A stretch of DNA of 64,000 nucleotides. It comes from a bacterium. Lineage in GTDB: Bacteria; Patescibacteriota; Microgenomatia; UBA1400; PJMF01. Below are positions 1 through 64,000 of this stretch, piece by piece. Under the pieces are notes generated by a model. That model was not told where the DNA came from, searched no databases, and worked only from the letters and a program-made list of their open reading frames with translations. How positions within the stretch are numbered: position 1 is the first letter of the stretch; each line of letters opens with the position of its first letter. Made by a program: the position numbers and the translations under genes. Location of the stretch: contig JAQBYG010000002.1 of assembly GCA_027620445.1 (NCBI GenBank), forward strand, positions 1,130 to 65,129, in the 5' to 3' direction.

Positions 1-188
1 CCCAAAGGTATGTGATTGCTTCCGTTATATCTATTATAGGATAAAGATAGTACAATGGAGTAACTCTTAATCAACTATTGTTTCTCCGTATTGATTTTGC
101 GCTCCCAAGGCATTTCTAAGCAGAAGCTTTTACATTTGATCGAAATTATTACTACTTGTTAGTTTGAGTTAACAGATACCCTCATTGT

Positions 189-1241
189 ATGATTGCATAT
201 TTTATTCTAGTACATCGTTATCCCAACCAATTCAAAAAACTCTTTTCCGCTATACATGATTCTAAGAATCAGTATCTAATACATATTGATAAAAAAAGCA
301 GCTAAAAATGACCGAAAGCAGATTGAGCTTTTTTTACAAGAATTTTTTAACGCACATATTTTAAAATGCCAAAATGTTGTCTGGGGAGGATATAGCATGG
401 TAGATATAGAACTAAAGGGCATCAAAAAACTCCTCACGCTCAATAAAAAAATGGGAGTACTTTATTAATTTGAGTGGTCAAGATTATCCACTGCAATCTC
501 AAAAGAACATTCGACGATTTCTTACTACTCAGCAGGGGAGCAGTTTTGTGAAGATCAGTAATCAAATTACGGATCGTCCTAACACTCTCAACCGAATTAG
601 AAGCTTTTTTACCGAATCAAAAACCGGATTTACTGGCAAACCATTCAAACGTGACTTCCTGCCAAATGTGACACCTTACATTGGTGGACAATGGAAAATT
701 CTCAGTAGAGAATGTTGCGAGTTTATAACCACAAATCCCAAAGTAGCAAAGTTTAGAAAATACTCTCATTCCTGATGAAAGTTTTTTTCAAACGGTATTG
801 ATGAACACGCAATTCACAGGAAAAATTATCAATGATGATAAACGAGCAATCATCTGGATACCCGATTTTAGAACGAAAAATCAAGCAAAAAAATTGTCTG
901 CACTGACTACAACTGCACTCATTGCAAGTGGAGAGATCAAGCTACGCCCGAAGACATTTAGTGCAAATGATATGCCGTATTTACTGCAAAGCACAGCCTT
1001 GTTTGCGCGAAAGTTTGATGAAACAACCGATGCCACTCTGTTTGATTTGTTGGAGAAGAAAATCAGAAATTATTCATTCTCGAACTTACAAAACATCACC
1101 TCTGGAACCCCTTTCCATGCAAACAGAGAGCTCAAGATGTTTTCAGTAAGTGAACTAGTTAAGATAGTAAAAAATAAAGAACCGTTAATAAGTCTTAACA
1201 CAAGTTCACATCCAAAACTAAAATCTCACTCTTACTTGTAA
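189..1241 (+). pseudogene. Glycosyltransferase family 14 (core-2/I-branching type) gene broken by at least three frameshifts
   Basis: GT14 motifs lie in three consecutive frames. Frame 0 has MIAYFILVHRYPNQ...YLIHIDKKS, frame 1 has NVVWGGYSMVDIEL, frame 2 has YFINLSGQDYPL, and frame 0 again carries the C-terminal third (ORF 798..1241). The frame switches coincide with an A7 run near 291-297, the TTTATT near 460 and a T7 run near 785-791. Confidence 0.55.
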
Positions 1242-1287
1242 TCAACCTTGATATGATCAAGCGCTCTTTGGAATGGTTCTGGACAAA

Positions 1288-1318
1288 AAAAACGACGCTG
1301 GATGAGCGTCGTTTTTCC
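1288..1318. terminator. Bidirectional rho-independent terminator hairpin (ACGACGCTGGATGAGCGTCGT flanked by A-run and T-run)
   Basis: A perfect 8-bp GC-rich inverted repeat has a poly-A tract on one side and a poly-T tract on the other. It sits between convergent genes. Confidence 0.6.
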
Positions 1319-1336
1319 AAAAACTAACTAAAAGAA

Positions 1337-1417
1337 TTACTTCTTCTTAGCAGCCGTTTTTTTTGTAGCTTTTTTAACTGCTTTTTTTGCAGTTGCTTTC
1401 TTCTTTGCGGCAGGCAT
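1337..1417 (-). CDS. 26-aa lysine/alanine-rich small basic protein (MPAAKKKATAKKAVKKATKKTAAKKK)
   Basis: The ORF is below the 60-aa cutoff of the track. It has a strong SD (AAAGGAG) 4-5 nt upstream of the ATG and the terminator hairpin directly downstream. Confidence 0.4.
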   Translation of the reverse strand: MPAAKKKATAKKAVKKATKKTAAKKK

Positions 1418-1522
1418 GTCGCTCCTTTATTCCCTCACTTCAGCAAAAATTGCTTGGTGAGAATGTTATTAGTAATACTACTAAAGAAGCTATACATCGC
1501 ATTGTCAATAGGATTTTGTATA

Positions 1523-2080
1523 TCAGCGAATCATTGTCTCGACCCACCCGCCAAGCACATACGCAGCCACGGCTGCAATCGCACCAACTCCCAGCATCTC
1601 TAAACCACCATAGATCCAGTGTCGCTCCTCAAATCTGGTGCGTAGCGAACCGACCAAAAAGAGTGCGCCAGCTGTTGAAAAAATGGAGAGATTAAACTGT
1701 GCATCTTCGGGAATAGGTGCTCCCAGTGCGCGTGCAAAATAGGGCAGCAATGGCATAGATCCGGCAATGACAAATGCAATGAAGGTGACCAAGCCAGACT
1801 TCCACAATCCTTTTGATTCAGAGTGGCCCGTGTGCTTTTGACGCATGTTTTGCTCTGACCGCTCACCAAGGTAATCACCAAAACCCATAGCCATGCCATC
1901 CGCAATCATGTTTGCGATTCCGAGAATAACTATGATGCTCGCTGCTAAATGTGCACCAGACACACCTGCCACCACAGCAAAAGTCGTAACAATGCCATCG
2001 TTGGCACCATACACAGCTGCTTTGAGTAGGCGGGGATTAAATCGGTAATTCACCAGACTATTTTCGCAGATACAGCTCAC
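1523..2080 (-). CDS. VIT1/CCC1 family iron/manganese transporter
   Basis: YGANDGIVTTFAVVAGV motif plus multiple TM segments, typical of PF01988. Confidence 0.8.
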   Translation of the reverse strand: MSCICENSLVNYRFNPRLLKAAVYGANDGIVTTFAVVAGVSGAHLAASIIVILGIANMIADGMAMGFGDYLGERSEQNMRQKHTGHSESKGLWKSGLVTFIAFVIAGSMPLLPYFARALGAPIPEDAQFNLSIFSTAGALFLVGSLRTRFEERHWIYGGLEMLGVGAIAAVAAYVLGGWVETMIR

Positions 2081-2147
2081 AACTTCAACAGTCGTAGACT
2101 TTGGTCATGTACAGTGCTTTTTTTGCATGCTACCTTTGTTGTAGTAA

Positions 2148-2921
2148 ATGGAAAATAACTACCAGGAATTCTATAAATCCGCACAGATTGCTGTCGACAA
2201 GGCTGAAGCAGTCATTCTCAAGTACTTTCATGAGCAGAACTTTTCTATTGAACAGAAAGCAGATAACACTCCAGTGACCGCAGCAGACAAAGCTGCAGAG
2301 CGGATCATCAAAGAGCACTTACATAAAACCTTTCCTTCGCATGGCTACTTTGGAGAAGAGGAGGGTGACGAGAGCAAAGAAGCAGAGTTTGTCTGGACCA
2401 TCGATCCGATTGATGGAACAAAAAACTTTGTTCGTGGTCTACCGCTTTTTTCTACTGAGCTCGCCATGCTACACAACGGGAAACCAGTTGTTGGTATATC
2501 TAACTTTCCGATTCTCAAACAACGAGCTCAGGCCGCCAAAGGCATCGGGGCATTTGTTGGCACAGAACAAATTACAGTGAGTAAAATAGCAAAACTAGAA
2601 AATGCCTACGTCAGTCACGGCGGTATCAAGCATTTTGACAAAAAAAATCTATTGACACCTTTGCTCAAAATTTCATATCTAGCACAATCGACTCGCGGCT
2701 TTGGCGATAGTTGGAGTTTTCAACAACTCGCCCAAGGTAAAATCGATGTCTCTCTAGAGGCGCATGTTCGGCTCTGGGACATTGCCGCCCAAAGTATCAT
2801 TATCGAAGAAGCCGGCGGCACAGTAACAGACATATATGGCAAACAAATTGGATTTGATACGGCGACAGTTCTAGCCAGTAACGGCCTGCTTCACCAGGAA
2901 CTGCTCGACCTGCTATGCTAG
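2148..2921 (+). CDS. Inositol monophosphatase family protein (SuhB/IMPase-like)
   Basis: WTIDPIDGTKNF metal-binding motif and EEE acidic patch; length 257 aa. Confidence 0.8.
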   Translation: MENNYQEFYKSAQIAVDKAEAVILKYFHEQNFSIEQKADNTPVTAADKAAERIIKEHLHKTFPSHGYFGEEEGDESKEAEFVWTIDPIDGTKNFVRGLPLFSTELAMLHNGKPVVGISNFPILKQRAQAAKGIGAFVGTEQITVSKIAKLENAYVSHGGIKHFDKKNLLTPLLKISYLAQSTRGFGDSWSFQQLAQGKIDVSLEAHVRLWDIAAQSIIIEEAGGTVTDIYGKQIGFDTATVLASNGLLHQELLDLLC

Positions 2922-2925
2922 TTGC

Positions 2926-4182
2926 ATGCATATTTCTCACATAACCGCGTACGAAATAATAGCTTCCGGAGGCTACCCAACTCTCGAGGTGGAACTCACT
3001 CTTTCTGATGGTAGTACGGGAGTGGCCTCAGTCCCTTATGGTGCTTCGGCAGGATCACACGAAGCGACAGTCTTGGTTGATGGCGACAAAAAACGCTACA
3101 ACGGAAACGGGATGCTGACAGCTATCGATCATGTGGATGAAATTCTCAAACCTGTTTTGACCCAGCAAACATTTACAACCCAAGCAGAGCTCGATAAAAC
3201 CATGATTGGCATCGATGGTACTACCAATAAAAAGAAACTTGGTGGCAACACAATTCTCGCAATCTCTCTCGCGTACGCCAAAGCAGTGGCGAGTAGTCGC
3301 AAGCAACCGCTCTATACCTATATTCTTGAAGAATTCAAGTTACCAACCGTCCGCACGCTACCAAAACCAATGCTCGTCACGATCGAGGGAGGCAAACATG
3401 CAGACAACTCAACTGATCTACAAGAGTTCTGTCTTTCGGCGATGGGAAGCAAACCAACCCACGAACAGATCCGGGCGACACTCGAAACATATCATCAGGT
3501 GAAAAAGATTTTGCATAGTGAAGGCCTATCAACAAATGTCGGCAACGAAGGCGCCTTTGCACCGAGCGGTTTGCCATCAAATGAGAAACCACTCGAATAC
3601 TTAGTTGCAGCGATCAAGCAAGCCGGTTACGAGCCAGGCAAGGACATCGGCATCTCAATCGATGCGGCAGCAAGCGAGTACTACATTGATAAGACATATC
3701 ATCTGAAATTGGAAAAAACGAGTTACGACTCAAAACAAATGGTTGAGTATTACCGACCTTGGCTCGAGAAATATCCAATTGTTAGCTTTGAAGATATGCT
3801 GGACGAGGATGACTGGGACAACTGGCCAGCTATGCAGAAGCTTTGCGCTGAGTTTACTGTGCCGCTCATCGGCGATGACCTCACGGTCACCAATACCAAA
3901 CGACTGCAAAAAGCTATCGAACTTTCTGCAGTATCTGGAGTACTCGTGAAGTTAAATCAAATCGGCACGCTCACCGAAACAATCGAGTGCTGCAAACTTG
4001 CACAAAAACATAATTTGATGATCGTACCGTCCCATCGAGGTGGGGGAGAAACAAACGACACCAGTATGGTCGACGTCGCAGTGGCAGTTGGGGCCTCGTA
4101 TATCAAAGTCGGACCCACGCGTGGCGAACGAGTCTCAAAATATAACCGGCTCCTGGAGATAGAACGGGAAGCAACAGCCTAA
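2926..4182 (+). CDS. eno: Enolase (phosphopyruvate hydratase), paralog 1 (divergent)
   Basis: Enolase motifs are present (ISIDAAASEYY, IGDDLTVTN, KLNQIGTLTET, SHRGGGETND, KYNRLLEIE). The sequence has atypical substitutions, for example HRGGGET instead of HRSGET and FEDML instead of IEDPF. Confidence 0.8.
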   Translation: MHISHITAYEIIASGGYPTLEVELTLSDGSTGVASVPYGASAGSHEATVLVDGDKKRYNGNGMLTAIDHVDEILKPVLTQQTFTTQAELDKTMIGIDGTTNKKKLGGNTILAISLAYAKAVASSRKQPLYTYILEEFKLPTVRTLPKPMLVTIEGGKHADNSTDLQEFCLSAMGSKPTHEQIRATLETYHQVKKILHSEGLSTNVGNEGAFAPSGLPSNEKPLEYLVAAIKQAGYEPGKDIGISIDAAASEYYIDKTYHLKLEKTSYDSKQMVEYYRPWLEKYPIVSFEDMLDEDDWDNWPAMQKLCAEFTVPLIGDDLTVTNTKRLQKAIELSAVSGVLVKLNQIGTLTETIECCKLAQKHNLMIVPSHRGGGETNDTSMVDVAVAVGASYIKVGPTRGERVSKYNRLLEIEREATA

Positions 4183-4739
4183 GCTCGAGAAAAATAACTC
4201 ATCGTCGCGGTGTCGATAATCAGCGAGTCACCAGTTTTGACAAAAAGTGGCGCGAGTAGAGAGTGGCCTGTTTCGAGCTCCACCATTTTGCGTGCCTGCC
4301 CAACAGTATTACCACCATCTGCATCTTCGGCGTGCGCGACGACAAGCGTCACTTTGTCTGGCAATCGTACTCCAATGGGTTTTTCGTCGAACATGAGAAT
4401 GTAGACAGATAATTCTTCCTTTAACAATTTGCGCTGCTCACCAACCAAATCCACTGGCACGGTCATTTGTTCAAACGTGCCCCCATCCATAAATACCAAC
4501 TCGTCACCATCTTGGTACAGATACTGCATCTGCTTACTAGATACCTCGACTTGCTCGACATTTTCTTGTGATTTGAAGGTAAAGTCGGTCGTCCCGGTTG
4601 CCAACACACTCTTGAGCTTTACGCGCATCAGAGCAGATCCTTTGCCCGGACTCATAAAATCTGTTTTAGTCACCTGATACGGAGCATTCTTAAAGAGAAT
4701 GTACATACCTTTGCGAATGTTGCCTGCTTTGATCGTCAT
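4179..4739 (-). CDS. efp: Elongation factor P
   Basis: EF-P N-terminal KOW motif with the conserved Lys in the PGKGSA loop; 186 aa; three-domain length. Confidence 0.85.
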   Translation of the reverse strand: MTIKAGNIRKGMYILFKNAPYQVTKTDFMSPGKGSALMRVKLKSVLATGTTDFTFKSQENVEQVEVSSKQMQYLYQDGDELVFMDGGTFEQMTVPVDLVGEQRKLLKEELSVYILMFDEKPIGVRLPDKVTLVVAHAEDADGGNTVGQARKMVELETGHSLLAPLFVKTGDSLIIDTATMSYFSRA

Positions 4740-4774
4740 ACGTCGGAAATTGTATCACAGAGTATACTACCACC

Positions 4775-5473
4775 ATGCCTAGTATAAAATTACAACAAGC
4801 ATTGGCTCAAGCTGGAGTTGCCTCACGTCGCAAGGCGGAAGAGATGATTCTTGCCAAGCGCATCAAAGTGAATGGCGAACTCGCCCATATCGGCCAGCGC
4901 GTCGATCTGGCTCTCGATAAGATAGAGTTTGATCAGCAACTTGTCACCCAGCCAGAGGGTAAGAGGTATTTTCTCGTCTACAAGCCAGCAGGGCTCGTCT
5001 CTACTACTTCCGACGAGCAGGGTAGAGAAACAGTACTTTCACTCTTACCAAAAGATGTGAGTGAACGACTCTTCCCCGTTGGCAGGTTAGATAAAGACAG
5101 CGAAGGCTTATTGCTCCTTACCAATGATGGTGAGTACGCCAATACCTTGCTGCACCCGAGCTTTGGCACACAAAAGACCTACGAAGTTACTGTTACCGGT
5201 AGTGTCAGCAGCAAAGCGCTCGAGCACTTGCGCAGAGGAGTGAAGTTAAAAGAGGGCTATATCGCCCCTGACTCCGCAACAATTCTCGACGTTATCGGCA
5301 GTAGCACAATTCTTGAGGTCGTATTGTCCGAAGGTAAAAAGCATGAGATTCGTCGCATGATGCGTCGCATCGGCTACATCGTGACAAAACTCGTACGTAC
5401 AAAGTTTGGTCCCTATTCTCTCGAAACGCTCGAAGAAACCGATTGCATTGAGCTTCCACCTCCTATTAAATGA
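4775..5473 (+). CDS. Pseudouridine synthase, RsuA/RluB family
   Basis: N-terminal S4 domain (ALAQAGVASRRKAEEMI) and catalytic GRLDKDSEGLLLLTNDG motif. Confidence 0.8.
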   Translation: MPSIKLQQALAQAGVASRRKAEEMILAKRIKVNGELAHIGQRVDLALDKIEFDQQLVTQPEGKRYFLVYKPAGLVSTTSDEQGRETVLSLLPKDVSERLFPVGRLDKDSEGLLLLTNDGEYANTLLHPSFGTQKTYEVTVTGSVSSKALEHLRRGVKLKEGYIAPDSATILDVIGSSTILEVVLSEGKKHEIRRMMRRIGYIVTKLVRTKFGPYSLETLEETDCIELPPPIK

Positions 5474-5513
5474 AAGACGCCGGGAAGATGGAGGCTTTTG
5501 TTATACTAAACCA

Positions 5514-6167
5514 ATGATCAAAGCAGTAATTTTTGACATGAACGGCATCATTATTGATGACGAGCACATCCATGAGCTCGCATTCAGCCACGTTGTGCAG
5601 CGATTTGGAATTGAGATCTCTCACGAACTGTACTTAGAGTGTTGTGCAGGCAGAACTGATAGAGCGGGTTTTGAAACCATTGCAGAACGCTTTTCCGTAC
5701 CACTTCCGATTGACGCAGTTTTGGTCGAAAAAAGCCAAGCCTATCTAACATTATTTCCTAAAACTAAAAAAGCTTTCCCCGGAGTTCTCGAGCTACTTCA
5801 CTCATTAGAAAAAACTGATCTCACCCTAGCACTTGTTTCGAGTGCGTCTCGAATCGAAGTTGAGTTGGTAATCAAAGAGTTTGGACTCACAAATACCTTT
5901 GTACAAACAATCTCAGCCGACGACGTTACACTAGGCAAACCAGATCCAGAACCGTACCAAAAAATGATAAGACTCCTTGGACTAAAAGCTGATGAATGTG
6001 TGGTCATCGAAGATTCGCGAAACGGTGTACTCTCTGCCAAAGCTGCTGGTTGTGCTTGTGTGGCAGTGACGACGACACATGAGAGAGAAGATCTGCTGGA
6101 GGCGGATTTAACCGTGGACAGGTTTGAGGAATTGGATGAGGATAAATTGAGGGCTGTTTCGTCATGA
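5514..6167 (+). CDS. HAD-superfamily hydrolase (beta-phosphoglucomutase-like subfamily IA)
   Basis: Motif I (VIFDMNGIIIDDE) and motif IV (VVIEDSRNGVLSAKAAG). The ORF track starts at 5406, but the likely ATG is at 5514. Confidence 0.7.
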   Translation: MIKAVIFDMNGIIIDDEHIHELAFSHVVQRFGIEISHELYLECCAGRTDRAGFETIAERFSVPLPIDAVLVEKSQAYLTLFPKTKKAFPGVLELLHSLEKTDLTLALVSSASRIEVELVIKEFGLTNTFVQTISADDVTLGKPDPEPYQKMIRLLGLKADECVVIEDSRNGVLSAKAAGCACVAVTTTHEREDLLEADLTVDRFEELDEDKLRAVSS

Positions 6168-6214
6168 AGAATTCCAAAATAATTATCTGAATGATGATTT
6201 AGAGATACAACTGA

Positions 6215-7327
6215 TTATTTGGTTGTATTAGTTGCTGAGTTAGCTCGATTCTCTAGAGCGGCTTGATACTCGAGTAGGTGTTTCTTTCTGGTTTCCACAC
6301 TTGCTCCCGGAACGCCTTCTAGTCGTACCAATTTTGGAAGTCTCGCCAAAAGCCGAGCAAATCTTCGTAATATTTCTTTGCGGACACCATTGTTCGATGC
6401 TGGGTTTTGATTAATAAGCCGCGCATTAGGGTGAATAACGTTGAAATTAGTATGTACAAAAGATAGACCGCGACGATTCGGCCGAGCATCGATGGGTACA
6501 CCAGGCTGATTGATAAAGTCGCACTTGATTGCAACCAAAAAGGTACCGGGAAATGCTGTCACAGACCCATAAGTTCCACCTCCTGCCAAATTAGCTTCAT
6601 TCCCACTGAAAACACAATTCATTAGCTCGGCATAAGAACCCGCCGAAAGTAAATCAATTGCTGCACCTGTATCCTGACATCTGTTATTTTCAAATCTACA
6701 GTTAGTTGCACTGAGGCTACCTCCAAGGTTTGAAATTGCGCCACCACAAATTGCTGAGTAATTGTCGATAAATGTACAATCCTCGAGCTTAACCGTCGAT
6801 GCTTCTCCCATTGAAATTGCACCTCCATCAAGGAAGCGAAAAATGTTCATTCTCTTTTCTGGAGAATTCTCCAAAGGACCTTCATTTTTTTGAAAAATGG
6901 CTTCAGTATTGCCTCCTCGAAATGTTAATCCCTTCACTGAAACTCGAATGCCGTCCTCAATAAACATGAGATGCTGCGCAATACCCTTGCCATCAAGCAT
7001 TGCCTTGCCAACGATCGTAATATCTTCAGTGATTGTCAGCATGCTAAAAGGAGCAGGTGACTCGACAAAAAAATAACCCTCGAGGCGAATTGTTTTGTAT
7101 CCAGCTCTCAGCGCAACATCTACCTGGGATTGCAAAGTATAACGACCATCTGGTCTGATTATACATTCGTTGTTGTTTTCTGCTTCAGGACTGTGCACTT
7201 TATATAATCCCTTCCTTTGTCGGCCCAACCAGCCGCACGTAGTCATTCGCCAACATCCCCACCGAAAATGACTTATCGCCAGCATTGAAAATAATCTTTT
7301 CGTTCTCCAAGAGGGTAGGGTCGACAA
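6215..7327 (-). CDS. Right-handed parallel beta-helix repeat protein (pectate-lyase fold), function unknown
   Basis: Repeated G/N-rich beta-helix rungs (NCVFSGNEANLAGGG, CRFENNRC, FIDNYSAICGGA). The true start is probably downstream of the ORF-track start, which overlaps the neighbouring gene. Confidence 0.5.
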   Translation of the reverse strand: MSTLPSWRTKRLFSMLAISHFRWGCWRMTTCGWLGRQRKGLYKVHSPEAENNNECIIRPDGRYTLQSQVDVALRAGYKTIRLEGYFFVESPAPFSMLTITEDITIVGKAMLDGKGIAQHLMFIEDGIRVSVKGLTFRGGNTEAIFQKNEGPLENSPEKRMNIFRFLDGGAISMGEASTVKLEDCTFIDNYSAICGGAISNLGGSLSATNCRFENNRCQDTGAAIDLLSAGSYAELMNCVFSGNEANLAGGGTYGSVTAFPGTFLVAIKCDFINQPGVPIDARPNRRGLSFVHTNFNVIHPNARLINQNPASNNGVRKEILRRFARLLARLPKLVRLEGVPGASVETRKKHLLEYQAALENRANSATNTTK

Positions 7328-7730
7328 AAACTTCTAGTCCAAATAGATTTCCAAACGGTGGCACACCACCCAGCAAAACCCCGCCAGTAATTTCCAAAAC
7401 TTCCTCCTCAGTCGCAAAACGAATATTTTTCGCCCCAAGTAATTTCTTGACCTTGTCTGAATCAAAGCGAGCGTCTCCTGGCATCACGAGCATCACAAAT
7501 CGCTTTTCGGTACTCGAAATCTTTACTCGGATCAAAATAGCTTTCGCTCCTTGCGCCAGCGTATATCCATCACGAAGTTGGGCGGCTTCCTCACTCGTCC
7601 GTACAGGCTCGTGCTCGAACGTTTCGTGCCAACAATTGTTTTTCTCGAGAATTTCAAGAATCTGAGAAACAACGGGGTGGTAGTTATTCAGTATAGGACT
7701 CTGCATTTCTGTGAGGGAAGTATAACTCAA
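7200..7730 (-). CDS. YbaK/ProX-type aminoacyl-tRNA deacylase domain protein
   Basis: Length (176 aa) and sequence pattern (GAKAILIRVK, GGVPPFG) fit the YbaK/ProRS-associated editing domain. Confidence 0.55.
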   Translation of the reverse strand: MSYTSLTEMQSPILNNYHPVVSQILEILEKNNCWHETFEHEPVRTSEEAAQLRDGYTLAQGAKAILIRVKISSTEKRFVMLVMPGDARFDSDKVKKLLGAKNIRFATEEEVLEITGGVLLGGVPPFGNLFGLEVFVDPTLLENEKIIFNAGDKSFSVGMLANDYVRLVGPTKEGII

Positions 7731-7788
7731 AACGGAACAGCACGGTACTATACTCCCCGAATACTCACTGAGGGGAAAGGAATCTCTA

Positions 7789-8123
7789 TGTCACGTCCTG
7801 AGTCTGAACACCAGGAATCAAAACTAATTTATCTAAAAGAATGGAAGTTAGAGAACAGAAACAGAGTAGTCATTCCCATGATAATTATCAGCAACACTCA
7901 TTCTGGAAGAAAGTGCCAAGTCTGGCTTAACTTTACATTTAGAAGTGAGTTGATAAAAAATCCAGGTGAGATTGTTAGGGGACTTCCACAAGTAAAAATA
8001 GCAGACAATACTTCATTCACAGTCTGGTCTACTGCTTCAGAATTTGACATAGTGCAAATTGTTAGAAAACTCCTGGAAGGCCTCTGCTACGTAGAAGTTT
8101 TGAACACAACTACTTCACAGTAA
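7789..8123 (+). CDS. Hypothetical protein (AT-rich, no recognisable domain)
   Basis: Part of ORF 7551..8123 that does not overlap the gene on the opposite strand. Local GC is lower than surroundings. Confidence 0.25.
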
Positions 8124-9879
8124 CACTTTTCGCCAAATTTCTCGGCTTGTCAGGATCACGATCGAGCAGAAGTGCTAGCTCGTAGGCGAGTAGCTGCATG
8201 CCCACACTATATGCAATGGTGCTGCTCAGACCAGTGTGCCGTATCGGCAAGCAGTACGAAAACACTTCATTCGGCTCATCCGTAATACCAATAGTGTAAC
8301 CACCCCTGCTTTTGATCTCGATTGCGGTAGAGATCATATCTTGATAGCTAGAATCTTTGGGTGCCAACAAAATACACGGCGTACCTGGCTCAATCAATGC
8401 TATCACTCCATGCTTGAGCTCGCCTGCGGCAAATCCTTCCGTGTGTATATAGGTGACTTCTTTTATTTTAAGCGCGCCCTCTAGGGCAGCCGGATACAGA
8501 GCGCCTCTACCCAACACAAATGAGTGCTCGGCTTTTTTCAGCTTTTGCGCCAAAGGTCTGAGGTACTTCTCTCGATACTGCTTGGTCAGTATGCGCGAGA
8601 CTTCTTGTATCGTCGCTTGTAGTTCTTTCTTGCCTTGCTCTAAAGTTCCAGCCATTTCGTGTGCAAGCAAAAAGAGTACTGCGACCTTGGCAGTCCAAGA
8701 CTTTGTTGCCAACACACACTGCTCCGGTCCGGCTCCCAAAAGAACCTTGTGCTCAGTGGCTCGCTCTAGCGAAGAACCGAGTCTATTCACAATGGCGCCA
8801 AACGAGCGCTTGTTCTGCTGTAGGATCGCGACACTCTCGAGCAAATCGATCGTCTCGCCGCTCTGAGAAATGAACGTTACAAACCCATCACTCGTAAACA
8901 GTGAGCGCGCGGCTGCAAACTCGCTACCCATGTAGGCAGAGCTACTTCTCTTTGCCAAACTTGATAAAAAGTAGACTCCAAGCAGGGCGGCATGGTACGC
9001 ACTGCCACACCCAACAAACGCGAGTTCATCGCTCAGCTGTTTGGCAAAGATTGACAAACTCAGGTGTGCAGTGTCATGAACATGTTGTAACACTTTGGGC
9101 TGTTCTGCAATTTCCTTGATCATAAAATGTGGATACTCACCCAGACTCAAGTCTTCCGCAGAAACATCCAGCTTGCTCCACAGAATTTGTTTTTGCGTAA
9201 GGGTTTCAACTTCATAGAATTCGACACTATCGCTCTGACACACAACTAAATCTCCCTCCTGAAAATAATAAACACTCTCTGTGTATTCGCTCAAAGCAGC
9301 AGCATCACTGGCAAGGTACCGCCCCGTACCATCTACTCCCAGAGCTAGTGGAGAGCCTTTGCTAACCGCAATCAACTGATCAGATACAAGATCCATCACC
9401 ACCAAGGCATTGAGTCCCTGAATGTCCAGAACAGCGCGTTGGACTGCGGTCAAAAAGTCGTAGGACTCACGGTAGTAAGAGATCAATTGCACCGCTACTT
9501 CAGTGTCCGTTTCGGAGACAAAAACATACCCTTTTGCACGCAAATCATCTCTGAGCTCTTGATAGTTTTCGATGATGCCATTGTGCACCAAGGCAATTTG
9601 TTTTTTTGTATCCAAGTGTGGGTGTGCATTTTGCACAGTGACACCGCCATGCGTTGCCCAGCGAGTGTGTCCAATCGCACTAGCACCAACAAACTTTGTA
9701 CCCAAAGTAGCTGTGCCAATTTTCCCAACATGCTTCTCTACCAAAAACTGTGGTTTTCCAGTAGCACGCAGCGCAACTCCCCAACTGTCGTAGCCTCGAT
9801 ACTCGAGCAGTTTTAGACCTTTGAGCACAAGCGCTGCAGCGTCATTTTTTGTACCAATATATCCAAATATTCCACACAT
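8110..9879 (-). CDS. glmS: Glutamine--fructose-6-phosphate aminotransferase
   Basis: MCGIFGYIG N-terminal nucleophile Cys2 and two SIS domains. The ORF track gives an extended start at 9903. Confidence 0.9.
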   Translation of the reverse strand: MCGIFGYIGTKNDAAALVLKGLKLLEYRGYDSWGVALRATGKPQFLVEKHVGKIGTATLGTKFVGASAIGHTRWATHGGVTVQNAHPHLDTKKQIALVHNGIIENYQELRDDLRAKGYVFVSETDTEVAVQLISYYRESYDFLTAVQRAVLDIQGLNALVVMDLVSDQLIAVSKGSPLALGVDGTGRYLASDAAALSEYTESVYYFQEGDLVVCQSDSVEFYEVETLTQKQILWSKLDVSAEDLSLGEYPHFMIKEIAEQPKVLQHVHDTAHLSLSIFAKQLSDELAFVGCGSAYHAALLGVYFLSSLAKRSSSAYMGSEFAAARSLFTSDGFVTFISQSGETIDLLESVAILQQNKRSFGAIVNRLGSSLERATEHKVLLGAGPEQCVLATKSWTAKVAVLFLLAHEMAGTLEQGKKELQATIQEVSRILTKQYREKYLRPLAQKLKKAEHSFVLGRGALYPAALEGALKIKEVTYIHTEGFAAGELKHGVIALIEPGTPCILLAPKDSSYQDMISTAIEIKSRGGYTIGITDEPNEVFSYCLPIRHTGLSSTIAYSVGMQLLAYELALLLDRDPDKPRNLAKSVTVK

Positions 9880-9939
9880 ACGGTTTCTCCTGTGATACGA
9901 CAAATACGAAAAAACAAATGAAAATTTTTTTGCGGGCTA

Positions 9940-10120
9940 CTCAAATGTGACTCTTTATTTTTCTCTTTACAGAGAAGGTTTGAAGTACATCTCACGACAG
10001 TAGAATGCCGATGGGTTTCCGCAGATACTTTTTGCCTTACAGCAAAAGTCCGATCCCTAAGCCATAAAAACTTAGGCCCATTCCTCGTATCCCCAAAACT
10101 TGGGGCCACACGCTCAGATT
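9940..10120 (-). ncRNA. Candidate glmS ribozyme/riboswitch in the glmS 5' leader
   Basis: The leader is about 300 nt and has no coding potential. The minus-strand RNA contains AGCG...GGCCCCAAGUUUUGGGG...ACGAGGA...GGGAUCGGACUUUUG...CUGCGGAAACCC...CUUCAAACC...AAAGAGAAA...UCACAU. These match the GACGAGG core and the CUUCAAACC / AAAGAGAAAUCACAU P3-P4 strings of Bacillus glmS ribozymes, compared from memory. Confidence 0.5.
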
Positions 10121-10194
10121 ACAAATTCCGCTTACACCTCCTTTCACAACTCAATACAAAAGTGAGTATACACTGCTGATATACTTGTTAATTA

Positions 10195-10599
10195 ATGAAA
10201 TCAAAAATAAGCATCATCACGTTGGGCGTTTCAGATTTTGACCGTTCTTTTGCATTTTACTGTAAAGGACTAGGATTTCAGCCACATAACTACAGTGAGG
10301 GCGAGAACTATGTGATGCTTGAAATGGAAGGCACTTGGTTGGCGCTCTGTCCAAAAGAAACATTAATCAAAGATGTAGCACTTCCTATAGGAGAACCGGG
10401 GCTTTCTGAGATAACGCTTGCTCAGAACGTTGCTTCAAAAGAAATGGTTGACCAAGTATTCAAAGAAGCGCTTGCCGTTGGAGCCACCGTAATCAAAGAA
10501 CCCCAAGATGCATTTTGGGGAGGTTACTCTGGATATTTTGCTGACCCAGATGGATATTTGTGGGAAGTTGCTTACAATCCGTATACTGATTTGAGTTAA
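10195..10599 (+). CDS. VOC (glyoxalase/bleomycin-resistance) family protein
   Basis: ITLGVSDFDRSFAFYCKGLGF betaalpha-beta-beta-beta module; 134 aa. Confidence 0.65.
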   Translation: MKSKISIITLGVSDFDRSFAFYCKGLGFQPHNYSEGENYVMLEMEGTWLALCPKETLIKDVALPIGEPGLSEITLAQNVASKEMVDQVFKEALAVGATVIKEPQDAFWGGYSGYFADPDGYLWEVAYNPYTDLS

Positions 10600-10711
10600 A
10601 AAGCTGCAACTAACTATTCACCTAAAATAAATCTTTCGATCCAAAGTAGTCAGTCTAGATTTGATATGATTGCTTTATGGGAAAAGCATAAATAGTTATG
10701 ACGAACGCACC

Positions 10712-11332
10712 ATGAGACTCTTCCTCTCCTCTGAAGCTAAGCATCCAGACAGTCTCGCAAAAATGAAGGATTTTGTCGACGGGTTTGAAGGCAAGCGAAT
10801 CGCCTATATTCCTACAGCAGCCAATGGTGAATATATAGGTTCATGGAAAAATGGGGGATCTATACAAGCTGTTCAAAATTTGGGTGCAACTGTTGCTGTT
10901 GTTGAGCTTGAAAATTACTACAAAGAAAACACGCTAGATCGAATTAACCAGGCTGATATTATTTGGATGGCAGGAGGAATGTCAGGATATTTACTGTATT
11001 GGATACGTCGGGTAGAGCTGGAAAAAATACTGCCCGATTATCTAGCTACCGGTAAAATCAATGTTGGTTCTAGCGCTGGAAGTATGATTTGTTCTAAATC
11101 CCAATCACTCGCAGATTGGTATATCGGTGAAACGGAGCTAGGTGCAAGTTTTATACCCGGCTTAGGTTTGATTGATTTTGAAATCTATCCTCATTACACC
11201 GATGATGTATATGAAGAGATAAATCGAAAATGGACAAAAGGAACGTTGTGTTTGTTAAAGAATGGTGAGATGATCACCAAAGATGGTGACAAAATTCAGG
11301 TGTTGGGAGAGGAAAGAATTATTAGGAAATAG
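10712..11332 (+). CDS. Peptidase S51 (dipeptidase E-like) family protein
   Basis: IAYIPTAANGE...IIWMAGGMSGY...NVGSSAGSMIC pattern with nucleophile Ser. The likely start is MRLFLSS, not the ORF-track start. Confidence 0.55.
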   Translation: MRLFLSSEAKHPDSLAKMKDFVDGFEGKRIAYIPTAANGEYIGSWKNGGSIQAVQNLGATVAVVELENYYKENTLDRINQADIIWMAGGMSGYLLYWIRRVELEKILPDYLATGKINVGSSAGSMICSKSQSLADWYIGETELGASFIPGLGLIDFEIYPHYTDDVYEEINRKWTKGTLCLLKNGEMITKDGDKIQVLGEERIIRK

Positions 11333-11336
11333 CGCA

Positions 11337-11855
11337 ATGAAAAACATATTGATTGCCAAAATTACTCAGTTGAATCTTAAGGAAGCGAGCGCGTTGGCTG
11401 ATGGTATTTTCTCAAACGAAGATGTGCCACCAAGTTTGGGACTGGCAGCGAGTTGCGATCCAGCGGCTTTACAGCTACTTAATAGCAACCGCGACAATAG
11501 ATTCAATTGGCTTAGATACTGGGTTGCCATAGATCAAGACACTGACGCAGTAGTAGGAACTGTGGGAATTTATGAAGAAAAAGCTGATTCGACCGATTCG
11601 TGTTGGTTGGGTTGGTACTGCGTAGACCCTTCATATAGAGGTCGGCATGTAGGGACGATGTTAATAGAGTTTGCAATTGATCAGGCTACCGTTTTAAACA
11701 AACACTATTTGAAAGTGTTTACTTCTGTAGGCGATGCTAGAACCGCAGCACATGCAGTATACAAAAAATATGGTTTTGAACCAATTCCAAAAAATCAATT
11801 GAAAAGCAAAGAAGCCAATACAATCTACTTGCAAAAAATACTTTCCATTGCCTAA
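11337..11855 (+). CDS. GNAT family N-acetyltransferase
   Basis: Acetyl-CoA binding motif RGRHVGTMLIEFAI; 172 aa from the internal Met. Confidence 0.7.
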   Translation: MKNILIAKITQLNLKEASALADGIFSNEDVPPSLGLAASCDPAALQLLNSNRDNRFNWLRYWVAIDQDTDAVVGTVGIYEEKADSTDSCWLGWYCVDPSYRGRHVGTMLIEFAIDQATVLNKHYLKVFTSVGDARTAAHAVYKKYGFEPIPKNQLKSKEANTIYLQKILSIA

Positions 11856-12102
11856 TTCAACATCTGTATGACAACAAAAAACTGGAAAAAATTATTGTTC
11901 CAAATCATAAATACTCTTCTCTGTTGAGAAAGTTTGCGACGAAAATTGTTCAGGTCAGCTTGTTTAGAAAAAAAGTAGAGAGATAATAAAAAAAGGAGGC
12001 ATTCCCGCGGTGAAGATAAATCTTACAACCTTTGGTAGTCCTCCTATCGTGATAGGTTAACTATACAAAACAATCTGCTGTTTAGCAACAAAAAGACTCA
12101 AA

Positions 12103-12504
12103 CTACCAAAACAAATCCCAGAACGTCGGCTCATCCAACAATGTATATGAATCGACTCTGATTGCTGTAGTTGGGCCACTATAATTCTGGGCCCGATACT
12201 CTGACTTTGGCAACACGACCATCTCTCCCTTTAGCTTTACAACTGCGCCCGAATCTGCAGACGCAATATCACCCAATAGGGGAGTGTAATTCATTTTGTC
12301 TAAGTCGTATAACCGGTACAGAGGACCACAACCTTCTGGAATAAGACAGTCAACTTCGCTCCCGATCGACAAAAATCCAACATAGGTTGTTTTGAAAAAA
12401 GCCTCGCGTATGGCAATAACGAAAAGGAGACTGAGAGCTAGTACGAGCGAGACGAAAAAGGTGGTGACTAGTTTGGGGGAGGAAATTTTCAATTTTGGTG
12501 GCAT
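12103..12504 (-). CDS. Hypothetical membrane-anchored protein
   Basis: N-terminal TM helix (LVTTFFVSLVLALSLLFVIAI); no recognisable domain. Confidence 0.35.
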   Translation of the reverse strand: MPPKLKISSPKLVTTFFVSLVLALSLLFVIAIREAFFKTTYVGFLSIGSEVDCLIPEGCGPLYRLYDLDKMNYTPLLGDIASADSGAVVKLKGEMVVLPKSEYRAQNYSGPTTAIRVDSYTLLDEPTFWDLFW

Positions 12505-12565
12505 GTTGGACTAGAGTTACCTGGCCACTCTCAATTGTAGAGGAAATTTGGACTTACTACCAATT

Positions 12566-12898
12566 TTAAGCTTCCCTTTTTTCGAACCATTCTCTGTCCC
12601 GATTGAATTGCCATGGATCTCGTGTGTTCGACTTATGGATAGTTATCTCCCGCCAAACATCACCAACAACATACGGCTCTCTATCTAACCAGTTTTGAAG
12701 CTCTGTTTCAGAAGAAAAATCAACTACATACACAGATCCCTTCATAGTTCCATCATCATGCAAAAGAGCAGCGCCGTACCAGAGATTGCCACTGATCAAA
12801 AGCTTTTCTCCCATTTTGATATGGTCTTGCCTAACTGCTTGTCTACGGGAAGGGGCATCTGTGTCTACACCATCTAGTCCGATAACTACAAATTGCAT
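12566..12898 (-). CDS. YciI-like (Dabb) family protein
   Basis: About 110 aa; pattern MQFVVIGLDG...VYVVDFSSETELQNWLDREPY fits PF03795. Confidence 0.5.
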   Translation of the reverse strand: MQFVVIGLDGVDTDAPSRRQAVRQDHIKMGEKLLISGNLWYGAALLHDDGTMKGSVYVVDFSSETELQNWLDREPYVVGDVWREITIHKSNTRDPWQFNRDREWFEKREA

Positions 12899-12905
12899 TG
12901 ACCTC

Positions 12906-14126
12906 CTAACTACTCATGGCTTGTGATTGTTTAGTTGCTATTTTATCAACTCGAAATATTGTCGCAAAAAATATGATGAGAATTCCTGCCAAAATAAACG
13001 GATACGTTGTGTGTTGATTTGCAAACCAACCCATCGTTAGGCCAACTACTGCACCATAGAGACTAACAAACAAATTTATTAGTGATAGTACTGTAGCTCT
13101 TATTTTCTCAGGGATAACTCCATTTTGGTAACTAGAGATAAGTGGGTTCTTAATTTCTGCAGTTCCGTAAGTAAATAGAAATGCAACAAAGGCTATTATT
13201 GGCGTAGGTGCTGCTGCCATAAAAAGGAAACCTATTCCTGGAAGAATTGTACTTGCTATCAAAGTTGTTCTTTTACCCAACCACTGCTCAATCATAAAGA
13301 TGTTCTTTTGTAAGCCAACAGCCAGCAATGCTCCAATCGCTGAGGCAATCCCCATGTTCATTGCTGTTAAGTTAAAGTGAACAAAGTATGGTTGAAATAA
13401 AGAGCCCAGTGTTCCCGAAAATGTAGCAGTAAAAACTGAAATAGCTGTCAACCACAATAAAAAGTTATTACCTCTAATATGTTGGATGCCATGCTTGAGA
13501 ATGATAATTGGAGATTCTTCTTCATGTTCGTATTCTTTTTTTGGCTCTTTTAAAGTGAAAGCTAAAAGCAACGCAATGAATACACTGCATGCTGTAAGAA
13601 AAACAGTAGTAAGAAATCTCTCTAGCGTAAACACAGGAACAAGCAAGCTACCTAGCAAGGGGGCTGCAAAAAAAGCTAAATAATATGCTGCCCCTTTAGC
13701 ACCCATGGCCTTTTTCATTTCATCTTCCCTTTTATCCTTTGGCAGGGTGTCATATATGAGAGCCTCAATACACCCTGAAGCAAAGGAAAACCCGACACCT
13801 GCAATTATGGCTATGACTACAAACACAAGATATGTGTCAGCAAAAATATACCAAACCTCTCCAATCAACTGAAGCAATAGTGCGATGATTATCGATTTTT
13901 TCCGACCGATTTTATCTGCGATTACACCTGTGGGAACTTCTGCTAAAAAGATTGTAGCTACAATAATTGACCAAATAGAGCTAACCTGGAATAAACTAAG
14001 GCTTCTTGCCTGAAGATAAAGTGTGCCAACATGTCCATATAAATACAAACTTGAAAAGAATGTAATTAAGGCAATTTTATGTATGTTGGTAAATTTCCTG
14101 ATGTTTAGTAGCTTTAGTAAATTCAT
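12906..14126 (-). CDS. MFS transporter
   Basis: 12-TM profile with the MFS signature GVIADKIGRKKSII between TM2 and TM3. Confidence 0.8.
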   Translation of the reverse strand: MNLLKLLNIRKFTNIHKIALITFFSSLYLYGHVGTLYLQARSLSLFQVSSIWSIIVATIFLAEVPTGVIADKIGRKKSIIIALLLQLIGEVWYIFADTYLVFVVIAIIAGVGFSFASGCIEALIYDTLPKDKREDEMKKAMGAKGAAYYLAFFAAPLLGSLLVPVFTLERFLTTVFLTACSVFIALLLAFTLKEPKKEYEHEEESPIIILKHGIQHIRGNNFLLWLTAISVFTATFSGTLGSLFQPYFVHFNLTAMNMGIASAIGALLAVGLQKNIFMIEQWLGKRTTLIASTILPGIGFLFMAAAPTPIIAFVAFLFTYGTAEIKNPLISSYQNGVIPEKIRATVLSLINLFVSLYGAVVGLTMGWFANQHTTYPFILAGILIIFFATIFRVDKIATKQSQAMSS

Positions 14127-14163
14127 ACGATCCGGTCAACCACTTCGTGGAATCAGTCTTCTG

Positions 14164-14234
14164 AGCGGGTGAAGGGAATCGAACCCTCTTCTACTCCTTG
14201 GAAGGGAGTCATTCTACCAGTGAACTACACCCGC
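14164..14234 (-). tRNA. tRNA-Gly (anticodon UCC)
   Basis: Folded by hand: acceptor GCGGGUG/CACCCGC, anticodon loop CUUCCAA, T-loop UUCGAUU. Confidence 0.85.
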
Positions 14235-14246
14235 ACTGTGCCTATT

Positions 14247-15455
14247 CTACCTCGAAGTAGCGCTTGGCACAATTTTCTTGACCAAAATCACCAGTGCAAC
14301 CAACATCAGAAGACTCGAAAGACCAAAGATACCCGGCACATAAAAGGTTGCCACAAGACCCGCCATGATCGGACCCAGAATCTGACCAAAGGAAGTGAAC
14401 GACTGACTAATACCAAGAATTTTCCCTTGCTCTTTGTCTGGCGCACTTTCAGAGATAATGCCAGATAGCACCGGAGCCATAGCAGAATTTGGGAGCATAA
14501 AAAAGATCAAAACCAGAGTGAAAATTGGTAAAGTGCTCGCAAAGGCGAGAGCAAGCAAAGCAACTACGGCCAGTGCCAGCAAATACTTGAGCAAACGCTC
14601 TTTGGACGGCACAAACTTTTCGGCAAGCTTGATACCACCAGCCTGTGTAAGCAAGCTCACAAACCCCGCCAGAGTAAAGAGTATGCCAATTTCCCTTGGA
14701 CTTAGTTTGAGAATATCAACAGTAAACGACTGGAAGCCAATGATAAATGCATTGCCGGCTAGTGAGATTATGATCGTCAAAACCAGTAACATGCCGACGA
14801 CAGGCTTTTTGAGTGCGTCTGCCATCCGCAACGGATTAAGCATCGTGAAAGAGGAACTCAGCTCTGATCGCTTGTGCTTAGGATTTGTCTCATCGAGAAA
14901 AAAGAAACCGAGCAGTGTGCCAAGAAGAGCTAAACCAGAGGCAAACCAAAAGGGGAGAGTCAGACTGTACTCACTCAGAAACCCACCAAGTGCCGGACCA
15001 ATCAGAAAACCAAAACCAAAAGATGCGCCTAGCATGCCAAATGCACGCGCGCGCTTCTTCCCCTCGACAGAATCGGCAATCACAGCCTGAGCAACAGACA
15101 TGTTGCCACCGGTAACTCCATCCAAAATACGAGCTAGGAACAGCTGCCAAAGTGCTTGGGCAGACGCAAAAAAAGCGAGGGACAAGCATGTTCCGAAGAG
15201 GCTGATGAGGAGTAGAGGCTTACGACCGTATCGATCAGAGAGCGAGCCGATAACCGGCGTCGCCAAAAACTGAAAGAGGGAAAATGACGCAAACAGCATA
15301 CTCAAACCGAGTGGATTAATCCCAAATCGCGCGGCATACGGGTACAAAAGCGGAATAATCGTGCCGTAACTGAGCGCATTGATCATCATCACGAGCGCTA
15401 GGATAATGAGTGTTTTCTTTTTCATGCCGAAGAAGGGATTATACCTAAGCCCCAA
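14247..15455 (-). CDS. MFS transporter (drug:H+ antiporter-like)
   Basis: 12-TM profile with SLSDRYGRKPLLLISL motif. Confidence 0.8.
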   Translation of the reverse strand: MGLRYNPFFGMKKKTLIILALVMMINALSYGTIIPLLYPYAARFGINPLGLSMLFASFSLFQFLATPVIGSLSDRYGRKPLLLISLFGTCLSLAFFASAQALWQLFLARILDGVTGGNMSVAQAVIADSVEGKKRARAFGMLGASFGFGFLIGPALGGFLSEYSLTLPFWFASGLALLGTLLGFFFLDETNPKHKRSELSSSFTMLNPLRMADALKKPVVGMLLVLTIIISLAGNAFIIGFQSFTVDILKLSPREIGILFTLAGFVSLLTQAGGIKLAEKFVPSKERLLKYLLALAVVALLALAFASTLPIFTLVLIFFMLPNSAMAPVLSGIISESAPDKEQGKILGISQSFTSFGQILGPIMAGLVATFYVPGIFGLSSLLMLVALVILVKKIVPSATSR

Positions 15456-15490
15456 AAAATTGGCAGTGTTATATAATTTGCCTTAAGAAA

Positions 15491-15574
15491 GCCTCGGTGG
15501 CGGAATTGGTATACGCGTCAGACTTAAAATCTGATGGTCTTACGATCTTGTGGGTTCGAGTCCCACCCGAGGCA
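15491..15574 (+). tRNA. tRNA-Leu (anticodon UAA)
   Basis: Acceptor GCCUCGG/CCGAGGC, anticodon loop CUUAAAA, long variable arm (type II). Confidence 0.85.
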
Positions 15575-15575
15575 C

Positions 15576-16019
15576 ATGTTAGCAAAAAACACTCAAGAAC
15601 TACTTGCTATTTCAGTCTCTGATCAAGATGGAAGTGAGGTTAGTTTACAAAACCAACTCGGCCACTACACCGTCCTGTACTTTTACCCAAAAGACGACAC
15701 GCCGGGTTGCACCAAAGAAGCATGTAGCTTTCGCGATGCAGAGGCCGAGATGCAGAAACTTGGTGTAACAGTAATCGGCGTGAGTCCCGACAAACCAGCG
15801 TCACACCAGAAATTTCAGAAAAAATACTCACTATCGTTTCCACTCTGGTCTGATCCAGAACACAAACTAGCAGAAGCCTTTGGTGCTTGGGGAGGGAAAA
15901 TTTTGCGCTCAACATTTGTCATAGATCCGAAAGGAAAAATTGTGGCCGTCTGGCCAAAAGTAAAACCGGAAGCGCACGCCGAAGAAGTGCTAGAGTTTCT
16001 CAGGGAGAACTTGCTATAA
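15576..16019 (+). CDS. bcp: Peroxiredoxin Bcp (thiol peroxidase)
   Basis: YFYPKDDTPGCTKEACSFRD peroxidatic Cys motif. It starts 2 nt after tRNA-Leu; the ORF-track start at 15534 lies inside the tRNA. Confidence 0.85.
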   Translation: MLAKNTQELLAISVSDQDGSEVSLQNQLGHYTVLYFYPKDDTPGCTKEACSFRDAEAEMQKLGVTVIGVSPDKPASHQKFQKKYSLSFPLWSDPEHKLAEAFGAWGGKILRSTFVIDPKGKIVAVWPKVKPEAHAEEVLEFLRENLL

Positions 16020-16034
16020 TACTGACCTTGTAGC

Positions 16035-16108
16035 CGGGGAGTAGCTCAGATGGCTAGAGTGCGCGCTTTGGGAGCGTGAGGTCGCAGGTTCGAGCCCTGT
16101 CTCCCCGA
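16035..16108 (+). tRNA. tRNA-Pro (anticodon UGG)
   Basis: Acceptor CGGGGAG/CUCCCCG, anticodon loop UUUGGGA, T-loop UUCGAGC. Confidence 0.8.
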
Positions 16109-16112
16109 CAAC

Positions 16113-16868
16113 TTACTTTCGCAACACAAACAGCAAATTATTCGGCTGGCGTAAATGAAAAAAACCGTTCACTAATTTTTTTAGTCGATAGTACGAACCA
16201 AAAGCAGTGAAACGATAGATTGATTCGACTCTAAATCCTGCCGTCTCAACTTCGAACCGCAACAACTCCTCGCTGTACACACGCACATGCGCATTCGGAT
16301 TACTTGGCATCATTTCCTCCAAACCCTCATTAATCGGGACGCTCAAAAAAACTCGTCCATTTGGACTAACTACTCTATGCAGTTCTTTGAGAACAGTAAA
16401 AGTCTTTTGGGGCGAGATGTGTTCAAGCACCTCTATGAGGCAAACGGTATCGAATGCATTCTTTTTAAACGGCAGCTTAAAAAGATCAGCTTGCAGAAAA
16501 TGATAGCTTGGATACTGCTTCTTCAGTTTTTTTAGTGACTTGGTTGTAAAATCCGTTCCGGTGAGCACAACTTCATCTGCAAATTTTTTCCAAACGAGTG
16601 CTTCTAGGAAACCTTTTCCAGAGCCAAGGTTGAGAATGTTACTACCTGCCTGCATAAGCGAAACAACTGTTTGATTGCGATCACGCGCCATGGGAAATGT
16701 CTCTGCTTGCGCATCAGTAAATTTCTCTTCCCAAAACTGCGGTGTATTCCCATCTTCTATCTCAGGAAAATTGCTGCTGTACGTTTTTTTTAACTTTGTA
16801 AACTGACGACGAGCCAAATACTGTTTGCGCAGTCGCTCGGTATCAAAGCCTGTTTGTGGTTGTCGCAT
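16113..16868 (-). CDS. Class I SAM-dependent methyltransferase (type 11 domain)
   Basis: LIEVLEHISPQKTFTVLKELHRVVSPNGRVFLSVP and the preceding G-rich SAM motif. Start chosen at the MRQPQ Met to avoid overlap with the mutY-like gene. Confidence 0.65.
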   Translation of the reverse strand: MRQPQTGFDTERLRKQYLARRQFTKLKKTYSSNFPEIEDGNTPQFWEEKFTDAQAETFPMARDRNQTVVSLMQAGSNILNLGSGKGFLEALVWKKFADEVVLTGTDFTTKSLKKLKKQYPSYHFLQADLFKLPFKKNAFDTVCLIEVLEHISPQKTFTVLKELHRVVSPNGRVFLSVPINEGLEEMMPSNPNAHVRVYSEELLRFEVETAGFRVESIYRFTAFGSYYRLKKLVNGFFHLRQPNNLLFVLRK

Positions 16869-16892
16869 GTCTGCTAGTATAGCAACACAAAC

Positions 16893-17693
16893 ATGTTTCA
16901 GACCTACATCCGCAACTGGTATCTTCGCAACGGACGACATGAGCTGCCTTGGCGCCAAACGAGTGATCCATACCACATTCTCGTCTCAGAGCTAATGCTG
17001 CAACAGACGCAAGTCGAACGGGTTATTCCAAAGTATATGAGCTTCATACAAAAATTTCCTAACTTTGGGACGCTGGTCAAAGCAGAACAGGCAGAGGTGA
17101 TGCAGCTCTGGCAAGGACTTGGCTATAACCGACGAGCCAAGTATTTACACCAATGTGCGAAGCAAATAACGAATAAACCATTCCCAACGACGCTCACAGA
17201 GCTAGAGAAGCTACCTGGTATTGGTCCCTATACTGCGACTGCCATTTGTGCGTTTGCCTACAACCAACCCGTCACGATGATCGAGACCAATATCCGGACT
17301 GTCTTTTTGTATCACTTTTTTCCTGATCGAAGTGAGGTCAAGGATGTCGAGCTGTTGCCGCTCATCTGCGAAACACTTGATAACGACAATCCGCGCGAGT
17401 GGTACTGGGCACTGATGGATTATGGCTCGGTACTCAAAAAACTGACGGGCAACCACAATCGACGCAGTTCTAACTACACCAAACAGTCGAAGTTTGTTGG
17501 GTCTCTCAGACAAGTGCGCGGAGAAATTATTCGCTTGCTCACGCGGGCAACTGAGCTAACGGAAGCTGAGTTGCAAACGAAAATTACGGGCAACAAAACA
17601 CACTTTCCTGAGGCTTTTTTGCAGCTACAAAAAGAAGGTATGATACGCCATGGTAAAAAATCCGCGAACAGTCGGCTTGGGTGGCACCTTTGA
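16893..17693 (+). CDS. MutY/EndoIII-family HhH-GPD DNA glycosylase lacking the Fe-S cluster loop
   Basis: MutY-like N-terminus (LPWRQTSDPYHILVSELMLQQTQVERVIPKY) and HhH (LPGIGPYTATAI). The region where the Cys-X6-Cys-X2-Cys-X5-Cys motif would sit contains no Cys. There is no NUDIX C-domain. Confidence 0.65.
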   Translation: MFQTYIRNWYLRNGRHELPWRQTSDPYHILVSELMLQQTQVERVIPKYMSFIQKFPNFGTLVKAEQAEVMQLWQGLGYNRRAKYLHQCAKQITNKPFPTTLTELEKLPGIGPYTATAICAFAYNQPVTMIETNIRTVFLYHFFPDRSEVKDVELLPLICETLDNDNPREWYWALMDYGSVLKKLTGNHNRRSSNYTKQSKFVGSLRQVRGEIIRLLTRATELTEAELQTKITGNKTHFPEAFLQLQKEGMIRHGKKSANSRLGWHL

Positions 17694-18600
17694 CCATTTC
17701 CATCTGGGACATCAGAAATTAATTTCTCAAGCAAGTGAAGTGGGTGAGAAACTCTTAATTGGCGTCACAACTGATGCTTTTGCACGACAACTCGAAAAAC
17801 AGTTTTCCGAATCATTGGAGTCTTACGAATCTCGATCAGCCAGTGTTTCCCGATTCTGTGAAACTTGGGGGTTTGAGTTCGAAGTATTTCCGCTCGATGA
17901 TCCCTATGGGCCCACACTCACAGCAGACACCAAAGTACAGCTCATCTGTGTTTCTACCGATACCAAAAAAACCGCTGACAAACTAAATCACCTACGGGCT
18001 GCTGCAGGATTAACTGAACTACCGGTAGAGATAGTTTCACTTGTGCGATTGGAAAGTGGTGAAATCTTGAGCAGTACGCTCATCCGTCAGGGCAGAGCAA
18101 ATCGAGCTGGAGAACTCTACGAATCAGTTCTGACAAAACCACTCACACTCAGCGAGACACAACGGGCGTTCTTTGCAAAACCGCAAGGGGAGTTCGTCGA
18201 AGAACCAGTAACAGAAAATGGTTTGCGAATAGTGGTTGGTGACTCGTCACTACAGAGATTTATTGCGAATAACTGGAAGTACGATCTGGGCGTCTTTGAT
18301 TATCAAATTGGAAGAAAGCCCTACGATTCACCAGTAATTGCGGCTGAGAACATTGATATTATCGCTGCAAACCCAGCTGGAGCAATCTCAACACACCTCG
18401 TCAGAGTCCTCAAAACTGCCTTAGAGAAAAAGATGTGCAACGTGTTTGTAGAAGGAGAAGAGGACTTGGCAGCGGTAGCTCTAGTGTTACTCGCACCCCT
18501 TGAGGCGGAGATCTTCTATGGGCAGCCAGGCGATGGTCTCGTCTGCATCAGCTGTACCGAAGAAAAGAAGAACACAATTTATAAAATCCTGCTACAGTAG
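17650..18600 (+). CDS. Fused archaeal-type phosphopantetheine adenylyltransferase + DUF359 GTP-dependent dephospho-CoA kinase
   Basis: N-terminal GGTFDHFHLGH nucleotidyltransferase motif (archaeal PPAT type). The C-terminal half carries DUF359 hallmarks (GDSSLQ...PVIAAENIDIIAANPAGAIS...EGEEDLAAVALVLLAPLEAEIFYGQPGDGLV). Confidence 0.65.
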   Translation: MVKNPRTVGLGGTFDHFHLGHQKLISQASEVGEKLLIGVTTDAFARQLEKQFSESLESYESRSASVSRFCETWGFEFEVFPLDDPYGPTLTADTKVQLICVSTDTKKTADKLNHLRAAAGLTELPVEIVSLVRLESGEILSSTLIRQGRANRAGELYESVLTKPLTLSETQRAFFAKPQGEFVEEPVTENGLRIVVGDSSLQRFIANNWKYDLGVFDYQIGRKPYDSPVIAAENIDIIAANPAGAISTHLVRVLKTALEKKMCNVFVEGEEDLAAVALVLLAPLEAEIFYGQPGDGLVCISCTEEKKNTIYKILLQ

Positions 18601-19780
18601 TACTGTGCCACTCGCAGACATTCTTCGACCAACAAGCTTAGCTGAGTACCTTGGACAAAGCCACCTCGTCGGTCCAGGCAAACCCATCACCGAAGCTCTC
18701 AAAAAGGAACAGATGTTCTCGATGGTTTTCTGGGGTCCGCCTGGTGTCGGTAAAACAACGCTCGCTCGTATCATTGCCAGAGAGCAGCGTCGCGAGTTCT
18801 TTGAGCTCTCAGCTGTGTCTGCGGGGAAAGCTGACATACGAGAAATAATCGAGAACGAGCGGAAACAAAAACGATTCGACCAGCCAACCCTGTCACCGGT
18901 GTTATTTCTAGATGAAATTCACCGATTTAACAAAGCCCAACAAGATTTCTTACTGCCGTACGTAGAAACAGGTGAGTTGCTACTCATTGGCGCTACGACC
19001 GAAAATCCTAGTTTCGAAATTATCTCTGCCTTACTTTCGAGAACTAAAGTCTATATTTTAGAGCAGCTAACAGAAAGTGAGCTCAGACAAGTACTCAAGC
19101 GTGCGCAGGAGTACTGGAAGAAAACTGAGGGCAAGACAACAGCCATCGACAAGAAAACTGCTGATTGGCTGATTCAATTTGCCTCGGGCGACGCACGTAA
19201 ATTGCTCAATACGGTTGAGCATACTAAGGCAATTTATGATGCCATCAACATCGAGACTATAAAAACGAGTTTGCAAACCGCTACCCTTCGCTACGATAAA
19301 GCTGGAGAAGAACACTACGACACAATCAGCGCATTTATTAAATCGATGCGAGCAAGCAATGCCGATGCCGCTTTGTACTACTTAGCTCGCATGGTTCACG
19401 CCGGTGAGGATCCCAAGTTTATTGCCCGGAGGATGGTGATTTTTGCGAGTGAGGACATCGGACTAGCGGCACCTACTGCATTAGTCGTTGCCAACGCCGT
19501 CTTTCGTGCTGTGGAGTCGATCGGCTATCCAGAGGCACAAATCAATCTCGCCCACGGTGTCGCCTACCTCAGCAACTGTAAAAAGAACCGCTCGGCATAC
19601 GACGCATACTTTCGAGCGCTCGAGGATGTCAAGACACTCAGCAATCTCCCCATCCCGCTCAAGCTCAGGAACGCGCCAACAAAGCTCATGCAGTCAGCTG
19701 GCTATGGCAAAGGCTATAGTATGTACACCGATGACGATTTATTGCCAGAAAAACTTGGAAACAAAAAGTACTTCTCGTAG
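18500..19780 (+). CDS. rarA: Replication-associated recombination protein A (AAA+ ATPase RarA/MgsA)
   Basis: Walker A FWGPPGVGKTTLARIIA, Walker B VLFLDEIHRFNK, and the MgsA C-terminal domain. The true start is probably one of the internal Mets at 18518 or 18533. Confidence 0.85.
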   Translation: MRRRSSMGSQAMVSSASAVPKKRRTQFIKSCYSSTVPLADILRPTSLAEYLGQSHLVGPGKPITEALKKEQMFSMVFWGPPGVGKTTLARIIAREQRREFFELSAVSAGKADIREIIENERKQKRFDQPTLSPVLFLDEIHRFNKAQQDFLLPYVETGELLLIGATTENPSFEIISALLSRTKVYILEQLTESELRQVLKRAQEYWKKTEGKTTAIDKKTADWLIQFASGDARKLLNTVEHTKAIYDAINIETIKTSLQTATLRYDKAGEEHYDTISAFIKSMRASNADAALYYLARMVHAGEDPKFIARRMVIFASEDIGLAAPTALVVANAVFRAVESIGYPEAQINLAHGVAYLSNCKKNRSAYDAYFRALEDVKTLSNLPIPLKLRNAPTKLMQSAGYGKGYSMYTDDDLLPEKLGNKKYFS

Positions 19781-19821
19781 GCTGCTACAGTTCCTGTCAG
19801 AATCATTCGTAAACTTAAGTA

Positions 19822-21282
19822 GTGACTCCACAAGAAGCGCTGCAGTACTATTTTGGCCTTACAACATTCCGAGCACCTCAAGCAGAAATCATTCAGAGCA
19901 TTCTGTCTGGAAGTGACACGCTCGCGCTACTACCGACCGGAAGCGGCAAATCGCTCTGCTTTCAAATTCCTGCCTTGCTCTTACCACATCTGACCGTTGT
20001 CATATCGCCTCTAATTGCTTTGATGGAAGACCAAGTTGCCCATCTACAAGAGCGGGGGATTGCAGCAACATTTCTCTCGAGTCAACTCAGTACTGAGGAA
20101 CAAAGAACGCGATTAGATGAGGTGGCAGGGGGGAAGTGGAAGCTCTTATACTGCACACCAGAGCGTCTGCAACAAAAAGTTTTTCAAAATGTATTGGCAA
20201 GCTGTGGCATTTCTCAACTTGTAGTTGATGAAGCCCACTGCATCAGTGAGTGGGGACATGATTTCAGACCAGAGTATCGCATGATTCCAGAGGCGATTTC
20301 CTTTTGCAAAGTAAGACCAGTAGTGTCTGCATTCACTGCCACTGCAACCAAAAAAACGGTGGCTGATATTACCCAAAGTTTGCAGCAGGTCACTCCAAGA
20401 ATATTCTCACTGCCACCAATCAGAACAAACATCATGCTCAATGTGCTGCCGTGTGAGAACAAAACAGAAAAGTTGCTCCAGCTCATGCGATTGTTGCAAA
20501 GACATGGAGGAGAAACTGGAATAATCTATGTTGCTACGAGAGCAGCAACGTGGGAAGTGCTAGCCGAGCTCCAAGAAGTGCTTCCTTCCCAGGCAAAGAA
20601 CATGACAAACTACCATGGTGGGATGGAGTTCGATGAGCGAGCAAAAAAGCAGCAGATGTATATGAGTGGAAAAGTGCGGTTACTCATCGCCACAACTGCA
20701 TTTGGGATGGGAATTGATAAGACAAACGTGCGCTTTGTTATTCACTACCATCCCCCAGCGAGTATCGAACAGTACTATCAGGAAGTTGGCAGAGCAGGGC
20801 GCGACGGCAATCCATCTTTTGCCTATACGCTCCTCAGACAAAAAGATTTCAAAGTACTCGTGCAGATTCATCTTGCAAACAAAAGTGGTGAGTTGCTCGA
20901 ACATACACGGTGGAAGTTGCATCAGGTCATTCGACTATTGTACGGACAGAGTTGCAGCACAAAGAAGATTGCAAGGTACTTCTCACAGCCAGCACCGACA
21001 TCTTGCAACACTTGCGACCGTTGTGCAAAAAAATATCGGCAGGATCCTCTCCTGAGAACACTGGCAGAGAAGCGAACGAAAGAGCAGATACAAAAATTAC
21101 TGAAATGGAGAAGAGAGACAGGCAAGACGGAAGAGCAATATCAAATTGCCACAGATTTCCAACTGATGCTACTAGCACATTGTCAACCAAAAACCATCGA
21201 TGCATGCTGCAAGCTGCCTGGCTTTGGCAAAGGTTGGTGCGAACAGTTTTGGCAGACAATCCAGGCATACATGGTACAATAA
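19822..21282 (+). CDS. recQ: ATP-dependent DNA helicase RecQ (short form, no HRDC domain)
   Basis: Helicase motifs ([37 protein letters not shown]) and a Cys4 zinc motif (CSTKK...CNTCDRC). Confidence 0.85.
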
Positions 21283-21288
21283 ACGCTT

Positions 21289-21621
21289 ATGTCAATGTCA
21301 ATACAAAAACTAACTGAGGAGTATCAAGTTATTGCCGATATTCTCAACAAGCTCTGGCCGCTCAAAAATAAACAACACAGAACGTTTGCTAGAACAATGA
21401 AGGTCGTCGAAGAGCTTGGTGAACTCTCAGATGAAATCCTAACCAGCATGAATATCCAGCGAAACAGTAAGATCGCAAAGTTCTCTCATCAAAATGTGGA
21501 AGATGAGTTTGCAGACGTCCTTGGGTCTTTGGTTCTGTTGGCAATTGAGCTCGAAATTGATATAGAAGAAGTGATGAAGCGAAAAATTTTATACACACAC
21601 AAGCGCTTGCTCAACGAATAA
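21289..21621 (+). CDS. MazG-like nucleotide pyrophosphohydrolase
   Basis: EELGELSDEIL...EDEFADVLGSLVLLA EExxE/D motifs of the all-alpha NTP-PPase fold. Confidence 0.65.
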   Translation: MSMSIQKLTEEYQVIADILNKLWPLKNKQHRTFARTMKVVEELGELSDEILTSMNIQRNSKIAKFSHQNVEDEFADVLGSLVLLAIELEIDIEEVMKRKILYTHKRLLNE

Positions 21622-21623
21622 CT

Positions 21624-23426
21624 TTACAATTTACAGTGTTGATATAACTTTCCATTTCGAAAGTGCCGTTTTTTATAGTATTCTTTTGTACCAATGGCTG
21701 AAATTACAGCCAGATTTTTGTATCCATGTTCAGTAGCAACTTTTTTTGCTTCTTCTAACAGCTCGCTGCCCAACCCAATGTGTTGAGATTTTCCAGTATT
21801 TTTCTCTCCCATAGAAACCAGCTGACCATACACATGTAGTTCGCGAATAACTGCTGAGCTGCCAAGCTCGGTAATAAAAGATGGGTCTTCTGGCAGAGAT
21901 AATCGCAAAAATGCGGCGATCTTGTTTTCCTTAGTAACATGCTGCATGAAGACTTCTATGCCAACACTCGTTTTATAGCACAACGTTTTCAGCACTACTT
22001 CTTCTCGTTTCACAGAATTTTCACGAATTTCACGAGCTCTAATGTCCGACTGGATTAAACTCTTTTCCTCAACAGAGCGTGTCGCAATTTCACGAAAGTT
22101 GGTTTTCTTGTTTCCCACCACAATATCCTGGGATGGGATGTCCCTGATTACCCGAGTCAGACGAGAGTACTCCGGGGTATGCGTGAGCGCGTGTGCAACT
22201 ACACTCAGGAGTTCGCTATCTGAGTAGGGCTTCCACAAACCTTGCTTGTGATACTTCGAAAGCTCCGCACTGCTTACGAGAGAACAAGGATACACCTTCA
22301 GTTCGTCAGGACAAAAATCTGGGTCTGAAAATAATTGATCAAAGTCTTCGATATCTTGCTCAACAGATGAACCATACAAATTTGCCATCCAGTGCGCGTG
22401 AATCTTGAACCCTGCTGAGCGGAGCAAACGAAATGCCCTGCGTGTTGCTGCGACATCGTGACCACGATTGTTTTTCTTCAGCACCGAGTCTTGCAGTGAC
22501 TGCACGCCAATTTGTGTCTTGGTACAACCAAGTCTGCGCACTCGAATTACCTCCTCCTCAGAGATTGAGTCTGGTCTCGTCTCGATTACCAAACCAACGT
22601 TTCTGATCTCTGCCGTTTCATTTAGTTTTTGTTCTCGTTCTAACTCTTCCCAGCTCGCTGTTTGGTATACATCGAATCCACCAATTTTCTCTGGGGCTAC
22701 ATAGAGTTCAGAGACGGTTTTGTTGTAGGACTTTTTCAGATCTGCCCCGTCGATCTCAAACTTTTTGAACTCCAATTTATTTTTCTTTGGATCAGAGCTC
22801 AGTGCAGTTCGTAACTTCGACTCTAAGTTTTTGTACTGCTCTAGGACTGCTGAGGATGTGTCCGTCCCAACAGAAAATTCATTGAGTGCGCGGAAACACT
22901 CTTTGATAAACCAAATCTGATACTGTTCTGGATAAAAAGACCAGGTTCCCCCCAAAATAATCAACTCCGCTTTGGAAACATCATGACCAATTGTTTTAAG
23001 AGCGGTTAGACGACTGTAGGTCTGTAAATACGGGTCAAAATAATTGCGTTCAGCTCGCTGTGCACCTGGCTCGTCTGCCAAGTAGCTCTTTGGCATACGC
23101 ACATCATTGGGACAAAAAATACACTTGCCTGGACAGGGAAATGGTTTCGTCAAAACAGTGATCGGAGCCACACCAGACATCGTGCGAGTCGGTTTTTTGA
23201 GCAACAGTGAAAACATGCTTTTTGAAGCCACCAACTCGTCATTGTCTATCAAGAAATGTTTGTAGCCCGCTAATATTTCTGACTGAGAAAATACTCCACC
23301 GTTCTGCTTTGTGAACTTTTTTTTGTACTTTTCAATTTGTAGCCTGTTGAGATTACTATCAGCAAGCAAAACCGCGAGTAATCGAGAAAGTTGCTCTGCT
23401 TCGCTGGTATACTGTGTTCCTGGCAT
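21624..23426 (-). CDS. Elp3-like radical-SAM / GNAT acetyltransferase (tRNA wobble-uridine carboxymethylation family)
   Basis: Radical-SAM Cys cluster (PFPCPGKCIFCPND), about 600 aa. The C-terminal GNAT fold (LGSELLEEAKKVATEHGYKNLAVISAIG) matches the Elp3 architecture. Confidence 0.65.
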   Translation of the reverse strand: MPGTQYTSEAEQLSRLLAVLLADSNLNRLQIEKYKKKFTKQNGGVFSQSEILAGYKHFLIDNDELVASKSMFSLLLKKPTRTMSGVAPITVLTKPFPCPGKCIFCPNDVRMPKSYLADEPGAQRAERNYFDPYLQTYSRLTALKTIGHDVSKAELIILGGTWSFYPEQYQIWFIKECFRALNEFSVGTDTSSAVLEQYKNLESKLRTALSSDPKKNKLEFKKFEIDGADLKKSYNKTVSELYVAPEKIGGFDVYQTASWEELEREQKLNETAEIRNVGLVIETRPDSISEEEVIRVRRLGCTKTQIGVQSLQDSVLKKNNRGHDVAATRRAFRLLRSAGFKIHAHWMANLYGSSVEQDIEDFDQLFSDPDFCPDELKVYPCSLVSSAELSKYHKQGLWKPYSDSELLSVVAHALTHTPEYSRLTRVIRDIPSQDIVVGNKKTNFREIATRSVEEKSLIQSDIRAREIRENSVKREEVVLKTLCYKTSVGIEVFMQHVTKENKIAAFLRLSLPEDPSFITELGSSAVIRELHVYGQLVSMGEKNTGKSQHIGLGSELLEEAKKVATEHGYKNLAVISAIGTKEYYKKRHFRNGKLYQHCKL

Positions 23427-23461
23427 GCGGAGTATTATATCTCGGATAAGGTCATCTCCCT

Positions 23462-24211
23462 ATGGACGACAAAACGATCACACGATTGGCTAACATCACC
23501 ACAAGTTTTTATACGAAGACAGCCAAAGACTTCAGTGCCTCACGCAGCATGCCGTGGGAAGGGTGGGAGCAACTTGTACCCGCAATCTCCAAGATTAGAA
23601 CTAGACCTGTTCGTGTACTAGATATTGCTTGTGGCAATGGAAGATTTGCCCACTTTCTTTCACAAAAGTGCCCAAACACTCCCTTTGAGTATGTAGGGAT
23701 TGATAATAACGACGAGTTGCTGCGCGACGCAAAAAAGCAAAAAGTTGGCGACAATATCACCACAGCTTTTCATAGCACAGATATCATCAGAAAGCTGCAA
23801 CAGGCAGAAAAACTGATTGCTAGTGAGCGGCCATTTGACCTTGTCGTTGCTTTCGGTTTCTTACATCATGTTCCTAGTACCAAGCTGCGAGAACAGCTTT
23901 TTCTCTCAATGGCCGAGCAGGGTACAGATACTAGCTACTTCGTGGTCACTTTTTGGGATTTTATTTCCTCCCAACGTCTCGAAAAAAAACAAGTTGATCC
24001 GAGCATTCTTGGAATCGATCACACCAAGCTTGAGGTCGGCGACTATATTCTTGATTGGCAACGCGGCACAGCAGCACTCAGATACGCCAACCACACAATG
24101 CCAAAAGAGCGCTATCACTTGGCAAAACAATCTGGACTGAAGTTGGTTGACGAATTTCGTGCAGACGGCAAAGAGCATAATCTCAACCATTACCTTGTCT
24201 TACAAAAATAA
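23462..24211 (+). CDS. Class I SAM-dependent methyltransferase
   Basis: VLDIACGNGRFAHFL motif I and DLVVAFGFLHHV motif. Transcribed divergently 35 bp from the Elp3-like gene. Confidence 0.65.
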   Translation: MDDKTITRLANITTSFYTKTAKDFSASRSMPWEGWEQLVPAISKIRTRPVRVLDIACGNGRFAHFLSQKCPNTPFEYVGIDNNDELLRDAKKQKVGDNITTAFHSTDIIRKLQQAEKLIASERPFDLVVAFGFLHHVPSTKLREQLFLSMAEQGTDTSYFVVTFWDFISSQRLEKKQVDPSILGIDHTKLEVGDYILDWQRGTAALRYANHTMPKERYHLAKQSGLKLVDEFRADGKEHNLNHYLVLQK

Positions 24212-24232
24212 CGCGGTACTATACTACTCAAG

Positions 24233-25780
24233 ATGCGACTCGTGCTCTCACTACTACTCGTTTCACTTTCTATCATCGGAATTGCTGACTCAGGGTATAT
24301 CAGCTGGAACGAATGGCAACAAATTATTCCAGAATGCGGTGCTGGTTTTGATTGTGGCACAGTCCTCTCTAGCCAATGGGCGCGCATCGGACCAGTGCCG
24401 CTCGCTTACATCGGGCTCATCTATTACATAACAGCATTTGCGCTCAGCATCCTCCATGTTGTCGATTTAGAAGCTGGATCAATCACAAAAAAATTACAAC
24501 GCTTCAAAGCAACCCCAATAGAGCTTCTCTGGTTGCTCACCCTCTTTGGTTTTGTTTTTTCGCTGTATTTAATTTGGATCATGGCATTTGCGATAGGAGA
24601 GTGGTGTAAGTACTGTCTCATTTCGGCGGCGACCTCTTCCAGTCTTTTCTTGCTTTCGAGCATATATCTCAAAACTACTCTCAAACATCCGGCATACTGC
24701 ATCCGCACCCTCCTACAAAAAAAGTTCGGTTTTCTGTATCGACATATTGTTAAACCTATCTTCTTTCTGTTTGATGCGGAGTTTATTCATACCAGCATGC
24801 TCAAGACTGGTGAGTCTCTAGGAAAATCAGCTATAGGAAAAACACTTCTGCGACACTGTTTCTCCGTGCAACACCAGAGTCTGCAAACGACAAAAGCAGG
24901 CATATCGTTCCCGAATAAAGTCGGTCTCTCAGCGGGCTTCGATTACAACGGACAACTCACTGGGATTTTACCTTCAGTTGGCTTTGGTTGGCACACCATC
25001 GGAACGGTGACACTGGAACCGTACGAGGGCAACAAAAAACCACGTCTCGGAAGGTTCCCCAACTCCAAAGCATTGCTGGTAAACAAAGGTCTTAAAAACC
25101 TAGGCGCTCGAAGAATCATCGCTAATCTCGAGAATCAGCACTTTGCAATCCCCACGGGCATCAGCATCGCCAGTACTAACAAACACTTTGACTCAACCAA
25201 ACAGCAGATGCTCGATATCGTTGAGTGCTTTTGGCTCTTTGATCACTCTCGAGTTGGCCATGCCTTCTATGAAATGAACATCAGCTGCCCCAACACCTTT
25301 GAGGGCGAGCCATTCACCACACCTGATCGGCTGGAGTTGTTGCTATCAGCATTAGATCAACTGCAACTGTCAAAACCGGTATTCGTAAAAATGCTGATTG
25401 ATCAAGGAGAGCAAGAAACGAGAGCCCTTCTCACTGTGACTGCCAAACATAACACGGCCGGCGTTATTTTCGGCAACCTCACCAAAAATAAAGAAAGCTC
25501 TGTCATGACTGCGGAGGATCGAGAGCAATGGAAAAAGATGCGCGGCAATATCAGTGGCAAACCAACTTGGGAACAATCGAACAAGCATATCGCACTCACT
25601 AAAAAAGAATTTGGCAATCGCTTTGTCATTATTGGCACTGGTGGAATATTTTCTGCCGCAGATGCGGCCGAAAAAATTCGCTTAGGCGCTGATCTCGTCC
25701 AGCTTATCACCGGGATGGTTTTCCAAGGACCCCAACTTATCGGTGAAATCAATTTGGACCAATGCTACAATACCCGTTGA
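24233..25780 (+). CDS. Fusion protein: N-terminal VKOR (vitamin K epoxide reductase) membrane domain + class-2-like dihydroorotate dehydrogenase
   Basis: VKOR hallmarks: loop Cys pair ECGAGFDCG, TM helices and CXXC (GEWCKYC). DHODH hallmarks: IGTVTLEPYEGNKKPRLGRF, NKGLKNLG, MNISCPNT (a Cys where class 2 has Ser) and GTGGIFSAADAAEKIRLGADLVQLITGMVFQGP. Confidence 0.75.
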   Translation: MRLVLSLLLVSLSIIGIADSGYISWNEWQQIIPECGAGFDCGTVLSSQWARIGPVPLAYIGLIYYITAFALSILHVVDLEAGSITKKLQRFKATPIELLWLLTLFGFVFSLYLIWIMAFAIGEWCKYCLISAATSSSLFLLSSIYLKTTLKHPAYCIRTLLQKKFGFLYRHIVKPIFFLFDAEFIHTSMLKTGESLGKSAIGKTLLRHCFSVQHQSLQTTKAGISFPNKVGLSAGFDYNGQLTGILPSVGFGWHTIGTVTLEPYEGNKKPRLGRFPNSKALLVNKGLKNLGARRIIANLENQHFAIPTGISIASTNKHFDSTKQQMLDIVECFWLFDHSRVGHAFYEMNISCPNTFEGEPFTTPDRLELLLSALDQLQLSKPVFVKMLIDQGEQETRALLTVTAKHNTAGVIFGNLTKNKESSVMTAEDREQWKKMRGNISGKPTWEQSNKHIALTKKEFGNRFVIIGTGGIFSAADAAEKIRLGADLVQLITGMVFQGPQLIGEINLDQCYNTR

Positions 25781-25782
25781 GT

Positions 25783-25853
25783 TGCCCGATCGTCCAATGG
25801 CAGGACAGCGGCCTTTGAAGCCGTCAATCTTGGTTCGAATCCAAGTCGGGCAT
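25783..25853 (+). tRNA. tRNA-Gln (anticodon UUG)
   Basis: U1-A72 acceptor pair typical of bacterial tRNA-Gln, anticodon loop CUUUGAA, T-loop UUCGAAU. Confidence 0.8.
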
Positions 25854-25876
25854 CAATAGCTGCTATAATTTTCCAT

Positions 25877-26452
25877 ATGAAAAACGCAATCATCTTACAC
25901 GGGGGACCGAGCAAAGATGAGTACTATGATCCAACAATGCCGAGTATGAGCAATGCTCATTGGATTCCTTGGCTGCAAGCTCAATTACTCAAAAAAGATA
26001 TTCCGACAGCAACTCCGGAAATTCCAAATGCCTATGATAGAAATTGGCTGGTATGGAGCAGAGAAGTTGAAAGATTTGATATTACAAAAGAAACAATGTT
26101 AATAGGCCACAGCACTGGCGCAGGATTTTTTATCAAGTACCTTTCCATTCATCCAGAGTTACAAGTAGGTAGAGTTATCTTGGTTGCTCCGTGGTTAGAC
26201 CCAGATAGGACTAAGACAGTTAATTTTTTCGACGACTTTGAAATTGACTCTGAATTAGTAAAAAGGACAAATGGTATTACGGTTTGGTACTCAGATAATG
26301 ACGAGGAAAGTGTTTTAAAAACTGCTGAACTCATTAAAAAAAAGACCTCGGGCATTCAATACAAAGAATTTCATAACTATGGTCATTTTTGTATTGGTGA
26401 TTTAAAGAGCAATGAATTTCCTGAATTATTAGAGCTAATTACAGAAGAATAA
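25877..26452 (+). CDS. Alpha/beta serine hydrolase (RBBP9/YdeN-like)
   Basis: IILHGGPS...GHSTGAGF nucleophile elbow; 191 aa. Lies in a low-GC segment. Confidence 0.55.
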   Translation: MKNAIILHGGPSKDEYYDPTMPSMSNAHWIPWLQAQLLKKDIPTATPEIPNAYDRNWLVWSREVERFDITKETMLIGHSTGAGFFIKYLSIHPELQVGRVILVAPWLDPDRTKTVNFFDDFEIDSELVKRTNGITVWYSDNDEESVLKTAELIKKKTSGIQYKEFHNYGHFCIGDLKSNEFPELLELITEE

Positions 26453-26454
26453 CT

Positions 26455-26895
26455 ATGATAAATGAATTTCCTGCAAAAAACACATTGCTTTTAGAATTAC
26501 ATGTTCCAAGCTTTGAAATAACTAAGGAGTTTTATGAGAACCTAGGCTTCAAAGTTGTGTGGGCACGAAATCCAGAAGGTTTTAAAGGATACTTGGTAAT
26601 GAGTCTTGAAGATAATATTTTATGTTTTTGGGCTGGAAATGAAAATGTATATGAACAAGATTATTTCAAAAAATGGGATAAAAATACAAAGAGAGGTTAT
26701 GGAGTCGAAATCGTTTTAATGGTTGAAGATATTGCTAAATTTTACAATGAAGTTAAATCAAGAATTGAAATATTTGAAAAATTGCAAAAAAGACCATGGG
26801 GATTAGAAGATTTTAGAATTGAAGATCCGTTTGGTTATTATTTACGCTTTACATCTAGGCATAATATGTTTGATGATAAGTATGCTGTAAGCTAA
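26455..26895 (+). CDS. VOC (glyoxalase/bleomycin resistance-like) family protein
   Basis: Size and betaalpha-beta-beta-beta pattern. Very AT-rich. Confidence 0.45.
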   Translation: MINEFPAKNTLLLELHVPSFEITKEFYENLGFKVVWARNPEGFKGYLVMSLEDNILCFWAGNENVYEQDYFKKWDKNTKRGYGVEIVLMVEDIAKFYNEVKSRIEIFEKLQKRPWGLEDFRIEDPFGYYLRFTSRHNMFDDKYAVS

Positions 26896-26974
26896 TATTA
26901 GTTCCCACATAGTACAACCACGCCATCAACGATAATTCCTCAAGGTGAACTTTAATCTGATATGATTTGCTGAT

Positions 26975-27667
26975 ATGAAAAATTGGGAAGACTTCAAAAA
27001 AGATGGGGCAAAATTCTCTCCTACTGAAGAATTAGGATTAAGTTTTTTTAAGCCTCAACACCGAAGAATTTTGAGTGTAGGAATTAGCACGGCAGGGTTT
27101 GCAGAAATTAGAATTGCTTTAGAAGATTCGTCAAGAAGTATAGTTGCGACTACACTAGATGTAGAAGGCATTGAATTCTCAAGAGATTTGGTTAAAAAAT
27201 ACAGTTTAGAAAATCAAATTGAGCTAAAAATTGAAGACATCGCTTCTGATTTACCTTATGAAACTGAGTCATTTGATTTCGTGTATGCAAGATTAGTTTT
27301 ACATTACCTGCCAAAAGATCGATTAAAAAAAGCATTAAAAAGTATCTTTGGTTTGTTAAAAGATGGTGGTGAGCTTTTTATTGTAGTTAGGTCATACGAT
27401 TGGGAATCAGAGATAATTGGGGCTTCGTATGATGAAGAGTCTTGTCTAACCACGTATCCAACCTACGATTCAAATAACAAGATTATTAAAACTTCTACAA
27501 GACACCTTCAGACTGTTGGAAGTATTTCCTCTTATTTAAAAAAATCTGACTTTTCGATCAATTCAGTGAAGTTAATTTCAGAAACTATTTATAGTGGGTA
27601 CGAAAGAATTGCTGAGCAGGAAAATAGACTCCCAGCCAATTTGATTGCTGTTCATGCTAGTAGGTAA
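26975..27667 (+). CDS. Class I SAM-dependent methyltransferase
   Basis: ILSVGISTAGF motif I-like and FDFVYARLVLHYL motif. AT-rich. Confidence 0.5.
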   Translation: MKNWEDFKKDGAKFSPTEELGLSFFKPQHRRILSVGISTAGFAEIRIALEDSSRSIVATTLDVEGIEFSRDLVKKYSLENQIELKIEDIASDLPYETESFDFVYARLVLHYLPKDRLKKALKSIFGLLKDGGELFIVVRSYDWESEIIGASYDEESCLTTYPTYDSNNKIIKTSTRHLQTVGSISSYLKKSDFSINSVKLISETIYSGYERIAEQENRLPANLIAVHASR

Positions 27668-27759
27668 ACTTGTTCTCATATAGAACAATCTGCCATCAAT
27701 TTCTCTGCTATACTTTTGTGAATGAAAATCATTCTAAGTGCGCTTGAGCTGGATGAGAT

Positions 27760-28338
27760 ATGAACAAACACCTCCAGGTCGCCGACTTAGTCAAACAAGC
27801 CTACGAACAATCAGAACAAGCATTTGCGCACTGGATGTGGGAAAACCACGTTCCTCTTGTCGCGAAAAAATCAGAAGAGTTGGCACAAAAGTATGGAGCA
27901 AATGAAGATCAAGTTGTTGCCGGTGCTTGACTACATGACTTTGGCGATGCATTTGTACACAGACATTCGTCTGAGCATAATGCAGTTTCTAAAGTAGAAG
28001 CTACTAAAATATTGACTCAATCTGAATACTCTGACGACGAAATTACGAGGGTTCTGGAAGAAGTTATCTTGCCTCACTCTTGCAAAGAAGGGACTTTGCC
28101 GCAATCGTTAGAAGGACAAATACTTGCTACGGCTGATGCAATAGTGCATCTTTCAACAGATTTTTATCTACAATTCGCATGGATGCATTTGCCTGAGGGC
28201 AAGAATTACGCTGAATTTCTTTTATGGGTCCAAGAAAAATTAGATCGAGATTTCAAAACCAAGATTTTTTTTGATGAGGTCAGAGAAGAGTACCGACATA
28301 AATATGATGCGTTGAAACAGGTTTTTGTGAAGAAATAA
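27760..28338 (+). pseudogene. HD-domain phosphohydrolase interrupted by an in-frame TGA (codon 57)
   Basis: A single frame reads MNKHLQV...NHVPLVAKK...VVAGA*LHDFGDAF...ATADAIVHLS.... The stop falls 1 residue before the conserved HD dyad. The ATG at 27760, the TGA at 27928-27930 and ORF 28012..28338 are all in the same frame. Confidence 0.55.
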
Positions 28339-29015
28339 TGATGAACCTATACTCAGAGTCAGCAGCCAGTTATTGCGAACGAATCGGCACTGGAATTTTT
28401 AGCGAACCCATAAATTTATTCACAAATGTATTCTTGCTTGTTGCAAGTTTTTTTTCTCTCAAGCTGTTACAAAAGCATAATCTTCTCAAAAAAAAGTATG
28501 TTTCGCTAGCGATTTTAGTTGGGTTAATTGGTATTGGCAGCGGACTTTGGCATAGTTTTAGAAACCCTATTACACACGCTATGGACTTCATTCCAATATA
28601 TGCTTTTTTTATCGTCTACCTCTACAGCCTATTCCTCTTGCTGACAAAGAAAAAAATGAGCTCACTTGGGATCACAATCGCATATGTTTTTGCTCAAGTT
28701 TGGCTCTCTGCATACCTTCCACAACTGCTTAATGGATCAATCCGTCATGTTTTTAACCTCGGACTGATTATTGGAGTTTTGCTGTGGTTAAGGACTAGAT
28801 ATCAGAAACTTAACTACCCCCTACTTGCCCTATTTCTAACCTACGGCTTGGGTGTCTTTTTTAGATCAATTGACAAGGCAGTCTGTGAAAGTTTCCCAGT
28901 GGGAACACATTTTGTATGGCACATTGCAGCAGCGATCACTTGCTTTTATGCAGTAAAGTCTCTGGTCTGGATAGAAGAAAATACTGATACTACCAAGACC
29001 AAGACTATCCTATAG
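28338..29015 (+). CDS. Alkaline-ceramidase-like (CREST superfamily) integral membrane hydrolase
   Basis: 7-TM protein with an N-terminal YCERIGTGIFSEPINLFTNV motif resembling the ceramidase/PF05875 signature. Confidence 0.4.
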   Translation: MMNLYSESAASYCERIGTGIFSEPINLFTNVFLLVASFFSLKLLQKHNLLKKKYVSLAILVGLIGIGSGLWHSFRNPITHAMDFIPIYAFFIVYLYSLFLLLTKKKMSSLGITIAYVFAQVWLSAYLPQLLNGSIRHVFNLGLIIGVLLWLRTRYQKLNYPLLALFLTYGLGVFFRSIDKAVCESFPVGTHFVWHIAAAITCFYAVKSLVWIEENTDTTKTKTIL

Positions 29016-29173
29016 TTTGACACCAAATAATCCATGTGTTATACTTCCCATCAGTTGATTGAGAAATATATCTCAACATGGTTTTAGCTCGCGAGAGTTT
29101 TTAAGAAAAGTTCCCTTAAACAAATTCGCTTCTTGTCTTTAACCCAACAGAGTACTTAAAGGAAGAAGTATCT

Positions 29174-30412
29174 ATGCAAAACTTTAATCGTGGTGGTCGT
29201 GGTTTTCAGAACCGGGCCAACAACTATCGTGGTCGGAATAATTTCTCTGGATTTGGAAGTCGCGGCAATCGAGGTGGACGCAGACAGGCAACCTTCGATC
29301 CAACTCCAGTGATTATTCAGGCCGGAATTCAACAAGCAGAAACTGCCAAGAATCTGGATGAGCAAGAGGTCTTTGCACCCAAGCATTTGTTTACTGATTT
29401 TGCCATTTCCGACAAACTCAAGGACAATATTGCGCAGCGAGGCTACAGCACCCCAACGCCAATCCAAGATCAGATAATCCCACATATTCTGGAGGGTCGA
29501 GATGTTGTCGGTATTGCCAATACAGGCACGGGTAAGACTGCTGCATTTTTGATTCCCTTACTAGAAAAAGTTGTCAAAAATCCAAATGAAAAAGTGCTGA
29601 TCATTGTGCCAACCAGAGAGCTCGCACTCCAAGTGCGTGACGAGCTCATGTCGTTTGCCGATGGTCTGCAAATCTACTCGAGCCTTTGCATTGGCGGTGC
29701 GCCGATCTTCCGACAGATTGAATCACTCAGACGTGGTCAACACTTTGTGATTGGCACACCGGGAAGAATTAAGGATCTTAATCAGAGACGCAAAATCCGT
29801 TTTGAGCAATTTACCAATATCGTTTTGGACGAGGTTGATCGCATGCTCGACATGGGTTTTGTGCACGAGATTCGAGAGATCATTAATGTACTACCGAACC
29901 AGCGACAATCACTCTTTTTCTCGGCAACAATGAATCCGCGCGTGAAGGAAATCATGCAAGGATTTCTGAACGACCCAGTCAGTATCTCAGTGAAAACACA
30001 GGAAGCTTCCAATCGGGTGACGCAGGAACTCGTCAAGCTCAATGGTAAGTCAAAAGTTGACGTGCTACACGATCTTCTGAATACCGAAGGGTTTGCCAAG
30101 GTGCTCGTGTTTGGTCGCACCAAACATGGGGCAGAGAAGTTATCCAAAGAACTGCAAACTCGTGGATTTAAAGTCGACGCCATTCATGGCAATAAATCGC
30201 AGGGTCAGCGACAACGCGCGCTCAGAGACTTCAAGAGTAGCTACATCCAGGCGCTGATCGCGACCGACGTGGTCTCTCGCGGAGTTGATATCGATGATGT
30301 TACCCACGTGATCAATTACGATCTGCCAGAGTCATACGAAGACTACATCCATCGCATAGGTCGCACTGGTCGGGCAGATAAAATCGGAACTGCTCTGACA
30401 TTTCTAGACTAA
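29174..30412 (+). CDS. DEAD-box ATP-dependent RNA helicase with N-terminal RGG/arginine-glycine-rich tail
   Basis: Q-motif (FTDFAISDKL...GYSTPTPIQ), AxxGxGKT, DEVD, SAT and HRIGRTGR. The first 40 aa are RGG/RGN repeats. Confidence 0.9.
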   Translation: MQNFNRGGRGFQNRANNYRGRNNFSGFGSRGNRGGRRQATFDPTPVIIQAGIQQAETAKNLDEQEVFAPKHLFTDFAISDKLKDNIAQRGYSTPTPIQDQIIPHILEGRDVVGIANTGTGKTAAFLIPLLEKVVKNPNEKVLIIVPTRELALQVRDELMSFADGLQIYSSLCIGGAPIFRQIESLRRGQHFVIGTPGRIKDLNQRRKIRFEQFTNIVLDEVDRMLDMGFVHEIREIINVLPNQRQSLFFSATMNPRVKEIMQGFLNDPVSISVKTQEASNRVTQELVKLNGKSKVDVLHDLLNTEGFAKVLVFGRTKHGAEKLSKELQTRGFKVDAIHGNKSQGQRQRALRDFKSSYIQALIATDVVSRGVDIDDVTHVINYDLPESYEDYIHRIGRTGRADKIGTALTFLD

Positions 30413-30446
30413 CTCAGCAGCTCATTTTGTGTGATACCATCGTGAC

Positions 30447-31568
30447 ATGCCCAGGTTATTTACCGTAGCCTCCGTTCTAATTGCCGTAAGTATTTTGATA
30501 GCAATTTGGAGCAGACTCTCATACACCGAGTTGGTTTTGGGGAACCGTCCTGTTTTAGACTTGGACAACTACCATCTGACGGCTCAGGAAGTGCTAGCTG
30601 GAGAACATCCATATGAGTTGAGTCATATGGAGACTCTCGGACCACCATCGGTACTCATTCCGTACTTGCTGACATCTCAACTCAGTGAGCGATTAAATAG
30701 AGTCTTTTGGACTACTGCAAATCTATTGGGACTTATCGTCACTGTTGTTCTATTTGCCAAAACACTTGCCAAGAAAAATTTGCTATTAGCTACAAGTTTA
30801 CTACTGATCGTTTCACTGATTTCTTTTCCTGTAAGATTCAGTTTGGAAATGGGACAACCAAACTTGGTAATTGCTGGTCTTATCTCACTCGTTCTATTCA
30901 AAAAAAAGTTCTCTGGTTTCAGCTTGGCAGTTATAGTTTTATTTAAAACTTTTTTTGTAGTGAGTTTAGCTTCGCTTGTCACAAGGAAAAAAGTACTACT
31001 CAGCACTCTCATTTTCGGATCCATTATGTTTCTTGGAACTTTCTGGGTAATAAAACCAGAGTTTTACTATGACTTTATTACAAACAATTTGGCAACAACT
31101 TTAGCTCAAGAAAATATCCAAGCCGGCAGTCTGAACTACTACAATCAATCAATTGTGGCAGCTGTAGCGAGAATGATTGGCAGTAGTGAAACAGGAAGTC
31201 TCAGTATTTTATTTTTAGGACTCGGTCTACTTCTTTGCCACTACTCAAAGAGCCTAAAGATTGGTTTTGTGAGTTCCGTTCTTGTATCTCCAATCTTATG
31301 GCAACACTACATTGCAGCCTTGCTGCCGATCTACTTCCTAACAGGCAAATATGTGTATCAATCAAAGAATTGGTCCCTTATCTCGATCTTTTTGCTGTCA
31401 ATCACACTGCTCTGGGTAGAATTTCCCTGGTTACATCTACATAAAAATGGTGTCTTTCCAGCTCTATTAGCATCTCACTTTCTGGTTGGATTGTTCATGC
31501 AGTTGTGGTTGGTGGCAAAGATGGAAAGGGGCAGTAATCTGATCTCAGATGCAAAATTGACAAACTAG
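30447..31568 (+). CDS. GT87/DUF2029-family polytopic membrane glycosyltransferase (PimE/MptB-like)
   Basis: Multi-TM protein whose first extracytoplasmic loop carries LDNYHLTAQEVLAGEHPYE...GPPS, resembling the DUF2029 signature. Confidence 0.5.
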   Translation: MPRLFTVASVLIAVSILIAIWSRLSYTELVLGNRPVLDLDNYHLTAQEVLAGEHPYELSHMETLGPPSVLIPYLLTSQLSERLNRVFWTTANLLGLIVTVVLFAKTLAKKNLLLATSLLLIVSLISFPVRFSLEMGQPNLVIAGLISLVLFKKKFSGFSLAVIVLFKTFFVVSLASLVTRKKVLLSTLIFGSIMFLGTFWVIKPEFYYDFITNNLATTLAQENIQAGSLNYYNQSIVAAVARMIGSSETGSLSILFLGLGLLLCHYSKSLKIGFVSSVLVSPILWQHYIAALLPIYFLTGKYVYQSKNWSLISIFLLSITLLWVEFPWLHLHKNGVFPALLASHFLVGLFMQLWLVAKMERGSNLISDAKLTN

Positions 31569-31569
31569 T

Positions 31570-33243
31570 TCACAGTTTTTCGAAAATAATGAATCGTTTG
31601 TTGCCATTTGGATAATCGATTTCATGAATTTTAGTGATTTTCGATTCTGCTAGAGTTCCGCCATTTACATCAAGGCAAATTGCGTTGGCAAAATACAAGA
31701 CAGCATCTTGAAGTACATCTGTCTCTGGACAACTCGCGACATCAAACAAATAGTTATCAAATCCATAGTTTCTTCTATTTTCCTCAGTAGCAAAAATGTT
31801 CGAAGGTCGAGTATCTGCCAAAGCCTGTACTCGTCTGGGATCTACTTTGCGATAAAAAAAGTAGAAAATGTCAGGTGCCTCATCGAAACCAAAAACGTGC
31901 ACTCGAATGTACCGTGACTCTACTGTGGATAAAAATGAATATGCTTCTTTATAACCATAATCTCGAGCTAAAATTGTTTCATACTGCGTATGCACGTGAT
32001 ATTGGTTGAGGAAGTAGCCAAATGACCACAGGCACGTCAAAGCAATTGGCAGTAACAACAAGCGACCAAACCTCACTTGCCTCAACCACGAAACTGAAAG
32101 GTATATGCCCTCGGCGATGAAAACATACAGTGGCAAGTATAAAAACATGCTTCGCTTTACATGTGGAAAGGCGGTTGTTGTGAGAACGGCGGGCAGTATC
32201 GCAATACTGATCCAGCCTAGCAAGAGCAAGCGTTGGCGTTGTGTAAAACGAGTTGACACAAATATGCCCAGCAACAAAAATGGTGCAAAAAACGGCAACA
32301 ACTGTCCAGCTCCAGGTACTTCATACCTACCTGGTTTCCCAGCAGAAAAGAACAAAAAATTGCTACTCAAAAACGTGCCTGCATTTCCTATTGTTTGCGT
32401 TGTTAGAGACGCAAGCTTATTGTGAAAAATTCGTGATACCAGAATAGGGACATGCATATTTCCCTCACGAAAAAAATATTCCTGACCGATCGGTTGGGCA
32501 TTTGTAAAAATACTATTGCCTGCAAAATTATCTCCAGCCCCAGGAATTATGTAAACGCTAGCAAATGAAATTATCACGAACACGATGCCAAAAGATACTA
32601 TATGCAACTTTTTTCTGATATCTTTCCACCAATACCATGTGAGTAGCAACTGCAGCAGTGGCAATGCAAGCTTAACCCCGTTGTAGCTAAAAAGTGCCCC
32701 AGCATACAACAATCCAATAATCAACATAACTTTTGTCTTTGGCTTCTTGACCCATTCTGACCACAACAACCACGCCAACAAAGCAAACGCTAATGCAACA
32801 ACGGCTTCACTACCAGAACGCGACTGTACCAGATCCCAAGGAGAAATTGTAACAATTGCAGCTACCACTAAGCCGAGCTCGGTACTTCGAAACAACTTTC
32901 TCACCCAAAGAAAAGAAAGTGGAATTAAGAGTGTTCCGAATACAATTGCTGGCCAACGCTCAGCTAACTCACTCAACCCAAAAACGGGAATTGAAGCTGC
33001 AACCAGGTAATTGTAAAAGGCGGGAGGATAATCACCCAAAGCTTTAGTATGAAGTGGGAGTAGCTGTCCCCAATCATCCCTGCCTGTTTGCAATATGCTA
33101 TAGGCACTATAGGCAATGCCTGCTTCATCACGATGAAAACCAGCAGGAATACTCGGCTGCCCAACAAATCGAAGTAGAAAACCAACCAGTACGAAGGCTG
33201 TGAGAATGAGATACCTATTGTTGACCGAGGCAAGCATTTTCAT
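31570..33243 (-). CDS. GT-C glycosyltransferase, PMT/ArnT (GT39/GT83)-like, paralog A
   Basis: HRDEAG DE-motif in loop 1 after TM1 and about 12 TM segments; 557 aa. Confidence 0.65.
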   Translation of the reverse strand: MKMLASVNNRYLILTAFVLVGFLLRFVGQPSIPAGFHRDEAGIAYSAYSILQTGRDDWGQLLPLHTKALGDYPPAFYNYLVAASIPVFGLSELAERWPAIVFGTLLIPLSFLWVRKLFRSTELGLVVAAIVTISPWDLVQSRSGSEAVVALAFALLAWLLWSEWVKKPKTKVMLIIGLLYAGALFSYNGVKLALPLLQLLLTWYWWKDIRKKLHIVSFGIVFVIISFASVYIIPGAGDNFAGNSIFTNAQPIGQEYFFREGNMHVPILVSRIFHNKLASLTTQTIGNAGTFLSSNFLFFSAGKPGRYEVPGAGQLLPFFAPFLLLGIFVSTRFTQRQRLLLLGWISIAILPAVLTTTAFPHVKRSMFLYLPLYVFIAEGIYLSVSWLRQVRFGRLLLLPIALTCLWSFGYFLNQYHVHTQYETILARDYGYKEAYSFLSTVESRYIRVHVFGFDEAPDIFYFFYRKVDPRRVQALADTRPSNIFATEENRRNYGFDNYLFDVASCPETDVLQDAVLYFANAICLDVNGGTLAESKITKIHEIDYPNGNKRFIIFEKL

Positions 33244-34976
33244 GTTACTTTTTTAAGATCTGTAATCCACTGTTTACAGAAGACTTCCTCACTGAGAGTA
33301 TGCAAGCGAAATTGATCTAAGCTCGAAACCTGTATGAATGTACCTAAATCATACTGTCCACAAACCTTATCATTGAGGATTTCATAGACACTTCCACTAT
33401 CCTTCAGCGCGGGAATGGTAATTTTATTCGCATCTGCAGAAAATTCTGTCAACGCTCTACAACGATCACGAATCGCTTCTGTGACACCCAAAGTTATTCC
33501 ATCGTCGTCATCAACACAGGTATTTTGAAATCTAATGTTATCAAAAGTATATGTCCCAGCGCGAAACGAATCTGAGATCTGTCCAACTGTGTCCTGTGAA
33601 ACTGAGCCCGAGTGCAATAGATAGCTAGAGAATAATATCGGAGGGTCAATGGTGTAGACGACTATCTGCTCGTCTGGATAGCTCTCTCTCGCCCAACCGA
33701 TGTATTGCGCCAGCACCCGTTCTTGAAAGAATCCTGCATCGGCTCCCATGACAGGGTAACGCACAAAGTATTGACTGGCAAAATTGAGTACTGATAGAGC
33801 ATAGAGTAGAACTAACACCCATCGAAATCTCGACTGCCACCAGACAAAAGCACCCCAACTGATTACCAACAACAGTAAAGTATAAGCAAAAAATGAACGC
33901 AATAAGTACCACTCGCTCGTCAGGTTAATAATTACCGGAACTGCAAAAAAGGGTAGTGCAAGTAGAAAGCTTAATCCAATAACCCGAGTCTTCTTCCGTT
34001 GGAGTGCACCAATACCAATCAGCAGTAACGCAATATCTAAGAGGTAAAACAACCCATGACTCCAAACAGCAAACCCACTCGCAGACGGCTCAGAATTGAG
34101 AAATAACAAATGAGGTGAAAATGAATTGAGCAACTTGTCAGCAGACAATTGAATGAGCGCAGTCACTTTATTGGAGAAAAGAGGCGCAATCGGCAATTGC
34201 AAAGCTTTGCGTCTCTGATCATTCGCTATTTCGCTAAGCACAGATTGATCTTGCAACAAAGTTCCTTCAAGGCGGCCATCAACATCTTGGTTCGGTAACA
34301 TAAAAAGCAAGTAGGCCAGGAGCAAAACCACAGAGGCAACAAGAGGAACAATGCGCAACTTCCACGACTCCTTTTTGTGCTGCAAGAGCCAAATGAATGT
34401 GAGCAGTGCCAACCAAGGTACGAGCAGTAATTTGAAACCCTGGTACTGAAAAAATCCTACAGCAAAAACTGGAATAGACCATAAAAATCCTCGCTTCGTG
34501 TTCGAAAAGAACAACGCGCCTCCAAGAAAGTAAAAGAAGGTTGAGTAAACTGCATCGTAGGAAAGCCTACTAAACTGCCACCAAAGAGGGTTTAGCGAAG
34601 CAATTACTGCCGCAATCCAAGCTAATGTTTTATCGCGCCAAATTCCCCAACAAAACCAACCAAAGACGAAGGGAAAAACAATACCCATGAGTGCAGTTGG
34701 TATTCTCACCGCCAGCAACGGATTGTCGGTAACCCAAAAAAGCGGTGTCATAAAAAGAGCTGGCAGCTCTGCATAAAAGGGATGAACCGGTCGCATGCTG
34801 TACCATGCCTGATCTTGTGTGAGTGTCGTACCTTGAACAGCAAAAGACTTAGCAACAATGCCATATACCACCTCATCATGTGTCAAAAAGGGTGGCAAAG
34901 TATCGAGCGATATAAACCTTGTGAGGAATAAGAACAAGAGAATTACTGCCAAAAATAATTTGTTTTTCTGTAACAT
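33240..34976 (-). CDS. GT-C glycosyltransferase, PMT/ArnT (GT39/GT83)-like, paralog B
   Basis: THDEVVYG DE-motif, polytopic N-terminal half plus a soluble C-terminal domain; 578 aa. Confidence 0.65.
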   Translation of the reverse strand: MLQKNKLFLAVILLFLFLTRFISLDTLPPFLTHDEVVYGIVAKSFAVQGTTLTQDQAWYSMRPVHPFYAELPALFMTPLFWVTDNPLLAVRIPTALMGIVFPFVFGWFCWGIWRDKTLAWIAAVIASLNPLWWQFSRLSYDAVYSTFFYFLGGALFFSNTKRGFLWSIPVFAVGFFQYQGFKLLLVPWLALLTFIWLLQHKKESWKLRIVPLVASVVLLLAYLLFMLPNQDVDGRLEGTLLQDQSVLSEIANDQRRKALQLPIAPLFSNKVTALIQLSADKLLNSFSPHLLFLNSEPSASGFAVWSHGLFYLLDIALLLIGIGALQRKKTRVIGLSFLLALPFFAVPVIINLTSEWYLLRSFFAYTLLLLVISWGAFVWWQSRFRWVLVLLYALSVLNFASQYFVRYPVMGADAGFFQERVLAQYIGWARESYPDEQIVVYTIDPPILFSSYLLHSGSVSQDTVGQISDSFRAGTYTFDNIRFQNTCVDDDDGITLGVTEAIRDRCRALTEFSADANKITIPALKDSGSVYEILNDKVCGQYDLGTFIQVSSLDQFRLHTLSEEVFCKQWITDLKKVT

Positions 34977-35009
34977 TGATACCGTATACTATAGTCCGTC
35001 AAACCGATT

Positions 35010-36407
35010 ATGCCTACTCACTTTTTCAAACAATTGCAAAAAAACTGGTATGTAGTTTCACTCAGTCTTGCACTCATACTCATTTGTCTCACCCGAGTTT
35101 ATAAATTAGACGTATATCCCAGAGGTTTTTTTGTTGATGAGTCCTCGGTTGCATATAATGCACTCAGTATTGCGCTCACAGGAAAAGACGAGTACGGCAT
35201 TCCTTTTCCAGTCTACTTCAAAGCATTTGGTGAGTACAAAAACCCAATACTCATCTACTCCCAGGCACTCCTATACTCCTTTGTTCCTGCGACGATTTAC
35301 ACCGCACGACTCGCACCAGCTCTCTGGGGACTCGCTTTTATTATCCTAACCTGGATCTATACCAAAGGGGAGTCTACCAACCTACGACTGATCAAAACAA
35401 TACTAGTTGCTACCACCCCCTGGCTCTTTCATCTAAGTCGTGTGGACTTTGAAGTGATCGTCTTTCCCACGCTAGTGCTAGCAAGCTTGCTTCCTCTGAG
35501 ACGCTTCTTTTCAAAGCGCAAATCAAGAGACTGGCTTCTTTTTGTTCTAATCATTTCTATATCATTCTATAGCTATACCGCTGCACGATTGCTTGCACCA
35601 CTCATTCTCATTCTGGCTGGAGCAATCACCCTCTTGGCACAAAAGCGAGCAGCTCTCAAACCAATACTACTCGGAATAGTGCTCTCTATACTTATCATAA
35701 CTCCTGCAATAATTTGGAATTATTACTACCCTAATAGCTTGCTCGCTCGCTACGAACTCGTAGGCAAAAGTGATGCACCAATAGCAAGGCAACTCAAAAG
35801 TATTGTGTCAAGATATCGCGAGCACACAAGACTTTCATACCTCTTTGAGGTAGGGGACAATAACTTGCGCCACAGTACTGGCAAAGGTCTGTTGCCGCTG
35901 ATTTCTCTGCCATTATTTCTAATTGGACTAACCCAGTTCTGGCAGAAAAGAAAACATCCCTACAACTGGTTTATCTTGGGAGGTCTTTTACTCAGCCCAC
36001 TACCTGCAGCCATGACATGGGATGATGTTCCGCATGCATTGCGGTCAATTCTCTTTGTCGTTTTCTTTTTACTTGTCGTGTTTGCAGGGCTCGATTGGAC
36101 TATCAAACTGAAACAGGGAAAGCGTTGGTTGACTGTCACTACAATAATAATTTTTGCCGAGTTCTTCAGTTACTGGTCACAGTACCGAGCTGTGTATCAA
36201 ACAACCAACTATAAGTGGTTTTTTGTTGGAGATCTTGAAAAGATAACCGAACTGTATGAGCAAAAGCAAGACTTTGAAATTGAGGAGACGACATTCTTTG
36301 GCACGTATGCCACTGTAGCATTTATCTACCACTACCCACCCGAGTTATTTCAGCGAACAAAACAGGGACACAAAACAGAGCGAATTGAATTTATAGAAAA
36401 TAACTGA
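35010..36407 (+). CDS. GT-C glycosyltransferase, PMT/ArnT (GT39/GT83)-like, paralog C
   Basis: FFVDESSVAYN DE-motif; polytopic; 465 aa. Confidence 0.65.
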   Translation: MPTHFFKQLQKNWYVVSLSLALILICLTRVYKLDVYPRGFFVDESSVAYNALSIALTGKDEYGIPFPVYFKAFGEYKNPILIYSQALLYSFVPATIYTARLAPALWGLAFIILTWIYTKGESTNLRLIKTILVATTPWLFHLSRVDFEVIVFPTLVLASLLPLRRFFSKRKSRDWLLFVLIISISFYSYTAARLLAPLILILAGAITLLAQKRAALKPILLGIVLSILIITPAIIWNYYYPNSLLARYELVGKSDAPIARQLKSIVSRYREHTRLSYLFEVGDNNLRHSTGKGLLPLISLPLFLIGLTQFWQKRKHPYNWFILGGLLLSPLPAAMTWDDVPHALRSILFVVFFLLVVFAGLDWTIKLKQGKRWLTVTTIIIFAEFFSYWSQYRAVYQTTNYKWFFVGDLEKITELYEQKQDFEIEETTFFGTYATVAFIYHYPPELFQRTKQGHKTERIEFIENN

Positions 36408-36478
36408 GCGAGAAACGGGGTTCGAACCCGCGGCCTCTTCCTTGGCAAGGAAGCGCTCTACCACTGAGCTATTCTCGC
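36407..36478 (-). tRNA. tRNA-Gly (anticodon GCC)
   Basis: Acceptor GCGAGAA/UUCUCGC, anticodon loop UUGCCAA, T-loop UUCGAAC. Confidence 0.85.
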
Positions 36479-36695
36479 GCGTCGCTATTGTACAACGAGC
36501 TGGTGTATACTCAAAGTATGAGCATGAAATCATATCTTTCGTCGCCAGATTTTAACCGCAGAGCAGGCTATGCCGGGCAAGACACCGCCAAATTTTTGGG
36601 GAAAACGCTTGGGATAATCATCGCTGAAACTGCGAAATTTATAAAAGAACTTCTCATGAGCATGCTGGGCAAAAGGTAAGCACAAAGAAACTTTG

Positions 36696-36768
36696 TGCCA
36701 AGCTCAGGAATCGAACCTGAATTTCATGTTTTTCAGACATGCGCCGTGACCGACTTGGCTAGCTTGGC
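36696..36768 (-). tRNA. tRNA-Phe (anticodon GAA)
   Basis: Acceptor GCCAAGC/GCUUGGC, anticodon loop CUGAAAA, T-loop UUCGAUU. Confidence 0.8.
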
Positions 36769-36772
36769 ACTG

Positions 36773-36846
36773 TGGACGCTGAGGGATTCGAACCCCCGAC
36801 ACCCGCGATGTAAACGCGGTGCTCTAACCAGCTGAGCTAAGCGTCC
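36773..36846 (-). tRNA. tRNA-Val (anticodon UAC)
   Basis: Acceptor GGACGCU/AGCGUCC, anticodon loop UUUACAU, T-loop UUCGAAU. Confidence 0.85.
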
Positions 36847-36863
36847 GATTCTCTCATCGTCTG

Positions 36864-36944
36864 TGCCCGGGAGAGGACTTGAACCTCCACACCTTTCGGC
36901 ATACGCACCTCAAGCGTACGTGTATACCATTTCACCACCCGGGC
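36864..36944 (-). tRNA. tRNA-Leu (anticodon GAG)
   Basis: Acceptor GCCCGGG/CCCGGGC, anticodon loop UUGAGGU, long variable arm. Confidence 0.8.
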
Positions 36945-36967
36945 TCAAATAGCATTATATAACATTG

Positions 36968-37050
36968 TGCCGAAGAGAGGAGTCGAACCTCCATCCCGCA
37001 AGCGGGACACGCTCCTGAAGCGTGCGCGTCTACCATTCCGCCACTTCGGC
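36968..37050 (-). tRNA. tRNA-Leu (anticodon CAG)
   Basis: Acceptor GCCGAAG/CUUCGGC, anticodon loop UUCAGGA, long variable arm. Confidence 0.8.
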
Positions 37051-37075
37051 ACGTAACACAGACCAGATTGTACCA

Positions 37076-37774
37076 TTACTCGGAGAATTTTTGCTTGAAA
37101 GCCTCGATGATTATGTCTCGAGCTCGCGGGACCGTAAAATACGTTGTATTTATTGTCAAATCAAACACATTCCTGCGCCTATTGTCGGTCACAAAGTATT
37201 GTTTGACAAACTCCTCGCGCTCTGCCTCAACTTTTGCAATTGTTTCTTTTGCCTGCTGATTATTGAATCCCTCAAATTCCATTGCGCGACTCACGCGAAC
37301 AGAGTAGGGGGCGGTGACATTTACATGAAGCCCTTTTGCCTGGGGAGTGAAACTGTTGGCGCCTCTACCCAAAATGACAACATTGCCTTTACATGCGTGG
37401 GCAATAATAACCTTCATCATTTCAGAAATAAAAACCGTATCGCTCACGTACTCTACGTTCAGAACTGAGTGAACAATGTCATCAATGCGAGAACGACTTT
37501 TTTCGTCAAGTTCTTTAATAATTGCGCGTCGCTTTTTTGTGGAGTTTGCGATCTCGTCAATGATCTGTTGATCAATAAACTCAAAGTTAAGCTTCTTGGC
37601 AACCGCCATCGCAATCGGTTTGCCACCACTTCCCGGGTCGCGAGCGATGGTAATAAAGGGGCGAGGAAATGCGTCGTCTGTAGGAATGAGACCACTAATC
37701 TCTTTTTTGAGTTGAAATAAACGGAGTGCTTTATCGACCATTTGCGCGTACGATCGTGCCATGTTTCTCGCCAT
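37076..37774 (-). CDS. Cytidylate-kinase-like family P-loop protein
   Basis: ITIARDPGSGGKPIAMAVAKKLNFEFIDQQ matches the Cytidylate_kin2 (PF13189) signature. The ORF-track N-terminus (to 37987) runs through two tRNA genes, so the start was moved to the MARNMARS Met. Confidence 0.55.
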   Translation of the reverse strand: MARNMARSYAQMVDKALRLFQLKKEISGLIPTDDAFPRPFITIARDPGSGGKPIAMAVAKKLNFEFIDQQIIDEIANSTKKRRAIIKELDEKSRSRIDDIVHSVLNVEYVSDTVFISEMMKVIIAHACKGNVVILGRGANSFTPQAKGLHVNVTAPYSVRVSRAMEFEGFNNQQAKETIAKVEAEREEFVKQYFVTDNRRRNVFDLTINTTYFTVPRARDIIIEAFKQKFSE

Positions 37775-37833
37775 TATACTACTCGATCGTAGGATGTCAT
37801 CTGCAAGCTTCACGATGGTATAATTCAACGGCT

Positions 37834-37907
37834 GCACCCGTAGCTCAATTGGATAGAGCGTCTGTCTTCGGAACAGAAGGTTGTGAGTTCGATTCTCGCC
37901 GGGTGCA
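37834..37907 (+). tRNA. tRNA-Arg (anticodon UCG)
   Basis: Acceptor GCACCCG/CGGGUGC, anticodon loop CUUCGGA, T-loop UUCGAUU. Confidence 0.75.
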
Positions 37908-37912
37908 CACGT

Positions 37913-37986
37913 GGGCCAGTAGCTCAGTTGGTTAGAGCAATTGCCTCTTAAGCAATGTGTCCCGGGTTCGAGTCCCGGCTGGCTCA
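37913..37986 (+). tRNA. tRNA-Lys (anticodon CUU)
   Basis: Acceptor GGGCCAG/CUGGCUC, anticodon loop CUCUUAA, T-loop UUCGAGU. Confidence 0.8.
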
Positions 37987-37993
37987 CAAAAAT

Positions 37994-38710
37994 ATGCTAA
38001 ATAATATAAAATGGATATTGCTTTCTGTTCTGTACTTTATTTTCTCTTTCGCCGTTCTCATTACGAATTTCCTAACAATAGCATATGTTATTTTTGTGTT
38101 GGAAATTAATGTCGGCATACCGTTTTGGAATTACTTCCCCACAGCATTCTTTTTTGTGAATGGAGCAATCTTCTTAGCAATTGAGCTTGTTTATCTATTT
38201 TTATTACTACGCGTGCAGGTTGAGGCACAAAAGCATTCCGACATAATACTTAGTAAATTTGAGAAAGTACTTCCAATACTAATTTGGCCTTTTTTTGCTT
38301 GTTTGGTATTTTTTCTGGCAGAGACTTTTGATATACGAGACCTGAAACTGCTATTTTTAATTGGGTATATTTCTGTTTTTTTCACTCATATAACTATCAG
38401 GTACAAGGCAAAACAACTTAAAATATTGCTACTCGCAGGTATCTTAATCGTATCCTCAGAGCTGGTATATTGGTCAATTCGTCTAGCTACTTTCCCAGAA
38501 TGCAGAACCTCTTATGACGTTCCCATTCTGTCTGGGCAACACAGTGTTGAATGCAAAACTGCACCTCGTTTTAACCGAAAAACAATGGAGTTAGTTGTGG
38601 AACAAGTTGCTTCACTTCGCCAGTTACTCTATCCCGCTATAGTTTGTTTTGCATTGACTTTCCCACTAAAAAAAGCAAAAAAGAAGATGGTCGCTAACAA
38701 CCCGATCTAA
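37994..38710 (+). CDS. Hypothetical polytopic membrane protein (AT-rich)
   Basis: Several hydrophobic helices and no recognisable domain. Start moved to 37994 because the ORF-track start lies inside tRNA-Lys. Local GC about 33%. Confidence 0.35.
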   Translation: MLNNIKWILLSVLYFIFSFAVLITNFLTIAYVIFVLEINVGIPFWNYFPTAFFFVNGAIFLAIELVYLFLLLRVQVEAQKHSDIILSKFEKVLPILIWPFFACLVFFLAETFDIRDLKLLFLIGYISVFFTHITIRYKAKQLKILLLAGILIVSSELVYWSIRLATFPECRTSYDVPILSGQHSVECKTAPRFNRKTMELVVEQVASLRQLLYPAIVCFALTFPLKKAKKKMVANNPI

Positions 38711-38810
38711 AGCTTGTACTTTTCCATTATTCTTTGGTAAACTTCAAGAGAGTTTTCAAAATAGGAGTTCCACTTTTGGGACAGATGGCTCACAAAATCT
38801 GTACCTACCA

Positions 38811-39299
38811 TCAAGCTGACACAAATTTGAGTGTCTTGTGGCTTTTTTTGCAAGCATCCCAAGGATAGACCCTACCGCTCATTGCAATATAGACACCTTC
38901 TGTAAGAACATCTATGGCGCCAACCGCTGTCCCAAGATTAAACGCGGCATCTGAGTCGACATGAATAGCAGGCAACAGGGCGCCCGTCAAAACAATCACT
39001 TTCCCCTTAATCTTGTGTAATACGCTCGCGGTTGCAACCATCGTGTCTGTACCGTGCGTGATAATAATTTTCTTCTCTTTGGCACTAAGACAAGCCTCAT
39101 AGATGCGCTCTCTGTCCTGTGCTGTTATATCCAAGCTGTCTTTCTTCATCAGCTCAACCACTCTGTACCTGAAGTTCGGCTGGAACTTTTTTAGGTACTT
39201 GGTAACAGCGGGCTTTGAGATTTCGAACGAATAACTGGCCAAAACTTTGGGGTACTCTTTATCAATCGTGCCACCCGTTTGAATAAATAAGACTGACAT
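38811..39299 (-). CDS. Standalone L-asparaginase N-terminal-domain protein (GatD-like amidohydrolase module)
   Basis: Asparaginase motifs (IQTGGTIDK with the nucleophile Thr, IITHGTDTM, VIVLTGALLP, DSDAAFNLGTAV). Only 162 aa, so the asparaginase C-domain is absent. Confidence 0.65.
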   Translation of the reverse strand: MSVLFIQTGGTIDKEYPKVLASYSFEISKPAVTKYLKKFQPNFRYRVVELMKKDSLDITAQDRERIYEACLSAKEKKIIITHGTDTMVATASVLHKIKGKVIVLTGALLPAIHVDSDAAFNLGTAVGAIDVLTEGVYIAMSGRVYPWDACKKSHKTLKFVSA

Positions 39300-39304
39300 T
39301 TGCC

Positions 39305-39528
39305 TCTCCTTTCACAAAAAAACCCTTGTACTGCATCAAGCGAAACGCTCAATGACGTACAGGGGCTCATGAAATAAGAGCTGTGCCACCCTGCTTTAGA
39401 CTACTCAGATTCTCCAGCTACTGCCGACAAATCTTTCGTTCTGTTACGGGAACTTCCCGGAGAGTTCTACAATGAAAAATCATTTTCTTCTCTCGGCTCA
39501 ATTGTGTTAGCAATTTCATCGCCTGTTA
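39305..39528 (-). promoter_or_regulatory. T-box riboswitch leader (tRNA-sensing transcription antitermination element)
   Basis: The minus-strand leader contains AGCAGGGUGGCACAGCUC, matching the T-box consensus AGGGUGGNAC. It folds into an antiterminator: A1 helix CAGGG/CCCUG, 7-nt bulge UGGCACA, A2 hairpin GCUC-UUAUUUCAU-GAGC. The competing terminator is CCCCUGUAC-(25 nt)-GUACAAGGG followed by U7, then an AAAGGAGAGG RBS and the ATG. Confidence 0.6.
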
Positions 39529-39535
39529 AGGAGAG

Positions 39536-39563
39536 ATTCTAGCAGTGTATGCGGAGTTGTCAA
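39536..39563 (-). promoter_or_regulatory. Sigma-70-like promoter TTGACA-16 nt-TAGAAT driving the T-box leader
   Basis: Exact consensus -35 and near-consensus -10 on the minus strand, about 230 nt upstream of the asparaginase-domain ATG. Confidence 0.55.
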
Positions 39564-39628
39564 ATGGCTCGTAGACGCTATTCAGTGCAAGGGTCGTAGA
39601 AAGTGTGATTATGTAAAAAATAGTCAGA

Positions 39629-39910
39629 TTAACTAGCTGACGCTGCAACCTCTTCCTCTTGAGGAGGTGGCGCAACATCACCTGAGTCGGTCGAGTTCGT
39701 CTGAGCTAACCGTCTAAATTCAGCAATTTCAAGCATTAGCGGTGTATCAAGATCATCGTCTCTGTAATCTACAGCTTCTGGAGTTTGACCTGTCATATAC
39801 TTGGATCCTTTCAAGGATACTTGGATATTACGGCTGATTGTAGCATAGATGTGTATCTCGTCTACAAGATGCTCTACATTTTCAATAATCAAAAATGCGC
39901 CCACCATCAA
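39629..39910 (-). CDS. Hypothetical small acidic protein (93 aa)
   Basis: ORF only; it sits between the promoter above and the next gene. No domain recognised. Confidence 0.25.
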   Translation of the reverse strand: MMVGAFLIIENVEHLVDEIHIYATISRNIQVSLKGSKYMTGQTPEAVDYRDDDLDTPLMLEIAEFRRLAQTNSTDSGDVAPPPQEEEVAASAS

Positions 39911-39969
39911 CTTCTACATTGGCTTTGTGTACTTAGTCCGCGGGGTTAACGAAACAGTAACTCTCACCT

Positions 39970-40656
39970 TCAAAGATACGCCTGAGCCACCAACCGAATA
40001 ACCCCTCCCTCCACCAAGCCATACTCAGCTCGCCCAAACTCAAATCTACCGGTGTTGAGGTATTTACTCGCTCTCACATCGCGCTGTATATGGCTATGAC
40101 CACAAACTAATACTTGATTCTGCTCCATGTGGTTTTCCGCGTAGCGCTGCAGCACCACGTCATCATAGCTATCAGATCTTCGCAGATACCTTCGATATAT
40201 TTCTGAGAGCACCAGGATATTTTTGTCACGAACGTAACAAAGTGTACGGTAGGCTCGCCTAATAAAAGGACTTGAGTTTCTGAAAATAATGTCTGCATGA
40301 AAGAGCGGATTCTGAGTGTCAATGTGGTGGCCATGTCGGATGTCGAGTCTCTGATCTCCAACCTGGAGGAGATGAACCACTGCTTGCCGCACAGAAAACA
40401 GGTTGACTCGCTCGTCACAAAACTGCTCTGTATCATGATTGCCGTACAAATATATGGTCTGCTTTTGCAAAAGGAGCGGAAAGAGTGCAGACCACTTGGA
40501 ATTAAGAAATGACGAAAACGTGCAGTAGTAACCATCCCAAAAATCGCCATTGATGATGACTTGGTCTACAGAGCGGATCAGCTCTGCCAGTGCGTTAAAC
40601 CGTGCGGGTTCAAAAATTGGAGTTAGGTGCGTGTCGGAAAATATCAGCGTGCGCAT
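39970..40656 (-). CDS. Calcineurin-like metallophosphoesterase
   Basis: MRTLIFSDTH, GDFWD, GNHD and GHSH metal-binding motifs. Confidence 0.75.
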   Translation of the reverse strand: MRTLIFSDTHLTPIFEPARFNALAELIRSVDQVIINGDFWDGYYCTFSSFLNSKWSALFPLLLQKQTIYLYGNHDTEQFCDERVNLFSVRQAVVHLLQVGDQRLDIRHGHHIDTQNPLFHADIIFRNSSPFIRRAYRTLCYVRDKNILVLSEIYRRYLRRSDSYDDVVLQRYAENHMEQNQVLVCGHSHIQRDVRASKYLNTGRFEFGRAEYGLVEGGVIRLVAQAYL

Positions 40657-40672
40657 GGGAATAGTTTAGCAT

Positions 40673-41584
40673 TCATTGCGATTCATTCGGCCGGCGATGA
40701 TTCAAAAACATCAGCAGTGCGCCAGCTAGGATTCCTAAGGGTATGGTTACCTTGGCAATACTGCTTAGTTCAACAAAAGACTCCTCAGCAGCTTGACGCA
40801 CTTCGGGTTCGAGAGTAATCGGATAAGTTAGAGCTGCTGCGATCCGTGTCCGTTTTCGTATCTGATACAGATTTCCAAGGATGCCTAGAGCCCCTGTTAT
40901 AAATACCGTCGGCATTTCTATCCCAAGCATTTTAAGTCTTGGAAAGAGACCCCTAAAGAGATTCTCCAGCACTCTATATATCTGGGTGCCTGGAAATCCA
41001 AGCAAGTCTCCGGCTTGTTTTGCTTCTGCTTTTCCTTTTGACTTGATATGCGCATTAACAAGACTTGGACCTGGATCACTGAGGACTTGCAGCATATACA
41101 TTACAATAATAAAGAACAACTTATTCTTATTTTTTTCTTGAAAAAATTCACGAAGAACAACTCCAAATTGACTGAGGGAAATTGATTCTCTGTCTCGCCT
41201 AGTGTCTAGCTTCAGACCTTCGCTTTCATCTCTGGTAATTTCTCCCCGTTTGCAAGCTCGCGCTGCTGCTCCATCAAAGGTGTCAGCGCCAGCAATAGCT
41301 AACCCAAGTAGAAATAACAGACATCTCTGTTTATTTGTCAGATCTTTGTGCTGACGTGCATACTCAACCAAGCAGGCGTCAAATAAAACTTTGGCCGCAA
41401 ACCCCGCATTCGTAATATCGTTGGGAAAATTCTTTTTATCTGGGTAGATTATAAGCAACTGAGCAGCGGTGAGATTTGCTATCCAAGTGACGACTGAGAC
41501 AACAAAATCGAGCGCATTTTTTGCTGCATTTTTTTCTTTTTCACCCCCACCGCTTGGAGACTCAGCACGCTCTACCATCAGCAC
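40673..41584 (-). CDS. Polytopic membrane protein with partial CDP-alcohol phosphatidyltransferase motif
   Basis: Five or more hydrophobic helices. DTFDGAAAR fits the DxxDGxxAR signature, but the downstream G/D spacing is imperfect. Confidence 0.35.
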   Translation of the reverse strand: MLMVERAESPSGGGEKEKNAAKNALDFVVSVVTWIANLTAAQLLIIYPDKKNFPNDITNAGFAAKVLFDACLVEYARQHKDLTNKQRCLLFLLGLAIAGADTFDGAAARACKRGEITRDESEGLKLDTRRDRESISLSQFGVVLREFFQEKNKNKLFFIIVMYMLQVLSDPGPSLVNAHIKSKGKAEAKQAGDLLGFPGTQIYRVLENLFRGLFPRLKMLGIEMPTVFITGALGILGNLYQIRKRTRIAAALTYPITLEPEVRQAAEESFVELSSIAKVTIPLGILAGALLMFLNHRRPNESQ

Positions 41585-41616
41585 ATTCTAGGGCAAGCTA
41601 GTTATTACCTACTCAA

Positions 41617-42123
41617 CTACAACGCAAGCTCAATTCGCTCGACGCTCTTATCGACACTGTCAAAAATAACAAACGTTGGTATACCAGTCTTTCGTCCACA
41701 AAGCTCGCCTGGGTTGATGAGAAATCGCCCATTATTTTGCTCGACATGGTACTCGTGGTTATGACCGTGAATCACAAGGTCATGGATGCCTAAGCCATAC
41801 GCTGCTTGGGCAACTTCTGGGTAGTGATTCATAAAAATACGGACACCAGCAATCGATTTGTCTAGAGTGCCATCTGCCAGGTGGATTCGCTCATGTTCGG
41901 CAATTTTTTTGGTAATTATCTCTACAAAATCATGATTCGGCTCATTATTTCCCCAGACGAAGAAGACATCACCAATAAACTTGGCGAGCACCGCCACACC
42001 CTCTGGCTCAACAAGGTCGCCTGCATGCAGGAGTACCTCGCAGCCCGCTTCATTGGCTCTCGCTACGGCTTGTTCGAGCAAATCCCAACGGTCGTGAGAA
42101 TCGCTCACAATGGCAAATTTCAT
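41617..42123 (-). CDS. YfcE/MJ0936-family metallophosphoesterase
   Basis: MKFAIVSDSHDRW, HAGDLV, GNNEP and IHGHNHE motifs; 168 aa. Confidence 0.75.
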   Translation of the reverse strand: MKFAIVSDSHDRWDLLEQAVARANEAGCEVLLHAGDLVEPEGVAVLAKFIGDVFFVWGNNEPNHDFVEIITKKIAEHERIHLADGTLDKSIAGVRIFMNHYPEVAQAAYGLGIHDLVIHGHNHEYHVEQNNGRFLINPGELCGRKTGIPTFVIFDSVDKSVERIELAL

Positions 42124-42128
42124 ACGGG

Positions 42129-43145
42129 TTATTGTACGCTACTAAGCAAGCGCTGTTCACGCGCTACATTCTCTAGTGCAGCCTGCAGCGCGAGAAGCTG
42201 CGTAGTTGGTTTATCATCTGCAGAAACAAAACTAAACTCAGCAAACGGACCGGGAGCACCTTTATAAATAAACGGGGTGACCGCAACTACTTCGGGCTTG
42301 CTCCAGATGTGTTGGAGAGCGTATTGATAGTATGAGGTTAGCCAACGTCCAGTTGCTTTGGTGTCCCGCCAACCGGTTTCGGTGATGTAGACCGGAAAAT
42401 GTTTGTCTGTTTTCTGGCGTAAGAAGGCGAGCTCGCTCTCAAAACCGCGTAGCGAATCCTTGCCCGTTCGGGTAGGGGAGGCTACAAAGCCCGGGTTTGG
42501 GTACGAGTGAGAGTTCCAGGCGTCCGCGTAAGAGAAAATCTCTGGGTCGTACTCGCTCAGAGCGGAAAGGTAGGAAAATGCCTCTCTAGTGTCTCGAGTG
42601 TTTCCCGCTGCCAGATCCATTGCTGCCGGCAACACAATAAAGCTTTTGTCTACCGCATGCGCCCAGTTGCTTGCAAAAATGAAGTCGCGAGCATACGAGC
42701 TGGGGTCAACCTCGCCACCCCATTCTTTGGCATGATTAACTTCGTTAAACACTATGATGCGCTTTTCTGCCGTTGGCCACTCGAGGGTAGAAAGGAAATC
42801 GAGTAGGGAAGTGATCTCTTTGCGATTTGGTCGCTGCCAACTGCCGTTCTCGAATCTAGTCGCAAGGCGGACTATAGGAATAATACGCTCCTGCTTGGCC
42901 TGGGTAAAAAGCTGTTGCCAGCGAGCCTGGGAATCGAGATCCGCCAAAGTCAGCGGCACGGTCATGTAGTGCCAGGCTTCCTCTGATGTAGAAACTTGAT
43001 TCGGAAAAAGGATGCGCTTCGCATCAGAAAATTCTTCAGGATTGAGGACATGGATGCCAATTTTTTCTACCGAGTCAGCTCGAACTTGGTTCGGGACACT
43101 AAGAGTAAGTAATAAAGCGATGTATAGCGTAAAAATATATTTCAT
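42129..43145 (-). CDS. Secreted clan GH-A glycoside hydrolase (GH5-like)
   Basis: N-terminal signal peptide, VFNEVNH (acid/base NE[PV]) and ITETGW (nucleophile TEtG) motifs. Confidence 0.55.
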   Translation of the reverse strand: MKYIFTLYIALLLTLSVPNQVRADSVEKIGIHVLNPEEFSDAKRILFPNQVSTSEEAWHYMTVPLTLADLDSQARWQQLFTQAKQERIIPIVRLATRFENGSWQRPNRKEITSLLDFLSTLEWPTAEKRIIVFNEVNHAKEWGGEVDPSSYARDFIFASNWAHAVDKSFIVLPAAMDLAAGNTRDTREAFSYLSALSEYDPEIFSYADAWNSHSYPNPGFVASPTRTGKDSLRGFESELAFLRQKTDKHFPVYITETGWRDTKATGRWLTSYYQYALQHIWSKPEVVAVTPFIYKGAPGPFAEFSFVSADDKPTTQLLALQAALENVAREQRLLSSVQ

Positions 43146-43223
43146 CTTAATACTTATAGGATATCATTTTTTCGGGTTATTGTCCAGATACACCCACCTT
43201 TGGTATACTGTACCCTCCGACTC

Positions 43224-43886
43224 ATGAAAAACTTGTTTTTTGCCTTTTCGTGGATATTTCTGTCGACTGGCGTCATCCTGACCAGCGTGGCTGGCGTGCA
43301 GTTCTACCTCCAAGGCATAACCTGGCAAGAATTTATTGGCAACCCAAGTGAAGCAGTGCGCGCAAGCATTACAACAGCGGCAGAAGAAGAAAAACAGGCT
43401 GAGATCACAGCCTTCATGGAAGTACAAGATGCCCGAGCCCAAATCGTGACCAACTTCCTCGCCAGGTACAAAGCGCCACTCACTCCGCACGCAGAGTATG
43501 GCGAACTATTTGTAGAAATCGCCGACGATTACGAGATAGACTTTAGACTACTGCCTTCAATCGCCATGCAGGAAAGCAATCTCTGTAAAGTAACGCCCCC
43601 CGGATCGTACAACTGTCTTGGCTTGGGAGTCCACTCTAGAGGTACCTGGGAGTTCGAAAGCTATGAAGAAAACTTCCGCGCTGCTGCCAACGTGCTCAAA
43701 AACAACTATATTGATAAAGGCTTGACTACTCCAGAACAAATCATGCGCAAGTACACTCCCTCGAGCAATGGTAGCTGGGCGGCCAGCGTCAACCAATGGA
43801 TGGCAGAAATGCGCTATGACGATAGAGGGGCAGGGCGGACCGCAAAAGAGGACGCTGATTTGCTTGAATTTGTTGAGACAAATTGA
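43224..43886 (+). CDS. Hypothetical membrane-anchored protein (possible lysozyme-like fold: IAMQESN)
   Basis: N-terminal TM helix; weak resemblance to SLT/lysozyme-like proteins. The ORF-track start is at 43200. Confidence 0.3.
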   Translation: MKNLFFAFSWIFLSTGVILTSVAGVQFYLQGITWQEFIGNPSEAVRASITTAAEEEKQAEITAFMEVQDARAQIVTNFLARYKAPLTPHAEYGELFVEIADDYEIDFRLLPSIAMQESNLCKVTPPGSYNCLGLGVHSRGTWEFESYEENFRAAANVLKNNYIDKGLTTPEQIMRKYTPSSNGSWAASVNQWMAEMRYDDRGAGRTAKEDADLLEFVETN

Positions 43887-43984
43887 TCTAATTTGAGATA
43901 TATTGACAATCTTATAGTAATTTGCTATATTACTAATACCTCAGAAGGTAAGTTCCTCACCGGAGTTTTCGTTCTGAGACAAAA

Positions 43985-44011
43985 GACCCCCCGCCTCGGC
44001 GGGGGTTTTTT
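43985..44011. terminator. Bidirectional rho-independent terminator (GACCCCCCGCCUCGGCGGGGGUUUUUUU)
   Basis: 9-bp GC stem with a U7 tail on the plus strand and a U-rich tail on the minus strand. Lies between gene 43224..43886 and tRNA-Leu. Confidence 0.8.
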
Positions 44012-44013
44012 TG

Positions 44014-44100
44014 TGCCGAGAACAGGAATCGAACCTGCACGCCTTATTAAAGGGCACTGGATTCTAAGTCCAGCCTGTCTACCAGTTTCAGCATCTCGGC
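44014..44100 (-). tRNA. tRNA-Leu (anticodon UAG)
   Basis: Acceptor GCCGAGA/UCUCGGC, anticodon loop CUUAGAA, long variable arm. Not flagged by any ORF; two spurious ORFs overlap it. Confidence 0.8.
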
Positions 44101-44142
44101 AGCGTTGTTGCCCTATTGTACCGCACCAGCTAAGATAACAGC

Positions 44143-44571
44143 ATGCAGGCAGAGCAAATAGAGCAAAGCGGAACGATCCACCTCCACCCCAACTGGCACA
44201 GCATGCTATTGGCGTATGTTCATCTTGCACGAGCACTTTGGAAAAAAGTAATATTACTCTTCTTGACCGTGCATAGTCTCTATGGGTTATATCTTGCGAT
44301 CATATTTTTGCTACATGACTACCCGCTTCTAGAACAACAACTTGCAGCACACATAATCGACCGGGCGACCGTAGAGGACGTGGTTATCGAAGCAGTTATC
44401 GTGTTATTCGCGACAGTTCTCGAAATAGCCGTAGCCGTCCGGCTAGCCAAGAAAAAAGAGTTCCTCGAAGAAACAATTGATGCTGCAATCGGTACGGCAC
44501 TGCTAGTATTCGCTTCACAAATAAGAGTCTACATTGCTTCACTCGAAATCGTTTCGCTGATCATGAGGTAA
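44143..44571 (+). CDS. Hypothetical membrane protein
   Basis: Three hydrophobic helices; no recognisable domain. Confidence 0.3.
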   Translation: MQAEQIEQSGTIHLHPNWHSMLLAYVHLARALWKKVILLFLTVHSLYGLYLAIIFLLHDYPLLEQQLAAHIIDRATVEDVVIEAVIVLFATVLEIAVAVRLAKKKEFLEETIDAAIGTALLVFASQIRVYIASLEIVSLIMR

Positions 44572-44579
44572 AATACGAC

Positions 44580-45254
44580 ATGCGCGCATACACCCTCAGG
44601 CGATCGCGGCGCTCAGCGAGCATTTCTATTCGCATCAATGGCGATAAAACGATTCACGTCACCGCACCCTATCTTGTCCCCAGTTTCATGGTAGATCTGT
44701 TTGTCAAAAAACAAGCAGACTGGATAGAGCAACAACTCAAAAAGCTACAACACAAAGCAGTGGCTGAAAGTAGTGAGAGTATTTTGTTATTTGGGAAACG
44801 CTACAACAAAAAAAACATTTCAGATCAAACACAACCAACTGGGTTTCTCATCGATGACCAAGATCTCGTCTATAACAACAGAGTGCAATCGATCGCAAAT
44901 AACTCAAGTACTTACACCAATGCAGTTGCGCGGTTTTTGCGCCAAACTGCAGAACTGTATCTACTCCCCAAATCTCACCAGCTGGCAAAAAAAATGCATG
45001 TCCAGTTTTCCAAAATTACCTTGCGCGAACAACGTTCTCGCTGGGGGAGTTGTAGCTCTCAGGGTTCGATCAACTTCAATTGGCGATTGGTTCATTTTGC
45101 CCCCGTTGTGATTGATTATGTCATCGTGCATGAGCTGGCTCATCTCGTACATCACAATCACTCAGCACAGTTTTGGGCCTTGGTTGCAAAGTTTGCACCA
45201 GAGTATCACCAAGCAAAAAAAGAGCTACAAAAATTTTCGATACCAGTCGGGTAG
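44580..45254 (+). CDS. YgjP-like (DUF45/WLM) zinc metallohydrolase
   Basis: HELAHLVHHNH HExxH motif at the C-terminus and WGSCSS upstream, the typical DUF45 arrangement. Confidence 0.7.
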   Translation: MRAYTLRRSRRSASISIRINGDKTIHVTAPYLVPSFMVDLFVKKQADWIEQQLKKLQHKAVAESSESILLFGKRYNKKNISDQTQPTGFLIDDQDLVYNNRVQSIANNSSTYTNAVARFLRQTAELYLLPKSHQLAKKMHVQFSKITLREQRSRWGSCSSQGSINFNWRLVHFAPVVIDYVIVHELAHLVHHNHSAQFWALVAKFAPEYHQAKKELQKFSIPVG

Positions 45255-45458
45255 AGTGTGTATACTACTCACATGAGCACCATTCACTGGACACTTCGTC
45301 ATCAGTCATTTTTGACACGCTTGACAAAGAAAGCGCACTGGCCACACGAAAAAACAAAGTCACACAAAACTTTACGGACCGTACTTACGGTTTGCCTGTA
45401 TCTTGCACACATCTTACTTGGATATCTTTTGGCACAGTTACAACGCATTGCTCAGTAG

Positions 45459-46139
45459 ATGAAAATACTTCATGGCTCGCACAGTGCGCACATTCACGAA
45501 GCGCTCGGTGGTGAGCTTGCAGCAGCAAAAGCCCGAGGCGAAGTGATAGTTCGATTCGCAGCAAAAAAAGGTAGCCTAGCTGATCTTGAGTTACTACTGG
45601 GGGAACAAAACTTATTTGCTCAACCAAAACTGGTTGTGATAGATGAGCTACACAGTTTACCTAAATCGACAGCCAAATCAGAACTCATTGAGTATCTAGC
45701 GAAATTTCAAAAAAACTCGGTCATACTTTGTGAACACAAGGAGCTTACTAAAACAGAACTGAACAAATTTCCTGAAGCGCAAGTCTCGCACTTTCCAACG
45801 AGCTCAACCTTGTTTAAGTGGCTCGACTGCCTTGGAAATTCCAGCGCTACAAAGCAAGCCTTGCTATACCTACAGCAGGCAAAAGAAACGGATGGAGCAG
45901 GGTTTTGCTTTGCGATGTTGACACGACAGGTCCGCCTTCTGCTGCAGACTAAAGATGGCGGGACCATCGCCGGCCCACCTTTTGTCCAAGCAAAACTAAA
46001 AAGCCAAGCGCATCGCTTTTCACTTTCTCAACTATTGGAGTTACACAACCAGTTGCTCGAGTACGACGATCAGAGTAAAAGAGGCGCCACTACGTTTTCA
46101 CTCGAACAAGAGCTTGATCTTTTGACACTCTCATTGTAG
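45459..46139 (+). CDS. holA: DNA polymerase III delta subunit-like (HolA), short form
   Basis: NLFAQPKLVVIDELHSL and YLAKFQKNSVILCE patterns plus a helical C-terminal domain; 226 aa. Confidence 0.5.
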   Translation: MKILHGSHSAHIHEALGGELAAAKARGEVIVRFAAKKGSLADLELLLGEQNLFAQPKLVVIDELHSLPKSTAKSELIEYLAKFQKNSVILCEHKELTKTELNKFPEAQVSHFPTSSTLFKWLDCLGNSSATKQALLYLQQAKETDGAGFCFAMLTRQVRLLLQTKDGGTIAGPPFVQAKLKSQAHRFSLSQLLELHNQLLEYDDQSKRGATTFSLEQELDLLTLSL

Positions 46140-46222
46140 AGTTGGTGGATCAGTCGCTATAGGCGAGTATCCGTATAACTTATTATTAAGGAATACTGCA
46201 ATCACTTGCGTATTAGAAGACT

Positions 46223-47005
46223 ATGATCATCCAGGCAAAAGATTTCACCAAAGACCTCATGGCGGGTAAAAAACTCGTTTCGTTCGACGCTGATGGCACG
46301 CTAGTAGAGAGTAAAACCAAAATGTCTCCCACCATGGTGGGGTTATTCAATTCACTCCTCGAAAAATATTTTGTGAACGTCATTTCTGGCGGCAAGTACC
46401 AGATTTTCGAAGAAAACGTACTCGAGGAAATTTCATCAGATCCAAAATTACTGTCGAACCTTACGCTTTCGCCGACCTGCGGAACAGTAATGTACATCAA
46501 CGAAAATGAAACTTGGAAAATATGCTACAAAGACGCGCTTGACCCGGATGTGGCTGAAGAGATCATCAGGGCAATCGAGTATGCTATGGAAAAAATAGGT
46601 CATAATCCAACAGAAACGTTTGGAGATATTATCGAAAACCGCGAAACCCAAATTACCTTCTCAGCTTTGGGACAAAAAGCTCCGCTTGCACTTAAGGAAG
46701 CTTGGGATCCAGATCAAAAAATCCGCCATAGAATGATCGAGTTTATGAAAGAGCAGCTCTCAAATCTCGACATCAAAATCGGTGGAACAACCTCAATCGA
46801 CGTGACTAAAGCAGGAATCAATAAGGCATTTGGGGTAAAGAAACTGATGGAACACTACGGACTCGGCGTACAGGAGGTTCTGTTTGTTGGTGATGCTTTG
46901 TTTGAAGGAGGCAACGATAAGCCCGTCTCAGACATGGGCGTGCTCTCGGTTCAAGTGAACAGTGTCACAGAGTGCGAAGAACTCATTCGAAAGATACTTA
47001 ATTAA
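46223..47005 (+). CDS. HAD-IIB phosphomannomutase-like (eukaryotic PMM type)
   Basis: FDADGTLVES motif I, GGKYQIFEENV, KIGGTTSIDVTKAG and the C-terminal GDALFEGGND motif IV; 260 aa. Confidence 0.5.
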   Translation: MIIQAKDFTKDLMAGKKLVSFDADGTLVESKTKMSPTMVGLFNSLLEKYFVNVISGGKYQIFEENVLEEISSDPKLLSNLTLSPTCGTVMYINENETWKICYKDALDPDVAEEIIRAIEYAMEKIGHNPTETFGDIIENRETQITFSALGQKAPLALKEAWDPDQKIRHRMIEFMKEQLSNLDIKIGGTTSIDVTKAGINKAFGVKKLMEHYGLGVQEVLFVGDALFEGGNDKPVSDMGVLSVQVNSVTECEELIRKILN

Positions 47006-47968
47006 ATGCATCGACCATTTGACGCCCTCGCTGTTGGCTCCATTTACCTCGACATACACTATGGCATGTTTCCCTTCGACTCGAAGGTGGGCATTACTAC
47101 CGAAACGGAAACGGTCGGATCACAGGTGCTCCTGACTGTCGGCGGATCTGCTGCGAACTTTGCACAAATCGCTGCCAGTCTCGGCTTGCAAACGGCACTG
47201 CTTGGCAAAATTGGACAGGACAGAGTGGGCGATATCGTAACTGAAGAGCTTGGTAAACTCAAAATTCAACAGCTTATTTTTACCGATCCAGGGGTGAGAA
47301 CCAACGTCAGTTCGCACTTCACCAACCCAAGTGGAAGAACAATTCAAACCACGGGTGGCTCTGCCAACGCTGCGCTCAATCCCGAAGATGTCTTTCGCGT
47401 TATTCGCAATTACTTCGACAAAATTTCGACTCTCTACATCGGCAGTTACTTCAAACTCACCGCACTCCAAGCTGGATATTATGATTTGGTCAAAGACGCA
47501 CTGGCGGCAGGCATCGAGGTACTCCTTGACCATGGCATGATTAGCAATGTGGTGGAAAAGTCGCATATCGAAAAAGTACAAAAAATGATTGAACAGGTAA
47601 CCTACTATCGACCAAACGAAAATGAGTTCAAAACAATCTGGGATGTAGATTCTATCGAGGCAGGCTTTAAAAAATTACAACAGCTTTCTACGCGTCCAGA
47701 AACGGTCGTAACTAGAGGAGGAGAAGGCGCCATTGGCCTCGATCAAAGTGGGAATGTGTACGATGTCCCAAGTTTTTCGATCACTCCAAAGAATGCCGTT
47801 GGTGCTGGAGATAGTTTTAATGCGGGCTATCTCTACGCAAGAAAAAGTGGCAAAGAAATGCTAGAGTCAATCCAATTTGCACATGCGGTGGCTGCAGTTC
47901 GTATTTCCGAATCTCCATTACCAACTATAGAGCAAGTAACAAGTATGTTAGGAGCCAAAAATGTCTAA
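47006..47968 (+). CDS. PfkB-family carbohydrate kinase
   Basis: GGSAANFAQIAASLGL motif and C-terminal GAGDSFNAGYL anion hole. Confidence 0.8.
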   Translation: MHRPFDALAVGSIYLDIHYGMFPFDSKVGITTETETVGSQVLLTVGGSAANFAQIAASLGLQTALLGKIGQDRVGDIVTEELGKLKIQQLIFTDPGVRTNVSSHFTNPSGRTIQTTGGSANAALNPEDVFRVIRNYFDKISTLYIGSYFKLTALQAGYYDLVKDALAAGIEVLLDHGMISNVVEKSHIEKVQKMIEQVTYYRPNENEFKTIWDVDSIEAGFKKLQQLSTRPETVVTRGGEGAIGLDQSGNVYDVPSFSITPKNAVGAGDSFNAGYLYARKSGKEMLESIQFAHAVAAVRISESPLPTIEQVTSMLGAKNV

Positions 47969-49043
47969 ACACACTGCCATTCTCGATAATCTTGCCGAGA
48001 TGGACAAGATTGACGCCAATCATACTCGTGGTTCTATCGAGCAAATCGCTCAGCAAGTACAACATGTTTGGGAACAGGCACAGTCACTCACAATCTCTGA
48101 CGAATACAAACAAGTGACAAATATCGTGGTTGGTGGCATGGGTGGCTCAGCTCTCGGGACACATGTCATCCAGACAGTATTCAAAGATGAGTTACAACTA
48201 CCTGTCACCATTGTGCCGGACTATACGCTGCCAGCCTCTGTCAACGAAAAAACCCTTTTTATTGCTTCAAGTTACTCTGGGAGTACAGAGGAAACACTGA
48301 GCTCAACTAAACAAGCACTGGCTCGAGGTGCAAAAGTTGCAGGTATCACTTCCGGTGGGGAGCTCGCGAAAATGCTTGCCGCAGCCGGTGTGCCGAGACT
48401 GGTGTTTACCCCGACCTACAACCCATCTGGCCAACCAAGAATGGCGCTCGGATACTCCGTCTTTGGGCAGATTGCACTCCTGAGCAAGCTCGGTGTGCTT
48501 GAGGTCACAGACAAACATGTTGACGCTGTGTTGGCTGCTATCGCAAGTATGCACCTCAAAGCCGGCGTCGCGGTCTCTGAAGCAGAGAATCCTGCTAAAT
48601 TACTGGCGTACCAAATTGAGCAACGCATTCCTATTCTCACGGTAGCTGAGCACCTAGAGGGTGTGGCGCACGTTTTTGCCAATCAATTGAACGAAAATGC
48701 TAAGACATACTCAGAGTACCGAGTGGTGCCAGAGATCAATCACCACTTGCTCGAAGGTCTGAAGTATCCGATTAACAGAGATGACATGCTCTTTTTCTTT
48801 ACTGTTCTCTCAAAGCTATACCTGCCTGGAAACAGCAAGCGAATGTTGCTCACACAAGAGGTGCTACAAAAAAATAACATCGAGTTCCAGACACTTGAAC
48901 TCACCAGTGAAACAAAACTGGAACAAGCCTTCGAACTTCTCACCTTTGGTGCCTACGTTACCTTCTACTCGGCTATGCTCCATGGCTTTGATCCAGCTCC
49001 AATCCCAGTGGTCGATTGGTTTAAGGAACAGCTCAAACACTAG
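47961..49043 (+). CDS. Bifunctional phosphoglucose/phosphomannose isomerase (SIS-domain PGI/PMI family)
   Basis: VVGGMGGSALG and SYSGSTEETL SIS motifs; 360 aa. Confidence 0.7.
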   Translation: MSKHTAILDNLAEMDKIDANHTRGSIEQIAQQVQHVWEQAQSLTISDEYKQVTNIVVGGMGGSALGTHVIQTVFKDELQLPVTIVPDYTLPASVNEKTLFIASSYSGSTEETLSSTKQALARGAKVAGITSGGELAKMLAAAGVPRLVFTPTYNPSGQPRMALGYSVFGQIALLSKLGVLEVTDKHVDAVLAAIASMHLKAGVAVSEAENPAKLLAYQIEQRIPILTVAEHLEGVAHVFANQLNENAKTYSEYRVVPEINHHLLEGLKYPINRDDMLFFFTVLSKLYLPGNSKRMLLTQEVLQKNNIEFQTLELTSETKLEQAFELLTFGAYVTFYSAMLHGFDPAPIPVVDWFKEQLKH

Positions 49044-49068
49044 CCTCGAGTTGTGCTAGGATGGTTGT

Positions 49069-50559
49069 ATGCCTGCCGCATACTTGCTTGAACAACTACC
49101 TATTTCTAGTGGAGTGCCAAATCGCTTGCGCTTGCTACGCCAAGCACAGATGCTTGGTTTGCCCGTAGCTCCCACGCTCTACATTTCTCCCGGAGCTATA
49201 TTTGCTTCATTTTTGCAGCAAAAAAACTGTGCCCAACTACTCGAAGAGAGGAGAGCTTTTGGTGACGACCCTGCATTAGTACACCTCGCCGAAGCAAAAA
49301 TACTCCAACTCTTTCGTGCCACTACTCTCGATACTTCACTCGCAAAAGATATCATGCAACACTACCATCAGCACCTGCGGGGTTCGTTTGTTCGAGTATT
49401 TTTCACTCGAGGGATTGCCACAAATACCGACAACATTCTCGGCGACAGCAACCTGCTTGAATCAATCATCCTGGCTTCACATATGCTTTTGGAACTTGCG
49501 CTCGCGGCAAGTCGATCTGCTCCGACATCTGTTCTCGAAGTTGCCGCTGGCATGTGCATACAAACACAACTACAAGCCTCTGGCTCGGGCACAACGTACT
49601 CAAAACATCCGCTTCATCCAGAAAAAAATGTGTTTGCTATCTCGGCGCGATTCGGCGTGACACCTCCAGGAAAAGCCAGCGAGCAACTGGATTGGTACGA
49701 GATACACAAATCAACAGGACAAGAAACTGCTGTGGCGATCGGAACAAAAACCCTTACCTACAAACGTACTGCTGATTCTCTCGAAAAAAAAGGTGTGGCG
49801 GCAAAGCAACAGCTACAACGGGTTTTGTCGAAAAAGCAAAGTGAGTTGCTCGCCAAACTAACAGCAAGTATCTCGCAAAAAGAATTCCTCCCTCTCAGAG
49901 TGGACTGGGAAATGGAGGGGAACAGCATTTCGATTACTGAGATTACAGAACTCGATCAACCAAAGACAGCACAAAAATCTGCGACCGTCCACACAACACA
50001 AGTCGTACAACCAGCCGACAGCTTGTGGGTTCGAATTGACCCTTCATGGAAACAACGACCCGACCACCTGGTCACCCTCATCGCAGAACTCGCCAATACA
50101 CATCAATTGGAACCAAAAACCAATATCATCGTGCCCCACGTTACCTCAAGTCATGAGCTTGCAGTCATGCGCGAACACCTCCTTGCAGCCACACTCGCTC
50201 ACCAGAGCCGAAGTTATTGGCCAGAAATCACAAGCGTTGGGATGCTACACACATTACCTGAGAGTCCTGCGCTCGAGTTCTTCGCCGGTATTATTCTGGA
50301 TGTCCCGATGCTGCTTCGGTCATTATTTGTGACCCCGAGCTGGGACGAGGCAGAGCTTGAACTACTATTTTCTCTCATCGAGGAGCACGTGCCTACGCGT
50401 CTGAATCGGGGTATTGTCCTACATGCTGTAACTCCAACCATCATTTCGCATCTTTCGGGACAAGTGTACAAACACGTACACACTCCAACAGACTTGGTCC
50501 AAAAAGTAAAAGCAGTACTATCTGATCTTGAAGTCGAAAGGCTGAACACGCTACCATAG
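49069..50559 (+). CDS. PEP-synthase/PPDK-like protein lacking the phosphohistidine motif (degenerate PEP-utilising enzyme)
   Basis: N-terminus resembles the PPDK_N ATP-grasp (GVPNRLRLLRQAQMLGLPVAPTLYISPG, VRVFFTRGIATNTDNILGDS). C-terminus resembles the PEP-utilising TIM-barrel (IIVPHVTSSHELAVMREHL). No GGxTSHAAI-type central motif is present. Confidence 0.35.
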   Translation: MPAAYLLEQLPISSGVPNRLRLLRQAQMLGLPVAPTLYISPGAIFASFLQQKNCAQLLEERRAFGDDPALVHLAEAKILQLFRATTLDTSLAKDIMQHYHQHLRGSFVRVFFTRGIATNTDNILGDSNLLESIILASHMLLELALAASRSAPTSVLEVAAGMCIQTQLQASGSGTTYSKHPLHPEKNVFAISARFGVTPPGKASEQLDWYEIHKSTGQETAVAIGTKTLTYKRTADSLEKKGVAAKQQLQRVLSKKQSELLAKLTASISQKEFLPLRVDWEMEGNSISITEITELDQPKTAQKSATVHTTQVVQPADSLWVRIDPSWKQRPDHLVTLIAELANTHQLEPKTNIIVPHVTSSHELAVMREHLLAATLAHQSRSYWPEITSVGMLHTLPESPALEFFAGIILDVPMLLRSLFVTPSWDEAELELLFSLIEEHVPTRLNRGIVLHAVTPTIISHLSGQVYKHVHTPTDLVQKVKAVLSDLEVERLNTLP

Positions 50560-50565
50560 ACACAC

Positions 50566-51861
50566 ATGCCAAATATTCAAGGAGTATACGCCAGAGAAAT
50601 ACTTGATTCCCGTGGATTACCGACGATTGAGTGCACCTTGTGGCTTGATACCGGTGGTATCGTTCTGACAAGTGTTCCTGCGGGCACATCTGTCGGCAAG
50701 TACGAAGCACACGAGCTCAGAGATAAAGACCCCAATCGCATGATCGGCATGGGAGTGCTCCAGGCGGTAAATAATATCAACACAATTATCGCACCACAAC
50801 TTGTCGGCAAAGACCCGACTCAGCAAGCAGAAATCGACCAGCTGCTCATCGCACTTGATGGCACACCAGATAAATCAAAACTAGGCGCCAATGCAATTCT
50901 CGCTGTCTCACAAGCTGTCTGCAAAGCTGGGGCTCTCACCAACAATGTTGCTTTGTACTACTACATTTTCAACAAGTTTCAGCTTGCACAAGAGCTCATC
51001 ATTCCGACAAATATTTTTACCGTCATAAACGGCGGCGAGCATGGAGCCGACAACCTTGATCTGCAAGAGTTTCAACTCTTGCCCGCAAGTCATATATCCT
51101 TCCCAGATTCGCTCAGTATGGCTGTCACGCTCTATCAAAAACTAGAAGAAGTACTGATTTTGAAAGGCGCTATTCACTCAGTTGGCCTTGTCGGTGGCTT
51201 CACCCCGAATCTGTACAGCAACAGCGATGTGTTCGATATCTTGGTAGAAACAATCAAGTCGAGTCAATACACGCTTGCCCAAGACCTGTTTTTTGGCATC
51301 GATGCCGCAGCTGACGAGTTTCACAGTGCTGGCAAGTACACCCTGCGGGACCGATCACAGCCCTACTCGAGCAATGAGCTTATTGAGTACTACAGAAAAA
51401 TTCGTAGCTTGTATAACGTGTTTTATGTTGAAGACCCCTTTTCAGATGATGATCTTGGTGCATGGGCAACGATAACAGAGTATCTTGGCGACACCACCAA
51501 AATTGTTGGAGATAGTTTGCTCGTGACAAGTCAGGAAAAAGTAAAGGAAGCCATCGAAAAAAAATACTGCAACACACTGCTGGTAAAACCAAATCAGGTA
51601 GGAACCATTACCGAAACAATCGCTGTTATCTCTCTTGCTCGTCAAGCAGGCTGGAGTATCGTTGTGTCACATCGTAGTGGTGAAACCAACGATGACTTTA
51701 TCGCAGACTTTGCAGTCGGGGTTGGCGCAGAGTACACCAAGTTCGGCCCGCCAAACAGAGGAGAGCGAACAGCCAAGTACAACCGCCTCTCGCAGATCCA
51801 CCAAGAGATCGAAATGTCTCGCCAACAACAGGCTGCCGCACCACAACAAGCTCAGTCATGA
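50566..51861 (+). CDS. eno: Enolase (phosphopyruvate hydratase), paralog 2
   Basis: Canonical enolase motifs (GIDAAADEFH, YVEDPFSDDD, VKPNQVGTITET, SHRSGETNDDFIADFAVG, KYNRLSQIHQE). Carries VGDSLLVTS where VGDDL is usual. Confidence 0.9.
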   Translation: MPNIQGVYAREILDSRGLPTIECTLWLDTGGIVLTSVPAGTSVGKYEAHELRDKDPNRMIGMGVLQAVNNINTIIAPQLVGKDPTQQAEIDQLLIALDGTPDKSKLGANAILAVSQAVCKAGALTNNVALYYYIFNKFQLAQELIIPTNIFTVINGGEHGADNLDLQEFQLLPASHISFPDSLSMAVTLYQKLEEVLILKGAIHSVGLVGGFTPNLYSNSDVFDILVETIKSSQYTLAQDLFFGIDAAADEFHSAGKYTLRDRSQPYSSNELIEYYRKIRSLYNVFYVEDPFSDDDLGAWATITEYLGDTTKIVGDSLLVTSQEKVKEAIEKKYCNTLLVKPNQVGTITETIAVISLARQAGWSIVVSHRSGETNDDFIADFAVGVGAEYTKFGPPNRGERTAKYNRLSQIHQEIEMSRQQQAAAPQQAQS

Positions 51862-53552
51862 CACAACCAGCAGTTGCACCAATTCTCTCAAGCAAACCGC
51901 TTGACCCTTCGCTTTCACAAAACAATTACACGGGACCAAAACCGGTCGTGCTTCTCGTGCTCGATGGTTGGGGGATCGGACCAAAAAACGCAGGCAACGC
52001 AATTGCCCAAGCCAAAACACCAAATATGGATGGCTACTGGGTCTCGTATCCACATACCCAACTCACTGCCAGTGGCCAGGCTGTCGGCTTGCCGCAGGGA
52101 GAAGACGGCAATACCGAAACCGGTCACTTAAACATTGGCGCCGGACACATCGTGTACCAAGATTTGCCCAGAATTAACATGTCCATTGCAGATGGTTCGT
52201 TTTTCTCTAACCAAGCATTGCTAAACGCTGCCCAGCACGTCAAAAATAATAGCAGCACCCTGCACTTGATGGGCCTGGTTGGGGCGGGCGGCGTCCACTC
52301 AAATATCGAGCACCTCTATGCACTCCTCAACTTTGCCAAACAGCAAAATTTGACAAAAGTGTACATTCACGCCTTCACAGACGGCCGAGACTCGCCGGCA
52401 ACAGCAGGTATCGAGTACATCAAGCAACTGATGGCGAGCTGCGAACACATGGGAGTCGGCCAAATTGCTACACTCATGGGGCGCTACTATGCTATGGACA
52501 GAGATCATAAGTGGGAACGAATCGAGAAAGCGTACGATGCCCTAACTCTTGGAAGTACTGAATCATGCGTACTAGATCCACTACAACTGTTTCAAGATCA
52601 GTACGACAAGGGCGTTACCGACGAATTTATTGAACCGATCAGTATCTGTGGTCATGATAAGCAGAAGCGAACGATCGATAAAAATGATGCGGTGATTTTT
52701 TTCAACTTTCGCGTCGATCGTCCTCGCGAACTGACTCGAGCCTTTGTCACGCCAGACTTTGAACAAGGTATACACACCGCCGCATTCGATCCATACACAG
52801 AAAAGTATGAAAAGACAAATATTCAAAAACCAATCACTGGTCAAACGTTTCAACGAAAAAAACGATTGAGCAACCTGTACTTTGTGACAATGACTGAGTA
52901 TGAAGCTGGTCTACCAGTAGATATTGCCTTTCCTCCCCAAAAAATCCTGCATCCCCTCGGACAGGTTTTCTCTCAACACGGCTTGCGACAACTCCGCATT
53001 ACCGAGAGTGAAAAAGAACGCTTTGTCACGTACTACATGAATGGGCAGCTAGAGACAATGTATCCTGGTGAGGATCGGGTTATTATTCCGTCAAAAGGGG
53101 TAAAGTCGTACGATCAGGCTCCCGAAATGAGTGCCTTTGAGATTGCGCAAGAAATGATCTCACGCATCATGACCGACACCTACCATGTCATTATTTCCAA
53201 TATCTGCAACGGGGATATGGTTGGACACACGGGCAATTTTGAGGCTGCTGTGAAAGCCTGTGAGTATGTCGATCAGGTTGTGGGACAAATTGTTGCTGCC
53301 GTAACCCAAAAAGGCGGTGTTGTACTCATCACCGCTGATCATGGCAATGTCGAGGAGATGATCAATGTCGAAACCGGCGCAGTTGATACCGAGCACTCGG
53401 TATACCCCGTGCCACTCCTGATCATTGGCAACCAGTTTGCACAAAAACCAGTTATGTTGCCGACCGGCATTTTGGCCGACGTGGCACCTACGATGCTCAA
53501 GTTAATGGGCATCACTCCACCGGAAAGTATGACGGGCAGATCTTTGATATAG
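51858..53552 (+). CDS. gpmI: 2,3-bisphosphoglycerate-independent phosphoglycerate mutase
   Basis: VVLLVLDGWGIG N-terminus, the catalytic Ser region and ITADHGN. Its start overlaps the enolase stop (ATGA). Confidence 0.9.
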   Translation: MTQPAVAPILSSKPLDPSLSQNNYTGPKPVVLLVLDGWGIGPKNAGNAIAQAKTPNMDGYWVSYPHTQLTASGQAVGLPQGEDGNTETGHLNIGAGHIVYQDLPRINMSIADGSFFSNQALLNAAQHVKNNSSTLHLMGLVGAGGVHSNIEHLYALLNFAKQQNLTKVYIHAFTDGRDSPATAGIEYIKQLMASCEHMGVGQIATLMGRYYAMDRDHKWERIEKAYDALTLGSTESCVLDPLQLFQDQYDKGVTDEFIEPISICGHDKQKRTIDKNDAVIFFNFRVDRPRELTRAFVTPDFEQGIHTAAFDPYTEKYEKTNIQKPITGQTFQRKKRLSNLYFVTMTEYEAGLPVDIAFPPQKILHPLGQVFSQHGLRQLRITESEKERFVTYYMNGQLETMYPGEDRVIIPSKGVKSYDQAPEMSAFEIAQEMISRIMTDTYHVIISNICNGDMVGHTGNFEAAVKACEYVDQVVGQIVAAVTQKGGVVLITADHGNVEEMINVETGAVDTEHSVYPVPLLIIGNQFAQKPVMLPTGILADVAPTMLKLMGITPPESMTGRSLI

Positions 53553-53578
53553 TTATATATTTTAAGATGTGGTTGCGA

Positions 53579-53593
53579 GTTCGTGAGTTGTTC
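53579..53593 (+). promoter_or_regulatory. Candidate LexA operator, direct repeat GTTC-N7-GTTC (GTTCGTGAGTTGTTC)
   Basis: Located 54-68 nt upstream of the lexA ATG and before the AAAAGGAGGA RBS. It matches the alpha-proteobacterial-type SOS box rather than the CGAAC-N4-GTTCG palindrome. Confidence 0.4.
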
Positions 53594-53646
53594 GGTTATC
53601 CTATGGAAGGTTTGGGAAACATACGCCCAAACAAAAGGAGGACTTC

Positions 53647-54273
53647 ATGGCCGTAACATTGTACAAACGTCAGAGACAAATTGTAGACTTCATTGCACAG
53701 TACATACAAAAAAACGGCTACTCACCAACCTTGCGTGAGATCGCCGAGTCTCTCAACGTTTCGTCTTTGGCTACTGTTCACGAGCACCTACAGGCGCTTC
53801 AACGCAAAAAGGTAATCAAACGACATGAAGGTGCCGTTCGAGGTATTGAATTGATTGATCGCACATTTATGCGCATCACTGACAGTGTCGACTTACCGCT
53901 ACTTGGCTTCATCGCAGCTGGCTCACCAATCGAGCCACACACCGATTCAGCTGCTTCTTTCAAGGTTTCCCCAGAGATGATCTCAGGCAAGAAACGATCC
54001 TACGTACTGCAGGTAAAAGGAAAATCAATGATCGAGGATCACATCGATGATGGTGATTACGTCGTGATCGAAGAAACCCAAAATGTCACTGATGGCGACA
54101 TCGTGGTCGCGCTCCTCGACAACGGTCTTGCAACACTCAAGCGATTCTACAAAGAACTCACTCGAGTACGCCTTGAGCCAGCAAACTCCAGCATGAGCCC
54201 CATCTATGCTACCAATGTGCAAATTCAGGGCAGGGTAGTTGGTCTGATCAGGAAGTTTCAGTACGAGCGATAA
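53647..54273 (+). CDS. lexA: LexA repressor
   Basis: N-terminal wHTH (TLREIAESLNVSSLATVHEHLQALQRKKVI), cleavage-site region (LPLLGFIAAGSPIE) and Ser/Lys dyad (GKSM...TLKRF). Confidence 0.9.
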   Translation: MAVTLYKRQRQIVDFIAQYIQKNGYSPTLREIAESLNVSSLATVHEHLQALQRKKVIKRHEGAVRGIELIDRTFMRITDSVDLPLLGFIAAGSPIEPHTDSAASFKVSPEMISGKKRSYVLQVKGKSMIEDHIDDGDYVVIEETQNVTDGDIVVALLDNGLATLKRFYKELTRVRLEPANSSMSPIYATNVQIQGRVVGLIRKFQYER

Positions 54274-54814
54274 ACTGTCGCTCGGCGAATGAGACTTGCT
54301 CATTTACGAAACAGCGCAAGAGATACAAATAGTCGGATAGTCTGTTGATATATCGCATAACTAAAGGTGATTGTGTTTCCTCCCTGTTGAGCTTGACCAA
54401 TACCCGTTCGGTACGACGACAGACTGCACGAGCTACATCACAATGCGCCCCAAGCTGTGTGCCGCCCGGAAACACGAACTTTGTGTGCCAATTATCCGAC
54501 AGAGCTGTCTGTAGTTGCTCAGCCTGATGCTCTAGTTTCTTGAGAGCAGCCTGCGTAATGACCGCTGTCTTGGAACCAGCGAGCTCAGCACCGAGATAAA
54601 AGAGCTGCTCCTGAATCGTGACTAACTGTTTTTTTTGCGGCTCAAACTGATTATCAAACTGGGAAACCACCAAGCCCAACCATGAGTTGAGCTCATCTAC
54701 TGTGCCAATTGCCTCAAATATATTAGCGTCCTTTGCCACACGTTCCCCAGTAATTAGTCCTGACTCTCCGCCATCTCCAGTCTTGGTCGAAATTGAAATT
54801 ATTGACTTTGGCAT
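54248..54814 (-). CDS. PduO-type ATP:cob(I)alamin adenosyltransferase family protein
   Basis: TKTGDGGESGLITGERVAKDANIFEAIGTVDELNSWLG matches the PF01923 N-terminal signature. Confidence 0.7.
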   Translation of the reverse strand: MPKSIISISTKTGDGGESGLITGERVAKDANIFEAIGTVDELNSWLGLVVSQFDNQFEPQKKQLVTIQEQLFYLGAELAGSKTAVITQAALKKLEHQAEQLQTALSDNWHTKFVFPGGTQLGAHCDVARAVCRRTERVLVKLNREETQSPLVMRYINRLSDYLYLLRCFVNEQVSFAERQFIARTETS

Positions 54815-54844
54815 ATTGGACTACCGTATACTATACGATCTGCT

Positions 54845-55852
54845 ATGAGCTACACAACAGACATTCTTACAACCGAATCAGCCTTCGAATCGCTCGAAAA
54901 TGAGTGGCAACCACTACTAGAAGCTAGTGCAACCAATGAGGTGTTTCAAACATTTTCGTTTCTGCATACCTGCTGGAAAAGCTTTGCACCAGGAAAACTC
55001 TCGCTCATCACCGTGAGAGATGATCTCGGCAAGCTACTCGCACTTGCGCCACTTTTCCTACAAGAAGCGGCGGGGACAACCAGTGCGCAATTGCTTGGCT
55101 GTAGTACAGTCTCTGATTACCTTGACTTGCTTGTCGATGCTACCTTACAAAATAAACTATATCCAGTCCTCTTGCAAAAAATCGAGGAGTTGCCTTGGGA
55201 TACGCTTGCATGGTGCAGCCTGCCAGAAGCCTCTCCTACAAGAACGTGGCTTAAAAACTTTTTCTCAGGCGAACAGGTGAGAGAGATGCAACAAGATGTC
55301 TGTCCACAAATTATGTTGCCAGCATCCTGGGAAACCTACCTTGCGAGTATTGATCGGAAACAGCGTCATGAGATCAGACGAAAGGAGCGACGACTGTTGG
55401 CTTTTGAACAAAGCTTTGAAGAAATAGAGCAGCCGAGTACTTTGGACATAGCGGACTTTATTCGCCTGCATAAAGCGTCCTCACAAAACAAACGTGCGTT
55501 TTGGGATGACACGCATCTTGCTTTTTTCTCACAAATACTTCCAAGCCTGGGGAAGCAGAGATGGCTTAAACTATTCTTTCTGAAAGTAAAGGGGGTTCGG
55601 GCTGCTAGCATGCTGATCTTCGATTACAACAATGCTTTTCAACTGTATAACTCTGGATTTTTGCTCAGCGAGTTTCGAGAACTCAGCGTTGGCTCACTTC
55701 TCACTGCTCACACGATTAAACGGGCAATACAAGAAAAGCGAACAATGTACGATTTCCTGCGAGGCAATGAGGAGTACAAATTTCGCTATACCGCACAAGC
55801 CAAACCAATCTTTGACATCACGATTTCCCGCGACCGCCAGTCTGCCAAGTAA
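54845..55852 (+). CDS. BioF2/CelD/FemAB-like GNAT-fold acyltransferase
   Basis: About 335 aa with the FemAB-type double GNAT pattern; the C-terminal YDFLRGNEEYKFRY motif is typical of PF13480. Confidence 0.45.
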   Translation: MSYTTDILTTESAFESLENEWQPLLEASATNEVFQTFSFLHTCWKSFAPGKLSLITVRDDLGKLLALAPLFLQEAAGTTSAQLLGCSTVSDYLDLLVDATLQNKLYPVLLQKIEELPWDTLAWCSLPEASPTRTWLKNFFSGEQVREMQQDVCPQIMLPASWETYLASIDRKQRHEIRRKERRLLAFEQSFEEIEQPSTLDIADFIRLHKASSQNKRAFWDDTHLAFFSQILPSLGKQRWLKLFFLKVKGVRAASMLIFDYNNAFQLYNSGFLLSEFRELSVGSLLTAHTIKRAIQEKRTMYDFLRGNEEYKFRYTAQAKPIFDITISRDRQSAK

Positions 55853-56576
55853 CCGCGCTTAAAATTGGAGCGTACACATCGTCATCTCGAGAAATATAGA
55901 GAGCCTGAATCTCTGCAGCGGTTGGTGGAGCAGCCTGAAATACTATACGTGGTACTTCAGTAACAATCGCTAGCGGTTGTCTTTCTGCGCTTTCACCCAT
56001 CTCAAAAGTTGCAACCTCTGCCAATGACTCGGCAACATTCACCGTTGTCATCTTCAGCTCTCTCCCAAGTAAATCTTTTTCGCCAATATGACTATTGATT
56101 GCAACAAACCCACAATGTCCGAGTGCGGTTCCAACTGAGCCCCACTTGAGTGGAATTGTTCTACTGTCGGTGATAACGACACCCAGTTCTGTTATTTTGT
56201 AGTGTTGTTTGAGAGCTTTCCAAATCTGTACTGCTAATCCATAAGGATCTTTGGGAAGCAGGGCATAGACACCAGAAACGTTTGACTCATCTACGCCCGC
56301 ATTCACGGCCAAAACTTGATGCTTAATGGTCAACATGAGGTTGTACTGCGATGCGTCGGGCGGCAAGTAGTAGTCTGCCTCACGGGCAACCACGGCGTGC
56401 TTTTCCGCACGCGTCCCTTCCTTAATCGGTATGACAGAGCCTTCGCACAAGGCAGCAATTTTGGAAGTGATGCAAAGCACTGACTGCTCCGGTATTTGAG
56501 GAATGGCAGAGAAAATATGCTGCAGTAGATCGTCGTTTGGATGGACAATTTCAGTTTTATATGCAGTGCACTTCAT
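55818..56576 (-). CDS. CofE-like (F420-0:gamma-glutamyl ligase family) protein
   Basis: Size and motif pattern (ITSKIAALCEG...AVNAGVDESN...VVITDS) of PF01996. Confidence 0.45.
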   Translation of the reverse strand: MKCTAYKTEIVHPNDDLLQHIFSAIPQIPEQSVLCITSKIAALCEGSVIPIKEGTRAEKHAVVAREADYYLPPDASQYNLMLTIKHQVLAVNAGVDESNVSGVYALLPKDPYGLAVQIWKALKQHYKITELGVVITDSRTIPLKWGSVGTALGHCGFVAINSHIGEKDLLGRELKMTTVNVAESLAEVATFEMGESAERQPLAIVTEVPRIVFQAAPPTAAEIQALYISRDDDVYAPILSAVTWQTGGRGKS

Positions 56577-56629
56577 AGATCGCTCCTTCGAGCAAGTTCA
56601 TTGTACAATAGAGGGTCACCAAATCAGCC

Positions 56630-58882
56630 ATGTACAAAAATAAGTTCAAACTAGCAGCTCCATACTCTCCAGCTGGGGATCAGCCAACAGCGATCGCCCA
56701 CCTGGTCGATGGAGTATCAGAGCATCAAAAACACCAAGTTCTCCTCGGAGTCACTGGCTCGGGCAAAACCTACACCATGGCTAAGGTAATTGAGGAGTCG
56801 CAACTTCCAACGCTTGTCATTGCCCACAACAAAACCCTGGCGGCCCAACTATACCAAGAGTTCCGTGATTTTTTTCCCGAGAATGCTGTGAGCTACTTTG
56901 TGTCGTACTACGACTATTACCAACCGGAAGCCTACATTCCTTCCACCGATACGTATATTGAAAAAGAAGCAACGATCAACGACGAGATTGACAAACTTCG
57001 CCTGGCTACCACAACTAACTTGCTCACTCGCAGTGATGTTATTATCGTTTCTTCTGTTTCGGCGATCTATAATCTCGGCTCACCGTTGGAGTATGGGAGT
57101 CAAACACTGGAACTAATTGAGGGCGAACTTATCCCCCGAAAGTCACTCCTCCTCCAGCTCAGCAACCTGCAGTATGTCCGATCTGATGTCGAGCTAAAAA
57201 GAGGCGCCTACCGTGTGCATGGTGATACGATTCAGATCTGGCCAGCGTACGAGGGTACTGCACTCAAACTCGAGCTCGCTGGTGACACCATTGAGCACAT
57301 CCATTGGATTGACCCAATTACCGGAAGTAACACGACGCCAGAAAAACCAGTTACAGCAAATGAGTTTTCGCAAAATACTTCTGAGACCCGCAACAAACGA
57401 TTTACCATTTATCCTGCCAAACACTATCTGGCTGGCGTGCGTGATCAAACAGCTGCCATCAAGCAAATCGAACAAGACTTGGAACAGCAGGTGAGCGAGC
57501 TAAAACAGCAGGATAGATTGATTGAAGCCTATCGATTGCAACAAAAAGTTTCTTATGATCTAGACATGATAAAAGAGTTTGGTTTTACCAATGGCATAGA
57601 AAACTACTCGCGATACTTTGATGGCAGAAGTCCAGGACAACCACCGTACACACTTCTCGAATACTTTGCGGAAAATGCACGTCGCCAAAATATTCCCTCA
57701 TTCCTCACTTTTATTGACGAAAGTCACATCACACTGCCACAAATCTCTGGCATGCACCGGGGAGATCGTGTTCGCAAAGAGACGCTGATTAAGTATGGTT
57801 TTCGCTTACCAAGCGCACTCGACAACCGCCCACTCACTCAACCAGAATTTCAGGAGCGCACGCCGCAAAACATTTATGTTTCGGCTACACCAGGACCAAC
57901 TGAGCTCTCCCTAACTAACAACACAGTCGTTGAACAACTTGTTCGGCCAACTGGCCTGCTTGATCCAGTTATTCAGCTCAGACCGTCTGAAGGCCAAATC
58001 GAGAACCTAGTGCTAGAAATCCTCAGTAGAAAGCAGCGAGGTGAGCGAGTACTCGTCACTACACTAACGAAAAAAATGGCTGAGGCTTTGACAGAATTTC
58101 TCAACACACCGTCCAAAATACTGGGACTAGTAGCAACGCATAACAAAAAAGTGACGGAGCAATCTGCAGACACTCCTATCGTCCGCTACGACTCTGTTCC
58201 GCTCGAACACCTTGAGGTGGGTAAGATTAAAACGCATCTGCATTCGAGTACTCTGATTGGCGCACTGTCACCTTCGGATGAGAGTTTGCCAAAAGTCGCA
58301 TACTTGCACTCTGACATCGAAACGCTTGAGCGCTCCGACATTCTTGATGACCTACGGACCGGAGTGTATGACGTGCTAGTAGGAATTAATCTCTTGCGGG
58401 AGGGTCTCGATCTGCCAGAAGTTTCACTGGTGGCGATACTCGATGCGGACAAAGAAGGATTTCTGCGCTCTGTCACATCGCTCGTGCAAACCATGGGTCG
58501 GGCAGCACGACATGAACAGGGAAGTGTACTCCTCTACGCTGACAACATGACCAAATCTATGCTACAAGCCATAACCGAAACGACAAGAAGACGAGAATAC
58601 CAGATCGCCTTTAACAAAACACATCACATCACCCCGACTGGGATACAAAAACCCATCAAACAGCGTATGCTACCAAAACTTGTCCCAACCGGGAAAAAGC
58701 AAAAGGATGCGAAGACTGCTGCTGAGCACAGCGACGCATACTCGGTTCAAGATCTTGACTCACTCACTCCAGCGGATCGAAAAAAGTATGCGATTCATCT
58801 GCGCAAAAAAATGCAAATAGCAGTAAAAAATATGGCCTTTGAGCAAGCGGCAGAGATCCGCGACATACTGGCACAACTATGA
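56630..58882 (+). CDS. uvrB: Excinuclease ABC subunit B with a ~60-aa insertion in helicase domain 2
   Basis: GVTGSGKTYTMA Walker A, beta-hairpin region, DESH, and YLHSDIETLER...GINLLREGLDLPEVSLVAILDADKEGF. Extra segment NTPSKILG...SLPKVA lies between EFL and YLHSD. Confidence 0.95.
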   Translation: MYKNKFKLAAPYSPAGDQPTAIAHLVDGVSEHQKHQVLLGVTGSGKTYTMAKVIEESQLPTLVIAHNKTLAAQLYQEFRDFFPENAVSYFVSYYDYYQPEAYIPSTDTYIEKEATINDEIDKLRLATTTNLLTRSDVIIVSSVSAIYNLGSPLEYGSQTLELIEGELIPRKSLLLQLSNLQYVRSDVELKRGAYRVHGDTIQIWPAYEGTALKLELAGDTIEHIHWIDPITGSNTTPEKPVTANEFSQNTSETRNKRFTIYPAKHYLAGVRDQTAAIKQIEQDLEQQVSELKQQDRLIEAYRLQQKVSYDLDMIKEFGFTNGIENYSRYFDGRSPGQPPYTLLEYFAENARRQNIPSFLTFIDESHITLPQISGMHRGDRVRKETLIKYGFRLPSALDNRPLTQPEFQERTPQNIYVSATPGPTELSLTNNTVVEQLVRPTGLLDPVIQLRPSEGQIENLVLEILSRKQRGERVLVTTLTKKMAEALTEFLNTPSKILGLVATHNKKVTEQSADTPIVRYDSVPLEHLEVGKIKTHLHSSTLIGALSPSDESLPKVAYLHSDIETLERSDILDDLRTGVYDVLVGINLLREGLDLPEVSLVAILDADKEGFLRSVTSLVQTMGRAARHEQGSVLLYADNMTKSMLQAITETTRRREYQIAFNKTHHITPTGIQKPIKQRMLPKLVPTGKKQKDAKTAAEHSDAYSVQDLDSLTPADRKKYAIHLRKKMQIAVKNMAFEQAAEIRDILAQL

Positions 58883-61842
58883 ACAACACACCCGACTACA
58901 TAAAAATCACTGGTGCGCGCGAGCACAACTTGCAAAATATCTCGATTGATATTCCCAAAAATAAACTCGTCGTGTTTACCGGGCTTTCTGGCAGTGGCAA
59001 AAGCTCACTCGCATTCGACACGCTCTACGCCGAGGGGCAGAGACGCTACGTCGAAAGCCTCAGTTCGTATGCCCGCCAGTTCTTGGGCTTGATGCAAAAG
59101 CCAGACATAGATCATATTGAAGGCCTCTCACCTGCAATCTCAATTGATCAAAAGACAACTTCTCACAATCCGCGCTCAACCGTCGGGACAATTACCGAAA
59201 TTTATGATTACCTGCGACTTCTATTCGCCCGTGTCGGACACCCTCACTGTCATAACTGTGGTCGAGAAGTTTCCTCGCAGTCACTCGATCAGATTCTCGA
59301 GAGAATTCGATCTGAAATGGAACAGCGCTTTGCGAGCGGACAAGTTCGCTTCATGATCTTGGCACCACTGATCAAAAATCGCAAAGGTGAGTTCGCCGCT
59401 TTATTTCAAAACCTGCAACAACAAGGCTACTCCCGCGTCCGGATTGACGCAGAACTCTATTCGCTCGATGAAGATATTACACTCATCAAGACCAACAAAC
59501 ACTCAATTTCCGCTGTCGTAGATCGATTAACCTTCACGCGCCAACAAGCAAAATCAGCAGCCGAGAATAAAAGCTTCACCCAACGACTCTCGCAATCGGT
59601 AGACCAAGCACTGAAATTGTCGGACGGTGAAGTCATTGCCACTTTTATAGACGATGACTCGTTTGCGTTTCCTGAGAAACCAAAAGTCACCACAGACTTT
59701 CTCTTTTCGGAACAACGCGCCTGCGTTGAGTGTGGTATTTCCTTCGCAGAGCTCGAACCAAGGTTGTTTTCTTTTAACTCTCCGGAAGGTGCTTGTGGTA
59801 CCTGCAACGGCTTGGGAACGTTACTCAAAATCGACCAGGAAAAAATCATTGCACCATCACTTTCATTGAGTGAAGGGGCGATCATCCCATTTGCTCGGGT
59901 ACTCAGCAACGACTCATGGTGGTCAAGGTTGGTACGCGAAGTAGCAGAGCAGGGCGGCATCGACTTTCGCAAAACGACCTTCGAAAATATGACTGAGGAA
60001 CAACAACATCTATTGCTCCACGGCTCAGACAAAATATATACCGTTTCTGGGGAAAACAGATTTGGCAGCGAGACTGCTATCCAAGAAAAATTTGAAGGGT
60101 TTCTGACCAACCTTGAGCGACGTTACAGCGAAACAGACTCAGAGTACATCCGCAAAGAGATCAGTCAGTACATGCACAAAGAGGTCTGTCCGTCCTGTAA
60201 TGGCCAGCGACTCAAAAAGGAAGCACTGAGTGTTGAAATTGATCACAAACACATTGCCAGTGTTACCGCACTTCCAATTGATATCTGTCGCACTTGGATT
60301 GATTCGCTGGATGCGACTGTTTTCTCAGAGCAAGAACGAGTCATTGGTCAATCGATTGTTCGGGAGATCTCACTGCGACTCGAGTTTTTGCACGCAGTTG
60401 GCCTCAATTACCTCACTCTCGATCGAGAAGCGGCGACTCTGGCTGGAGGAGAAGCGCAGCGTATTCGACTCGCCTCACAGATCGGCACAGGGCTTACTGG
60501 TGTGCTGTATATTCTTGACGAACCAACTATCGGTTTGCATCAGCGAGACAACCAACGATTAATAGCAACGCTCAAAAATTTACAGGAAAAGGGTAACAGC
60601 GTCATCGTTGTCGAACACGATCGTGACGTCATGCTTGCCTCTGATCATATTTTTGACTTTGGTCCGGGCGCTGGCACTGCTGGTGGAAACATCATCGCAT
60701 CTGGTACGCCACAAGAGTTAATGGAAAACAAAAAATCGATTACAGGTCAATACCTCGCGCGAAAGAAGGATGTGGTTCGAAAAAAATCTGCACCTGAACG
60801 AAAAATTGTTGCTCTCGACCAGGACGACTCGACAGAACACATCAAAATTACTGGTGCCCAAAGACATAATCTGCAATCAGTTGATGTATCGTTTCCGCTT
60901 GAGAAGTTTTGCTGCATTACCGGCGTTTCAGGTTCAGGAAAATCAACCCTCTTGCACGATATTCTCTACTCAAATCTGATTAAACACCTCGGTCGCCAAT
61001 CTCAGGAACAAACCGGGGCAGTAGAGCAGATCATGATTCCAGATACAGTGCAGCGCGTTACCCTCATCGACCAAAGCCCGATCGGTAAAACGCCCCGCTC
61101 GAACCCTGCTACCTACACCAAGGCATTCGACAACATCCGTACGTTGTTTGCACAAACAAAAGATGCAGCCATCCGTGGGCTCAAACCAGGCAACTTTAGC
61201 TTTAATGTGCGAGGCGGACGATGCGAAAGCTGTCAGGGCGATGGACAGATCAAAATCGAGATGCAGTTCTTGCCAGATGTGTATGTCACCTGCGAGGTCT
61301 GTGATGGCAAACGCTACAACCAAGATACGCTTGAAATTCACTATAAAGGAAAAAACATTTCCGAAGTGCTCGACATGAGCATCACCGAAGCCAGCGTTTT
61401 CTTTCAGTCTCATTCTGGCATTGCGAGCAAACTCGATACGCTTTGTGATGTTGGACTCGGGTACCTTAAGCTCGGTCAACCAGCGCCGACACTTTCTGGG
61501 GGTGAAGCCCAACGGGTAAAACTGGCAAAAGAACTCTCGACCAGAAACCCCCACCATGTCGTGTACTTACTCGATGAGCCAACAACCGGACTACACTTCG
61601 CAGATATCCAAAAACTCTTGTACGTGCTCGATAAACTGGTGTCTCAGGGCAACTCTGTGATCGTCATCGAGCACAACCTTGATGTCATTAAAAATGCCGA
61701 CTGGCTCATTGATCTCGGTCCCGAAGGCGGCAGCGGTGGAGGCACAATTGTCGCAACTGGGACGCCAGAGCAGGTAAGTCAGAACAGCAAATCGTATACG
61801 GGACAGTTTCTCAAACAAGAGTTTCTCGAGCAAGCTCAGTAG
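58879..61842 (+). CDS. uvrA: Excinuclease ABC subunit A
   Basis: Two ABC ATPase modules ([33 protein letters not shown]) and zinc-finger Cys pairs. Its start overlaps the uvrB stop (ATGA). Confidence 0.95.
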
Positions 61843-63722
61843 TGCAGTACAATAAGACTCGTATGTTTTTTCGCAGCGTGTTTGTGTTTTTTGTGGCAGT
61901 GCTCCTCTCGGTAAGAGTAGCTCAAGCTGTCGAGTCCGACCAACCGTTTGAGTCCAGCATTCACACTACTTACGCAGTTTCTCTAGCGGGTGAGACAACC
62001 ATTTCGCATGAGTTTTCTCTTAAAAATCTTACTGCTACCAGTTTTATTTCTCAGTACGCGCTCAAGAGCCCCTTGCAGAATCTCGAGCGGGTGAGTGCAA
62101 ATAGTAACGGAAAAGAGGTGAAAACTAGCATTGTCGAAACCGAAGATGGCACAACTATTTCGCTCGCATTTGACGACCAAGTAGTGGGAGAAAATAAAGT
62201 TAGAAAATTTACTATTTCGTATAGCTCAATCGACACTGCAATCATCTCGGGAAATGTGCTGGAGCTCTACGTCCCAAGCATCTCTGGAGATGAGCTCTAC
62301 AAAAAGCGAAGCGTGACTCTCAAAACCCCACTGCGCTTTGGTCGAGCTACCCGAGTCACTCCAGAACCAGAAGCGGTGAGCTTCACCGACACAACAGCTA
62401 TTACCAACTTTCCTGACCTCGGCAATCAGGGTGTTGTAGCACTGTTTGGTGATCGCCAATTTTACTCACTGACCTTGCGCTACAACCTAGAAAACACAAG
62501 CAACTCGCAGGGAATCGCGCAAGTTGCTCTCCCACCGGATACCCCGTACCAAAAAATGCAGTATCAATCACTCGATCCAGCGCCAAAAAAACTGCAAATC
62601 GATCAGGATGGTAACTGGATAGCTACCTATGAACTAACACCAAACTCAGCCCAAGCAATTTATCTCACAGCCCAAGTCCGAGTTGGACTCTGGCCATCCC
62701 CAGATGCTCCCCAAACACCAGTCTTACCAGAACACACGCGGTCACAGCGTTTTTGGGAGATTGATACTCACGCCATCTTAGACGTTGCCAAGACTCTCGA
62801 TACGCCCCAAACAATCTATGAGTACGTGGTCGACACACTAAACTATAACTTGCCAGAAAATACCAAAGAGCTCACGCGAAAAGGGGCGGTGGATGCACTG
62901 GGAAATCCTGACGATGCTGTCTGTCAAGAATTCACTGACACATTTATAGCGCTCGCTCGAGCAAAGAACATCCCTGCGCGCAGAGTAACCGGGTACGCCT
63001 ACAGCTCCAATAATGAGCTGAGACCCCTCAGTCTTGGGGCAGACATTCTCCATGCATGGGCAGAATTTTATAACGTCGAAACGAATCAGTGGCAGCAAGT
63101 CGACCCAACCTGGGGCGACACGACGGGTGGGGCAGATTACTTTTCTCAGTTTGACCTCAACCACATTGCCTTTGCGATAAATGGTGTATCGAGTACCACC
63201 CCGTATGCCGCCGGATCGTATAAGTCGGAGTCGTTCGAAAGCAAAGATGTGTCGGTCGAGCTAATAGATGCATTTGTCCCTACTGCCCCAGACCTCTCAC
63301 TTGCTCTAGAGCCGAGAAAGTTGTTTGGACTCTCAATCCCTGGACTGTACTCGGGTCAGATCACCAACAACACCGGGGAAGCCTGGTATGGACTCTCTGT
63401 CTCGCTGAGCACCAACAGCAGTGATGCCAAAACACACATGAGCGACCCCGCAGATAACCTCACCATTCTGCCGTTTCAAACTATTACACTGCCATTTCTT
63501 GTCGTGACAGATCAGGTACAATTGCCGCAGGAAGTGGAGTTGCATGTTCGCAGTACATTGAGCGAAGGATATGACAAAACCATCACCTTCCAAAAGGTAA
63601 AAACGGGCCTTCGCGCCTACCACTATTTTAATGAAACAATCATCGCCATTATCTTGGTCAGCTGTCTTACCCTCGGTACCCTTATCACCGGGAGTTTACT
63701 GGTTTTTAGACGACGCCGGTAA
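61842..63722 (+). CDS. Secreted/membrane-anchored transglutaminase-like cysteine protease domain protein
   Basis: Signal peptide plus a C-terminal TM anchor. Cys-His-Asp core: DAVCQEFTDTFIALARAKNIPARRVTGY, HAWAEFY and QQVDPTWG. Confidence 0.65.
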   Translation: MQYNKTRMFFRSVFVFFVAVLLSVRVAQAVESDQPFESSIHTTYAVSLAGETTISHEFSLKNLTATSFISQYALKSPLQNLERVSANSNGKEVKTSIVETEDGTTISLAFDDQVVGENKVRKFTISYSSIDTAIISGNVLELYVPSISGDELYKKRSVTLKTPLRFGRATRVTPEPEAVSFTDTTAITNFPDLGNQGVVALFGDRQFYSLTLRYNLENTSNSQGIAQVALPPDTPYQKMQYQSLDPAPKKLQIDQDGNWIATYELTPNSAQAIYLTAQVRVGLWPSPDAPQTPVLPEHTRSQRFWEIDTHAILDVAKTLDTPQTIYEYVVDTLNYNLPENTKELTRKGAVDALGNPDDAVCQEFTDTFIALARAKNIPARRVTGYAYSSNNELRPLSLGADILHAWAEFYNVETNQWQQVDPTWGDTTGGADYFSQFDLNHIAFAINGVSSTTPYAAGSYKSESFESKDVSVELIDAFVPTAPDLSLALEPRKLFGLSIPGLYSGQITNNTGEAWYGLSVSLSTNSSDAKTHMSDPADNLTILPFQTITLPFLVVTDQVQLPQEVELHVRSTLSEGYDKTITFQKVKTGLRAYHYFNETIIAIILVSCLTLGTLITGSLLVFRRRR

Positions 63723-64000
63723 AGTTCTCTACGTTGGTAAAGCAATCCGACTAAGAACTCGATTGCGTTCGTACACACAACTCTCAAAACTCTCCGACCG
63801 CATCCACACTCTCTCCACAACTGCGACAACGGTACGCTGGTTGGAACTGGGAAACGAACTCGAAGCGCTCCTCACCGAAGCAGAGCTCATCGGCACCTAC
63901 CAACCACCATTTAACATTTTGCTCAAAGATGACAAAAGTCCTCTGTATATCTACATTTCAAAAGACGCATTTGCCACTATCACCACATTGAGAAAACGAG
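63631..64000 (+). CDS. uvrC: Excinuclease ABC subunit C (5' part; gene continues beyond the window)
   Basis: Not in the ORF track because there is no stop in the window. The frame from the ATG at 63631 reads MKQSSPLSWSAVLPSVPLSPGVYWFLDDAGKVLYVGKAIRLRTRLRSY, the UvrC GIY-YIG domain. It overlaps the last ~90 nt of the preceding gene. Confidence 0.8.
   Translation, partial: MKQSSPLSWSAVLPSVPLSPGVYWFLDDAGKVLYVGKAIRLRTRLRSYTQLSKLSDRIHTLSTTATTVRWLELGNELEALLTEAELIGTYQPPFNILLKDDKSPLYIYISKDAFATITTLRKR

Follow-up and report, generated by a model that had tools for sequence, protein, structure and literature searches.

The glmS locus and its leader

In the window (that is, the whole 64-kb stretch of DNA analyzed here), glmS occupies the minus strand and is separated from a divergently oriented glyoxalase-family gene by a noncoding gap of 315 nt (positions 9880 to 10194), which agrees with the leader of roughly 300 nt claimed in the original prediction. 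The GlmS product, a glutamine--fructose-6-phosphate transaminase of 589 amino acids that begins with MCGIFGYIGTK, is 100% identical to MDA1079174.1. A promoter scan of positions 10126 to 10194 passed no sigma-70-type promoter, a terminator scan of the gap between the two genes returned nothing convincing, and none of the open reading frames (ORFs) of at least 150 amino acids in the 64-kb window that were scanned against Pfam proved to encode RNase J. The minimum-free-energy fold of the leader has a z-score of -1.26.

Identification of a glmS ribozyme

An Rfam scan of the entire window at the gathering threshold and with default filters reported 12 tRNAs only and missed the glmS ribozyme. When positions 9700 to 10400 were scanned with laxer filters, a full-length match to the glmS ribozyme family RF00234 (model positions 1 to 167 of 167) was obtained on the minus strand, scoring 39.6 bits against a curated gathering score of 37, with an E value of 9.3e-8 (701 nt searched). 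Since the laxer filters recover the match, the miss in the whole-window scan reflects a filter effect rather than absence of the element. The margin over the threshold is 2.6 bits only. The match lies within the 5' untranslated region (UTR) of glmS and on the same strand as the gene, with its 3' end 55 nt before the ATG, and the same order is found in relatives. A clade covariance model (R1), built from nine sequences, has its sole match in the window at positions 9929 to 10122, at 188.7 bits.

The eight strings on which the ribozyme had originally been proposed are all present on the minus strand (Table 1), and the conserved core could be aligned to RF00234, including, besides the cleavage site, ACGAGG (10088 to 10083), CG (10052 to 10051), and CGG (10021 to 10019). 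By this alignment, G10086, the second G of ACGAGG, would be the counterpart of G39 of Bacillus subtilis (numbering of PMC11602151), which we infer to be the position referred to as G33/G40 in the original prediction. The AGCG at the cleavage site is kept in relatives, with a G at position -1 in 3 of about 50 sequences. In the window, the predicted P2.2 consists of the pairs C-G, G-C, U.G, and G.U. The two pairs of P2.1 occur as C-G in 61 of 67 sequences and as G-C in 65 of 67; being unvarying, they are compatible with pairing, not proven by covariation. The pseudoknot P3.1, on the other hand, does covary, reading CUUC/GAAG in relative L092 and CUCC/GGAG, UUGC/GCAA, or UCAGC/GCUGA in other relatives.

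TABLE 1 Features of the glmS locus in the window and strands of helix P0 in relatives
Feature	Position	Strand	Sequence or pairing	Basis or remark
glmS	8110..9890	-	SD GGAG 9890-9887; ATG 9879-9877	Stop at 8110
P0 3' strand	9932..9935	-	CCGC	Tail just after P3.1
glmS ribozyme	9935..10125	-		Full-length match to RF00234
P3.1 3' strand (pseudoknot)	9937..9940	-	GUAG	Partner is CUAC in P3 loop
P4/P4.1 domain	9944..9991	-		A-rich internal loop and GNRA loop
Originally named string	9950-9945	-	UCACAU	
P4 A-rich internal loop	9982-9978 and 9958-9953	-	CAAAC and AUAAAG	
Originally named string	9968-9960	-	AAAGAGAAA	
GNRA tetraloop	9970-9967	-	GUAA	
Originally named string	9985-9977	-	CUUCAAACC	
P3 hairpin	9995..10010	-	Loop CUAC 10003-10000	Loop is P3.1 5' strand
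P2.2 3' strand to P2 3' strand	10011..10023	-	UGCG 10023-10020, G10019, AAA, CCCAU	
P2	10081-10077 with 10015-10011	-	AUGGG with CCCAU	100% paired; compensatory changes in 2/5 pairs
Originally named string	10024-10013	-	CUGCGGAAACCC	
Extended P2a hairpin	10027..10049	-		All pairs with compensatory changes; in minimum-free-energy fold
P2.1	10087 and 10086 with 10051 and 10052	-	C10087/G10086 with G10051/C10052	RF00234 alignment
Originally named string	10057-10051	-	GGGAUCG	
Extra core hairpin	10056..10076	-	Between P2 5' strand and P2.1 3' strand	Absent from Rfam consensus
Catalytic core strand (also originally named)	10082..10088	-	ACGAGGA	RF00234 alignment; invariant in all relatives
P1 hairpin	10091..10105	-	CCCCAAGUUUUGGGG	Compensatory changes in 6/6 pairs, 67 sequences
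Originally named hairpin	10107-10091	-	GGCCCC...GGGG	
P2.2 5' strand	10109..10112	-	CGUG (canonical CGCC)	Partner UGCG 10023-10020
Originally named string	10114-10111	-	AGCG	
Predicted cleavage site	10113..10114	-	A-1 (10114) / G1 (10113)	RF00234 alignment
P0 5' strand	10128..10131	-	GCGG	On fragment predicted to be released by cleavage
SD-like motif	10137..10145	-	GAAAGGAGG	About 24 nt upstream of cut, 5 nt upstream of P0
Glyoxalase-family gene	Start 10195	+		Divergent from glmS
P0, L092			GGUCAUG / CAUGAUC	Leader / tail
P0, L098			GCAG / CUGC	Leader / tail
P0, L089 and L120			UGCGG / CCGCA	Leader / tail
P0, L188 and L114			GAAGUAAA / UUUACUUC	Leader / tail
P0, L129			GAUAAGAGUAG / CUACUCUUAUC	Leader / tail
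P0, L125			GAUAAAAGUAGA / UCUACUUUUAUC	Leader / tail
P0, L124			GAGAAAGCGAUU / AGUCGCUUUCUC	Leader / tail
P0, L160			GAGGCG / CGCCUC	Leader / tail
P0, L178			AGAAGGC / GCCUUCU	Leader / tail
P0, L122			GGAGGUGGA / UCCACUUUC	Leader / tail

The elements by which membership of the family can be judged are thus found together at this locus: the RF00234 score, the location in the glmS 5' UTR, the P2.2 pairing, the core strand with P2.1, and P3/P3.1 along with P4/P4.1. Moreover, ACGAGG, the A/G cleavage site, CGG, the A-rich P4 loop, and the GNRA loop have all been retained. The glmS ribozyme of B. subtilis is built on a double pseudoknot, with a purine stack in the P4 internal loop and an L4 tetraloop, and its critical positions include the strand A37-C38-G39-A40 and G66/G67 (PMC11602151); the core elements retained in the window match these functionally critical positions.

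Conservation and covariation among relatives

In seven relatives, whose GlmS proteins are 50 to 68% identical to that of the window, the same element precedes glmS, at RF00234 scores between 41.5 and 58.1 bits (L083, 58.1; L087, 54.7; L092, 53.5; L084, 51.8; L089, 46.4; L090, 43.0; L081 and L082, 41.5). Every tested glmS relative in this identity range that has a long leader carries it; relative L085, with a gap of only 126 nt, gave no RF00234 match. When relatives are aligned, the flanks diverge and the ribozyme stays conserved. A pattern scan of metagenome contigs, covering the core only and allowing for an insertion of 35 to 65 nt, returned 96 stretches, about 20 of which are GC-rich chance matches and the rest ribozymes, and supplied some 50 further distinct copies; nearly all of the metagenome copies are followed by a glmS start (ATG-TGY-GGN-AT, encoding MCGI) 83 to 233 nt after the pattern match. 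The RF00234 gathering score is passed by 17 of 20 further class members, at 37 to 69 bits. The core is invariant over about 50 distinct sequences in which GlmS has diverged to 50% identity.

Covariation was assessed at two levels. For nine sequences aligned independently of structure, 96.7% of cells are paired and 27 of 51 pairs show compensatory changes; with pairing partners slid by one to three columns, at most 49% of cells are paired, and none of 500 shuffles reached the observed values. The R1 model gave 67 matches among the fetched loci, in which 94.6% of cells are paired (versus 36 to 44% after sliding) and compensatory changes occur in 36 of 47 pairs. This larger alignment was fitted to the R1 model and is therefore biased toward the structure, but the independent nine-sequence result agrees with it. 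Compensatory changes are found in every helix that varies, and the proposed identity of the element as a glmS ribozyme is borne out by this, by its recurrence upstream of glmS in relatives, and by the minus-strand RF00234 search.

As for its distribution, the window UvrB is 79 to 80% identical to proteins labeled Candidatus Pacebacteria, the cluster mate of a relative with 66%-identical GlmS is labeled Candidatus Woesebacteria, and the GlmS of another member of this ribozyme class is labeled Patescibacteria group. The host belongs to the Candidate Phyla Radiation (CPR)/Patescibacteria, with a genome of the Microgenomates type, and the presence of the element in such a genome, which first caused surprise, is real. 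A scan of GTDB with GlmS, in which the closest protein was 47% identical, provided 80 loci; here, the R1 model found ribozymes only in Firmicutes and Anaerolineae and Rfam found one in Chloroflexia, and the glmS loci of Uhrbacteria and Liptonbacteria among these 80 gave no Rfam match. With canonical copies in Chloroflexia and Anaerolineae loci, the designation of the element as Firmicute typical is not strictly correct. In Levybacteria and Gottesmanbacteria, glmS was found to have no leader, following a glmU-like gene after a gap of 2 to 9 nt, which shows that not all Microgenomates have the ribozyme.

Lineage-specific departures in the core

A first departure concerns P2.2, which is required in canonical glmS ribozymes and is weaker in the window copy. 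Its cleavage-site strand reads AGCGUG instead of the strongly conserved AGCGCC, opposite a partner that reads AUCUGCGG instead of UUCGGCGG, such that UG stands in place of C4 and C5, which rank among the best-conserved nucleotides of the canonical ribozyme. In ribozymes that carry the insertion, a change in one strand is accompanied by a change in the other, with UG/UG in 48 distinct sequences, CC/GG in 4, and CA/AG in 11, plus a handful of mixed cases. At pair 5/63, G.U occurs in 51 sequences and C-G in 3 (a compensated change); at pair 4/64, the counts are 51 for U.G and 13 for C-G. The predicted P2.2 is thus preserved but carries two wobble pairs.

A second departure is an insertion in the core, where the RF00234 alignment places 51 nt opposite 12 in the model. 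It involves an inserted hairpin of 21 nt and a P2a of 23 nt. The inserted hairpin has compensatory changes in all six of its pairs, is paired in 90.5% of cells, and is present in the minimum-free-energy fold. The inserted hairpins themselves covary and are therefore under selection. Smaller differences concern the G preceding ACGAGG, which is variable (U in the window), and the trinucleotide preceding the P2 3' strand, which is AAA, GAA, or GAG in the class as opposed to the canonical AUG.

A long-range helix and an SD-like motif upstream of the predicted cut

The leader roughly 11 to 16 nt upstream of the cut can pair with the tail that follows P3.1, and the two strands co-change among relatives (Table 1); we refer to this helix as P0. 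In the window it consists of four G-C pairs only. Over 44 nonredundant sequences, the best contiguous helix between leader and tail scores 17.3 on average, compared to 13.8 with the tails of other sequences (p = 2e-7) and 12.6 with shuffled tails (p = 1.5e-12), and duplex energies agree with these scores. The support comes from a permutation test, as register shifts between sequences preclude a count of pairs in fixed columns. RNAalifold proposed a pairing of G1-C2-G3 with the tail CGC, which we set aside because the CGC tail is better explained as the covarying partner of the upstream GCGG, i.e., as part of P0. We know of no description of a leader-tail helix in glmS ribozymes.

Further upstream, the leader contains a Shine-Dalgarno (SD)-like motif, GAAAGGAGG, presumably the same 9-mer as in cry3A. 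This motif is a single copy in the window and, taken alone, is not significant. Across the class, an SD core 5-mer is found at positions -42 to -19 in 17 of 47 nonredundant leaders, clustered at -28 to -34, as against 2.9 ± 1.6 in shuffled leaders (with a maximum of 10 in 2,000 shuffles). Comparable motifs are also found before canonical ribozymes, at one locus of Oscillospiraceae and one of Anaerolineae. No conserved ORF follows GAAAGGAGG, the sole nearby start being a UUG directly followed by UAA, and an upstream ORF behind the motif was rejected as a candidate: the only ORFs are mechanical ones that run through the ribozyme. On one reading, GAAAGGAGG could act as a stabilizer of the STAB-SD type that would be shed on cleavage; STAB-SD elements are strong SD-like 5' UTR sequences that start no ORF and, in Bacillus, protect the message from 5'-3' decay by RNase J1 (PMC4113751). 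Elements of this type are complementary to the 3' end of 16S rRNA, lie close to the transcript 5' end, and extend the half-life of the mRNA. The purine-rich motif may also, in some members, be an extension of P0.

Proposed mechanism and alternative explanations

Homology to RF00234, the position upstream of glmS, covariation that includes the new helices, and retention of the core lead us to conclude, with a probability of roughly 85%, that the glmS leader encodes a genuine glmS ribozyme-riboswitch belonging to a structural subclass of the CPR/Patescibacteria. Its dependence on glucosamine-6-phosphate (GlcN6P), its cleavage, and the conversion of cleavage into repression we infer from the established behavior of the family. 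Self-cleavage of glmS ribozymes yields 2',3'-cyclic phosphate and 5'-OH ends, and in Bacillus, cleavage represses glmS in that RNase J1 degrades the 5'-OH product. By analogy, the RNA would fold into a double-pseudoknot core (P2, P2.1, and P2.2) supported by P1, P3/P3.1, and P4/P4.1, with P0 closing the fold by pairing the leader, about 15 nt before the cut, with the tail after P3.1. Upon accumulation, GlcN6P, the product of GlmS, would bind the RNA as a cofactor, and the RNA would undergo self-cleavage at A10114/G10113. As a result, the glmS transcript would shed its native 5' segment, containing the P0 5' strand and GAAAGGAGG, and would be left with a 5'-OH end. In Bacillus, the 5'-OH cleavage product is rapidly degraded (PMC5473149); the cleaved message considered here would likewise be degraded or otherwise less well expressed, resulting in negative feedback on GlmS synthesis.

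A different route to repression, which retains the ribozyme, is loss of a 5' protective module in place of an RNase J- and 5'-OH-dependent step. The module would be made up of GAAAGGAGG, acting as a ribosome-binding stabilizer in the manner of STAB-SD, and of P0, which would hold the 5' region in base pairs. P0 covaries and its 5' strand resides on the fragment that cleavage would release; the enrichment of the SD core at -28 to -34 without an ORF behind it, the occurrence of such motifs before canonical ribozymes, and the precedent of STAB-SD blocking RNase J1 all fit this explanation. However, the SD-like motif is present in only about one-third of class members, the single GAAAGGAGG copy carries no significance by itself, the motif may merely extend P0 in some members, and the 3' end of the host 16S rRNA lies outside the window. 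We consider the explanation possible, with the balance of probability against it. That the segment released in the CPR-type subclass is, in addition, a functional module (a P0 clamp plus GAAAGGAGG) shed in order to regulate glmS is a similarly tentative proposal, and perhaps the P0 clamp compensates for the P2.2 weakened by wobble pairs.

One could also ask whether the structured leader is a mere remnant of a glmS ribozyme, which has lost self-cleavage or the requirement for GlcN6P and serves only as passive structure in the 5' UTR. The marginal RF00234 score, the C4C5-to-UG replacement with its two wobble pairs in P2.2, and the 51-nt core insertion are all features one might expect of such a remnant, but a core that stays invariant in about 50 sequences with GlmS identities down to 50% while its flanks are free to vary, a compensated change at pair 5/63, covarying inserted hairpins, and retention of all tertiary-contact motifs are not, and we regard decay of function as improbable. 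A three-part translational switch, in which an upstream GGAGG pairs with a pyrimidine tract in the tail and the tract, freed by cleavage, sequesters the glmS SD, was suggested by U/C-rich tracts complementary to GGAG between ribozyme and SD in the window and in relatives, with single cases such as L120 looking convincing. Yet the duplex energies are about those of shuffled tracts (mean z of -0.06 for tract-SD and +0.30 for leader-tract pairing; n = 17), the complementarity being explained by U-richness alone, and we rejected this very unlikely anti-SD/anti-anti-SD arrangement. That the resemblance arose by chance in AT-rich DNA between genes, an idea for which the low score margin and the modest minimum-free-energy z-score could be cited, is refuted by the E value and by dozens of sequences in which synteny is conserved and the helices covary.

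Significance

Among the papers searched, we found no published description of a CPR glmS ribozyme and no discussion of natural riboswitch or ribozyme regulation in CPR. Natural metabolite-dependent ribozymes are few, and with the element described here the glmS class would extend into the Candidate Phyla Radiation, suggesting that minimal CPR genomes keep RNA-based feedback on the synthesis of cell wall precursors. Having replaced two of its most conserved core nucleotides, accommodated a hairpin within its double pseudoknot, and acquired a new helix between leader and tail, the variant amounts to a natural experiment that can help to model how the ribozyme folds and how cleavage becomes repression. 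If the released segment does turn out to be a module, glmS would be regulated by shedding of a 5' protective or ribosome-binding element and not by the 5'-OH alone. Because the default-filter Rfam scan misses the window copy, CPR elements are probably underannotated in genome bins. Finally, genetic tools, the need for which in these organisms has been noted (PMC11665869), could be made from a self-cleaving element that is native to CPR and controlled by a ligand.

Comparison with known systems

With the canonical RF00234 ribozymes of B. subtilis, Bacillus anthracis, and Thermoanaerobacter tengcongensis, the window copy shares the location in the glmS 5' UTR, the A/G site and ACGAGG, as well as P1, the P2/P2.1/P2.2 double pseudoknot, P3/P3.1, and P4/P4.1 with its A-rich and GNRA loops. 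In contrast to these, it has AGCGUG in place of AGCGCC and a U for a G in the partner strand, which together produce the wobble pairs of P2.2, and its P2 3' strand is preceded by GGAAA where the canonical form has GGAUG; the 21-nt hairpin between P2 and P2.1, the 23-nt P2a, and the leader-tail helix P0 further distinguish it. Scores reflect this distance, a canonical Chloroflexia copy reaching 85 bits with RF00234 versus 37 to 69 bits for the CPR-type class.

Rare glmS variants with added core stems and altered peripheral substructures have reportedly been described from Deinococcus-Thermus by McCown, Roth, and Breaker in 2011. These resemble the window copy in being lineage specific, associated with glmS, and equipped with extra core stems; they belong, however, to another phylum. 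A second variant class in our data, with AGCGCA.../AUCAGCGG and represented by 11 metagenome sequences, several of them from hot-spring samples, may correspond to the Deinococcus-Thermus variants. With the STAB-SD of Bacillus thuringiensis cry3A, finally, the window shares an SD-like sequence (GAAAGGAGG in the window) in a 5' UTR without an ORF behind it, the difference being that the window motif is situated upstream of a predicted self-cleavage site, such that its removal would be conditional. Judged by both sequence and structure, the window copy belongs to a known ribozyme class, of which it represents a divergent, lineage-specific structural variant.

Detection of the variant glmS ribozyme by Rfam

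When the whole window (1-64000) was scanned against Rfam at the gathering threshold, the glmS ribozyme match was missed, even though its score of 39.6 bits exceeds the gathering score of 37; it was recovered with laxer filters on positions 9700-10400. The match is absent from the whole-window scan because the speed filters discard it, and the variant ribozyme has probably been overlooked by genome-scale annotation in CPR genome bins. One member of the window's class, L125, reaches only 29 bits with RF00234, which is below the gathering score.

Variation among insertion-bearing glmS leaders

Within the window's class, some members (L125:269-434 and L181:7151-7324) lack the P4.1 hairpin, leaving P4 as a simple stem-loop. 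[quoted passage not shown] A promoter-like sequence (TTGACA-17-TAATCT) is followed, at the extreme 5' end, by AAGGAGG, which adjoins the P0 strand AGACGA (pairing with UCGUCU). This AAGGAGG could be an SD carried close to the AUG across P0 or, alternatively, an SD sequestered by P0.

A second class of glmS ribozymes with an insertion is characterized by AGCGCA(A/U)GG together with AUCAGCGG and comprises 11 distinct sequences (L099, L126, L130, L139, L177, and others), several of which come from hot-spring samples. In this class, GGGAGAGA, located in the leader directly 5' of the cut, is complementary to UCUCUCCC within the long P3 region, and positions 5/63 are A/A.

glmS without a ribozyme leader in other CPR lineages

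In the relatives labelled Levybacteria and Gottesmanbacteria (L189:1-2964 and L191:1-2973), glmS starts 2 to 9 nt after a glmU-like gene (NTP_transferase and hexapeptide); here, the operon arrangement replaces the ribozyme leader.

Other features of the window

The 64-kb window, from a genome that is presumably small, contains two full-length enolase genes, the second alongside genes for PGI, a PfkB kinase, and iPGM. Besides a dense tRNA cluster, the Rfam scan placed five tRNA genes scattered across the window.

Coordinates of additional features in the window and in two comparison loci
Feature	Location	Strand	Remark
Enolase, first copy	window 2926-4182	+	full-length
Enolase, second copy	window 50566-51861	+	full-length; in glycolytic cluster 47006-53552
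VKOR domain (N-terminal) fused to dihydroorotate dehydrogenase domain	window 24233-25780	+	single ORF
tRNA cluster, seven genes	window 36407-37986	both	Rfam scan
SD-like motifs GAAAGGAG / AGGAGGUG	L062 ~1869-1876 (Oscillospiraceae locus); L064 ~2692-2699 (Anaerolineae locus)

SD-like motifs upstream of the cleavage site

Between the SD-like motif of the window's leader and the cut, the sole start-like codon is a UUG, 12 nt downstream of GGAGG, which is directly followed by UAA (10122-10117, minus strand). The canonical glmS ribozymes of loci L062 and L064 also have SD-like motifs, situated approximately 35 to 40 nt upstream of their cleavage sites.

Follow-up and report, generated by a model that had tools for sequence, protein, structure and literature searches.

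Fusions of pantetheine-phosphate adenylyltransferase (PPAT) with arCOG04076 in uncultured archaea provided a clue to the archaeal dephospho-CoA kinase (DPCK) in 2019 (Shimosaka et al., PMC6650551), so the PPAT-DPCK architecture considered here was already known. PSI-BLAST in that study found the DPCK family solely in archaea, and mutating D48, D67 and D125 of the T. kodakarensis enzyme TK1697 impaired complementation (PMC6650551). The family belongs to the pan-archaeal core with arCOG04076 present in 454 of 524 genomes (PMC6393860) and its Pfam model PF04019 (DUF359) is a CheckM archaeal marker (PMC8421398). Our search of the literature on CoA biosynthesis in Patescibacteria (CPR) and on the DUF359 family found no paper describing a bacterial fusion. 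The gene described below is a new bacterial member of this already known enzyme type.

Sequence and predicted structure of the fusion gene

We confirmed at the sequence level that a single bacterial gene in the window (the whole 64 kb stretch of DNA that was analysed) encodes a predicted bifunctional PPAT and DPCK fusion in which both halves are of archaeal type and the putative catalytic residues are intact. The gene occupies 17650..18600 on the + strand as an ATG-initiated ORF of 316 aa with its stop codon at 18598-18600, exactly the boundaries given in the first-pass annotation, and ORF calling, Pfam and alignment to TK1697 agree in placing both domains within this one ORF. An AGAAGG Shine-Dalgarno-like site read from the sequence (17633..17638, +) lies 11 nt 5' of the ATG and presumably serves the gene. 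The exact database match to the protein is named 'MAG: pantetheine-phosphate adenylyltransferase [bacterium]', and NCBI and JGI names of fusion proteins in general give PPAT only or 'UPF0218'. Across 250 fused homologues G12, D15, H18, G20, G197, D198, D217, G269, D272 and G291 are invariant (250/250), and sequence identity between pairs of homologues in the N-terminal half correlates with that in the C-terminal half (Spearman 0.59), indicating co-inheritance of the halves. An AF2 model of the protein reached a pLDDT of 93.9 and a pTM of 0.86, and the two domains may form one rigid body.

The reading of the N-terminus as an archaeal PPAT held up well. The domain covers residues 6-158 (17665..18123, +) and scored 130.5 bits with the archaeal/eukaryotic-type PPAT model NF001985 against a cutoff of 104, while the PF01467 search that had been proposed as a check gave 53.1 bits against the Pfam cutoff of 21. 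The nucleotide-binding motif GGTFDHFHLGH is found at residues 11-21 (17680..17712, +) with its HxGH formed by H18 to H21 at 17701-17712, and SSTLIR at residues 141-146 (18070..18087, +), an ISSTxxR-type second nucleotidyltransferase motif, aligns with ISSTRIK of PDB 3do8, the A. fulgidus PPAT. H21 is kept in 248/250 and R146 in 247/250 of the fused homologues. The same 3do8 is the nearest structure to this half both by sequence (E 2.5e-18) and by Foldseek with the AF2 model (E 2.5e-9, target-normalised TM 0.81-0.86). The CoaD model TIGR01510 gave 16.7 bits against a cutoff of 103, and the Thermococcales PPAT equivalog model gave 73 bits against 290, a shortfall that is expected for a distant lineage. 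Judged by HMM cutoff, motifs and predicted fold the N-terminal half is an archaeal/eukaryotic-type PPAT.

The predicted kinase domain (residues 163-316, 18136..18597, +) follows the PPAT domain directly, practically without a linker, and full-length TK1697 aligns from its first residues with residues ~164-316 of the fusion. The first-pass annotation had assigned this half to DUF359 and had named a failure to align with that family as the outcome that would speak against it; PF04019 instead scored 84 bits against a cutoff of 25, with residues 204-314 covering profile positions 5-122 of 126. The nearest structure is PDB 8jvc, the GTP-dependent DPCK of T. kodakarensis, matched by sequence at E 9.8e-14 and by Foldseek with the AF2 model at E 1.5e-12 (target-normalised TM 0.74, 30% identity). 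In the phmmer alignment to 8jvc D198 of a VGD motif (18241..18243, +) and D217 (18298..18300, +) correspond to the catalytic Asp48 and Asp67 of TK1697, and each is invariant in 250/250 homologues. D272 (18463-18465) corresponds to Asp125 and lies in a GEEDLA motif (18454..18471, +) whose E270 is kept in 249/250. The YGQPGDG motif of DUF359 (18517..18537, +), also conserved among Thermococcales DPCKs, retains Y290 in 249/250, G291 in 250/250 and Q292 in 243/250 homologues. Both motifs that had been pointed out beforehand were thus recovered, GGTFDHFHLGH as above and GEEDLAAVALVLLAP...YGQPGDG at residues 269-296. Neither the CoaE family (PF01121) nor the thiamine pyrophosphokinase family appears among the Pfam and NCBIfam matches of the fusion. 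The best NCBIfam model for this half is the Thermococcales GTP-dependent DPCK (NF041125) at 71 bits against a cutoff of 300; since that model is order-specific the shortfall of a bacterial homologue says little on function, and with both Thermococcales equivalog scores, for DPCK and for PPAT, far under their cutoffs orthology is not certified. On its sequence and predicted fold the C-terminal half is a DUF359-type dephospho-CoA kinase with all three mutagenised Asp residues conserved, and by analogy with TK1697 its phosphate donor is probably GTP.

Distribution and gene neighbourhood

The fusion is carried by at least 224 GTDB species representatives and the best 80 of these look like Patescibacteria, including Pace-, Levy-, Roizman-, Gottesman-, Woese- and Cerribacteria and the like. 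Among bacteria DUF359 was seen in Patescibacteria only, within the same best 80 of at least 224 carriers. A total of 279 clusters at 90% identity match the fusion, nearly all with both domains, and with a mixed CPR/archaeal profile searched against 50% representatives the best 150 of 6599 matches are all fused and all those that could be placed are bacterial. A chimeric query of A. fulgidus PPAT and T. kodakarensis DPCK, aimed at archaeal fused proteins, matched only single-domain proteins of Thermococcales and Archaeoglobales. Bacterial surroundings, for example NusG-L11-L1-L10-L7/L12 or GreA, were seen for four of the sampled fused homologues: the pair nearest the archaeal enzymes and another pair among those diverging most from named CPR loci. 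The window itself contains the bacterial markers EF-P, LexA, UvrA/B and pol III delta, and bacterial genes flank the fusion on either side. The number of GTDB species genomes and these bacterial contexts contradict a restriction of the DUF359 family to archaea, a restriction that stems from the way the family has been described and is no feature of the enzyme itself.

Glycosylase, fusion, rarA and recQ form a tightly packed + strand array inside which no + strand promoter-like or terminator-like site was predicted. The HhH-GPD (MutY/Nth-like) DNA glycosylase gene (Pfam; 16893..17693, +) overlaps the start of the fusion with its last 44 nt, so that the 5' overlap with a mutY-like gene described in the first-pass annotation is real at the ORF level; in a relative (locus L001) the glycosylase gene stops 11 nt short of the fusion. 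The 3' overlap with rarA described alongside it is probably an artefact of the longest-ORF start call, as it hinges on a TTG start at 18500. Read from GTG 18605 the N-terminus of RarA is (M)PLADILRPTSLAEYLGQSHLVGP, which matches MKPLAAQLRPTTLDEFMGQSHLVGP in the annotated RarA of the relative, and the lengths agree too, so rarA/mgsA (Pfam; 18605..19780, +, with the start revised to this GTG) most likely begins 4 nt past the fusion stop.

Gene order is conserved as glycosylase-fusion-rarA-recQ...Elp3 in the Pacebacteria-like clade. Among 82 loci the glycosylase lies directly 5' of the fusion in 16 and rarA directly 3' in 29, and the order fusion-rarA-recQ-Elp3 is kept in 29-34, one of them on a 1.41 Mb contig at 43% identity; the loci sharing this neighbourhood come from 29-34 independent assemblies at 36-64% identity. 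In three sub-clades the fusion has a conserved gene context particular to each. A functional tie to the DNA-repair neighbours (glycosylase, rarA and recQ) was rejected on account of entirely different neighbours in other clades, and we regard the glycosylase and rarA as syntenic neighbours, not functional partners. Elp3, a radical-SAM/GNAT tRNA U34 enzyme (21624..23426, -; TIGR01211 478.7 bits against a cutoff of 350), lies ~3 kb 3' of the fusion here and near it in 29/82 loci. Elp3 uses up acetyl-CoA and may be functionally linked to the fusion. Clustering of neighbours over the related loci found no CoA-pathway partner gene near the fusion, and the ABC-ATPase neighbour cluster is heterogeneous across these loci. 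An SBP_bac_1 gene directly 5' of the fusion in 13 Levybacteria-like loci has no adjacent permease and was set aside. In Roizmanbacteria-like genomes an NMN adenylyltransferase is fused to, or adjoins, the PPAT-DPCK fusion.

Proposed mechanism, substrate supply and probable origin

The explanation that best accommodates these observations, to which we give a probability of about 0.8, is that the gene encodes a bifunctional CoA synthase of archaeal-type parts which is inherited vertically in its lineage and is most likely of ancient archaeal origin. The N-terminal PPAT would convert 4'-phosphopantetheine and ATP to dephospho-CoA, and the C-terminal DUF359 domain would then phosphorylate dephospho-CoA at its 3'-OH, yielding CoA, probably with GTP by analogy with TK1697. 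In this Pacebacteria-like member of the Patescibacteria the fusion would serve as a housekeeping gene, passed on vertically within that lineage, and its ultimate source was most likely a gene already fused in archaea that reached an ancestor of Microgenomates-group CPR by an ancient transfer. We infer what the two halves catalyse, which nucleotide donates the phosphate, whether 4'-phosphopantetheine is imported or made in the cell, and which way the gene passed between archaea and bacteria.

As regards substrate supply, no CoaE-type, CoaD-type, CoaBC or PanK gene was found within the 64 kb window. A tblastn search with E. coli CoaD, CoaBC and CoaE over the window and 81 related loci (+/-10 kb, 1.28 Mb) gave no canonical match; it returned only weak matches to the HxGH motif, in the fusion and in neighbouring NMNAT genes, and counts as weak negative evidence. 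As a rule CPR genomes lack cofactor biosynthesis, and host bacteria are known to excrete 4'-phosphopantetheine. Demand for CoA is indicated by Elp3 and two acetyltransferases of GNAT type in the window, and by the use of PFOR and acetyl-CoA synthetase in a complete Microgenomates genome (PMC7143001). According to an early study, as cited in a later paper, E. coli does not take up 4'-phosphopantetheine (Jackowski and Rock 1984, cited in PMC12570885), which weakens a simple uptake story.

That report also lends some weight to a reading in which the enzyme activity is the same and the fusion ends a complete pathway, with PanK and CoaBC of its own encoded elsewhere and no salvage, as does the fact that the inspected part of the genome amounts to 64 kb only. 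Against it stand the general lack of cofactor biosynthesis in CPR, the absence of PanK and CoaBC from the window and of CoaBC from +/-10 kb around the fusion in the 81 loci (PanK was not among the tblastn seeds), and the NMN adenylyltransferase joined or adjacent to the Roizmanbacteria-like fusion, which is another last-step, salvage-type enzyme. We consider a complete pathway a serious possibility, if somewhat the less probable one. Much less room is left for the view that the PPAT half alone is a CoA enzyme and the DUF359 half some other small-molecule kinase, pyrophosphokinase or regulatory module. The DUF359 family is distantly related to thiamine pyrophosphokinase, the DPCK equivalog cutoff was missed and the database names mention PPAT alone or 'UPF0218'; however the match to DUF359 and to 8jvc is specific by sequence and fold, the three mutagenised Asp residues are invariant with GEEDLA and YGQP conserved, no thiamine pyrophosphokinase family was matched, and fusion to the enzyme of the preceding step is the very argument that correctly predicted the archaeal DPCK (PMC6650551). 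This makes a PPAT-only role very unlikely.

Turning to origin, the fusion has a GC content of 46.3%, close to the 45.5 +/- 2.9% average of the window, and its codon usage is 8th closest to the pool among 37 window genes; with both ordinary a recent transfer is excluded. Its occurrence in hundreds of related genomes marks it as an old lineage trait, not a one-off transfer. The first-pass annotation had spoken of a horizontally acquired archaeal module, and as a recent event this is contradicted by the at least 224 species-level genomes, the conserved synteny and the native composition. The closest characterised relatives of both domains are archaeal, as would be expected of a recent acquisition here or of a contig that is itself archaeal, contaminated or chimeric, but such readings become barely credible in view of the native GC and codon usage, the bacterial genes on both flanks and the recurrence of the neighbourhood in independent assemblies at 36-64% identity. 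The gene may also not be an archaeal import at all: the fused enzyme, or its two domains, may descend from the common ancestor with losses in the other bacteria, or the fusion may have originated in CPR and passed into uncultured archaea. The bacterial family is indeed very large and deep, with 1118 representatives at E < 1e-30 (a count mixing fused and single-domain archaeal proteins) and with three sub-clades in distinct conserved contexts. Weighing against a non-archaeal source, standalone DUF359 is near-universal in archaea (454/524 genomes, PMC6393860), bacterial DUF359 was seen in Patescibacteria only (best 80 of at least 224 carriers), and CPR sub-clades retaining an archaeal-like GEEDLxx(I/L)P are those nearest the archaeal enzymes, at 35-41% identity versus 32-34% in the present clade. 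We therefore regard a non-archaeal source as unlikely, and an ancient archaeal origin of the fusion is plausible when judged by distribution alone.

These findings outline a concrete CoA route for a large uncultivated bacterial radiation, in a gene for which standard annotation names the PPAT half only. That DUF359/PF04019, a pan-archaeal core gene and CheckM archaeal marker, is nevertheless widespread in one bacterial phylum bears on how CPR and archaea share genes and on the quality estimates that markers give for mixed bins. The fusion would also offer the first bacterial setting for testing the GTP dependence of the DUF359 kinase family, and if its substrate is host-derived 4'-phosphopantetheine this would be a testable nutritional dependency for CPR cultivation. 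A broader and rather doubtful proposal is that Microgenomates-group CPR as a whole replaced or never had CoaD and CoaE and use only the fused synthase, fed by 4'-phosphopantetheine (or pantetheine) excreted by their hosts. Were this true, the fusion and the NMN adenylyltransferase would together define a strategy of finishing cofactors from host leftovers, and the nutrient dependency would be concrete enough to be used for cultivating this group.

Comparison with known CoA synthases

Bacterial CoaD and CoaE catalyse the two reactions predicted here from separate genes, and the first-pass annotation had called both unrelated to the fusion. This stands for CoaE (PF01121), which has no similarity to the fusion or its DUF359 domain, and fails for CoaD, which shares PF01467 and is remotely homologous to the N-terminal domain (Foldseek E ~1e-6, target-normalised TM ~0.63). 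Eukaryotic COASY, of which the fusion would be a functional analogue, is likewise a bifunctional PPAT and DPCK polypeptide with a PPAT of the same archaeal/eukaryotic type, but its kinase domain is homologous to the P-loop enzyme CoaE and has no relationship to the DUF359 domain of the fusion, which is Rossmann-like and related to thiamine pyrophosphokinase. The fusions of uncultured archaea (e.g. AIF21550.1 from marine group II/III Euryarchaeota) have the same two domains and presumably carry out the same last two CoA steps; they are archaeal whereas the present fusion is bacterial (Patescibacteria), and the likeness is at the level of domain content. The closest comparison at the level of the single domains is with TK1697 (8jvc) of T. 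kodakarensis and with TK2128 and the A. fulgidus PPAT (3do8), which share ~30-35% identity and a matching fold with the fusion and whose motifs, namely D48/D67/D125, GEEDLA and YGQP of TK1697 and HxGH and ISSTxxR of PPAT, are all conserved in it. The differences are that T. kodakarensis encodes the two enzymes in separate genes, here fused almost without a linker, and that the GEEDLAAIP of archaea reads GEEDLAAVA in this clade.

Domain architecture and predicted activities of the fusion

The ORF at 17650-18600 (+) begins with an ATG, 11 nt upstream of which an AGAAGG Shine-Dalgarno-like site can be read, and encodes a 316-aa protein that the first-pass annotation described as a phosphopantetheine adenylyltransferase (PPAT) joined to a DUF359 dephospho-CoA kinase (DPCK). 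Domain HMM searches bear this out, with both domains well above the Pfam cutoffs: residues 11-147 match CTP_transf_like (53 bits, cutoff 21), and the C-terminal half does align to DUF359 (residues 204-314, 84 bits, cutoff 25). The archaeal-type pantetheine-phosphate adenylyltransferase model NF001985 scores 130.5 bits against a cutoff of 104, the top NCBIfam model for the C-terminal half is the Thermococcales GTP-dependent dephospho-CoA kinase, and the two motifs read by eye are found in place: residues 11-21 read GGTFDHFHLGH and residues 269-296 read GEEDLAAVALVLLAP...YGQPGDG. The best PDB sequence matches are the Archaeoglobus fulgidus PPAT (3do8, E 2.5e-18) and the Thermococcus kodakarensis DPCK TK1697 (8jvc, E 9.8e-14), and alignment with full-length TK1697 places the onset of the kinase domain near residue 163, abutting the PPAT domain. 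An AlphaFold2 model built from 31 homologues (pLDDT 93.9, pTM 0.86) ranks 8jvc (E 1.5e-12) and 3do8 (E 2.5e-9) first in Foldseek, followed by bacterial CoaD structures (E about 1e-6). The earlier statement that CoaD and CoaE are both unrelated to this protein is thus right for CoaE and DUF359 but not for CoaD, which by Pfam and Foldseek belongs to the same nucleotidyltransferase superfamily as the fused PPAT.

Mutants of TK1697 at Asp48, Asp67 and Asp125 were impaired in complementation (Shimosaka et al., PMC6650551). In a phmmer alignment these correspond to D198, D217 and D272 of the fusion, which are invariant across 250 aligned fused homologues, as are, in the PPAT motif, G12, D15, H18 and G20 and, in the kinase domain, G197, G269 and G291; H21, R146, E270, Y290 and Q292 are conserved in at least 97%. 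Pairwise identities of the N- and C-terminal halves rise and fall together (Spearman 0.59), the pattern expected of jointly inherited domains. We assign the protein as a probable bifunctional CoA synthase (probability roughly 0.8-0.85), in which the PPAT domain would convert 4'-phosphopantetheine and ATP to dephospho-CoA and the DUF359 domain would convert dephospho-CoA and an NTP to CoA, the NTP being, purely by analogy, GTP.

The gene shares its first 44 nt with a HhH-GPD glycosylase ORF (16893-17693, +), which agrees with the overlap previously noted with a mutY-like gene. The overlap proposed with rarA at the 3' end stems from a longest-ORF start (TTG 18500) that is probably wrong; starting at GTG 18605 gives the N-terminus (M)PLADILRPTSLAEYLGQSHLVGP and a RarA that agrees in start (MKPLAAQLRPTTLDEFMGQSHLVGP) and length with the RarA annotated in a relative, so that rarA probably starts 4 nt past the fusion stop codon. 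No promoter-like or terminator-like site was predicted on the + strand in 16893-21282, and these four genes, from the glycosylase through the fusion and rarA to recQ, have the look of a single packed array. Nearby, the longest-ORF start of an AhpC/TSA peroxiredoxin overlaps a same-strand tRNA gene (15491-15574 and 15534-16019), and the true start must lie further downstream.

Distribution and gene neighbourhoods

Public annotation names the protein only as PPAT or 'PPAT/UPF0218', and the identical NCBI entry, from a 67 kb contig, reads 'MAG: pantetheine-phosphate adenylyltransferase [bacterium]'. Other genes in the window serve ordinary bacterial functions (EF-P, LexA, UvrA/UvrB, pol III delta, glycolytic enzymes). 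It holds two full-length enolase paralogues, at 2926-4182 (+) and 50566-51861 (+), the latter within a glycolytic cluster of PfkB kinase, PGI and iPGM. Named close homologues belong to Candidatus Pacebacteria and Patescibacteria (CPR; phylum Minisyncoccota in NCBI). With each GTDB species represented by a single genome, at least 224 genomes encode a relative, the best 80 being Pace-, Levy-, Roizman-, Gottesman-, Woese- and Cerribacteria and 'Patescibacteria group' MAGs. A HMMER scan of 1.84 billion representatives gave 6599 matches, 1118 with E below 1e-30, and every one of the best 150 is a fusion of about 310-350 aa. Gene context was inspected for four fused homologues, two nearest the archaeal enzymes and two among those most distant from named CPR loci, and all four lie in bacterial surroundings (e.g. 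NusG-L11-L1-L10-L7/L12, GreA, VanW). Many fusion-bearing GTDB MAGs (loci L003, L009-L011, L013, L015 and L025 among them) carry odd NCBI labels such as 'uncultured Pseudomonadales/Gammaproteobacteria', 'Vitreimonas sp.', 'Limisphaerales' and 'Methylococcaceae'. These labels look wrong; several of the loci (e.g. L013, L015, L025) have a Pacebacteria-type neighbourhood and one isolate name includes 'PATE'.

The order fusion-rarA-recQ-(MazG-like)-Elp3 recurs in 29-34 of 82 compared loci, one of them on a 1.41 Mb contig, with protein identity falling as low as about 36%. Thirteen Levybacteria-like loci read SBP_bac_1-(294-aa unknown)-fusion-GreA. The solute-binding SBP_bac_1 gene lies upstream on the same strand in L033, L036, L037, L041, L042, L046, L048, L052, L053, L064, L068 and L087, and is present but non-adjacent in L043; no permease adjoins it at these loci, and the 294-aa protein, intervening in seven, has merely a faint Pol-beta nucleotidyltransferase match. 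Six to seven Roizmanbacteria-like loci show NadE / NMN-adenylyltransferase-fusion, with NadE divergently upstream in six and an archaeal-type NMN adenylyltransferase (NMNAT) directly upstream of, or fused to, PPAT-DPCK (proteins P0277, P0283, P0369; loci L056, L061, L073, L076, L077, L079, L080), the three-domain forms measuring 489-523 aa. Here NMNAT, NadE and PPAT-DPCK form a cluster of last-step NAD and CoA enzymes. Since no CoA-pathway neighbour is conserved across the 82 loci and the DNA-repair neighbours are confined to one clade, we give the neighbours no functional meaning.

CoA demand and substrate source

A full-length Elp3, a radical-SAM and GNAT tRNA U34 modification enzyme, is encoded some 3 kb downstream from the fusion (21624-23426, -; TIGR01211, 478.7 bits, cutoff 350) and is conserved in about 29 of the 82 loci. 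Elp3 is typically archaeal or eukaryotic and uses acetyl-CoA. Given this enzyme and two GNAT-type acetyltransferases in the window, and a complete Microgenomates genome that relies on PFOR and acetyl-CoA synthetase (PMC7143001), CoA is clearly needed. PanK, CoaBC, CoaD and CoaE are absent from the 64 kb window, and tblastn with E. coli CoaBC, CoaD and CoaE seeds found none of the three in the 10 kb to either side of the fusion at 81 related loci, flanks that make up little of each genome. Enzymes leading from pantothenate to CoA are reported for some Microgenomatia in one survey, and E. coli reportedly does not take up 4'-phosphopantetheine (Jackowski and Rock 1984, cited in PMC12570885). Obligate salvage of the substrate we regard as a tentative proposal, somewhat against the odds.

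At 54248-54814 (-) lies a PduO-type cob(I)alamin adenosyltransferase (PF01923), and at 55818-56576 (-) a CofE-like gamma-glutamyl ligase that scores 226 bits, under the cutoff of 350, against TIGR04132 ('putative folate metabolism gamma-glutamate ligase'); both are more cofactor-finishing enzymes amid sparse biosynthesis. The ORF at 24233-25780 (+) fuses an N-terminal domain of the vitamin K epoxide reductase (VKOR) family (PF07884) to a quinone-dependent dihydroorotate dehydrogenase (PF01180; NF003652, 258 bits), a pairing that is unusual where no respiratory chain is expected. Several ORFs of 228-578 aa (33240-36407, 37955-38710, 40673-41584, 42129-43886) match no Pfam family at E below 1e-4, and such ORFs flank a tRNA gene cluster at 36407-37050 (-) and 37834-37986 (+).

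Origin and relation to known enzymes

The gene was initially proposed to be horizontally acquired. As a recent event this is excluded by native composition (GC 46.3% against 45.5 +/- 2.9% for the window; codon usage typical, rank 8 of 37) and by the recurrent gene order. An ancient archaeal origin is the reading we lean towards: DUF359 is near-universal and standalone in archaea and, among the bacteria seen, confined to Patescibacteria, a distribution that favours ancient transfer from archaea to CPR, probably of an already fused gene, although the direction is something we infer. CPR clades with the archaeal-like GEEDLxx(I/L)P are nearest the archaeal enzymes (35-41% identity), and the clade of the window (GEEDLAAVA; 32-34%) looks more derived in sequence. 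Woesearchaeota and several Parvarchaeales (DPANN archaea) are unlikely donors because they lack PF04019 (PMC8421398, PMC10134863).

Iterative PSI-BLAST is reported to have detected the DUF359 DPCK family in archaea alone (PMC6650551), arCOG04076 belongs to the pan-archaeal core (454 of 524 genomes; PMC6393860), and PF04019 is among the CheckM archaeal single-copy markers (PMC8421398, PMC10134863). Its wide occurrence in CPR bacteria means that this marker is not domain-specific, and is of relevance to CPR physiology, archaea-CPR gene sharing, and annotation and marker-gene practice. The papers found by full-text search do not describe the family in bacteria or CPR. The architecture itself is not new, since arCOG04076/DUF359-PPAT fusions were reported in many uncultured archaea (e.g. 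marine group II/III AIF21550.1) and gave the clue to the archaeal DPCK (PMC6650551). The novelty is taxonomic: two enzymes considered archaeal occur together as a housekeeping gene that is widespread and passed on vertically within a single bacterial phylum, and the fusion is a bacterial, CPR-wide representative of an already known enzyme type.

Follow-up and report, generated by a model that had tools for sequence, protein, structure and literature searches.

Four glycosyltransferase genes lie side by side at positions 30447–36407 of the window, i.e. of the whole 64-kb stretch of DNA that has been analysed, and the question that they raise is whether they serve one dedicated pathway, as was suggested in the preliminary description, or belong to several separate enzymes. 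Our comparison, which establishes the fold and family membership of the four genes, their conserved motifs, and their order together with its variation, confirms that all four (g1 to g4) encode integral-membrane proteins of the GT-C fold; it favours, with a probability of about 0.78, four separate GT-C membrane glycosyltransferases, one GT87-like (g1) and three PMT_2/ArnT-like paralogues (g2–g4), and not one conserved pathway. Sets of GT-C genes such as this one are ordinary for Patescibacteria, save for the subfamily of g3, which is missed by the standard domain libraries.

Arrangement and common features of the four genes

The open reading frames have been found where they had been described, and profiles, folds and homologues agree on their families: g1 (30447–31568, plus strand, 373 aa) is a relative of GT87/PimE; g2 (31570–33243, minus strand, 557 aa, or 555 aa with a start at the third codon) is of the PMT_2 type; g3 (33240–34976, minus strand, 578 aa) is a GT-C member whose subfamily has no profile model; and g4 (35010–36407, plus strand, 465 aa) is PMT_2/ArnT-like. 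Profile and fold comparisons have placed none of them among unrelated membrane-protein families or with O-antigen ligase. The gene content of the earlier account, a GT87-like gene and three PMT/ArnT-like paralogues, is upheld, while the single series in which it had arranged them is not: the minus strand carries g2 and g3, and the genes therefore do not all run in one direction. The stop of g3 and the start of g2 overlap by four bases, and the divergent genes g3 and g4 are separated by a 33-bp spacer. Judged by BLASTP, g2, g3 and g4 are distant yet significant paralogues (1e-14 for g2–g4, 1e-8 for g2–g3 and 0.024 for g3–g4), in keeping with the divergence that had been claimed; paralogues as divergent as these plausibly serve different acceptors or sugars.

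The DE motifs reported for the three paralogues are real, and each is an acidic pair of the first outer loop: D39-E40 in g2 (HRDEAG; 33124..33129, minus strand), D34-E35 in g3 (THDEVVY; 34872..34877, minus strand), where the pair is putatively catalytic, and D43-E44 in g4 (VDESSV; 35136..35141, plus strand); the pair of g2 aligns with those of g3 and g4 in BLASTP. Residues D34, E35, R20 and Y38 of g3 are invariant in 41 homologues, as are D43, E44 and D60 of g4 in 44 homologues, with E61 nearly so, and the invariance of the DE pair in both families points to constraint and not to chance. In ArnT and Pmt1, the active-site acidic pairs D55/E56 and D77/E78 are likewise located in the first outer loop (PMC7801869); the pair of g3, which follows TM1, is their putative counterpart by position, not by residue-level structural alignment.

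The GT87-like gene g1

The product of g1 passes the Pfam threshold of GT87 (PF09594; E=3.2e-11, 43.9 bits, cut-off 25) and is named "glycosyltransferase family 87 protein" by NCBI; its closest homologue has just 38% identity, and the profile of its family (A4) matches the structure of PimE (9dm5_A) at E=2.4e-12 over about 270 residues. PimE from Mycobacterium abscessus (GT87; PDB 9DM5) is the polyprenyl-phosphate-mannose:Ac1PIM4 alpha-1,2-mannosyltransferase, where D58 and Y62 are both essential and Q163, K195, W319 and H321 are needed for activity (PMC12041525). The last four align with the invariant residues Q137, K167, W285 and H287 of g1, whereas H322 of PimE is replaced by a tyrosine (Y288). 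The first outer loop of g1 holds the segment D38-L-D-N-Y42 (30558..30572, plus strand), i.e. a putative catalytic aspartate with its tyrosine partner: D38 and Y42 are invariant across 20 homologues and share the D-x3-Y spacing of D58 and Y62 of PimE, to which they correspond by pattern only, because the HMM alignment begins downstream. Among the four products, g1 is the only one that resembles a known mannosyltransferase.

The surroundings of g1 differ from those of a phosphatidylinositol-mannoside enzyme. No genes of that pathway have been seen in the window, and the neighbours of g1 homologues in other genomes are a tRNA synthetase gene and a Glyco_trans_2_3 gene rather than genes for lipid glycans. 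In three other genomes the g1 homologue does not directly adjoin another GT-C gene; in one of the three, a partial PMT_2-like gene is located about 6.6 kb away, at a contig edge.

The PMT_2/ArnT-like genes and the g3–g2 pair

Of the three paralogues, g2 is the one that standard profiles recognise: it passes the thresholds of both Pfam PMT_2 (PF13231; 5.4e-8, 33.6 bits, cut-off 26.1) and Pfam PMT (1.7e-6, 28.3 bits, cut-off 22.7), and NCBI names it, like g4, "glycosyltransferase family 39 protein". The products of g3 and g4 themselves pass no curated family threshold, PMT_2 included. For g4, which has no Pfam match even at E<=10, the assignment comes from its family: PMT_2 is matched by 32 of the 44 homologues, the family profile matches ArnT (5ezm_A, 9.7e-5), and a partial match to TIGR03663 (Agl23; 4.9e-8) lies under the cut-off.

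The product of g3, a "hypothetical protein" in the NCBI naming, has no Pfam match even at E<=10 and no NCBIfam match, and is placed in the PMT_2/ArnT-like branch of GT-C by profile–profile comparison together with an AlphaFold model. An hhalign comparison of the g3 and g4 families gives a probability of 99.7% (E=3e-27; 446 aligned columns). The model (pLDDT 87.3, pTM 0.90) has about 11 membrane helices ahead of a soluble domain, so that the count of about 12 helices per paralogue given earlier does not hold for g3; its significant Foldseek matches in the PDB are all GT-C, the top 24 having a probability of 1.00 and including AglB, ALG12, Pmt4, ArnT, STT3 and PglB, with modest TM-scores of 0.38–0.45. 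At E<=1e-30, the g3 family comprises 602 clusters (50% identity); it is a sizeable subfamily, mostly from Patescibacteria-labelled genomes, that the current profile libraries miss.

The C-terminal soluble domain of g3 (residues 415–578; 33243..33734, minus strand) is predicted to lie outside the cytoplasm, on account of the 11 helices that precede it, of four cysteines that are invariant in 41 homologues (C487, C506, C539 and C567), and of a VKOR-domain gene in the same window. Modelled alone, the domain reaches a pLDDT of 93.4, and it has no significant fold match in the PDB (best E=0.52, TM 0.30).

Orthologues of g2 are located directly downstream of g3 orthologues in both relatives that have been examined (L001, 60% identity; L032, 66%), i.e. 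g3 and g2 are a tightly coupled, conserved pair. Among relatives that are more distant, the neighbours of the g3 homologue are GT-C genes of other types, and not consistently of the g2 type.

One or more of the four products might be a non-catalytic scaffold or a decaying paralogue: GT-C-fold proteins without activity exist, such as PIG-U (PMC7801869, PMC12041525), and g3 and g4 lie under every curated threshold. We regard this as very improbable, given four intact, full-length open reading frames with full-length homologues, the invariance of the first-loop acidic residues and of many other loop residues across 20–44 homologues at 25–40% identity, and the hundreds of conserved full-length clusters of the g3 family.

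Likely mechanism and comparison with known GT-C enzymes

For the four separate enzymes, we infer donor type, membrane topology, enzymatic activity and acceptor from the families to which they belong. All four would span the cytoplasmic membrane and have their active sites on its outer side. A GT2 synthase would build the donor, a polyprenyl-phosphate-sugar, on the inner side, from where it would be flipped across; the acidic residues of the first outer loop (D38 of g1 and the DE pairs of g2–g4) would then serve the transfer of one sugar to a surface acceptor, for which wall glycopolymers, glycolipids and secreted or membrane proteins are all candidates. Selection of the acceptor may fall to the outer domains at the C-terminus, of which that of g3 is probably disulfide-bonded. 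The sugar is not readable from GT-C membership, as GT-C families cover many sugars (PMC7801869).

Among enzymes of known structure, ArnT (GT83; Cupriavidus metallidurans, PDB 5EZM/5F15), with which the g3 model also matches (5ezm and 5f15), resembles this group in its first-outer-loop acidic pair and in having a soluble domain C-terminal to the membrane core. ArnT has 13 membrane helices, in contrast to the roughly 11 of the g3 model, and adds aminoarabinose to lipid A in diderm bacteria; lipid A is not expected in Patescibacteria-type genomes. Furthermore, the window holds no arn genes, and no solved structure matches the C-terminal domain of g3. The best Foldseek matches of the g3 model are the oligosaccharyltransferases AglB (7e9s, E=1.3e-5), PglB and STT3, with which it has the GT-C membrane core in common; however, its identity to them is 12%, the TM-scores are 0.40–0.45, its C-terminal domain has neither a WWDYG-type motif nor a match to their periplasmic domains, and sequence profiles connect g3 with the PMT_2 group instead of STT3.

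The protein O-mannosyltransferases Pmt1–Pmt2 and Pmt4 (GT39; PDB 6P25, 9I5K) have about 11 membrane helices, as the g3 model does, and match g3 in the fold comparison at an identity of only 12–16%. They bring in one form of our main reading, in which g2–g4 would be protein O-glycosyltransferases, similar to PMT or to the streptococcal PgtC2 and PgfM1, that decorate Ser/Thr-rich stretches of pilins, of S-layer proteins or of further surface proteins, with g3 and g2 perhaps joined in a heteromer like Pmt1–Pmt2. This form is possible, though unlikely. It is consistent with the match of g2 to PMT as well as to PMT_2, with the presence of Pmt4 and Pmt1–Pmt2 among the fold matches of g3, and with the retention of the g3–g2 pair, which recalls the dimeric PMTs, a dimer and the use of mannose being hypothetical here; moreover, Ser/Thr-rich surface regions are glycosylated by GT-C enzymes in monoderm bacteria (PMC12041528). 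However, neither the MIR domain loop nor the PMT_4TMC domain has been detected in g2–g4, no candidate acceptor gene adjoins the cluster, and the pairing with the g2 type is not consistent in distant relatives.

Sugar supply and the dedicated pathway

The single pathway of the preliminary description would use the cluster for mannosylation or arabinosylation with several acceptor specificities, and would receive its Man-1-P from a block of genes about 10 kb downstream. The block is present (46223–49043), separated from the cluster by unrelated genes and tRNAs, and consists of a HAD-IIB/PMM-like gene, a PfkB gene and a gene of the bifunctional PGI/PMI type, and g1 is related to PimE, an enzyme that depends on polyprenyl-phosphate-mannose. 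The product of 46223–47005 passes the Pfam threshold of PMM (47.3 bits, cut-off 22.4), but models of generic HAD-IIB phosphatases give it scores that are no lower (Hydrolase_3, 49.7 bits; TIGR01484, 76.7 bits); the product of 47961–49043 resembles bifunctional PGI/PMI, but its matches are under the equivalog cut-offs. Past these three genes come a PEP-synthase-like fragment, enolase and phosphoglycerate mutase, so that the block has the appearance of central carbon metabolism, i.e. of a glycolysis-type run.

Neither a GT2 polyprenyl-phosphate sugar synthase nor a GtrA-type or Wzx flippase is present in the 64-kb window, nor is any sugar-1-phosphate nucleotidyltransferase, GDP-mannose pyrophosphorylase included; the donor-making genes would be located elsewhere in the genome. 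Together with the opposed transcription units, the conservation of the g3–g2 pair only in the two relatives examined, and the position of the g1 homologues away from other GT-C genes, this makes one dedicated pathway improbable, and we prefer the four separate enzymes.

Variable GT-C arrays in the lineage

At the otherwise syntenic locus of the closest relative, L032, both g1 and g4 are absent. At least two GT-C genes occur within 10 kb in 17 of the 27 species-level loci that hold a g3 homologue, and at least four in nine of the 27; L001 and L026 have nine GT-C genes apiece, within 18–22 kb. Genes g1 and g4 are variable additions, and the locus is one case of the variable GT-C arrays that are common in the lineage. 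In the arrays of relatives, GT2 genes are found beside the GT-C genes; the GT2 product of L001 has matches to AglJ, PpgS and PgfS, which are polyprenyl-phosphate sugar synthases, all three scoring under the cut-offs.

Such arrays recall the three-component systems of monoderm bacteria, which combine a GT2 of the GtrB/CsbB type, a GtrA or Wzx flippase and a GT-C enzyme (GtlB, YfhO, GacL, PgtC2). The families of g1–g4 agree with the description of the GT-C component, i.e. an outer-loop acidic motif, 8–13 helices and an identity that is recognisable mainly through structure prediction (PMC8035078), and relatives carry a GT2 of the polyprenyl-phosphate type beside it. The window differs in that it holds the GT-C component only, four times, and the lineage differs in having up to nine paralogues per locus, far more than the one or two that are usual in the described systems.

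These systems suggest another form of our main reading, which we put forward tentatively: the enzymes may add sugars to, or lengthen, glycolipids or envelope polymers other than proteins, e.g. teichoic-acid-like or secondary wall polysaccharides or, for g1, phosphatidylinositol-mannoside-like lipids, with GtlB, YfhO and GacL of Firmicutes and PimE and Emb of mycobacteria as models. The PMT_2-type GtlB glycosylates lipoteichoic acid, and wall polysaccharides are decorated by GT-C enzymes in monoderm bacteria (PMC8035078); in addition, g1 keeps active-site residues of the lipid-glycan enzyme PimE, an inositol monophosphatase family gene is located at 2148–2921 of the window, and the multi-GT-C arrays with GT2 in relatives resemble glycan-decoration loci. 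On the other hand, genes for teichoic-acid, rhamnan or phosphatidylinositol synthesis have not been seen in the window, whose lone CDP-alcohol transferase signal falls short of significance (E=0.16), and this form is not firmly ranked against protein glycosylation.

The bacterium itself, which has a small genome, most likely belongs to Patescibacteria (the NCBI phylum Minisyncoccota), within the group of Pacebacteria, Woesebacteria and Microgenomatus. The homologues come from metagenome-assembled genomes of Pacebacteria, Woesebacteria, Microgenomatus and "Patescibacteria group"; among the records of related genomes, roughly one in two bears the label "uncultured Pseudomonadales".

Gene layout of the four-gene locus

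The region between positions 30447 and 36407 of the window is occupied by four long open reading frames (ORFs) with spacers near zero: g1 (30447-31568, + strand, 373 aa), g2 (31570-33243, - strand, 557 aa), g3 (33240-34976, - strand, 578 aa) and g4 (35010-36407, + strand, 465 aa). ORFs g1 and g2 are convergent, with one base between them; the stop codon of g3 and the start codon of g2 share a four-base overlap, while g3 and g4 are divergent and lie 33 bp apart. The preliminary description had placed here a GT87-like gene followed by three paralogues; the four ORFs are indeed present at that place, but they are distributed over both strands, so that at most g3 and g2 can form one transcript. 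A scan of positions 29000-37200 for consensus promoters and terminators has returned counts equal to the shuffled expectation, and thus no transcription units can be drawn from it.

We have also considered whether the locus is a horizontal-transfer island and have rejected this: the G+C content of g1-g4 is 0.40-0.43 against 0.449 for the window, a difference that is too small and is moreover expected for membrane proteins, so that a foreign origin cannot be argued from it. The variation in gene content relative to L032, the most closely related locus in another genome, is better evidence of flux than the G+C content.

ORF g4 is flanked by tRNA genes, namely Gly, Phe, Val, Leu and Leu at 36406-37050 (-) and Arg and Lys at 37834-37987 (+), with the g4 stop codon abutting tRNA-Gly. 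The 5' end of a cytidylate-kinase-like ORF (37076-37987, 303 aa) overlaps the Arg and Lys tRNAs; since its orthologue in L032 has only 228 aa, the true start is probably located further in.

Family placement of g1, g2 and g4

The preliminary description had read the locus as one GT87-like and three PMT/ArnT-like glycosyltransferases, and the classification by profile models agrees for g1 and g2, which pass member models of the GT-C superfamily (Pfam clan CL0111), and for g4 through its homologues. ORF g1 matches Pfam GT87 (PF09594) at 43.9 bits (cut-off 25), a domain that is also present in 19 of the 21 g1 homologues found, g1 itself not being counted; g2 matches PMT_2 (PF13231) at 33.6 bits (cut-off 26.1) and PMT at 28.3 bits (cut-off 22.7). 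Neither g3 nor g4 has a Pfam match, even at E<=10, or an NCBIfam model above its cut-off; g4 shows a partial, sub-threshold match to TIGR03663/Agl23. Despite this, g4 is easily placed by sequence with the PMT_2 group, as 32 of 44 g4 homologues match PMT_2, the g4 family profile matches the ArnT structure 5ezm (9.7e-5), and BLASTP connects g2 with g4 at 1e-14 (and g2 with g3 at 1e-8). A search of solved-structure sequences with g2 alone has given no match.

In the public annotation at NCBI, where the MAG has the locus tag prefix O2840 and the proteins MDA1079199-MDA1079202, g1 is named "GT87 family", g2 and g4 are named "GT39 family" and g3 is a "hypothetical protein", in agreement with our assignments for three of the four genes. 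True GT39 protein mannosyltransferases in the sense of CAZy (eukaryotic PMT, actinobacterial Pmt) differ from these proteins: they combine the PMT core with a MIR-domain loop and/or a C-terminal PMT_4TMC domain, whereas neither MIR nor PMT_4TMC is found in g2, g3 or g4, and the match of g2 is confined to the N-terminal PMT region (profile positions 46-231).

The g3 family and its C-terminal domain

The protein g3 belongs to a large family without annotation. A word-indexed search has yielded 59 full-length homologues, none of which carries a precomputed Pfam domain, and an exhaustive search with the g3 family profile has yielded 602 clusters (50% identity) at E<=1e-30, a number that rises to 4471 when the threshold is relaxed to E<=0.001. 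Against solved-structure sequences, the same profile gives only a spurious match to PsaK (E=0.028); because nothing meaningful came from such sequence searches, the fold had to be obtained from structure prediction.

The AlphaFold model of g3, built with 41 sequences, has a pLDDT of 87.3 and a pTM of 0.90, and the top 24 Foldseek matches to it in the PDB are all GT-C enzymes, including AglB, ALG12, Pmt4, ArnT, STT3, PglB, ALG9, DPY19, Pmt1/2 and EmbB; in addition, hhalign aligns the g3 family with the g4 family over 446 columns (99.7% probability, E=3e-27). An O-antigen ligase, the outcome that the preliminary description had named as speaking against its reading, is not what g3 turns out to be; the possibility of an O-antigen ligase/Wzy-type protein or a transporter has been rejected, with transporters first appearing in Foldseek at E>0.04, with probability <=0.2 and TM ~0.1. 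The assignment of g3 and its family of ~600 clusters to the GT-C fold goes beyond the existing annotation.

The model comprises ~11 membrane helices (hydropathy windows, in which segments overlap, are unreliable for exact helix counts); the first outer loop is long and includes two short helices. The loop at residues 233-300, which bears the invariant N269/K270 and the near-invariant R255/R256, is modelled with less confidence. A soluble domain starts near residue 415; modelled alone, it reaches a pLDDT of 93.4, and its comparison with the PDB gives no significant fold match (best E=0.52, TM 0.30), so that this domain, without a match among solved structures, is likewise an addition to what is annotated. 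The locus does not conform to an oligosaccharyltransferase of the STT3/PglB/AglB type: there is no STT3 Pfam match, the C-terminal domain of g3 contains no WWDYG-type motif, and the isolated domain model matches no OST structure.

Four cysteines of the C-terminal domain, C487, C506, C539 and C567, are invariant. The odd number of helices in the model, combined with a Lys-rich N-terminus, would put the domain on the outer side of the cell, in surroundings that allow disulfides to form. A gene for a VKOR-domain protein (24233-25780) is located 8 kb away; the VKOR family is involved in disulfide-bond formation.

Conserved residues of the putative active site

All four proteins have one or more acidic residues in the predicted first extracytoplasmic loop: D38 in g1 and Asp-Glu (DE) pairs in g2 (D39-E40), g3 (D34-E35) and g4 (D43-E44), the three pairs being correctly recognised in the preliminary description. 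In g3, D34/E35 are invariant, together with R20 and Y38, across 41 homologues of 29-78% identity, and in g4, D43/E44 are invariant across 44 homologues of 24-68% identity, which argues that these pairs are not chance dipeptides; the pair of g2 is matched to those of g3 and g4 by BLASTP alignment only. The pairs of g2-g4 follow the first membrane helix, in the loop that bears the catalytic pair in ArnT (D55/E56) and Pmt1 (D77/E78) (PMC7801869); the putative equivalence with these two pairs is one of position.

The g1 family profile matches the structure of PimE (9dm5_A, E=2.4e-12; PMC12041525), and the HMM alignment pairs the invariant g1 residues Q137, K167, W285 and H287 with PimE Q163, K195, W319 and H321, while PimE H322 is replaced by Y288 in g1. 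The PimE residues that are needed for activity are D58, Y62, Q163, K195 and W319, with H321/H322 contributing; mutation of Q163, K195 or W319 abolishes activity, and mutation of H321 reduces it (PMC12041525). The invariant D38-x3-Y42 of g1 has the spacing of the essential D58/Y62, although D38 and Y42 lie outside the aligned stretch and are matched to PimE by spacing and loop position only. These conserved residue patterns argue that all four proteins are predicted active enzymes and not relics.

Surroundings of the locus and donor supply

Across the 64-kb window, ~70 ORFs have been scanned, small ones included. The content is of a housekeeping nature (EF-P, GlmS, the DEAD, RecQ and UvrAB helicases, LexA, 12 tRNAs, enzymes of CoA synthesis and two enolases). 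A polyprenyl-phosphate mannose synthase of the GT2 type, which the preliminary description had proposed to look for, is absent here, as no PF00535-type GT2 occurs among these ORFs; the same is true of the GtrA, Wzx and polysaccharide-flippase families and of sugar-1-phosphate nucleotidyltransferases. The locus therefore differs from a complete transmembrane glycosylation system, in which a GT2 and a flippase accompany the GT-C enzyme.

The block of three genes that had been suggested to feed mannose 1-phosphate is present, but its reading is ambiguous. The first gene (46223-47005) scores above threshold with Pfam PMM (47.3 bits) as well as with Hydrolase_3 (49.7 bits) and is a generic HAD-IIB hydrolase in NCBIfam; the second (47006-47968) is a PfkB kinase of ambiguous substrate; the third (47961-49043) resembles bifunctional PGI/PMI enzymes, below the equivalog cut-offs. 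The block leads straight into a PEP-synthase-like fragment, an enolase and a cofactor-independent phosphoglycerate mutase, and reads as central carbon metabolism by its looks; a role in sugar supply is at most conceivable. Between g4 and the block lie seven tRNAs, the cytidylate-kinase-like gene, an asparaginase fragment, two phosphoesterases, a YgjP-like peptidase and a holA-like gene.

The PEP-synthase-like protein (49069-50559, +, 496 aa), located between PGI and enolase, matches PEP synthase/pyruvate phosphate dikinase in the N-terminal ATP-binding part only (PPDK_N, 30 bits) and has no phosphohistidine or PEP-utilising domains. The two enolase genes, at 2926-4182 (+) and 50566-51861 (+), are both full-length and both score ~455 bits on TIGR01060, in what is a small genome.

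Gene-order variation in related genomes

Homologues of g3 occur in species-representative genomes of Pacebacteria (which NCBI places in the phylum Minisyncoccota), Woesebacteria, Microgenomatus and "Patescibacteria group" MAGs, and many more records carry the unconfirmed label "uncultured Pseudomonadales". In L032, g3 is 79% identical and the flanking genes on both sides are syntenic at 62-84%, and the locus contains g3 and g2 only, g1 and g4 being absent. The next relative, L001, has a g3 of 68% identity; here the g3-g2 pair is part of a row of nine genes of GT-C type (PMT_2, PMT, PTPS_related and unassigned), after which comes a GT2 of 241 aa. In NCBIfam this GT2 is closest to the polyprenyl-phosphate sugar synthases AglJ, PpgS and PgfS, reaching the cut-off of none of these models. 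The g4 orthologue of the same sample is on another contig, adjoining a DEAD helicase.

Among 27 species-level loci, two or more GT-C genes lie within 10 kb in 17 and four or more in nine, and the GT-C types that adjoin the g3 homologue vary from locus to locus. An obligate pairing of g3 with g2 throughout the lineage has been rejected, as the neighbour of g3 in more distant genomes is often another GT-C type, or none. Homologues of g1 in three other genomes have no GT-C gene directly adjacent: in one, a partial PMT_2-like gene lies ~6.6 kb away at a contig edge, and in two, the neighbours of the g1 homologue are RmuC, a tRNA synthetase and a Glyco_trans_2_3 gene.

The four genes had been taken for a single dedicated pathway. 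Given that L032 lacks g1 and g4 and that the g1 homologues elsewhere do not directly adjoin other GT-C genes, the set is not conserved as a pathway unit; it is instead specific to its lineage, put together around g3 and g2 as the conserved pair. That related genomes carry large, reshuffled GT-C arrays also goes beyond the existing annotation. Our literature search on GT-C or PMT-type enzymes in Patescibacteria/CPR has found nothing specific; one paper on Saccharibacteria names a GT87 gene as belonging to a putative phosphatidylinositol-mannoside route (PMC6031116).

The runs of nine GT-C-type genes occur in L001 (1-17102) and in L026 (222-16756), are drawn from several families (PMT_2, PMT, PTPS_related and unassigned), with one or two small GT2 genes inside the run or at its end, and contain far more such genes than described bacterial glycosylation loci. 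A second variable spot adjoins the GT-C genes: L032 also lacks the block at 25.8-29.1 kb (~25783-29015), which contains tRNA-Gln, a hydrolase (Ser_hydrolase), a glyoxalase, a methyltransferase, small ORFs and a ceramidase-like membrane protein of 225 aa (Ceramidase PF05875, 42.4 bits, cut-off 32.5).

Proposed mechanism, acceptors and significance

The fold, motifs and gene order of the locus are results of the analysis; the donor, topology, activity and acceptor of g1-g4 are inferred. In the established GT-C scheme (PMC8035078, PMC7801869, PMC12041525, PMC12041528), a GT2 at the cytoplasmic face loads a sugar onto polyprenyl phosphate, the lipid-linked sugar is flipped over the membrane, and the GT-C enzyme passes it, by means of the acidic residue of its first loop, to an acceptor outside the membrane. 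All four enzymes probably follow this scheme, with a different acceptor for each and perhaps also a different sugar, and the donor-making genes would be located outside the window. A polyprenyl-phosphate donor would fit the PF00535-type GT2 genes that adjoin the GT-C arrays of L001, L003, L008 and L026. The mechanism itself is not new: the enzymes fit a known scheme and would not surprise a specialist.

With regard to the acceptor, the enzymes could decorate wall polymers or glycolipids, or they could O-glycosylate proteins; we consider these two readings about equally probable and both tentative. For g1 alone, the likeness to PimE speaks for mannose as the sugar and for a glycolipid or a glycan as the acceptor. 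A conceivable glycosylation target is encoded at 6215-7327 (-), a protein of 370 aa with a right-handed beta-helix and Chlamydia-PMP-type repeats that is possibly a surface protein.

Patescibacteria have tiny genomes and many of them apparently live attached to host cells, while, to our knowledge, almost nothing is known of their surface covering. The share of the genome that is given to GT-C genes, i.e. 6 kb for four outward-facing sugar transferases here and up to 18-22 kb for nine in relatives, suggests that surface glycosylation is important and evolves quickly. A fold and a likely activity are now attached to a family of ~600 clusters that is publicly "hypothetical". The analysis likewise shows that GT-C enzymes of the Patescibacteria lineage are undercounted by domain libraries.

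A more far-reaching reading, to which we give a probability of roughly one in five, is that the g3 family (~600 clusters at 50% identity, without Pfam, NCBIfam or solved structure) would constitute a GT-C family of its own that occurs for the most part in Patescibacteria, that its disulfide-stabilised C-terminal domain would be a new acceptor-recognition fold, and that g3 and neighbouring GT-C paralogues (here g2), possibly as a Pmt1-Pmt2-like heteromer, would give the surface of these ultrasmall, host-dependent bacteria a pattern of sugars that varies between strains. If this is true, host attachment or phage evasion in the lineage would depend to a large extent on the fast-reshuffled arrays, in which up to nine GT-C genes are combined.

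Additional loci of the window

The VKOR-domain gene at 24233-25780 (+) encodes a fusion protein of 515 aa, conserved in L032, in which an N-terminal VKOR domain (residues 6-133) is joined to a quinone-dependent dihydroorotate dehydrogenase (168-507; NF003652, 258 bits, cut-off 267); this suggests a common quinone for pyrimidine synthesis and for the formation of disulfide bonds in an organism of minimal metabolism. A second fusion (17650-18600, +, 316 aa) joins pantetheine-phosphate adenylyltransferase (NF001985, 130 bits, cut-off 104) to DUF359; the DUF359 part and one of the adenylyltransferase matches correspond, at sub-threshold scores, to equivalog models of Thermococcales (archaea), among them that of GTP-dependent dephospho-CoA kinase. 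This is an indication that CoA synthesis in this bacterium ends with steps of archaeal type. At 21624-23426 (-), a protein of 600 aa, also kept in L032, matches the Elp3 tRNA-modification radical SAM/GNAT enzyme (TIGR01211, 478.7 bits against a cut-off of 350); Elp3 is known mainly from archaea and eukaryotes, with few bacterial homologues. Lastly, the ORF at 55818-56576 (-) is a homologue of CofE-like gamma-glutamyl ligases; it scores highest with TIGR04132, the model of a 'putative folate metabolism gamma-glutamate ligase' (226.6 bits, below the cut-off of 350), and not with the F420 ligase.
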